In this document: positions 1 to 30,715 of the stretch, piece by piece
How positions within the stretch are numbered: position 1 is the stretch's first letter
Layout of the letters: every line of letters begins with the position of its first letter
Assembly (NCBI GenBank): GCA_048213135.1
Contig: PS015022.1
Span: 294,915-325,629, forward strand
DNA from: Reclinomonas americana ATCC 50394
Taxonomy: Eukaryota
Direction of reading: 5' to 3'
DNA: 30,715 nt
Position numbers and translations under genes: made by a program
The notes under the pieces: model-generated
The model's database searches: none
Seen by the model: only the letters and a program-made list of their open reading frames with translations
What the model was told of the DNA's origin: nothing

Positions 1-3000
1 ACTCTCGCAAACTTGCTGGGCGAGGCTGTGCGCTTGCTGCGTGCGAAGAGTGGAGACGGGGCACTGGAGATTGTGGGGGTGGAGAAGCCGATGGAATTCG
101 ACCTGGAGGATGCACCGGTGACGAAGCTGAAAACGCTGGGCATCAAGGCCTCCACGCATCTTGTGGTCCGTGTGAATCTTGGCGCCGCGCTGTCGTCGAG
201 TGGAGGAAGTGGGAGGTCTGTGCGTGTGCACTTTCTTCGTGTCGCAATGCGCGCACGCCACTCACTCCTCTGCGTCAACAACAGCACCTCGGAGCGCGAA
301 ACGCGGTGTGTGCATGTGTCCCGTGAGGTGTCGCCACACACACTCTTCTTGACACTGACTGAGCGCGCAGCATGATCAACTCGCAGCGCATCGACATGGC
401 TTTTGAGGTCGTCGAGGACGCGATTCGTCTGCGCTGTCAGCGCGAATTGGCGCAGTTCAGTCGCGATCATCCCAACTTTGATGTGCGGGCGTGGGTTCCG
501 ACGCACGAGCCGCCTGGCATGGACAAGCAGACTCTCAAGCTGTGGCGATCGCGACACAGCCCATTGCACCACGAGTGCAACCTGTACGTCAAGCTGTACA
601 AGGAGGTGTATGCGCCGATGCTGGAGTGGAAGGCACAGTTCGACGCCGACCCCGCCTCCGATCCGCAGTGCGACGCCTTCGACATGACCGCAATGTGGAC
701 CATACTGACCAACGGAGGATACGTGGAGGAGACGCCGAGTTCTACTGTGTGCGCCTCGTTTCGGCTGCTGAGTGCGGGCCGGGAACGACATGCAATTAAC
801 TGTGCACACGATGTTCGCAACAAGTTGATGCACGGACACCAGTGGCAATCGGCGGAAGTGCAGGCGGATCTGGCAGACGATGGTGTGTTCCTCCACATCA
901 TCTCTCGGCTTTCGTTGACGGCCGATGAGCGTGCAGTCTTTGTCAATCGCATTCGTGAAGCGCGGTTTGTGCAGCTGAATATCAGCACGTACGAAGAGCG
1001 ACTGCATCGATTGGCGTTGCGCGAAATCGAGTTTTATCGATGCGATGAAACATTTCAGAAGAGTATGCAGACCTACGTTCCGCTGCAATGCTCACATGAG
1101 CGTGACGTCTCCGCGAGAGACAAGATGACGGATCTGGTGAAGGAGGTGGATGCTTTCCTCTCCGCCTCCGACACCACCCACCGCGTGCTGGTGCTGTTTG
1201 GCAATAGTGGCGCCGGCAAGACCACCACCATGTCGGTGCTAGCCGAACGAGCATGGCGGCAGCGGCAGGCGGGAGAGAGTCGACGAGTGCCGGTGCGTGT
1301 GCCTCTCGGCGCGCTGCGCAATGCCGACGAGCGATTGTTGGAGGAGGCACTGGAGCGGCTGACGCCCGAATTTGGTTTCGACGAAGACATTCGACGACTG
1401 AAGGATGAACCGTTGCTGTTGCTGTTTGACGGGTACGATGAGTTGTATCGTGGTGTCAATCTGTTTGTCAAGAACCAGTTGGATGCATCCGTATGTCGCG
1501 ACTTGAAGGTGATTATCACCTGTCGAGGCGACTATGCGTTGACGGCACTGGGTGGTATCGCCAATTATCCACGGTTCTTTGCACCAATGGACAGTCACAA
1601 TCAGATGCGCGTGGATCAATTGGTAGAACGGCATATTGCGTCGTTCAACGAGGCGCAGATTGAAGAGTATTTTGACCGATTGGTGAACGTCGACATTGAC
1701 AGCGGTGGAGCCGCGGATGGCGGCGCTGGCGACATGTCGCAGTGGGCCACAGCCGCAGAGTACGTGACCGCGCTGCATGAAGTGCGAGGTCTGAAAGAGC
1801 TGGTGTCGAATCCGTTCATGCTCTCTGTGGTGGCTCGTGTGCTGCCGGCGCTGGTGGCGAGTGGCGTGCATCGCCCGACCCGGTGTGACGTATTTGACCG
1901 CTTCATTCGACAGTGGATCAAGAGAGAACAGGAGAGGCAGACCGGCCTCAATGCCTCGCGGGTACCGAGTGAGGAGAAGTGTCTCGCGTTCTGTGAGGGA
2001 CTTTCACGAGTGATGCACGAGCGAAATGTGGTTCGTGTGTCTGTGACGGAGAGTCAGTCAAGTGACGGAGAAGAAGGGGATGACTTTGGCGGTGCCCCAC
2101 TCGCTGCTCAACAGGAGGAAGAGGGACCATATGACAAGTTCCTCGGCCACAAGAACGAATATGTGCGGGTGTGCTGCCCGATTGTGCAACGCTATGGGTC
2201 AGAGCAGTGGGGGTTCGTGCATCTGTCGTTGCTGGAGCATTGTGTGGCACGGCATGTGTTTGCGTGGGAGACCTGGAAGGAGGAGAGGAGGTTGATGGTG
2301 CATGATCTGCAGCAGCATGTGCTGGCAGTGCGACTGCTGAACGACAGACCATCGTTGGTGGAGCAGATGGCGGAGGTAGTGCGACGGTCTCGTGCTTTGC
2401 AAAAGAGACTGTTAGAGGTGATTGAGTTGTCACGGGAGGTGGATGAGGAACGAGTGGTGACGGCAGCCGCGAATGCAGCGACGGTGTTGTGTGTGGCGCA
2501 GGTGTCGTTCAGCGGACGGGATCTGTCAGGTGTGCGAGTGAGGGGTGCGGATTTGAGGGATGCGGTGATGCACAAGACGGTGTTGAGGGAGGCCGACTTG
2601 CGCAAGGCAAATCTCAGTCGTGCCTTCTGTCGGGAAGCCGACTTTACGCAGTGCAAGATCGATGGTGCGTGGTTGTCGGAGAGACCGCTGGAGGGACATC
2701 AGGGCAATGTGCGATCGGTGGTAGTGTCAGCTGACGGAAGCCGGATTATCAGCGGGAGCTGGGACAAGACGGTACGAGTGTGGAACGCAGACACGGAGCG
2801 GGAAGAATTCTGCCTCGAGGGACACACCGAGCCGGTGCAAGCGGTGGCGATTACGGTGGACGGTAGCCGCGTCGTGAGCGCCGGTCAGGACGCAACACTT
2901 CGTGTGTGGTCCCTTCCGGCTGCCGATTCCGCTGCGCATCGCTGTTACAATCCCGGAGCGGACAAGATCTTTTCGGTGGCGGTCACTCGTGACGGCCAGC

Positions 3001-5043
3001 ATGTTGTGTGTGGCTGCAAGGATGCCACGATTCGGGTTCTGCAATTGAGTGACGGTCAGGAGGTGCAGTGCTTGCGCGGGCACGACGGTCACGTGTGGTC
3101 TGTTGTGCTGACTGCCGATGACACGCACATCGTCAGCGGCAGTGGCGACAAAACCGTACGAATGTGGTCACGAAGTGACGGTCGCGAAGTGCGCCGATTC
3201 GAAGGTCACAATCTCGCTGTGATGAGTGTGGCTGTGTCGCCTGATGGGCGCCTGATGGCCAGCGCCACACGTGACGCACGGATTCCTGCGGAGCAAGTCG
3301 AAGCGTATGCTGCCGCACGGGGCGTGATGCTGAGAAATGGTGGGAAGATCGTCCGTGGATCTGTTCGGCTGTGGAGTGTCGAAACGGGCGCTGAGCTGCA
3401 CTGCTTCGAAATGCNNNNNNNNNNNNNNNNNNNNNNNNNNNNNNNNNNNNNNNNNNNNNNNNNNNNNNNNNNNNNNNNNNNNNNNNNNNNNNNNNNNNNN
3501 NNNNNNNNNNNNNNNNNNNNNNNNNNNNNNNNNNNNNNNNNNNNNNNNNNNNNNNNNNNNNNNNNNNNNNNNNNNNNNNNNNNNNNNNNNNNNNNNNNNN
3601 NNNNNNNNNNNNNNNNNNNNNNNNNNNNNNNNNNNNNNNNNNNNNNNNNNNNNNNAGCCCAGGTCCAGTTTCGAAGCTGTGGCGTTCAGTCCCGACAACA
3701 AGTACCTGGTTATTGGCAGTCAGGACTTTAGCGTGCTGGTGTGGTCGCTGGACGAGGACATTGGTCGCGATGTGAAGGTCCGGCGTTTCGAAGGCCACAC
3801 TGACAAGGTGCTGACGGTGACAGTCTCGCCGGACAGTCGATTCGTGATCAGTGGCAGTATCGACCAGACCATTCGCAAGTGGTCGTTGCAGGAGGGCGGT
3901 GTTCGTCGAGTGGACCGTCACGCTCGGTCGGTGCGGGCGCTGGCTCTTTTGCGCGACGCCGAAGGATGCGTGACGCATATTGTCAGTGGCAGTGATGACT
4001 GTGTGTTGCGAATGTGGGACGTGAGCACCGGCGAGGTGTGCAGTCAGCAGCAGCGCAGAGGACAGATTCGATGTGTAGCTGCTGCTGGCTTCCATGTGGG
4101 GAACACGTGGTCGCGACGTGTGGTATGTGCCAGCAAGCACAGTGGTATCACCTCGTTTGCGGTCAGCGCCAATGGCGAACTGACGGAGAGATGGCACGAG
4201 TCAGTGTGTTTGGATAAAAACTCGTTTCACTCGGCTATCATCACACCCGACAATCAGTACGTGCTGGCAGGCGCCACCAACGGCACGGTGTATCAGTGCC
4301 GTATGAGTGATGGCAAGTTGGAGGCGCTGTTTCACAATCACAGCGACTGGGTGTTGGCACTGGCGACCACCAGGGACGGTCGCTTCTTGTTCAGTGGAGG
4401 TGGCGAAGACAAGTTGGTGTTGATGACGCGCCTCGACAACGGCCTCGTGGTGCGGCGCTTTGTCGGCCACGAAACGTATGTGCGCTACATTATGCTGACG
4501 GCCGCTGAGGATGTGATTATCACCAGCTGCGACGACTCGATGCTTCGATTCTGGTCTGTGGAGACTGGCGAGCTGCTTCGTGTCATTGACACTGGCGGGC
4601 AAGGAGACACCAGCATTCGGTGGCTTGCTCTCTCGACTGATGGTGAGACCATCTTTGTTGCGCGCTCCGACGGCACGGTGCAAGGGTGGTCGTGCACGAC
4701 GTCGACCACACCTCCTGAAATGGTGTGCCGACTCGACGGTCACGTGAATCAAGTGCAGTCGATTTTCCTCGACGACAAGAGCAGCGTGCTAGTCAGCGGC
4801 GGAGACGACTGTACTGTTCGCTGGTGGGAGAAAGAGTGGTGCGTTGTGTTGTTCTCGTTGCTGCTTCGCGGCTTGGCCTGATACATTTTGTCCCTTTTTG
4901 TGTGCAGTGACGAGCGTGGCGGCGGGTACCTGCTGACGCGAGTGTTTGGCCTGTTCAGCAGCGACTTGGAGGCGAGTAAAGGCCTGGATCCGGCGCTGGC
5001 GACGCGCTCTGGAGTGAGTGTTGCACGGCTGCCATCCTCATAA
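1..5043 (+). CDS. STAND/NLR-like NACHT-WD40 (NWD) protein: putative Ubl/UBX-like N-terminal exon, HEPN domain, NACHT NTPase, pentapeptide repeats, ~14 WD40 repeats; 5'-partial
   Basis: Walker A GNSGAGKTT (~1200-1226), Walker B LLLLFDGYDEL, sensor VIITCR and NPFML are present. Pentapeptides (ADLRD/ADLRK/ANLSR/ADFTQ) lie at ~2510-2670 and GH...W[DNS] repeats at 2690-4830. The HEPN-like region has FDMTAMWTILTN and RNKLMH (816-833). Predicted introns 216-370 and 4839-4907 keep frame; stop TAA 5041-5043. The frame change between the two long ORFs falls in gap 3415-3655. Confidence 0.9.
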
Positions 5044-5082
5044 GTGAAGCAAGACATTGTATTGTTTGTTTCCGATCCGGTG

Positions 5083-5614
5083 TCACGCTGTCGTTTGTGG
5101 TAGTGCGAGCTGCAGCACTGGCGCCGTTTGCTCCAGCTCAGTCCACTGCCAGTAGGAGAGGTAGGCACGATGAAAGTCGGCAAACGTGCCAGCGTCAATG
5201 TGCTGCCGCGCGGCGCGCACGAATCGACAGCAGTGGTCCAGATTGTGGCTGCGCACACACGAGCATTAGTGAGGAAGAAACAATGACTCGCGGGAAGGAA
5301 GGAAAACGCAACATGGCCAGCAGAATGGGGGCGAGCATCTCCTGCGTGTTGTGCAGATGGTGCAAGTAGGCCTTGGTGTGTCGATCGGAGAGCGGTGCTC
5401 CGTGGCCCAATGGCGAGGCGTCGTCCCGGAAACGCAAATGACGGGCATTGACTTTTGGCTGCGCCATGGATGCCAGCAACTCGCGCCGTGGCAGCGAGCG
5501 ATGCACGTCGGTGGACAGGAGCAAATCGATCTCCTCCGACGAGAAGTCGGTGGGGAACGTGAGNNNNNNNNNNNNNNNNNNNNCGCCAGCTCGATCGGGT
5601 ACTCGGTCAGCAGC
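5083..5614 (-). CDS. QTRT2: 3' part of queuine tRNA-ribosyltransferase accessory subunit (QTRT2-like)
   Basis: Spliced translation LLTEYPIELA-(gap)-LTFPTDF...FRDDASPL...HTKAYLHHLHNTQEMLAPILLA|IHNLDHCCRFVRAARQHIDAGTF matches the TGT C-terminus (HTRAYIHHL...LL.HN). Intron 5249-5312; stop TGA at 5083-5085. Confidence 0.85.
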
Positions 5615-5624
5615 GTGTGATCGC

Positions 5625-6238
5625 GATCGACTCAGCAGCCTGTGATCGACTCGGTGGTGAGGGTGAAGAGCGATGGTCAACTGCCAAAGATTACATCGAT
5701 GCACTGGAGATTGTGCCCGTGTGCTACCGGCGCTGGTGACAAGTGGCCATGGTGTCCAGCGACCGACTCGGTGTGACGTGTTTGACCGCTTCATTCGACA
5801 GTGGATCAAGAGAGAACAGGAGAGGCAGACGCGTCTTGGGGCAGAGCATGTGCCGAGTGAGAAGAAGTGTCTGTCGTTCTGTGAGGGACTGGCGCGGTTG
5901 ATGTATGAGAGAAATGTGGTTCGTGTGTCTGTGACGGAGAGTCAGTCAAGTGATGGAGAAGAAGAGGATGACTTTGGTGGTGCACCGCTCGCTGCTCAAC
6001 AGGAGGAAGAGGGACCATGTGACAAGTTCCTCCGCCACAATTGCAAGAACGCACAAAACACTTCATTCACCACATTCCAATAATGCGACAAATGTCCACA
6101 AATCCCTTGCCGACGAACGAATATGTGCGGGTGTGCTGCCCGATTGTGCAACGCTATGCATGTATGGATCTGAGCAGTGGGGTTTTGTGTATCTGTCGTT
6201 GCTGGAGCATTGTGTGGCACGGCATGTGTTTGCGTGGT
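5625..6238 (+). pseudogene. Fragment of a NACHT-WD40 paralogue (post-NTPase helical region), disrupted
   Basis: Long identical runs with ~1833-2267 (RPTRCDVFDRFIRQWIKREQERQ, ERNVVRVSVTESQSSDGEE, LSLLEHCVARHVFAW). The GLKELVSNPFML segment is deleted, there is an insertion at ~6041-6114 and there are frameshifts. Confidence 0.88.
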
Positions 6239-6313
6239 GCTATAGATATAAAAAAAACACTTCATTCACCACATTCCAATAATGCGACAAACGCCCACAA
6301 ATCCCTTGCCGAC
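6055..6313. repeat. 60-bp direct repeat (6055-6114 and 6254-6313)
   Basis: aaaacacttcattcaccacattccaataatgcgacaaaYgYccacaaatcccttgccgac; 2 mismatches between copies. Confidence 0.95.
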
Positions 6314-6461
6314 AATGACCTTGGCACCAACAATATACAAACACATAATATAGGAAAGCACACGAGACTTGTTGGCGATCACTGGTAGATGCTCATGATC
6401 ATTGTTGTGTATGGATCAGTGAAGTTTCTATTATTTGACTGCTGTAAAGAAGCGTGCACAA

Positions 6462-9400
6462 TCATCGTTTCTCGCGGTTTAGGAAGCGCAGGCTCAAAAA
6501 GGTGAGCACCTTGCTCGCTGCAATGATGGCAATCATATAGCCGCAGGAGGGCCACTTGTCGTCGACTGAAATCGCGTAGTACTGTTGCAGTAGCTCTTCG
6601 CCATCAGGGCAGTGCGGCGTGGGCGGACAGCGGAAAGTGCGATTGGCCATTTCTAACACGTACAAGAGAGTGGTCACGACGACACTGGAGGCGATGAATG
6701 CAGAAAATCATGATCACTTGTACATACCGGAGATCGCCAAGGCTTGAAAACCCCAGCGAAAGAATGAGAGGTACTCGATGCCAGTGTAGTGGAAGTATGA
6801 AGGCACCTGCACTCTCAAATGAGTAAGTCCATTGAGAAACAAAAAACTCAGCTTCTTGCATGCAGCAGCACCTCGACGATGAAGAACTTGGAGAACAAAA
6901 TCTAAGACCGCGTCGGCGATGATGCGATAAGTTATGAGAACCATGGACGATCGACAAGCTCGTACACCACGATTGCAGTTGCATTGACACGAACCATCAT
7001 GGACAGCAGCATAGCGACAGCAGCACTCGCAACCGTAAAGTTTGGCGTGATTGACGCTGCGTAGACGTCAGTCACAGTGGCCATAACTTCAAGATTGCGA
7101 TAGTTATTGGCTCACCAATAAACTGGCAGGTGGAATAACCGGCGTTCAAGATCAGGAACGAGGCGAATACAAAGAAGGCAAACCTGCCGAAGTCGGCTTG
7201 AAATCCCATCTGTGTACGTGTGTCAACTTAATCTTTCTCAGTTGAAGAAACACAAATAGAGTCGTCAAACCATGAAATAGGCCACCACCGTGAACGAGAG
7301 GCTCTCCGCGACCGACACAACCAAATCGCAAACAGTAATGGCAATGAACATTGACGACGTGCGGTACAGCCGAGAAGCTCGCTCCCTCTGGAAGCGCGCA
7401 CGCTCTTCAATCACTGCAAAACGAGCAGAACGACGACCATGAATGTGTGTGGGCTATGAGAAACACTGATACACACAAGCAATTATCATCAATCGACGAA
7501 CGACGAGGCATTGTGGGTATCGAAGAGAGTCCAAAGAAGGTGACGTTGAAAAAGATGGCCTTGAACTTGTCCAGCGCTCTCGCCAAGTCGGTGAGCTCAA
7601 GTCCCAAGTATACAAGGCCGACCATTAAGGCAATGATGATTGACCCAGCCAGCCTGCGCAAGATTTGTTCACAATGACACATACACAACCAACTTCTCGG
7701 ATATCGCGTCTCCACACACCGAGACCAGATCACCGAGAACTCCCGAAGTGAGTACCTCCAGATTCGTGAACTCAGGATGACAAACTGTTGCGGTATACAC
7801 GCTCTCGGTAAATAATCACACAGCGCCAAGTACAAGTGAACTGCACCCGAGAAAGGAACGAACTTCCTTAAGAATGCCGTTGGGATAAGCAGCCTCCTGT
7901 AGATCACACGCGTAATGCGTCAAACCATCATGCACAAGAGGACCGTCTGTATCGCAACATCTCTCGCATGTACATACCTCGATGGCCTCTAGTCTTTTTG
8001 CCGATGTCGCGTACACGAGCCCTGAACCAGTAGATCATGTGGACAATGTCAGAACTCTTGAATACTCCTGCAACGGGAAAATGCTCACGCAACTGTTAAC
8101 AAACTGGTCAAAGTGTGCTGCATCCCCACCCGGGACTGGAGCTCCTTCTTGCATTTGCTGCCCCTGTCCAGGTTCAACGAAGCGGAAAGGAGGATCCTCA
8201 TTACCGTAGTCTTCGGGCCGTCCCTGAATCCTCTGAAGCAATCCCAACACCCTGTCAGCAGGATTCAACAACGCGCCGCCCTCCTCGATGTCGGAGTCTT
8301 GATTTTGTCCACGTGGAATCAACCAACGGGCCCCGCGGCCGAAACCTAAAGCTTCGCCTTGGGCAACGACATCGGCCACGGAGGAAAGCGCTTGCTTCGG
8401 TGGCCCAATGTAGATGGTTCGGCCGCCTTCTGCGAATGTTGCAACATATATATATGATGATGCTCAGCGCACGTCACTCTTCGGGCCGGCGGGGCATAGC
8501 AACAGACAACATTGTTGCGCAACTTGCCAAAAGTACTACCATGTCAAACATGTCAAAGACTTCCTCAGAAGGTTGGTGGATTGTCATGAGAGCGAAACGT
8601 GACTGTCTGCGCCCCATCACCCACGCTTGAATCCGATGCACCAGAACACGAGCGCTGTTGCCGTCCAGCCCTATGGTGCTGTCATGAGCAAGAAAACTAA
8701 AGAGCTCTGATGTGCTGCAGCAATAATTCTTGCTGGCTGCGCATATGTGCATACTGCTCTCTGAAACTCGTTGCGCACGGACATGAATGCGCTGCANNNN
8801 NNNNNNNNNNNNNNNNNNNNNNNNNNNNNNNNNNNNNNNNNNNNNNNNNNNNNNNNNNNNNNNNNNNNNNNNNNNNNNNNNNNNNNNNNNNNNNNNNNNN
8901 NNNNNNNNNNNNNNNNNNNNNNNNNNNNNNNNNNNNNNNNNNNNNNNNNNNNNNNNNNNNNNNNNNNNNNNNNNNNNNNNNNNNNNNNNNNNNNNNNNNN
9001 NNNNNNNNNNNNNNNNNNNNNNNNNNNNNNNNNNNNNNNNNNNNNNNNNNNNNNNNNNNNNNNNNNNNNNNNNNNNNNNNNNNNNNNNNNNNNNNNNNNN
9101 NNNNNNNNNNNNNNNNNNNNNNNNNNNNNNNNNNNNNNNNNNNNNNNNNNNNNNNNNNNNNNNNNNNNNNNNNNNNNNNNNNNNNNNNNNNNNNNNNNNN
9201 NNNNNNNNNNNNNNNNNNNNNNNNNNNNNNNNNNNNNNNNNNNNNNNNNNNNNNNNNNNNNNNNNNNNNNNNNNNNNNNNNNNNNNNNNNNNNNNNNNNN
9301 NNNNNNNNNNNNNNNNNNNNNNNNNNNNNNNNNNNNNNNNNTTGGTTGGCGTCCCGAGGCCGCAGGCGGCGACACTACGAAGGAAACCGAACGAAGGGGA

Positions 9401-11529
9401 GCCGGCTGCGGCGGAGTGACACGAGCCATCAGAGGCTGGTCCATCAGACGCACGAACTCAGCCGAAACCACCGTGTCCGGTACGCCGGTGCCCGCCTCCA
9501 GACGCGAGTAGGTGTGCACCATGCGCTCGACGCGCCAGTTGAACAGGAATGCCACCTGCTTGACAGAGAAGCCAAGCAGACGTGCCGCCGAGCAGGCACC
9601 TGACCGAAGTGACGAGCCACTGACGGCACCCGACGACTGGCGAATGTGACCAACTGGGGATACTGATATGGCCGCATCCACCGCCGCACGAACCGCCACC
9701 CGCACAGCCTGTAAGTCCATCGGGCCGCCACGGGCGGATGGGAAAAGCGGAGCGCCTGGACCATCACCGTCAGCCAGTCGAGAAGCCACCCACGCTTGCA
9801 GACGCGATAACCACGGAGACCCGCGCCAGTCGCCGTACCACAGCAAAGACCGAGGAGGTTGAGGACGAAGGCGCTCAGTCTTCTCCACCGGAACCGTGAA
9901 CCGGGACACCTTGCCGGCGTTGTCGAATGCAACATCGCACAGCCTGATGCTGGCCAAAGAACCGGGGCGGAGACCGAGGAAGAAGCCAGTGACCACCAGG
10001 AGAGCCTGCGCCTCCGAGCACGACAGCGACGATGGCGAAGCACGAAGGAGCACCGAAACCACACGCCAGTCCAGAGCGCGCGACCGATGCAGCGGGTCGG
10101 CCGCCAGCGCCACAGCCTCCGTGTCCCACGGATCCGACGGTGTCGCCGCCAAACCCGCGACCATGTCCTGCTTGTACAAAGCCGAATAGCCAGCCATCGC
10201 CTGCGTCACCAGGAAGTGCTTGGTAGGATCGTCAACGCTCAGCACCCGGTGAAACCGTGAAATGGCCGACAACAAGTTGCGGATGGTGGAAGGGGCATAC
10301 GCCACCTCTCGACCACTACGGCACCGCTCCAAAATCGCCAGAACGCTCGANNNNNNNNNNNNNNNNNNNNAAATAAACTCACCTGTTGTCGGTTCATCCA
10401 GGAACAAGGCAGAAGGTTCTCGAAGCAATTCCACAGCAACGGCAAGCCTCCTTCGCTCACCTGCGACGGCAAAAGAACGGCATGAAACCGGCGAGTGCAA
10501 AACGCCGCAAAGGGGAACGCAGCAGTGATATACAGCGCACGCACCGCCAGATAGCCCTCGTTTCATCACCGAGCCGACTTGGCTGTTTGCCTTGCCTGTT
10601 AGGCCCATAATCCTCATTACTTCGTCCACCTGCGCTACGTACAAGTACCGACGAGTTTAGTGTAACTATACTCGCTCGTTGTCGACGAAGTGGCACGAAC
10701 CTTTGTGCTCTGTTGACGAAGTCGCCCAACATATTCCAGCGTCTAAGACCACAAACAAGAGGATGCCGCTCAACAAAAGCGATCGACGAAGCCGCAGGGA
10801 ACCATTAACGGTAACGCACCTCGCGCACTGTCAGTACTGGATTCAGCGTGTCGTCCTGTGTGAAAAATCACGTCCACGTTTAGATGGACGTCCAGTCGGC
10901 TAGCAGAAGTGATGGATGTACCTGAAGAACGTAAGCTGTGGACCGTTGAGGCATAGTATTACACACTTGGGTGACAATTATGATGGATTTGTTTACGGCA
11001 CCTGAACAAGCTTTGAAGGATCGGCCTACATTAGTGAGCGACTGCTGGTTGACCAAGATGTCGTCAGAATAAGTGTCTCTCGCTCGGCCAGTAACTGCAG
11101 TCCAAGCATGTATGAGGGGTATGATTTCGATCATCGCAACACGACGAAAGACTAAGGGAGGACGCACGTGCGTCCAGCAAACAGGTTTTCCCAGCACCGC
11201 TGGGGCCTGCACATGCAACAAGTGCTTAGCAAAGTGGAACGCAGCGCCCACACATTCACAGCACTCCCTTCACCGAGAATAGCAACGGTCATCCCCGGCC
11301 TCACAAATCCGACGGTGTTGTTCAACAGTGTCATTGTCTATCGACATGCATGCGTGATTAGAGACAACGCTGCGACACTGAAATGCACGAAACAGCACGC
11401 AGCTGTGTTGCGTTGCTTGATCGAGCGGCGTACGTTTTTCCAAGTCAACGTACATGTAATTGGATCCAAAGTCGGCAAATGCTCGAGCTCATGCATGCGG
11501 TGGTACTCGCCACTGGCACCTGCAGCCAT
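6462..11529 (-). CDS. ABCG (White-like) half transporter, multi-exon; start codon uncertain
   Basis: Spliced motifs in order: LTWKNV, AILG|PSGAGKT (Walker A), AYVLQ|DDTLNPVLTVRE, RGLSG|GERRRLAVAVELLREPSALFLDEPTT|GLD, TIHQPS, LLA|KGGRTIYIGP, NPAD. The TM domain follows (ERARFQRERASRLY; EYLSFFRWGFQALA) and ends FLNREKR*. Confidence 0.92.
9342..10350 (-). mobile_element. DIRS/Ngaro-type tyrosine recombinase ORF (partial, gap-flanked) inside an ABCG intron
   Basis: Open frame with core-binding segment YAPSTIRNLLSAISRFH...DPT and catalytic-domain motifs FFLGLRPGSL (R), VEKT (K), PLFP, SGSSLRSG (HxxR position), FNW and HTYSR (Y). It lies within intron 8671-10382, which splits DEPTT|GLD. Confidence 0.88.
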
Positions 11530-12143
11530 TTCCACGCGAATTCTGCTGATCGCAACAGGAACACGCAAGATGCTGCTGCGCCAGCAGAGCGCTGCGTACG
11601 CACGCACAAACAGTACACAAACACATGCAAACGCAGCGCAGCGCGCGGTGAGGGTACGCGAAATGAAAACAAGTGGAGAAACGAGTTCGGGTGTTCACCG
11701 CGCTGCAAGGGATCAAAAACGGAACGCGCTGCGCTGAAAACACATGCGAGGACACGCAGCGCTGAGCTCGTGGCGGACATGGCGGACATGTGGCGGACAA
11801 TACTTGATCCAACTTTATACTNNNNNNNNNNNNNNNNNNNNNNNNNNNNNNNNNNNNNNNNNNNNNNNNNNNNNNNNNNNNNNNNNNNNNNNNNNNNNNN
11901 NNNNNNNNNNNNNNNNNNNNNNNNNNNNNNNNNNNNNNNNNNNNNNNNNNNNNNNNNNNNNNNNNNNNNNNNNNNNNNNNNNAACCATCTTTTCGTTGTT
12001 TGTGTGTCGGAGAGAAGGTTACACCTGTGCCACACAAACCCAACTACTCTTTACCGTTCCACGATCCACTTAGTGGCGGTCCGTTGCTCTATTCGCTTGC
12101 TCGATCTGTGAATCTCTTCAGTGCGGCCATCTCCCTTCACGTC

Positions 12144-12668
12144 ATGTCGGCAGCCGCATCCTCGTCCGATGTGCAACGCGCTGGTGCTGGCGGTAGCGTT
12201 AGTGACCCGGAGGAGGTGGAGTCTATGTTCGAGGCTGAATTGGATGATGCCTCAGCCGAGCGACAGAGTCGTGACGAAGGGCGGCAGTCGCGCCCGCCGT
12301 CCCGCGCAGGCTCGCGCTCACGGGCCACGGGCGGCGCTCGGCTCTTGTCTGCTGAGAGCCAGCAAGTGTGCACGGTCGTGGAGGCCAGGGTGGAAGCCAA
12401 GATGGAGTCTGTTCTGGAGAAGTTTTCGCAGGCCATGCGTGCTGACGTGGAGCGCTTGATTGCATCATCGATTGCGTCATCGCTTGCGTCACCGCTTGCG
12501 TCATCGCTTGCGTCACCGCTTGCGTCATCGGCCGGCGCAGTCAGCTCGGGTGTGCCCGCTGCCACGGGCGCCTCCGTGCAAGCGTCTGGTCAGTCTGCCG
12601 GCTCGAGTGCCGCCGCTGCCACGGCGGCCCAAGCCTCGGTTCAACAGCAGCAGCAACAACAACAACAA

Positions 12669-12699
<31 letters not shown>

Positions 12700-13586
12700 T
12701 GGTCCAGGAACACGATCTCGCCACAGCAGCGGCGGGTGAGCAGCTTCTTGCGGACCTGCAGGCCGCTCGTGATGCGGCCGAGCAGTGGGCCGAGTCCAAG
12801 TTCTGGGAGAAACCCGCCAGTACCGACGTAGCTGGTGTCGTGGGCAACTTCAATCACCTGGCGGAGGGCATTGTGGCGGCGTTTGCCGGCGAACGAATGA
12901 GCGACACGCTGGCCTTCTCGTCGTCGGCAGTTTGCGGCTTCAACCCGGACACGGCCAGGGCGCTGGACGGCCCTCATGTACAGCTGGCTGCAGGCGCGCT
13001 GCGGATGTTGTACGAGGAGGTCACGCAGGTGGTTTATCACGGCCTGCTGACGATGTCGGAGTTTCTGCAAGAGGACGGCGATTCGGTGGACCTCGTGCAA
13101 GTGGTGGATCACGTGTCACGCATTCTGGAGCGGATGTGGTTCTGCGTCAGCCTGCTGGCGGTGGCCGGTGACCGCCCTGGACACGTGTTTTCTCAGTCGG
13201 CTCTGATGGAGTTCCGCAACGAGGGCCGAGGCACATCTTTGCCACCTTCGCTGGCCGCTCTCATCAATCGGCGTGTTCGTGAGGATGCGCTGCTTGGTCG
13301 CGCGGCTGGCACGTCGTCGTCAGCTTCGGTTTCGGCAGCCGCGGCGGCTACGGCGGCGGCCGCCCTGGGAGGAGTTGCCACGCCAGTTGTTTCGTCGTCG
13401 GCTTCTCTTTCTGGGTCGCACCCGTCGGCCTCCAAGTCTCGGCGTCTCCGCCGCCAGCGCAGCAAGCAGATGCAGCGGGCGGGCTCGTCTGCGCCAATGA
13501 GGCCTGCGCCTACGGCTCCCCGCCAGCAGTCGTCCTCGCGCCAGCCGGGGGAACCCGGGGGCGGCGGGCCGGCCTCCGCCCACTAG
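12144..13586 (+). CDS. Gag-like ORF1 of the retroelement
   Basis: Long intronless ORF directly upstream of RT. Ser/Ala-rich linkers, 12-nt repeats (ASSL/ASPL), Q19 tract at 12642-12698, helical core and basic tail (SRRLRRQRSK). The call is positional; no CCHC knuckle seen. Confidence 0.7.
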
Positions 13587-13651
13587 AGGTCGGCAGGCCT
13601 CGTCGCAGAGCTGTGCCCGTGGTGGCAGGTACGGCAGCGCGGCGAGGCCTG
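13584..13651 (+). promoter_or_regulatory. Candidate stop-codon readthrough signal: TAG + 7-8-nt spacer + extended stem-loop
   Basis: CAGGCCTCGTCGC (13594-13606) pairs with GCGGCGAGGCCTG (13639-13651; 13 bp, one G-U). GCTGTGCC (13610-13617) pairs with GGTACGGC (13628-13635; two G-U). The terminal loop is 10 nt. Confidence 0.6.
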
Positions 13652-14927
13652 GACACACGCGTCGGCGGACGTTCGCTCCGTCGTCGCGTTCGGGGCTCGC
13701 TTGGAGTGGGGTCCGGGCGGGCCTCCGCCACCATTTCGTCTGCCGGAGCGTCCGGTTCCCGGCAGATTGTTGCCAGCCGTTCACGCGGAGCTCGATCGAA
13801 TGGTTTCCATCGGTCTTGTCCGCGAGGTTGCTCCGGGGAGTGCGCGGTTTTGTTGCCCTGCCTCGGCCATCGTGAAAACGAAGGCCGATGGCTCGGTCAA
13901 GACCCGCATTGTCACGGACCTGAGGCACATCAACCGTCACCTGTCTGTGCGCCGTTATCGCCAGGAGGGCCTCAGGGAGGTGCGGTCGTTGGTGTCGCAG
14001 GGCGACTTGTTCGGCGTGGGCGACGTGCGCGATGCCTTCGTGCACTGCGCAATTCATCCGGAACACCAGCAGTACCTCGGATTCGCCCTGGCTGGCCGCG
14101 AGTTCGAATGCACCGCCGCACCCTTCGGTCTGCGCCACAGTCCGATCCTGTGGAAGAAGATGATGGACGTGGTGATGCTCGATTTGCGTGCCCAGGGTGT
14201 CCGATGCGTCTGTTTTGTGGACGACGTGTTGCTGATCGCTCACTCGCAGTCGGAGTATCGTGCGGCGAGGGAGTTGTTTCTCAGCACGTTGGCCAAATAC
14301 GGCGTGCAGATTGCGCCCGGCAAGATGCCGTCCAGAGTGGGCTCGTCGACAATCGAGTACCTCGGGATGGTGGTCTCGTCGGAGGCGCCTGCACCGTCGT
14401 TCGCCGTCACGCCCGCCGTCTGCGCCGACATCCGGCAGCGCGCCGCCTCGCTGGTGCGCGACTGGGAGTCTGGTCGCACACGCTTCAGGGCGAGGCGCAT
14501 CAAGTCGGTGGTGGGCAAGCTGCAGAGCGTGGAGTTGGCCGTCCCCTCAACGCGTCTCCACACACGCGAACTGCACAATTGCCTCGGCGGCAAGTTCGGC
14601 AACCTCCGTGTATCTCTCTCCCTCCAGGCGGTCAGAGACCTGCGATGGTGGGCGGAGTTGGACGGTACGCGAGCGTGGAAGCCAATGGTTCTTGCCCCTC
14701 TAACCGCGCCGATTCAGGTCTGGACGGACGCCTCGAAGCTCGGCTACGGGGTGGTCTTGGACAGCCTGCAGTTCGGCGCCGACTTTCCGGTCGAGTGGCG
14801 TGGGCGGTCGATCAACCAGCTGGAGCTGGCCGCTGTTCTGCTGGCCTTTCAGTCGCTGCGCGAGCGGCTAAGCGGTCGGCAGATCCTTTTGCGGTCAGAC
14901 AACTCGACCGTCATTGCGACTCTCAGG
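13587..14927 (+). CDS. Reverse transcriptase-RNase H (pol), 3'-truncated by gap
   Basis: RT motifs RIVTDLRHIN, DVRDAFVH, PFGLRHSP, FVDD, IEYLG; tether DLRWW; RNase H motifs WTDASKLGYG, INQLELAAV, RSDNSTV. Same frame as gag. Confidence 0.93.
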
Positions 14928-15655
14928 NNNNNNNNNNNNNNNNNNNNNNNNNNNNNNNNNNNNNNNNNNNNNNNNNNNNNNNNNNNNNNNNNNNNNNNNN
15001 NNNNNNNNNNNNNNNNNNNNNNNNNNNNNNNNNNNNNNNNNNNNNNNNNNNNNNNNNNNNNNNNNNNNNNNNNNNNNNNNNNNNNNNNNNNNNNNNNNNN
15101 NNNNNNNNNNNNNNNNNNNNNNNNNNNNNNNNNNNNNNNNNNNNNNNNNNNNNNNNNNNNNNNNNNNNNNNNNNNNNNNNNNNNNNNNNNNNNNNNNNNN
15201 NNNNNNNNNNNNNNNNNNNNNNNNNNNNNNNNNNNNNNNNNNNNNNNNNNNNNNNNNNNNNNNNNNNNNNNNNNNNNNNNNNNNNNNNNNNNNNNNNNNN
15301 NNNNNNNNNNNNNNNNNNNNNNNNNNNNNNNNNNNNNNNNNNNNNNNNNNNNNNNNNNNNNNNNNNNNNNNNNNNNNNNNNNNNNNNNNNNNNNNNNNNN
15401 NNNNNNNNNNNNNNNNNNNNNNNNNNNNNNNNNNNNNNNNNNNNNNNNNNNNNNNNNNNNNNNNNNNNNNNNNNNNNNNNNNNNNNNNNNNNNNNNNNNN
15501 NNNNNNNNNNNNNNNNNNNNNNNNNNNNNNNNNNNNNNNNNNNNNNNNNNNNNNNNNNNNNNNNNNNNNNNNNNNNNNNNNNNNNNNNNNNNNNNNNNNN
15601 NNNNNNNNNNNNNNNNNNNNNNNNNNNNNNNNNNNNNNNNNNNNNNNNNNNNNNN

Positions 15656-16439
15656 GAGCCAGCCCGCGCGCGCCAGCTCGATTGGGTACTCGGTCAGCAG
15701 CAGATCGACGCCGAGCGAGATGGCATGCAGCATGGACACTGCATCACGAGCAGTGTGAGGGCGATTTTTCGTTGATGGCTGCGAGAGATGCAAATGGTAC
15801 CTGGACCGTCAATGCCGTCGACCAAGAGTAATCTGTCGGCCGAGAGTGCTTCCTGTTGCCGCTGACGTCAGTGCGACAATAGGTGGCAGAGACGGAGACA
15901 GAGGAGTTCGGAGACGCACCTTGACGCACTGCACCCGTCTTGTTACACTCGCCGGTTCATCGCCCGTCGACAAGCCGAGCAGTGCCATTCCTGCGTGGCA
16001 AGCAAAATGTCAGTTGACTCAAGAGCGAGGCGTGCAGGGGAGGAGCGAGAGAAGCACGTCATGCACCACAGATCCCGGGCACGGCAGCCAAGGCGGCGAC
16101 ACCGCGCTCGAAATCCACATCGGTGCCCACATTCGGAATGGACGACATGAGCGGCATCGACGGCGCGTCGGCTGCAACGGCAGCAGAGAACGAAGCACCC
16201 CAGCTGCGGAAACACACAATCAGCAGGCGAACGCAGGAGGGAGTGCGCTGCATTTCTCGCAAAAAAACATACCTGACTGCGCGATCCATGGCCTTGCGTC
16301 CACGATTCTTTCCCGTGTACACCCCCGGAACATCACTCAGCGACGCCGCCACATCCACACGCGCACGCACACACGCCGCCGCGTACTCTTCATGCCCAAT
16401 CTACATGCAACAACTCCATGAGCACCACCACCAACGCAA

Positions 16440-16488
<49 letters not shown>

Positions 16489-16937
16489 TGCACCTTGCGC
16501 TTGCCTTGTGGCGTGTCATAGTGCACGCCACTATCACCAGCCACGCCCTCAGTGAGCCGACTCGCCTGCGCCGTCGGCAACCCGAACCGCACCAGTCGTC
16601 GCGGGTACTGCCGATGCGGCACCGAGGCCGACACACTGCACCAACACCGTCACACACACACACACACGCGCGCGCGCAACATAATTTACAGCAGCTGTTG
16701 ACGCAACAGATCCGGCGCACTATGCGCCACCGCCACCTCCCACGCGCCCTCGCCTTGCGCTCCACCAAACAAGCGCTCCAGCAAATCCGGAGTCACATGC
16801 CGCACCGCACCCGCATGCATCGGCAACACCATCGCCGGTGTCATCAACACCAACTCCTCCGCAGAATCATCATCGCGCACCACATGCACTCGCCCACACC
16901 GCGCAGGTGACGACGCTCCTGCGCTCACAGCAAACAT
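15656..16937 (-). CDS. QTRT2: 5' part of queuine tRNA-ribosyltransferase accessory subunit (QTRT2-like)
   Basis: MFAV...ARCGRV...TPAMVLPMHAGAVRHVTPDLL; DVAASLSD...RGRKAMDRAV; DRLLLVDGIDGP|VSMLHAISLGVDLLLTEYPIELARAGW. It has GVDLLLTEYP where catalytic TGT has GVDMFDCV, so it is the non-catalytic subunit. Confidence 0.85.
16443..16485. repeat. (CA)n microsatellite in a QTRT2 intron
   Basis: Pure CA run. Confidence 0.95.
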
Positions 16938-17031
16938 AGCAAGGATTCCCGCCTTTTTCATGCGTGACAATGGACAACGGACAATGCACGCCGCTCGCGG
17001 ATATCTTTCGTTGCCAACCTGCAAACAACGA

Positions 17032-19552
17032 ATGAAGACGCCAAGGCGGCCGCTATGGTGGCCGCCTTTTCTGCTTTCGTTGCTGGTGTTAGTGGTGGCG
17101 CTTGTTGTTGTATTAGTGGAGGCAGAGGAGGAGTGGAGTGGGGAAATGGAGCCCTTTGTGCGGGAGAAGGCGGCGACAGTGGAGGAGAAGTTGGATGAGG
17201 ATTGGCAGGATGAGGATGGTGCGCAGGAGGAGGAGGAGGATGCGTGGACGTTGGTGCAGCCGAGTGGCGCGGGGACTGTGGCCTTGGCGAATGATTTGCA
17301 TGAGGTCTCTCTCTCTCAGGCAAAAGTTGCTGTGAGTCTGTGTGCTCATGGTTGCGCGCAGGTTTTCGAGTCAATGGTGTCGTCTGAGCAGGTGGGGAAC
17401 CTGCATGTGTTGAACTGGTGAGAATTGAGCGAGACTGATGTTATGTGTGGTTTTTTGTGCAGCCGGTGATCCAGCCAACGGTTCCGGCTCTGAGCCCACC
17501 AGCGTCCACTGTGCAGCAGCCGCTGATTGCCAACGCCGCGGTCGGTCGCTACTATGGTGGAAGCAGTGGAAACTACTACGGCAGTGGAAACTACTATGGG
17601 AGCGGCAACAACGGCAGCGGCAACTACTATGGGAGCGGCAACTATGGCAGTGGCAACTACTATGGGAGCAGCGGCAACTACTATGGTGGTGGTGGTGGTG
17701 GTAGTGGCTACTATCGAGGCAGCGGTCTCGGCTACTACAACAACAATTACAACAACAACTACTACCCACCGCAGAAGAAGAGCGCATGGAGCAGCTTCAA
17801 GTCGGGCCTGAGCAGCGCTGGCTCGTGGACGGCATCCAAGGCCAAGAGCGCCGGTTCGTGGACCGCCGACAAGGCCAAGAAGGGCGGTCAGTGGACGGCG
17901 GAGAAGGCCAAGAAGGGTGGTCAGTGGACGGCGGAGAAGGCCAAGAAGGGGGGTCAGTGGACGGCGCAAAAGGCCAAGAGCGCCGGTTCGTGGAGCAAGC
18001 AGAAGGCCAAGGAGGCCAAGGCTGCGGCGCAGCGCAAGTACGAGCGAGCCAAGGCGGCGTGGGAGAAGCGACAGCTCAACAAGGAGAAGAGGAAGTTGGC
18101 GGAGGAGCGCCGCAAGCTGCGCATGTACAACCAGCAGCTCAAGGACATGGCCAAGAAGCAGAAGAACTGGGCCGCGCGTCAGCAGGAAAAGGCGGAGCGC
18201 GCTGCGCGTGGGCCTGCCAACAAGCGCGCCCTAGACAAGATCAAGGACTGTGTGCGCACGGATCGCAAGGCCGAGTCCAAGTACAAGAACAAGATGGATG
18301 AGTTGAACAAGCGCCTGACGAAGCTGGGCAAAAACTCGGCGGCGGCTGCCGAGTTGCGCAAGGAGGCTCGCCGCATCGAGGAGCTGCACAAGGACGGCCT
18401 GAGACGCCAGCAGGCCAAGTTCAAGCAGAGCCTCAAGAAGCTGAAGGACAGCAAGAAGAAGGACCTGGCGAAGGCCAAGAAGCAGTGGGCGCTGCAGTGC
18501 AAGCAGGCGGCGGCCAAGAAGCTTGCGCTGAAGCGCCGTGCGGCCTTTGCTCGCAAGTGCCAGCTGAAGGATCGACTCGTGGACGCACTGCGTCGTCGCA
18601 TTGCCGACATGCGCGAGTCGATGGCGGACCTGCGCATCAGCAACAAGCAGCTGCGTCGGGACCAGCATGTGAAGCTGACCGACATGTTGTCGCGCAAGTT
18701 GGCCACGGCCCAGCAGGCGCTGTCGCAGCTCTTGCAGACGGAACGCGATCGCGTGCGGCATCAAGTGCGCGAAGTCGTCGAGGAGCGCCTGCGCAACTTG
18801 CAGTTTGCGGTGCGTATTTTGTGTGTGTGTGATGCAGTGTTTGGTGCCGATTGCTCAAACTCTTCTTTTTATCGCAGCGATCGATGCGAGCTGCAAAGAG
18901 CGCCAAGGTCGACTACTGCCTTCCACTGGAGCACATTGTGTCGCGACTGAAGCGCTCGCAAAAGGCATGCGCGGCCGGCTCGTCCGAAGCCGACTGCTCC
19001 GACTTGGACAACCGCATGCAGGTCATCCGAGACGAGCTCAGCACGTGTCGCGGCATCAGTTGCGTGAACATTGACATGCCGGCAAAGGCGGTGGTTGGCT
19101 CATATATCGCTGGTGTACTGCGCAGTGGCGGCTCGAGGATTCGTCCCGCCGCCGCCGCCGCCGCCTCCGAATGCCCCCAAGGCCGGACCAGTGACCAGGG
19201 TGCCGCCCAAGGCCGGACCACCGCCACCAAAGGCACTGCCGCCCCCACCACCGGCGTATCGTGCACCTCCGCCACCGGCCTATCGTGCACCGCCGCCCCC
19301 TCCGCCTCGCCAGTACGCACCACCGGTCCCGTATCGTCCTCGAGCGCGGCCGCCACCGCCGAGTTGCCACCGCTGGAAATACGAGCCGGTAACTAACTCG
19401 TCACTCCTTAATGCGTCTCTCTCGCGAATGCTCACTCATCCGCGCAGAGCGAATTTGGCTTCCCTTACGATGGTGCCGCACGGTATCGCTCGGCGCCGCC
19501 ACCATCGTCGGCACCGGCACCGGCACCAGCAGGCGGCTACTATCGTGCGTGA
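17032..19552 (+). CDS. Secreted modular repeat protein (Gly/Asn/Tyr repeats, 11-mer repeats, Lys-rich coiled coil, Pro/Tyr tail); function unknown
   Basis: Signal-like FLLSLLVLVVALVVVLVEA, then an acidic segment. Predicted short introns ~17306-17360, 17392-17462, 18810-18877, 19059-19125 and 19389-19447 join the ORFs in frame. Strong codon bias; stop TGA 19550-19552. Confidence 0.8.
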
Positions 19553-19611
19553 TGCACAAAAACAGAGTGAAACAGAGTGTATGTGGGGCGCGTGTTGAAT
19601 GCACTCTCGTT

Positions 19612-21114
19612 TCACTTGTGGACGGCGGTGGTAGCCACACGCAGCACCAGTTCGACCTGCGACATGAGCAGGTGGTGGTAGACGGCGTACAGATCGATCT
19701 CATCGAGCAGGTAGCACGAGAGGCACGCCATGAGTGTGCGCTGCATGCAGCGAAACTCGCACGCCGGCTGCGCGACAAACGCCCGCTCCGCCACCGCGTC
19801 CGCGACCAGCTTCTTCAGTCGATCGCCGTCGGCGGCAAGCACGCAGCGCGTCACGGCCTCGATCCACGCCTGCTGTCGCTCCAAGCACAACTGGCGCATC
19901 GCTTCCTGGCAGCATCACGCAAAAGAAGGTGAGGGCGAACAAAGACAGAAGAAGAAGAAAAGCCTCGTGTCAAGGAACGCACATCGAGTGGCTGCGACGC
20001 ACGCCGGCGCAGCACCGCATAACAGTCGGTCGCCAACGCCTGCCCGGCCTCAATCGCCTCCTTGTAAACGCCCGGATCGAGCGCACGAAACGCCGCCACA
20101 CTCGCCTCCAACGCATCCTCGGCATCGCGCAAGTGGTAATCGATCTGCAGGCAACGAGGGGGGGTGAGGCGAGAGCCACAACAATAAGACGCTCTCACAG
20201 GCATGACCTTGGCTCGAGCACGCTCGTGCCCGCCCATCGACAGTAACTCGGCGACAAGCTCCCGCGACTCGTCCCACGCTGAGCCACTCTCGCGTCGCGC
20301 AGCAAAGGTTGACGGAGCGGCAGACAAGTGCACCAACTCGGCCACCAGTCGCGAGAGGAACTCTTGTCGACGGGTCTCGGCTTCCATCACGCGCCTGAGG
20401 GAGAGGGAAGGGAGGGTAAGGGGGAGGGGGAGGGAGAGGGAGAGGGAGAGGGAGAGGGAGAGGGAGAGGGAGAGGGAAGGAGAGGGAGAGGGAGAGGGAG
20501 AGGGAGAGTGAAGGGAAAGGGAGAGAGACAGAAGATGAAGGGGAAAAGTGAGGGAAAGGAAGAATGAATAGTGAACAAGAGAAGCAGAGCACGGGAGACA
20601 GGAGACGGGGAGGAGGAGGAGGAGGCGGAGGAGGAGGAGGAGGAGGAGGAGGAGGAGGAGGAGAAGAAGAAGAAGAAGAAGAAGAAGAAGAAGAAGAAGA
20701 AGAGGAGAGAGAGGGAGAGACTGAGGGGCAGAGAGACGACTAGGAAGAGAAGCTTCGGGACGACAAGGGGAGAGGAGTGAGGGAGGGAGACAGAGAATGA
20801 ACACTCATAGTCGCACAGAGGGAGACTGAGGGGGCAGAGCAGACGTGCAGATCCAGTCGCCACTCAACTTGTGCGACGCACTGACAGCCTCCAGCTCCAG
20901 CTCCACCACTGCCTTGGCCTGCTCTCTCACAATGAGCACACACAGACACACACAAACACACACAAACAACACCACAAATGACCTCCACCCATCGTCGATA
21001 CCGCAACACATGCGCCTCCTCCCACACATGCAAGAACAGCTGCTCTCGTTCCGCCACCACCACTACCTGTTGACGAAGAAAACGAACGGCCTCACGCGCC
21101 TCCTCATCGCTCAT
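19612..21114 (-). CDS. Hypothetical helical protein, multi-exon
   Basis: Coding-like exons MSDEEAREAVRFL..., AKAVVELELEAV..., RVMEAETRRQEFL..., IDYHLRDAEDAL..., MRQLCLERQQAW...HK*, separated by GT-AG introns. No family recognised. Confidence 0.6.
20400..20725. repeat. Compound polypurine microsatellite (GAGAGG)n/(GAG)n/(GAA)n, intronic
   Basis: Directly visible; the pyrimidine strand is the sense strand of the host gene. Confidence 0.92.
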
Positions 21115-21161
21115 TCAATGAAAGCGGGAGGAAAATACGACTAAAACCGCACCAAATCACC

Positions 21162-22099
21162 ATGTTATTCCGAGAAGAAGACGATGATGATGATGGCAAG
21201 GCCGAGTTGCAAGCGCAACAGGACGCAGCGTGTCGAGGTCAAGTGCTGCTCTCTGACATATCGTGGCAGCTGGGGTGTGCACCAGAGACAGCAAAGGTCT
21301 CTCACAGTGCAAGTGTCTGTCTTCTCTCTGTGTGCCTCACTCTCTCTCGCAGCGATGGGTTGCCGAGCGCAAAGAGCTTGTGCCGATGAGTGCGTATGAG
21401 CTGATGCATGTGGTGTTCTCGGAGCCTGTGCATGTGCGCATGCCTGGAGGCAGTGTGATCTTGGTGCAGCCGAACACTGCAGTGAGTGTCTCTCTCTCTC
21501 TTGTTGTCTCGCCTGCTCGTTGTCTGAGTGGGTGCGCAGGTGGGCCAGGTGTTTGTGAGCATCCGCGTGATCCTGGAGTGCCTCAATGAGTATCATGTGC
21601 GTCGCTGAGGTGCATGAAAGGCGATCGATTGCATAGTTGACTAAAGGTCATGTTCTTCCCCCCTTCGTCTTCCCCCTTCCGGTCTCCCCCTTCGCCTTCC
21701 ATCTTCTTGTTCTTCTTGTTCTTCTTGTTTTTCTTCTTCTTCTTCGCCTTCTCCCTTCTTCTTTCTTCTTGTTCTTGTTCTTCTCCTCCTCCTTTTCTTC
21801 TTCCCCCCTTCGCCTTCTTCTTGGCAGCGATCGGTGAGCGAGGGAGTCTCACATGCATGGGAAGACGATGTGACGTATCTCGGCAAGTGGGAGCTCCTGG
21901 CCGGTCTGCGTGACACGGGCACTCGGCATTCTGTGGATCGTCGGAAAGTATTTCAAGTGTGTTGCTCTTCCCTCAGTTGTACGCGTGCTCTCTTATCTCT
22001 CCCGCACTCACGCGCGTGTGCTGGCAGGCGGTGTTCTCCAATGGTATCGAGGATCTGAATGAGCATACGCGGCCACTGTATGGCGACGAGCCGCCGTGA
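21162..22099 (+). CDS. Small hypothetical protein, about 5 exons
   Basis: MLFREEDD...ETAK|RWVAERK...QPNTA|VGQVFVSIRVILECLNEYH|RSVSEG...YLGKWELLAGL...VFQ|AVFSNG...DEPP*. Phase-0 GT-AG introns restore one frame. Confidence 0.6.
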
Positions 22100-22162
22100 C
22101 GGCACTGGCGTGGCTTTGCAGTTAACCATGTGTACACTTCACTTCTCCTTTCAATCGTCCCA

Positions 22163-25100
22163 CTAAAAGAAATCGTCAAACAAGTTCTGTGTGGCGGCAC
22201 ACGCATGCAAGTGAGTGAGTGAGCAGTTCAGCAAGAGCAGCGTGGAAAGGAGACACTGACCTGCGAAGCAGCGGGTTTCGGAGGCTGCGCCGCCGCCGCC
22301 GCTGCGGGTTTGGGAGGTTGCGCCGCGGGGCCAGTCGCGGGCTTGGCGGGCATTGGCGGACCAAAGTCGTCGGCAAAGTCACCGAAACTCGACGCAGCCG
22401 CGGGGGCGACGGCGGCCGGTGGAGCGGCGGTGGCCGGCTTGGGCATTGGTGGGCCAAAATCGTCGGCAAAGTCGTCAAAGCCACCACCACCGCCACCACC
22501 GGCTGGAGCTGGTGGCTTACTGGCCGCTGCCGGCAAGGGCTTGCTGGCCGGAGCCGCTGGCATTCCAAAGTCGTCGCCAAAGGCAAACGAGCTGGCGGGC
22601 TTGGCGGCAGCGGGTGCCGGTGCTACTGCAGCCGCTGCTGGTTTCGTCGGCGCCGGGCCAAAGTCGTCGCCAAAATCGAATCCACCGCCGGGCGACGCAA
22701 CAGCCGCCATCGCCGGCACCGACGATGGCGGTACGGGTGTCGCGTGGTGGGAGGCAGGCTTCGCAGCAGGCACAGGTGCCGGACCAAAGTCATCACCAAA
22801 GTCAAAAGCGCCGACAGCAGGCTTGGCGGCGGCGGCAGGAGCGGGTACTGCGGCACCACCAGCCGGCTTCACCGGCGCCGGTCCAAAGTCGTCGCCAAAA
22901 TCGAAACCACCACCCGGCGACGCCACATTGGCCACCACCGTTGAGGCTGTACGTGCGGGTGCTGCCGCTGCTGCCGAGGCGGGCTTGCTGCTGATGCCGA
23001 AATCGTCGCCAAAGTCGAACCCACTGCTGCTGCTGCTGCCGCCACCCTTGCCACCATTGTTGGCCATCGGTGCCGGTGCCGAGGCTGCCTTGTTCTTCAT
23101 GCCACTGCCCATAAAGAGGTCGTCGTCCAGCGACGAGACTGCAGTTGTGACCGCCGCCGTTATTGGCGCCTTGCTGGCCGTCACACCAAAGAGACTGCTG
23201 CCAAAGTCCAGCGTGGGAGCCCCAATTGAAGGCGGCGGTGTAATCTTGGTCGGTGTCGACAGAGGCGAATCGAGGTTGACGTCAAAGTCGAGGCTCGACG
23301 TGCTGGTGTGATGCTGCAAGGGCAGTGCGCCACCAAAGGCCACTCGTCCCGCGCCCGCATGCCCACCAATGCCGTCTCCGGACTGCGATGGGAGGAAGGT
23401 GAGCCACGTGATACAAGGAGAGGGCGTGTCATTATTCTTCATGCAAACCTTTGGTGGACCGCCGAAACCCCTGCACATGAAGACACAAAAGGTAAGTCGC
23501 GAGAGAATTATGATCGACATGCTGGTGCAGACGCGACGCAACATGTCGCCGAATGAGACACTGGGCCGATGATCGCCAGCGGCACCACCACTGCAATTCA
23601 ACGCATGAGAAACCAAACTGCAGTGCAAGGCGACATAGAGAACGCCGCGCAACTCGGGTGGTGCGTCAGCCTTGGAAGAGCCGTTGCCGCCACGTCCGCC
23701 TCCAACGGACGACGAGCCAGTGGCCGCATTGTGTGCCAGGGAACCCGTGTGTTCCGAATTGAGTGCAAGGAACGAGCGCAAGTCTTCCCACAGCGAGAGG
23801 TATTGCTGCTTGGTAAAGTTCTCGACAAAAGCGCCCGGGTCGGTGCGAGCCCTCTTGTCGGTGGCACTGAACACGCTCTGTTGCAAGTGGAAAATCGACT
23901 CGTCGCCTGCGTCGAACTTATGTCAGGCACGACCAACAACACAGAGCGAATGGCGAAAAAAACACCAACCGAGAACACGAATGTTGGTGAAGAGGCCGTT
24001 GGTGAGGTCATTGAACCACTCGTAGAATCGGTCGCGGAACACGGCCAGAATGCGCCACGACGGACCACGAATCTCCCATCGCAGTGTGAACGACGCTCGT
24101 CTCCGTGCATCCTGCCACAGTCGATGAGCACACTGCTTTGGGTACGAGAAAATGAAAGGGGAAAAAAGAGACGCACCGGCGCCACCATCGCGCCGAGGAC
24201 TTCGGTACCCTGCATAAACATGTAGACGGGTTCGCCGAACCACGTGCTCGACGCGAATGACATCTGTCGATAACAGAAGAGTATGTTACTCAACCATTCT
24301 GTCTGCATTCGCACGAGCCACATTACATACCTGCACTCCGATGCCGTTCATGTACACGCGCTCAATGACAGTCTCGAACGGCGACTCCCACAGAGCGTCG
24401 ATCAGCAGGTCGATGACCTGCATGTGTGTTTCACATGTCAGCTACTTCTCACCAAGAAACACACAAGCCCACTGAATGACCTTTTCTGCCGGGCAGTCGT
24501 CCTCGTCGCCCAGAACCAGCGGCAAGTCAGCCTGTCACACCACCAAGCACATATGAGCACACACTTTGTGCGCAAAATTCCCTCTCTCTTTCTCCCTCGC
24601 CATACGTAACCTGCGCGGTAAAAGCGGCCGGCAAGCGGGTCCACACGCGGAGGAAATCGGCCGGCGTCGCCGTCACCAACGGTTTCAGCAGATCGTTGAC
24701 CGTCATCTTCAGCGGCTGACAGCGGACAGTGATGGTATCGGCATCGTCACGCGCCAGCACGTCGGAGAACGAAGCATCGCTCTCGCTCTGCGGCGCCGCC
24801 GTGGTGAGGTTGCGACCGTTCGACGCGTGGAACGTGAGCACCAGATGGAAGGCGTTGTCGGCCCAACCACCGACAATGTAGGTCCACTCGCAGATGCACT
24901 GGGCGCCGACGTCGAGCTTGGCGAGACTCTGTGGAGAGGGAGAGGGAGAGGGAGAGGGAGAGGGAGAGGGAGAGGGAGAGGGAGAGGGAGAGGAGAGGAG
25001 AGGAGANNNNNNNNNNNNNNNNNNNNGGGGGAAGGGAGAGGGAGGGAGAGGGAGGGAGAGGGAGGGAGAGGGAGGGAGGGAAGCGTGAGAATAGAGCGGG

Positions 25101-25333
25101 AAGAGAGAGAGAGAAGTGGGAATACATGCACTCGAGAGGACAGAAAATAGAGACAGACACAAGAAAGAGAGCACGAGAGAGAAAGGGAAGAGAAGAGAAG
25201 CGAAGAGGGAGAGAGAGAGCGCGCGCGTGAGAACGAGAGTCCGAACTCGTATAGGGAGAGAAAAAAGTGAACAACAGACAAACAGATACGCACGCTCCGG
25301 AAAGGAGCAAGAGAGAGGAAGGGAGAAGGGAAG

Positions 25334-25372
<39 letters not shown>

Positions 25373-28300
25373 GGACAGACACTCGCACAGGGAGAGAAAG
25401 AAGAGAACACACAATCAGACACATGAACACGCAGAGAGGAAAAGGAGAAAAGTGATGGAGAGAGAGTGTTGACACAAAACACAAGCACAGAGAGAGAGAG
25501 AGAGAGAGAGTGAGTAGCACAACGCACCACTTCCGATCGTGCCGGATGGCAAGTGTAGCGAGCCTCCACAGACACTGGATCCGACGGTGCCGAGACGCAC
25601 TTCCAAGCACCACGCACACCGCTCAGACCGGCATCGATGCCCAAACCCACAGCCTCAGCCGCATCTGCGTGATGGTGCAACTCGCTGCCGCCGAGGCGGC
25701 TGCTCATGTTGTCGAATCCGCCAGGTCGCGGAACACCCGTGGGCCTGTGAACATTCGAGGTCAGTCAACAGCAACCATCGCTGCCACACTGGTGTGAGCA
25801 AAACAAACGCAACATGGAACTGCGCGAGATCTGTCGCTCGTTGACCACACGGTTGAGTGTGCGCACGAGTCGCGGGACACCCACTGCGCCACCCTGCTCC
25901 TCATCAATGCGCATCTGCTCGGCTTGCACTCGCGCCAACAGGTATTCATCCTCTGCACACCAAGCAAAAAGAAGTTTCAGCTCCCAACAACACAAAAGTC
26001 ATCGTTGCCTTCCTCTACCACTCACCAGTGGTTGACGGATTAAAGGAAAACACGGGATGGTCGCAGGTGAGAGGCTCGCCTGCCACCTCCGACACCCATG
26101 AAGGGTCGTTGCGGTGTCGCTCCATTGACGTAATGCGCCGGAGTCCTCGCGAGAACACTTGATGGAAGAGCACAGAAATGTGCACCGACGACAGGAAGAA
26201 CTCGAGGATGGAGCGCGCCTCGCTAATGACCGGCAGACAGCGCGAGCACACCACCACAATGTCGTCGACGAGTGCCTCGGTGCGGAATGAGTTGCCGCCT
26301 TGCTTCACCACAAAGGTGATTTCGTCGCGGAGCAGGCGCAGGACTTCAGCGCCGACCACTGTGGCGGGAGGGGGAAGGGAGGGTCAAATGGGGGGATAGG
26401 GGGGAAGGGGAACATGATTGAGTCGCGCGAGCGAGGGACAGGAGAAAAAAGATGTATGGCCAGACAGACACACAGACAGTAAGAGAGGGAGAGAGAGGGA
26501 GAGAGAGGGAGAGAGAGGGAGAGAGAGAGAAGGAGAGAAGGAGAGGGAGAGAGGAGAAGGGGAAGGGGATTGGTGAGCCACGATGTCGAGGGATACAAGG
26601 AACACCACACAAAGAGACAACAAGGGCATGCACAAATACGCAGATGGAAAGAAAGAGAGAAAGAGAGAATACGAGTAGACAGAGACAGGCAGAGAGATAC
26701 GCGATCGAGGGATGAAAGAATGACATGACACTAGGCGCACCCACATTGGGAGGGAGAGAGAGGGGGGAGAGTGAGGAGGATTCGATGACAGCGAGGGATG
26801 GAATGACATACACAAAGAGACGACAACAGGACGTGCACGCATACGGCTTCGCGTGAGTCACATGATGGAGGGTAGGAGAAAGATATACACAGATACGACA
26901 ATAGAACATGCACGAGAAGGTACGAAAGAGAGAAAGAGAGTAGGGGACTTGCGCGGGTCACGATACTTACGAATAGGAAAACATGTACACAAAGAGACTC
27001 ACATACACAGAGAATGAAAGAAAGACTAAGAGAAGAAAGGAGTGGGATTTGCGAGCCATGTAATCGAAGGAGGAGAAAAACATACACATCACGTGCACAC
27101 ATACAAACACACATGGAAAGAACACACATATGCACAGCACCGAAAGACGCAACATTGACCACTCGAATCATCATGCAAATCAGCGTAGTGCGCCACGACG
27201 CCCAACGCCGTCACACGAGTATGCTCATGCGCTGCACGACCGGGTGCCTGCAGTGCCCACACAATGGGCGGCAGCAGCGTGTCGAGTACGCGGTTTCGTC
27301 TCTGTGGGTGGCCGGGAATGTCAACAACAGAAGAAGAAGGATGGCACAGACACGAAAGGCGAGGTGGACGCACTGAGTCGCGACCGTGTTGCACCGTGGC
27401 CACACGCACGCACGTGCGCAGCACGGTCTGCACGCCCACCGCACTGTTCCAGCGGATGACGCGCACACACAGCAGCGCGATTTGGCCGGCTGTTGCACAC
27501 ACGCACGGTTAGTGGTCGTAAGAGAAGCACTGGCCGGCGCACAGCACAGAACGCACCAACAGTGGCCCACACATCAGTCTCCACTCCAGGCACGGCCGGC
27601 AGAAGCATCTCCGCAGCCTCGCACACTGAGCAAATGGCATCGTCGCCAAACGCACCATTGCTGCACACCGCACAGCATCATGAGCGCGACAAGACGACTG
27701 CATACGAGCTCATGCATGATAATCACGCACCCGCCCTCCCACAGGTACTGAATGGATGGATCGGCAAACAGGTCATCAATCACAGAGGATTGCTGCTGTT
27801 GCTGCTCGTCTCCCGACGATCCCGACGACGACGCAGCACGACGATTGGGCTTGGGTGCGCCGCCCGGTGAGAACTCACTGGCTCCCATGGCGCCACGCAG
27901 GTGGGCCACTCGACGGGTGCTGGTGGCTTGCTTGCCCTGTGCGAGAAGGTGAGGAGGGAGGGTACAGAGCAACTGCGCCGAATCTTCACAAACGGGTGAA
28001 CCTTGCGATCCTGTCGACGCGATTGTGGCTGATCGTTGATGGTGTCGGCCATGAGATCATCAATGGCTCTGCAACGGCCGCCACCAGAGGATCGTCAGCA
28101 AAACGATGTGCACATCGCCCTCTCCAAAACAACGAAACTTGCGAATAATCATGGTAAACGCCTTGCGGAAGGCATACAGTCGCACAATGCGCTCCTCGGC
28201 CTCGTCGTCAGAGAACTCGGCACCACCGACAAACTCCCGTCGGTGGCAGTAGCACATGACGGAGAGCATGTGCACAGCAATCGCGTAGCGGTACTGCTCG

Positions 28301-29941
28301 GGAATGTAGTGCAGCACCGAGGCTGTGTGCTTGAGAATGCCGTTCAGCACGAAGCGCGAGTCCGGTCGGCGTGCCACGTCCAGCAGGCCCGACACGCTGG
28401 TGTACACCCAGCGGCCTGTGGGGGAGACGAGTGAGGGGAAGAGATGGGGGAGAGGGGGGAGGAGGGGAAGGGAGGGGAGGAGTGGGGGAAGAGTGGGGGG
28501 AAGAGTGAGGGGAAGAGAGGCGGAAGAGATGGGGGGAGAGAAGGGTAAGAGATGGGGAAGAGAGGGGGGAGAGAAGGGGGGAGAGAAGGGGGGAGAGAAG
28601 GGAAGAGGACGGGGAGAGAAGGGGGAAGAGAGGGAAGAGAGGGGAAGAGAGGGAAGAGAAGGAAGAGAGGGGAAAGCATGGGGAGGAGCATGGGGAAGAG
28701 AAAGGGGGAAAGAGAAAGGGGGAAGAGGAGGAAGAGAGAAATGAGGGAAGAGAAACGAGAAAGATTACAAGGAAGGAGGAAGACAAGCGATAAGGGACAG
28801 GAGGGACAAGGAGGGGAATGGTCGTCAAGTAATTTCACAGTACAAGCCTCCATCGCGACAGCAAGAGCGAGTGATGACACATGATCCTGTATATCCACTG
28901 CACTCACCAGAACCGCTCTCCGACCGACCACTGACAATCTCTGCAATCGCCAGGGAGCTCTCGTACACGAGACTCTCGCTCTCTACACACGACAGCTGCG
29001 GAATGACAAACTCCTCGACCAATTCGCTCGCTGCGGGTGATGCGTCTGTCAGCTGCCACGCACATACATGCCCAGCAAAAAAACGAGAAACTCTCCACGC
29101 ACCCTCAATGAAATTCGGCAGCAGTGTGAGATCTTCGTCACCACGCGAGCTCTCCTGAATCACCGCCACACGCGCCAGTGGCCACACACACGAGTGGCGG
29201 AGGGCAGACGGCAGCGCACGAACACGATCGACCAGATCGCGGAATCGTTGTGACACGCAGTCGGCAATCACACCCTCGAGACTCAGCGCCTTTTTCACCG
29301 TGTCCCTACACATACGAGCCTGGTCAGCACACGCTGGAGGAGCATCACAACGTCTTCCAACGCAACGGTGCTGGGTCGTTGCGAAGGAGATTCTTGAGGT
29401 CCATCAACGCGTTGCGGATGGCCGCAAATGCAGCATTGCACACATTGTCGTCGCCGTCGGCCAGACGCTCACACAAGATGGTCAGCACGCGCGCCGGCAT
29501 CCATTCCTGCACGTTGCGCGTGTCGGCCGCCAGCTTCATTCTGTCGGCGCCGGCCTCGAACGTCATGCCCGGCGTTGCACCATCCTTTGATTAGTCAGTC
29601 AGTCAGGGACAGGGCGTGAGAGAGAGAGGAAGGTGGGGGAGGAAAGAGACTCAACTTGCGCGCCGGTGAGTTTGGTGGCCATGAGGCCTGTGTCGAGCGA
29701 CGAGCCCGATGGTGTGCGCACGTGCCACACAATGTAGACGCGCATCAAGTCGGTGACGGCGAGACTGTGGGGAGTGAGAAGGGGGAAGGAGAAGGGAGAG
29801 ATGGAAGGGAAGGCATAAGACAGGGAAGCGAAGAGAGGGAGAGAGAGAGAGCGCGCGTGTGAGTGCGTGCAAGGAAGCCTGACAAGCTCACTGGAGGTGA
29901 ACGAAGAAACGAAGCAGCGTAGAACAGAGTGAGGGATGCAG

Positions 29942-29980
<39 letters not shown>

Positions 29981-30669
29981 TAGGAAGCGAGAGGATGTGT
30001 GCGCGTATGCAAGCGCATGCCAGCTGGTGAACGACGAAGACGTGCATAGAACAGAGTGAGTGACGGAGCAAGAGAGAGACACGCACAGGAGAGAGAGGAC
30101 GTGTGACAAGAAGACAGACAAGCGATTAAATGATGGCGAATCGCGAAGCGGAAGCGGTGACGGGGCAGAGCAAGAGGGAGACACGCACAGAGAGAGAGAG
30201 AGGACGTGTGCGCGTATGCAAGCTGGTGAACGATGAAGAGGCAGCAGAGATGGGAGAGAAAGAGAGACAAGCCTCGAGTGCGTGTATCAGAAGCCGAACG
30301 AAGATTAGGGTGTGGCGAGGAAGCGAGGCAAGGAAGACTAGCGCATGGCAGATGGTGGATCACGAGAAGGAAACAGAGATGGGAGAGACAAGCCTCGAGA
30401 GCGTAGGACAGTAAACGAACGATGAAGAGCGCGTGGCAATGAAAGGAAGACAAGTGCCCATCTGCCATCCATCGCCCACCCATCCGCACCGAACAAAGGG
30501 CATCGGGTGCCGACTGCTCGACACGAGCTCATCCATGAGACTGGCCAGCGACAGCTCCCACGCGCCACGATGCGCATCCGGAGCCGCACTCAGCGCACGC
30601 AGCGCGCACACGCGGATCTCAGCATTGTTGCTACGAATGTCGCGCATAAACACGCGAAACATGCGGTCC
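22163..30669 (-). CDS. TPLATE: TPLATE (beta-adaptin-like large subunit of the TSET/TPLATE coat complex); 5' end beyond the window
   Basis: Collinear segments resemble plant TPLATE as recalled: RDIRSNNAEIRVCALRAL; ERLADGDDNVCNAAFAAI; DLVDRVRALPSALRHSCVWPL; WKCVSAPSDPVSVEARY (cf. WRTLTGSSDPCYIEAY); TVRCQPLKMTVNDLLKP..TPADFLRVWTRLPA (cf. LRCQPYKIPLTELLLP..PVEFFRLWPSLPA); STWFG; WFNDLTNG (cf. WCDDLTDG). Last exon 22163-22186 reads NLFDDFF*. Confidence 0.82.
24934..25510. repeat. GA-rich low-complexity intron of TPLATE
   Basis: (GAGAGG)n and (GA)n tracts; includes the 20-N gap 25007-25026. Confidence 0.9.
26365..27130. repeat. GA-rich low-complexity intronic region of TPLATE
   Basis: Purine-skewed sequence with (GA)n tracts between coding exons. 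Confidence 0.8.
28420..28820. repeat. Nearly pure polypurine tract (GGGGAGAGAAG-like units), intronic
   Basis: About 400 nt almost entirely G/A on the + strand. Confidence 0.9.
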
Positions 30670-30715
30670 CTGTGGCATGGAAAACAAACGCACAGAGAGA
30701 GAGAGAGAGAGAGAG

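Follow-up and report, generated by a model that had tools for sequence, protein, structure and literature searches.

The KEN domains of RNase L and Ire1 are RNases of the HEPN class that become active when a ligand drives a module upstream of them to oligomerise, and fungal NLRs of the HET-E type place a swappable N-terminal death or effector head, which is the HET domain in HET-E itself, on a NACHT-WD40 body. Fusions of DZIP3 HEPN domains with NACHT are described in animals, and HEPN-STAND fusions in bacteria, in the parts of PMC3710099 that are drawn on here and below; for the pearl oyster, the corresponding parts of PMC9646362 describe more than 50 NACHT proteins with an N-terminal DZIP3 HEPN domain, Rx4H being the commonest form of the motif. 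The C-terminal repeats of these animal proteins are sometimes WD40 or TPR (PMC9646362, PMC3710099, in the same parts).

We analysed a stretch of 30,715 nucleotides from Reclinomonas americana ATCC 50394 (contig PS015022.1, positions 294,915 to 325,629), referred to as the window, in which one gene joins a NACHT-pentapeptide-WD40 body to an N-terminal domain (the N-domain) that is a candidate HEPN-like effector. Our favoured explanation, to which we would give a little less than an even chance, is that the gene encodes a STAND/NLR switch with a very divergent RNase head of HEPN fold, related to the DZIP3/Swt1 group. The features of the locus are as follows.

372-4881, + strand: whole gene, in the order N-domain, NACHT, pentapeptide repeats, WD40, with an assembly gap within it
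372..1001 (aa 1-210), + strand: N-terminal orphan domain, predicted all-alpha, candidate HEPN-like effector (from the open frame and codon usage)
678..713 (aa 103-114), + strand: FDMTAMWTILTN block, aligning to the DZIP3 hallmark FD[IV]TLLxxLLRN
816..839 (aa 149-156), + strand: RNKLMHGH, candidate HEPN catalytic motif, Rx4H via H154 and Rx6H via H156
1002..1181, + strand: pre-NACHT segment, common to relatives of the NACHT module, whose sequence before Walker A is similar
1182..1544, + strand: NACHT NTPase core (PF05729, E 7e-9)
1200-1226 (aa 277-285), + strand: Walker A GNSGAGKTT, intact
1413-1442 (aa 348-357), + strand: Walker B LLLLFDGYDE, intact
1545..2501, + strand: NACHT-associated region between NTPase core and repeats, within the 28-30% identity alignments to P0003-P0010
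2502..2678, + strand: pentapeptide repeats (PF00805, E 4.2e-11)
2685..3410, + strand: WD40 repeats, first part (PF00400, E 2.5e-39)
3415..3655, no strand: run of 241 N (assembly gap) within the gene, with a change of frame from one side to the other
3658..4881, + strand: WD40 repeats, second part (PF00400, E 8.9e-40), ending at the stop codon
4879-4881, + strand: terminal stop codon, seen in the sequence
5653..6240, + strand: broken paralogous fragment of the NACHT-associated region, 85% identical to aa 488-593 (tblastn)

The assignment of the body is solid because all three Pfam families score above their cut-offs (NACHT, 36.2 bits against 26.7 over aa 271-391; pentapeptide, 42.6 against 20.2; WD40, 132.5 before the gap and 133.9 after it, against 27), the two Walker motifs are intact, and identity to relatives is 28-30%. 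The NACHT-pentapeptide-WD40 architecture that a preliminary description of this DNA had claimed is therefore borne out, with the N-domain ahead of the NACHT, and the protein has the tripartite layout of the STAND/NLR type, that is, a variable head, a central NOD and a C-terminal repeat sensor in one polypeptide. No Pfam family of its own matched the NACHT-associated region.

A search with aa 225-730 returned relatives that cover 91-100% of this query at 28-30% identity (P0003-P0010). The best of these belong to Mortierellomycota fungi and Mycoavidus bacteria (P0003-P0009; E 5e-34 to 3e-25, 28-30% identity, 94-100% coverage) and have NACHT, pentapeptide and WD40 in the same order, but their N-termini, 84-543 residues long up to Walker A, are of other sequence and unrelated to that of the query, and none carries the two query motifs. 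The N-domain occupies the effector slot, in which relatives of the NACHT module have different N-termini. The precomputed Pfam list of one relative of the NACHT module includes PF13676, which we take to be TIR_2; when Pfam was run on P0003-P0010, WD40 families swamped the output and nothing emerged on the identity of the heads.

Animal HEPN-NACHT proteins of the DZIP3/hRUL138-like kind (PF18738 with PF05729; bivalves, cnidarians and others), as far as the cited parts of the literature describe them, resemble the query in having an N-terminal head, a central NACHT and C-terminal repeats. Within the head, the query has the FD.T....L.N block, an RN some 33-35 residues later and a DDxxF block. However, the query fails the Pfam model, is 16-23% identical to members of the family and is without both the R of LLRN and the GW loop rich in P; in the body it carries pentapeptide repeats and a NACHT whose nearest matches are fungal and bacterial proteins rather than animal ones. 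Bacterial HEPN-STAND proteins and active HEPN domains of the Swt1/Ava_2192 type (PF18731) share with the query an N-terminal HEPN head, a candidate one in our case, on a STAND NTPase (PMC3710099, in the part cited). The query pattern [VI]RN[RK]xxH fits RNRWAH of the bacterial set, but hhalign, which aligns RNKLMH on RNRWAH, reaches only P=0.067, the bacterial LDxAALLR stands against FDMTAMWT in the query, and the query sits in eukaryote-like DNA. The mechanism of RNase L and Ire1 is the one that we propose for the query, but their switch is a pseudokinase or kinase and not a NACHT; the analogy is one of function. HET-E-type proteins resemble the query in combining a NACHT-WD40 body with an exchangeable head at the N-terminus, but no HET match was found in the query with Pfam.

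The N-terminal 210 codons are translated in the frame of the gene, according to codon statistics, since their GC1/2/3 values (0.62/0.41/0.72) are like those of the remainder and their codon log-likelihood fits the rest of the gene in that frame only (+0.245 bits per codon, against at most +0.02 in the five others). On translation, 372-3410 is a single stop-free frame of 1013 aa, and past the assembly gap the ORF of the same gene runs on to 4881 for 407 further stop-free codons; a change of frame across an N-run of arbitrary length is expected in draft assemblies. Upstream, a stop lies at 324-326 in the gene's own frame, and a partial ORF (1-372) was rejected as part of the gene, being in a different frame and having no Pfam match.

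The N-domain itself matches no family of the libraries searched. The preliminary description had suggested Pfam (HEPN_DZIP3, Swt1-like) as a check of the HEPN reading, and no match came from Pfam, NCBIfam or the PDB. With six constructs and E up to 10, Pfam gave no HEPN family for the N-domain, HEPN_DZIP3 (PF18738, gathering cut-off 27 bits) and HEPN_Swt1 (PF18731, 27.5 bits) going unreported; nor did it give HeLo, HET, Goodbye, TIR or Death-type NLR heads at E up to 10. Fragments of the N-domain matched DUF4132 alone, below its cut-off (E 0.03-0.14), NCBIfam returned TraQ noise only, PADLOC matched nothing in the N-domain, and phmmer against the PDB gave only noise (E at least 0.5). Homologues were equally elusive: a word-indexed search with aa 1-260 found none, and phmmer with the same segment against 1.84 billion representatives gave a sole match, P0002, which is a tandem-repeat artefact and was rejected as a homologue. 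Metagenome and viral contigs contained no homologue of the N-domain, there is no second copy of it elsewhere in the window, and the one locus (L001) from a scan of genome contigs, which is antisense to a 398-aa ORF, was rejected as a chance match.

Both motifs on which the HEPN proposal was founded lie where they had been reported, in one frame upstream of the NACHT: FDMTAMWTILTN at 678-713 and RNKLMH at 816-833 (R149 to H154), the latter within DVRNKLMH (aa 147-154, nt 810-833). Compared with FD[IV]TLLxxLLRN, the query has F, D, T, L and N exactly and conservative changes at three positions (M/I, M/L, I/L), but the invariant R of LLRN is T113 and the two LL positions are A107 and M108; N114 and R149 are 35 residues apart, against 33 in the DZIP3 family. 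RNKLMHGH has the general HEPN form, Rx4-6H with a polar residue (usually N) after R, although this motif alone is of low specificity. RN...H occurs eight times in the six-frame translation of the window (61,426 aa) and arises in 3.2% of shuffled versions of the 210-aa domain (631 of 20,000), the looser R[NHDQ]x3-5H in 7,886 of 20,000. FD[ILVM]T is present at a single site of the six-frame translation, 678, and its combination with RN-x3-4-H 25-45 residues downstream is likewise unique in the window, a uniqueness that is descriptive and not a P-value, the combined pattern having been written after the sequence was seen.

A search of 401 bacterial genomes had found no PF18738, and DZIP3 sequences were for this reason gathered by a DNA scan with FD[IV]TLLxxLLRN, which yielded 120 loci; all 19 representatives match PF18738, and the pattern is thus a marker of DZIP3-type HEPN domains. 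The supposition that FD.T together with RN-x3-H typifies both DZIP3- and Swt1-like domains holds for FD.T in DZIP3, but Swt1-like rows have LDxAALLR in its place; in the bacterial Swt1-like set, 8 of 12 rows have RN-x3-H, more than have any other form. Against the 19 DZIP3 representatives, hhalign gave P=0.0035 over aa 72-116, hmmsearch --max gave 3.2 bits, equalled by 24 of 3000 shuffles, and our own glocal Viterbi alignment was equalled by 19 of 2000. These tests amount to P of about 0.003-0.01, values that are inflated because the DZIP3 set was collected by the motif and the site was chosen for it. Against the Swt1-like profile the hmmsearch score was 2.8 bits, a value that 101 of 3000 shuffles also attained.

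When the query was aligned with 58 DZIP3 members by MAFFT, F103, D104, T106, N114, R149 and F173 were invariant in all 59 rows and N150 nearly so, bearing in mind that the set was gathered with the motif itself and that the motif columns are invariant by construction. R149-N150 is placed on the invariant R-N of the family both by MAFFT and by low-mact hhalign; the alignment from hhalign -glob was discarded as an end-to-end misalignment. Of 29 conserved DZIP3 columns (MAFFT --add) the query matches 12, a score that 66 of 250 and 87 of 400 shuffles reach or exceed; with weighting by information, 44 of 400 do so. Overall, then, 11-26% of shuffles do as well, and the end-to-end colinear alignment with DZIP3, although persuasive by eye, is not significant. 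Nor do the HMM scores of the N-domain exceed those of junk ORFs of the window: among 309 sequences (window ORFs of at least 60 aa, with P0002-P0010) the ORF of the gene ranks seventh with the DZIP3 profile and tenth with the Swt1 profile, and the N-domain's own 3.2 bits would place third with the former. Yet two genuine HEPN families, compared with each other as a calibration, reach only P=0.02 (probability 2.4%), so profile tests have little power here, and the weak scores of the query are what a separate HEPN family would give.

Two look-ups of language-model (Atlas) look-alikes of the N-domain returned HEPN_Swt1 (0.82/0.78) and HEPN_DZIP3 (0.77/0.77), scores in a range (0.77-0.82) reached by shuffled proteins a third of the time; a third cluster, without a common family, scored 0.76 in the second. 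Both named neighbours are exactly the two HEPN families that had been proposed beforehand.

Structure prediction had been suggested as a check on the HEPN proposal, and the single-sequence AlphaFold model of the N-domain is all-helical in its DSSP string, at low confidence (pLDDT 43.3, pTM 0.27), but no confident HEPN fold resulted. Guidance by the 58-member DZIP3 alignment raised pLDDT to 63.5 with pTM at 0.28, aa 118-160 around the catalytic motif remaining mostly below 50. Foldseek with this guided model against the PDB gave no match at E below 5, and VIA-align (wide) gave single-helix matches only (Z at most 4.7). A complex prediction for two copies of aa 1-215 gave a score of 0.00 and no verdict. 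The HEPN reading of the preliminary description is favoured by a resemblance of motifs, with the P-values given above, and by language-model neighbours with scores in the noise range, and is countered by the missing family match, by scores within the noise of the window and by the want of a confident fold; we would place the chance of a HEPN fold just under even.

The foremost rival is an orphan all-alpha domain unrelated to HEPN, in which the FD.T and RN...H matches are coincidental and which might serve as a novel signalling adaptor or as an effector of a different kind, for instance a helical-bundle head for membrane targeting or homotypic interaction, still deployed by oligomerisation of the NACHT. 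We regard this as quite possible, if on the lower side of an even chance. The N-domain has neither family matches nor homologues, its profile scores are within window noise, its conserved columns are matched by many shuffles, its Atlas scores are in the noise range and the DZIP3 alignment did not draw AlphaFold into a HEPN fold; moreover, NLR heads are highly variable, as they are among the relatives of this NACHT module. Coincidence must nevertheless account for an FD.T....L.N block that is unique in the window and followed by RN-x3-H at the spacing of the family, for local and glocal profile P-values of 0.003-0.01, and for named Atlas neighbours that are the two families proposed beforehand, and Pfam, at E up to 10, offered no other family of NLR heads in its place.

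Even a domain derived from HEPN might be catalytically dead, serving as an RNA-binding or dimerisation module, a role that has been proposed for Swt1 of eukaryotes; this possibility falls within the HEPN reading and does not add to it, and we consider it unlikely. The query has lost family-invariant positions (T113, A107 and M108, as above), and 9 of 101 sampled DZIP3-like domains are without R[ND]x2-5H in the expected slice; the Swt1 HEPN is probably inactive and the DZIP3-family motif only 'mostly conserved' in the part of PMC3710099 cited. Yet the query has R, a polar N next to it and His at both +5 and +7, and these residues define active HEPN domains in the cited parts of PMC3710099 and PMC9646362. 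It is very unlikely, in our view, that the N-terminal region lies outside any working protein, either in a decaying copy within a repeat-rich, gap-ridden region or upstream of a later translation start. The 241-N gap with its frame change does break the gene, a degraded paralogue fragment and retroelement pieces adjoin it, and long spurious ORFs occur here, such as one of 362 aa antisense at 3-1088; but the stop-free codons on either side of the gap, the codon signature of the first 210, which fits the gene in this frame only, and the intact NTPase motifs all argue for a working gene, and the frame change is of a kind expected in draft assemblies.

Returning to the favoured explanation, a divergent HEPN head on a STAND/NLR switch, we infer a HEPN fold, RNase activity, activation by proximity and a role in immunity or cell death, and propose the following mechanism. 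The C-terminal pentapeptide and WD40 repeats would keep the protein off until a ligand is bound, whereupon the NACHT NTPase, with K283 of Walker A and a Walker B within LLLLFDGYDE, would exchange nucleotide and oligomerise, and oligomerisation would bring the N-terminal heads together. In the paired heads, R149, N150 and H154 (or H156) would together make up a composite active site for the cutting of RNA, which may lead to growth arrest, cell death or the destruction of invader RNA.

Should the head prove to be a HEPN RNase, the protein would represent an RNase gated by an NLR outside the animals, in a eukaryote, and its NACHT body would be of fungal or bacterial type. It would extend the recorded range of HEPN-NACHT fusions, known from animals and bacteria according to the cited parts of PMC3710099 and PMC9646362, and would offer a compact construct for testing the activation of HEPN domains by proximity. 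A stronger and more doubtful proposal, which we put forward tentatively, is that the N-domain founds an unrecognised, sequence-orphan HEPN family and supplies the killing head for a NACHT-pentapeptide-WD40 receptor of a eukaryote other than an animal, with a body related to fungal and bacterial STAND proteins; HEPN heads would then have joined NLR switches outside animals, either independently or by the swapping of heads between kingdoms, and profile searches would be missing further heads of this kind. Should the N-domain not be HEPN, it would be a novel orphan head of an NLR. That STAND switches can carry exchangeable toxic heads has already been established, and so the gain is incremental either way. 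With regard to method, motif resemblance and weak language-model neighbours failed controls by shuffling and against window noise, and the same controls cannot tell apart two genuine HEPN families.

About 1 kb downstream of the gene, the paralogous fragment at 5653..6240 has insertions of 74 bp and 8 bp in the DNA alignment and includes no N-domain; its presence shows that this NACHT family exists in several copies. The surroundings look eukaryotic, in that the window contains a retroelement reverse transcriptase, whose search matched only distant Gypsy-type polyproteins.

The gene on the + strand at 372-4881 has the NACHT-pentapeptide-WD40 architecture proposed in the preliminary description, as Pfam domains in its open frame confirm. 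Its features are as follows.

372-3410, + strand: long open frame of 1013 codons, running into an assembly gap
3415-3655: assembly gap of 241 N inside the gene
Stop codon at 4879-4881, + strand: continuation past the gap in another frame, 407 more codons, WD40 repeats
aa 271-391: NACHT NTPase (Pfam, 36.2 bits against a cut-off of 26.7)
About aa 711-769: pentapeptide repeats (Pfam, 42.6 bits against a cut-off of 20.2)
aa 772 onward: WD40 repeats (Pfam)

The NTPase motifs are intact: Walker A reads GNSGAGKTT (aa 277-285) and Walker B reads LLLLFDGYDE (aa 348-357). The gap cuts the WD40 region and shifts the frame, so that blade number and true protein length are not fixed by the 1013 and 407 codons. 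The window, which comes from a draft assembly, contains seven N-runs (3415-3655, 5564-5583, 8797-9341, 10351-10370, 11822-11982, 14928-15655 and 25007-25026).

A search with aa 225-730 among 8000 scored candidates returned eight proteins at E <= 0.001, all with 28-30% identity; among them are entries that name Mycoavidus cysteinexigens and Linnemannia elongata as their source, and one EukProt entry. Their precomputed Pfam domains comprise NACHT in six, pentapeptide repeats in seven and WD40 in all eight. Similarity to the query starts about 50 residues ahead of Walker A. The relatives' N-termini, with 84 to 543 residues before that motif, are unrelated to the query's and also differ mutually (at least three kinds, two pairs being alike). 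Because these N-termini differ, aa 1-210 (the N-domain) fill the interchangeable head slot of a STAND/NLR-type protein, and the earlier placing of the head in the effector position is sound. At 5653-6240 (+) lies a broken paralogue of the stretch around 1850-2270 in the gene. It has 85% protein identity over 108 residues, carries insertions of 74 bp and 8 bp along with frame changes, and indicates that the NACHT family is multi-copy in this genome.

It is improbable, in our estimate, that the N-terminal region is non-functional or mis-started. GC content by codon position (GC1/2/3) is 0.62/0.41/0.72 in the first 210 codons and 0.67/0.41/0.65 in the NACHT part. When codon usage elsewhere in the gene is the yardstick, the score of these 210 codons is +0.245 bits per codon for the annotated frame and at most +0.02 for the other five; judged by sequence statistics, this part would be real coding sequence. 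Long spurious ORFs do occur within the window, as is demonstrated by the 362-aa antisense ORF at 3-1088 (-), which overlaps the N-domain, has a codon score of about zero or below in the gene's usage, and is most likely a GC-rich artefact. Upstream, a 5'-open ORF at 1-372 (+), which has no Pfam match, ends in a stop codon overlapping the gene's ATG (four bases, ATGA) and could be the tail of a preceding gene.

The preliminary description proposed that this head is a HEPN domain, and suggested Pfam among the checks; no HEPN family was matched at E up to 10 with six constructs, DUF4132 noise being all that came back for the N-domain. NCBIfam and PADLOC gave no match to the N-domain, and no relative of it was found among PDB sequences, in a word-indexed search of 5.8 billion proteins, or in genome, metagenome and viral contigs scanned by pattern, where one locus proved to be a chance match antisense to another gene. 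There is no second copy within the window. A phmmer search over 1.84 billion representatives produced a single match, a 775-aa tandem-repeat protein (P0002), which we reject as an artefact, the sum of 12 weak repeat matches.

The two motifs on which the proposal was built are exactly where they had been placed: FDMTAMWTILTN at aa 103-114 (nt 678-713) and RNKLMH, which extends to RNKLMHGH, at aa 149-154 (nt 816-833). The spacing from the block's N to the R of RN is 35 residues in the query and 33 in the DZIP3 family. RN...H alone occurs eight times in the six-frame translation of the window and in 3.2% of shuffles.

For comparison we assembled two sets of HEPN domains. A search of 401 bacterial genomes with PF18731 (Swt1-like HEPN) matched 13 places in 12 genomes, and the 12 places above the cut-off form alignment A1, in which RN[RK]WAH is found in 8 of 12 rows; at five of the 13 places (L002, L003, L004, L008 and L009) the domain lies in open frames of 1050-1223 aa, and these are large multidomain proteins. 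PF18738 (DZIP3-like HEPN) was not found in the 401 genomes. Metagenome contigs were therefore scanned with back-translated FD[IV]TLLxxLLRN (12 residues), which we took to be a DZIP3-type motif, yielding at least 120 loci (L015-L134), of which 101 among those listed have a whole-domain open frame; many of the listed loci come from a few contig series. Alignment A2 consists of 19 representatives with less than 62% mutual identity, its motif columns being invariant by construction because it was collected by motif. All 19 match PF18738 (best E 4e-62), which bears out the claim that an FD...LLRN-type block marks DZIP3-type HEPN. The catalytic motif in the 101 listed domains is Rx5H in 87 and Rx4H in five, and was not found in nine; this predominance of Rx5H among the matches listed is unlike the Rx4H majority that passages of PMC9646362 report for pearl oyster.

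Several tests lean towards HEPN, with P-values that are inflated because the site was chosen, and A2 was chosen, by motif: hhalign of aa 1-260 against A2 placed aa 72-116 on the W..L.P...FDITLL.VLLRN stretch (P=0.0035, probability 9.3%), and against A1 it aligned aa 139-178 with RNKLMH on RNRWAH (P=0.067). With all filters off, hmmsearch gave the N-domain 3.2 bits against the A2 profile (equalled by 24 of 3000 shuffles) and 2.8 bits against A1 (101 of 3000), while a glocal Viterbi alignment over the Pfam-defined core scored -13.7 bits, where shuffles averaged -28.3 (sd 5.2) and 19 of 2000 did equally well. When the query is aligned by MAFFT to 58 DZIP3 domains, F103, D104, T106, N114, R149 and F173 are invariant in 59/59 rows. 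A low-stringency hhalign path is colinear across 168 columns. The nearest named clusters in a protein-language-model atlas, for the whole N-region and aa 60-215 alike, are HEPN_Swt1 (0.82, 0.78) and HEPN_DZIP3 (0.77, 0.77), scores at which, by the tool's own calibration, shuffled proteins fall one third of the time.

Other tests lean the opposite way. When both profiles were run over 309 sequences (all window ORFs of at least 60 aa plus P0002-P0010, the repeat protein and the NACHT relatives), the gene's ORF came 7th by its DZIP3 score and 10th by its Swt1 score, and the isolated N-domain's 3.2 bits would come third. The query matches 12 of 29 conserved A2 columns (MAFFT --add); 66 of 250 shuffles did as well or better, and so did 87 of 400 in a larger set; variants of the test were equalled by 96/400 (non-aliphatic columns only) and 44/400 (information-weighted). 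A long colinear alignment is thus what MAFFT makes from shuffled sequence too. Structure prediction points neither way, as no confident fold, HEPN or other, was obtained: AlphaFold on the single sequence returned all helices (pLDDT 43.3, pTM 0.27), and with a 58-member DZIP3 alignment pLDDT was 63.5 and pTM 0.28, with aa 118-142 and 153-160, on both flanks of the catalytic motif, below 50. Foldseek against the PDB found no match at E <= 0.001 (best E 5.1), and VIA-align against 48,161 chains none at Z >= 5, its best rows being single-helix overlaps.

How far these failures count can be judged from the two comparison sets, both undoubted HEPN families, which hhalign aligns on the RN..H region at only P=0.02 and probability 2.4%. 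With profiles of so little depth, scores much like the query's are what one would expect from a further, distinct HEPN family; missing significance in these tests is consequently weak evidence against a HEPN fold. We put a HEPN-fold head at just short of an even chance, a lesser share of that going to a catalytically dead version. A rare block, the right motif and spacing, the right protein position, and an atlas whose only named neighbours are the two families proposed beforehand all speak for it; against it stand the want of a database match, scores not above noise, a global test that fell short of significance and the lack of a predicted fold, leaving it plausible but unproven. Those same negative points would suit an unrelated orphan helical head, which we rate only slightly less likely than a HEPN-fold head.

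Were the head a HEPN domain, what is established about NACHT proteins and HEPN RNases suggests how it could work: a ligand would gate the STAND switch, oligomerisation would pair the heads, and paired heads would form a composite R/N/H RNase site. Of this mechanism the parts list alone is observed. Joining a HEPN head to an NLR switch is already an established idea from published fusions. For animals, Table 1 of PMC3710099 has DZIP3-type HEPN joined to NACHT, CARD, Death and LRR and notes expansions in Nematostella, oyster and Capsaspora; CXorf38 HEPN-NACHT fusions are also tabulated there, as are HEPN-STAND proteins of bacteria. The passages on pearl oyster in PMC9646362 describe more than 50 NACHT proteins with N-terminal DZIP3 HEPN, WD40 or TPR tails on some NACHT proteins, and Rx4-6H in 194 of 202 DZIP3-HEPN proteins, Rx4H being commonest (131 proteins); PMC8195603 mentions other immune architectures of animals that have HEPN heads. 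A narrow full-text literature search found no paper joining HEPN, NLR and protist, which does not show the case to be unpublished. The novelty is modest, namely a head with no detectable relatives on a known kind of receptor.

Many low-complexity ORFs surround the gene and, together with the reverse transcriptase and integrase-like ORFs described next, they are compatible with a eukaryotic source. An ORF at 13587-14927 (+) encodes a reverse transcriptase (RVT_1, E 1e-17) with a weak RT-RNase H match, its best protein relatives being distant Gypsy-type polyproteins only, and an ORF at 9343-10350 (-) has a sub-threshold Phage_integrase match (E 0.005); together these may represent parts of a tyrosine-recombinase retroelement. 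The translation of about 10371-10644 (-) resembles an ABC-transporter signature and Walker B (LSGG ... LFLDEPTTG) split by about 30 unrelated residues, an interruption that suggests an intron or a broken gene. Long ORFs of internal repeats, such as KAKKGGQWTAEKAKK units and FDFGDDFG units, lie at 17439-18947 (+), 22231-23922 (-) and 24500-30500; they have no Pfam matches, and the same regions contain extensive CT-type microsatellite tracts that translate as SLSL/PLPL.

Follow-up and report, generated by a model that had tools for sequence, protein, structure and literature searches.

A candidate hairpin-stimulated UAG readthrough signal at the gag-pol junction of a DIRS-like retrotransposon

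Readthrough at the gag-pol junction is an established mechanism in gammaretroviruses, and some LTR elements have been proposed to use it. The published systems compared below are taken from excerpts of the cited papers. In the structure-stimulated class of readthrough described by Firth et al. 2011 (PMC3159437), the stop codon is followed by a spacer of 7-9 nt and then by a stem of 12 bp or longer, which is located in the downstream coding region. The junction reported here likewise has an in-frame stop, an embedded long stem, and a polymerase that would be made as a fusion, as in the alphaviruses and the furo-, pomo-, and tobraviruses (PMC3159437). However, those systems are RNA viruses and, in the excerpted text, mostly use UGA-C, whereas the present junction belongs to a retrotransposon and has UAG-A. 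MLV resembles our junction in having gag-UAG-pol in one frame and a purine-rich spacer of ~8 nt ahead of a structure, and its output is Gag-Pol at a low ratio (PMC3159437). According to the same excerpts, MLV requires a compact pseudoknot, whereas a plain two-part hairpin is predicted at our junction. In addition, MLV Gag-Pol is cut by its own protease, whereas our element has no protease between gag and RT. On the published descriptions, the signal is closer to the extended stem-loop class of Firth et al. than to MLV (PMC3159437).

Among LTR elements, the Ty1/copia element Tca2 of Candida albicans also shows a gag-UGA-pol arrangement in one frame with a predicted pseudoknot after the stop (PMC2194720). 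Tca2 differs in being an LTR element with a protease and an integrase. According to the excerpts, the Tca2 junction by itself produced no readthrough in S. cerevisiae, and minor promoter activity was located in it (PMC2194720). Thus, readthrough does not necessarily follow from a gag-stop-pol junction and a predicted structure by themselves.

DIRS1/PAT-like elements are described in the excerpted overview with three ORFs, which overlap or are separate (PMC3266345). Our element shares with them a gag-like ORF followed by RT-RNase H, the absence of a protease, and a long ORF overlap on pol (PMC3266345). A putative Dam-like methyltransferase region is seen in its relatives, and a candidate tyrosine recombinase (YR)-like ORF lies nearby. 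The literature excerpts searched comprised a DIRS overview, a VIPER/TATE study, work on fungal, Xenopus, and Dictyostelium elements, and a large recoding review, with older DIRS work lying outside this set. Nothing in these excerpts concerns readthrough, or the way in which pol is translated, in YR retrotransposons, and their DIRS parts do not describe one in-frame stop followed by a 3' hairpin. The first 300,000 characters of the recoding review make no mention of DIRS-type elements.

Stop codon, spacer, and predicted hairpin

The window, which is the whole 30.7-kb stretch of DNA analysed, consists of draft scaffold sequence that is rich in G+C and contains seven N gaps. Two of its ORFs (11808..13586 and 13587..15758) lie in a single common frame and are divided by one TAG, and each of them enters an N gap. 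The gag frame runs without a stop from 11985, beside the upstream N gap, to 13583. The features of the junction are as follows.

11983-14927: contig carrying the gag/pol junction
11822-11982 and 14928-15655: N gaps flanking this contig
12144..13583, + strand: gag-like ORF1, 480 codons from the first ATG, named gag by position only
13584-13586, + strand: in-frame UAG dividing gag from pol, context CAC-UAG-A
13587..13593, + strand: spacer of 7 nt, AGGUCGG, 5/7 purines, ending before the first base of the 13-bp stem
13594..13651, + strand: extended RNA hairpin (predicted), within conserved pol coding sequence, codons 3-22
13594-13606 with 13639-13651: lower stem of the hairpin, 13 bp with one G-U pair
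13610-13617 with 13628-13635: upper stem of the hairpin, 8 bp, separated from the lower stem by a 3x3 internal loop
13587..14927, + strand: pol ORF, cut off by the N gap 14928-15655; RT domain ~13896-14372, RNase H domain ~14703-14912
13587..13799, + strand: N-terminal segment of pol, 71 codons without an in-frame ATG
13283..14926, + strand: overlapping ORF in the -1 frame, covering the gag tail, the junction, and all visible pol

An earlier reading made from the sequence alone (the sequence-only reading) had placed the end of gag at CAC-TAG (13584-13586) and had pol continuing in the gag frame; both statements agree with the sequence, in which the bases after TAG are AGG TCG GCA GGC. To our knowledge, UAG-A is not a known leaky stop context. 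The gag-like ORF has a basic, Arg-rich C-terminal tail and gave nothing meaningful against Pfam. No gag homologues were scored in word-based searches, which were saturated with low-complexity candidates, and a local phmmer comparison of gag with 156 fetched relative proteins gave zero matches. In an Atlas search, gag was unrecognised, with a top score of 0.76.

The spacer had been given as 7-8 nt. Seven is the correct figure, because the C at 13594 that had been counted is the first paired base of the lower stem; the minimum free energy (MFE) fold adds a weak 3-bp extension within the spacer. Folding reproduced the proposed 13-bp plus 8-bp hairpin at 13594-13651, and the hairpin was retained when folded in a 137-nt context. 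With its start 7 nt past the stop and its 13-bp stem, it fits the readthrough class with a 7-9 nt spacer and a stem of at least 12 bp.

The stability of the hairpin was compared with several controls. The MFE of 13587-13660 was -45.5 kcal/mol, compared with -32.5 +/- 3.2 for dinucleotide shuffles (z-score, -4.05), and none of the 200 shuffles was equally stable. Among overlapping 70-nt windows along the full 30.7 kb, the hairpin ranked second of 5686, and fourth after regression on G+C. It is also the best inverted repeat (I1) of the element contig. As a synonymous control, 2000 recodings of the hairpin segment (24 codons) were generated from the codon usage of the element itself. The recodings had a mean of -30.9 and a minimum of -44.4, and 0/2000 reached the native stability. 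Among the 111 24-codon windows along gag and pol, the hairpin segment ranked first. These two results indicate that synonymous codon choice favours structure at this site.

Other strong structures cluster at 13500-13915, and the next windows (13656, 13841, and 13531) are also unusually structured. The whole junction region, and not the stop site alone, is structure-rich. The sequence-only reading had described an MLV-style cassette. Its UAG, common frame, spacer, and downstream structure were all found. The MFE structure is a plain hairpin, as given by ViennaRNA folds, which predict no pseudoknots. The one hint of a possible pseudoknot is that the 7 nt of the apical loop (13620-13626) could pair perfectly with 13727-13733, but 78 of 2000 shuffles also gave a match of at least 7 nt.

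The -1 frame is open across the same region. Over pol, the -1 ORF has 0 stops where 10.15 were expected, and none of 2000 codon-order shuffles reached 0. The first ATG in this frame is at 14108, and no Pfam family matched the ORF.

The pol ORF and its boundary with gag

Pfam matched pol to RVT_1 at 1.2e-17 (residues 104-262) and to RT_RNaseH at 2.4e-4 (residues 373-442). The first in-frame ATG of pol is at 13800, which is pol codon 72. Upstream of this ATG, the translation contains AWTHASADVRSVVAFGARLEW, as had been claimed for a DIRS-like N-terminal segment preceding the first pol ATG, and near-cognate codons in the ATG-less segment are CTG at 13611 and TTG at 13701. Between gag and RT, Pfam gave no aspartic protease. 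RT starts at pol residue 104, and residues 1-103 align with the N-termini of the relatives, which leaves no room for a protease.

In total, 16930 proteins matched pol at E values up to 0.001, and the best of them were pol proteins of 600-700 aa. The closest relatives were P0002 (72% identity, 642 aa), P0003 (51%, 644 aa), and P0004 (49%, 640 aa), and all three contain RT, RNase H, and then a putative Dam-like methyltransferase region. The window pol is collinear with P0002 and P0003 over 446 residues, with no frameshift and no stop. Of its 71 N-terminal residues, 32 are invariant among the window pol, P0002, and P0003. This invariance, together with the collinearity, indicates that the region from the stop to the first ATG is translated sequence.

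The ORFs of the relatives begin close to the position that aligns with the TAG, at +1 residue in P0002, +4 in P0003, and +6 in P0004. Each starts with M, and the M positions do not align with one another. For a wider survey of the boundary, we used the 104 of 156 fetched relatives whose alignment reached pol residue 60 or earlier. The ORF start was within -20 to +19 residues of the aligned stop in 45 of these 104 relatives, and at least 140 residues lay upstream of the aligned stop in 10. Fused-length gag-pol proteins occurred only among relatives at 30% identity or less, and an exhaustive HMMER search of 1.84 billion representatives gave no close fused gag-pol protein. On these protein alignments, the gag/pol ORF boundary is inherited in the lineage and in much of the superfamily, and separate pol ORFs that start near the boundary are the superfamily norm.

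The DNA comparisons gave no second copy of the element in the 30.7-kb window (tblastn and blastn). Self-comparison within the window gave no repeat of the element, which is interrupted by N gaps on both sides, and no related DNA was matched among viral contigs or genome contigs. The single locus matched among metagenome contigs (L001) was dismissed because it is a bacterial contig with a chance motif match. The copy looks intact as far as the assembly shows.

Possible routes to pol translation

We tentatively favour hairpin-stimulated readthrough of the UAG, giving an uncleaved Gag-Pol fusion, at somewhat less than an even chance. What is established at the junction is that gag and pol share a frame, that one stop divides them, that no pol AUG precedes the conserved residues, that the hairpin is exceptional, and that the boundary is inherited. 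From these features we infer the action of the hairpin on termination, the occurrence of readthrough, and the fate of the product. In this mechanism, the majority of ribosomes on the element RNA would terminate at the gag UAG. When a ribosome pauses on the stop, the stem-loop 7 nt downstream would lie at its mRNA entrance, and owing to the very high stability of the stem-loop a minority of ribosomes would decode UAG with a near-cognate tRNA. These ribosomes would proceed in the same frame into RT-RNase H (and the methyltransferase), and Gag-Pol would be made at a low, fixed ratio to Gag. Since no protease is encoded by the element, the fusion would stay uncleaved. The long fused proteins of distant relatives suggest that Gag-Pol fusions may be tolerated.

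Several observations count against readthrough. By chance alone, gag and pol would share a frame in one case out of three. In each close relative, the pol ORF starts with M at or close to the boundary (+1 for P0002). In addition, a back-translation of P0003 by hand would not obviously permit the same stem. The UAG-A context, the superfamily norm of separate pol ORFs, the Tca2 precedent, and the cluster of strong structures at 13500-13915, which may have another cause, also weigh against readthrough. The element is known from one copy, and its relatives were compared as proteins only; on this basis, the readthrough interpretation is plausible and partly supported, and it is unproven. We hold with a little more reserve the wider proposal that a YR-retrotransposon lineage sets its Gag:Pol ratio by hairpin-stimulated UAG readthrough, with a fused Gag-RT/RH/MT and a third product from the -1 frame.

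If the readthrough interpretation is true, the YR-retroelement order would gain its first translational recoding signal. The range of structure-stimulated readthrough, which so far takes in retroviruses, RNA viruses, and a few LTR elements, would then include the tyrosine-recombinase retroelements. Such a signal would also provide, for one lineage, a concrete and testable answer to how pol is translated from a gag-first RNA, and it would prompt one to ask how a Gag-Pol fusion that stays uncleaved can function in a protease-less element.

A less likely route is termination at the gag UAG followed by reinitiation at an adjoining start, with the hairpin holding the ribosome, or independent initiation of pol. 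The M residues of P0002, P0003, and P0004 at +1, +4, and +6 would be the restart codons, and many DIRS-like pol ORFs in the collection also open with M near the boundary. In the non-LTR element SART1, a downstream structure reportedly assists such stop-start coupling. The window has AGG at +1, one base from ATG. However, AGG is a very poor near-cognate start codon, and no in-frame ATG is present over 71 conserved codons of the window copy. If pol were made by restart, this copy would therefore be defective or would use a near-cognate codon such as CTG at 13611. Moreover, M positions that do not align with one another are expected if the gene caller took the first start after the stop, and the M of P0004 aligns with a Val of the window, so that it could be a GTG.

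It is rather improbable, in our assessment, that the layout is fortuitous or serves another purpose, with the structures acting in packaging, dimerisation, or cDNA priming or arising as by-products of G+C-rich dual coding. Pol would then be made by a route that the DNA does not show, such as a subgenomic or spliced RNA, or the copy would be inactive. This explanation is in keeping with the spread of strong structures over 13500-13915 and not just at the stop, with the significant overlapping -1 ORF, which constrains synonymous sites here, and with the one-third prior of a common frame. The minor promoter activity that the excerpts report at the Tca2 gag-pol junction (PMC2194720) also agrees with it. 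However, the most stable structure of the element begins at precisely the distance at which a structure acts on a stop-bound ribosome. Moreover, even a separate pol RNA would require a start codon, which is absent upstream of 13611-13700.

We consider it quite improbable, given the inherited ORF boundary, that the stop is a private nonsense mutation in a gag-pol ORF that was ancestrally fused. Such a mutation had been named in the sequence-only reading as a case that would overturn readthrough. An ancestral fusion would agree with the fused-length proteins of the distant relatives at 30% identity or less, which are the 10 of 104 with at least 140 residues upstream. However, the ORF starts at the same place in 3/3 close relatives, no close fused protein was matched among the 1.84 billion representatives, and the 446 aligned pol residues show no further lesion.

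It is very improbable that TAG is a sense codon in this organism and that gag-pol is one ORF. All five long ORFs checked (5/5) terminate in TGA, as this would predict, but TGA outnumbers TAG 4.7-fold in the window, and TGA ends are thus expected by chance. Reading TAA/TAG as Gln (table 6) extends none of the host ORFs 3334-4881, 17439-18950, and 22228-23922 and joins no host ORFs, and the ORFs of the relatives were called as starting after the aligned stop. Leaky scanning to pol is implausible, given that the stretch between the gag start ATG (12144) and the UAG contains 17 ATGs, and a -1 frameshift at the hairpin is unlikely, with no X_XXY_YYZ heptamer in the gag frame at 13200-13620.

Element class and neighbouring ORFs

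The sequence-only reading had called the element DIRS-like, and this assignment has held so far: the RT and RNase H of Ty3/gypsy-related type within one pol ORF, the lack of room for a protease, and the putative Dam-like region of the relatives all agree with it. In the excerpted overview, RT-RNase H-methyltransferase is the pol architecture of DIRS1/PAT-type elements (PMC3266345). In the three close relatives, the methyltransferase family PF05869 was matched at E values of 1.8e-3, 5.3e-6, and 3.3e-5, all below the gathering score. As far as can be tested, the element is thus probably of the DIRS/PAT type, judged by the RT-RH-Dam-like architecture of its relatives. The methyltransferase part of the window copy is hidden by the N gap 14928-15655. 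The DIRS order is further marked by a tyrosine recombinase in place of a DDE integrase, and by either split direct repeats or inverted terminal repeats that have an internal complementary region; N gaps break this copy on each side.

The Atlas search listed Euglenozoa clusters, and the TATE elements of kinetoplastids were therefore considered and dismissed because their ORF order differs; in the excerpts, it is gag, YR, and RT/RH, with no methyltransferase (PMC6681497).

One further ORF in the window resembles a tyrosine recombinase.

9343..10350, - strand: candidate tyrosine-recombinase ORF, on another contig of the scaffold and flanked on either side by N gaps

Its match to Phage_integrase is weak (E value of 0.005, below the gathering score), and a comparison with PDB gave no match. 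This ORF may be part of the same element or of another copy. The -1 ORF over pol, in turn, may correspond to the long ORF overlap described for DIRS1-like elements.

An overlapping open reading frame in the -1 frame

A long open reading frame overlaps the gag-pol junction of the DIRS-like element and lies in the -1 frame relative to both genes.

13283-14926, +, overlapping long ORF (-1 frame)

Across 446 pol codons, this frame contained no stop codons, versus 10.15 expected from codon-order shuffles, and none of the 2,000 shuffles matched the absence of stops. Within gag, the -1 frame contained 12 stops versus 13.5 expected. The earliest ATG in the ORF is at 14108, and no Pfam family was found for 13283-14926. 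Half of 28 DIRS1-like elements have been reported to carry a long ORF overlap, to which the -1-frame ORF described here is similar (PMC3266345).

RNA structures around the gag-pol junction

The junction is flanked by further very stable local structures within 13500-13915.

Very stable local structures, each at -42 to -47 kcal/mol
~13500-13586
~13655-13730
~13835-13915

In the synonymous-recoding test, which compared the folding stability of 24-codon windows along gag and pol with that of re-encoded codons, the window at 13659 ranked second of 111. The apical loop of the hairpin downstream of the in-frame TAG (13620-13626) is exactly complementary over 7 nt to 13727-13733, so that the two sites could pair in a pseudoknot or over a longer range; a loop complement of at least 7 nt was also obtained in 78 of 2,000 shuffles.

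A tyrosine-recombinase-like ORF

An ORF resembling a tyrosine recombinase is located upstream of gag on the opposite strand.

9343-10350, -, candidate tyrosine recombinase (sub-threshold Phage_integrase match, E 0.005)

Some PAT or kangaroo-type elements carry their recombinase in inverted orientation, and this ORF may be the recombinase of the gag-pol element. It lies on a 1-kb contig with N gaps at both ends, and its placement may instead be a scaffolding artefact.

Other ORFs, stop trinucleotides and a possible short repeat

Two further ORFs were found in the window.

363-4878, +, long, intron-free host ORF (WD40 repeats and pentapeptide repeats)
10371-10656, -, short ORF piece (end of ABC transporter ATP-binding domain, E 1.3e-5)

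The sole interruption of the first is one N gap, and the second adjoins a 20-N gap. TGA was counted 443 times in the whole window, TAG 95 times and TAA 84 times, and all five long ORFs checked in the window end in TGA. Finally, 15671-15701 matches 5584-5614 over 31 nt with 97% identity. Each copy lies no more than about 15 nt past an N gap, and the match may represent an assembly-breaking repeat.
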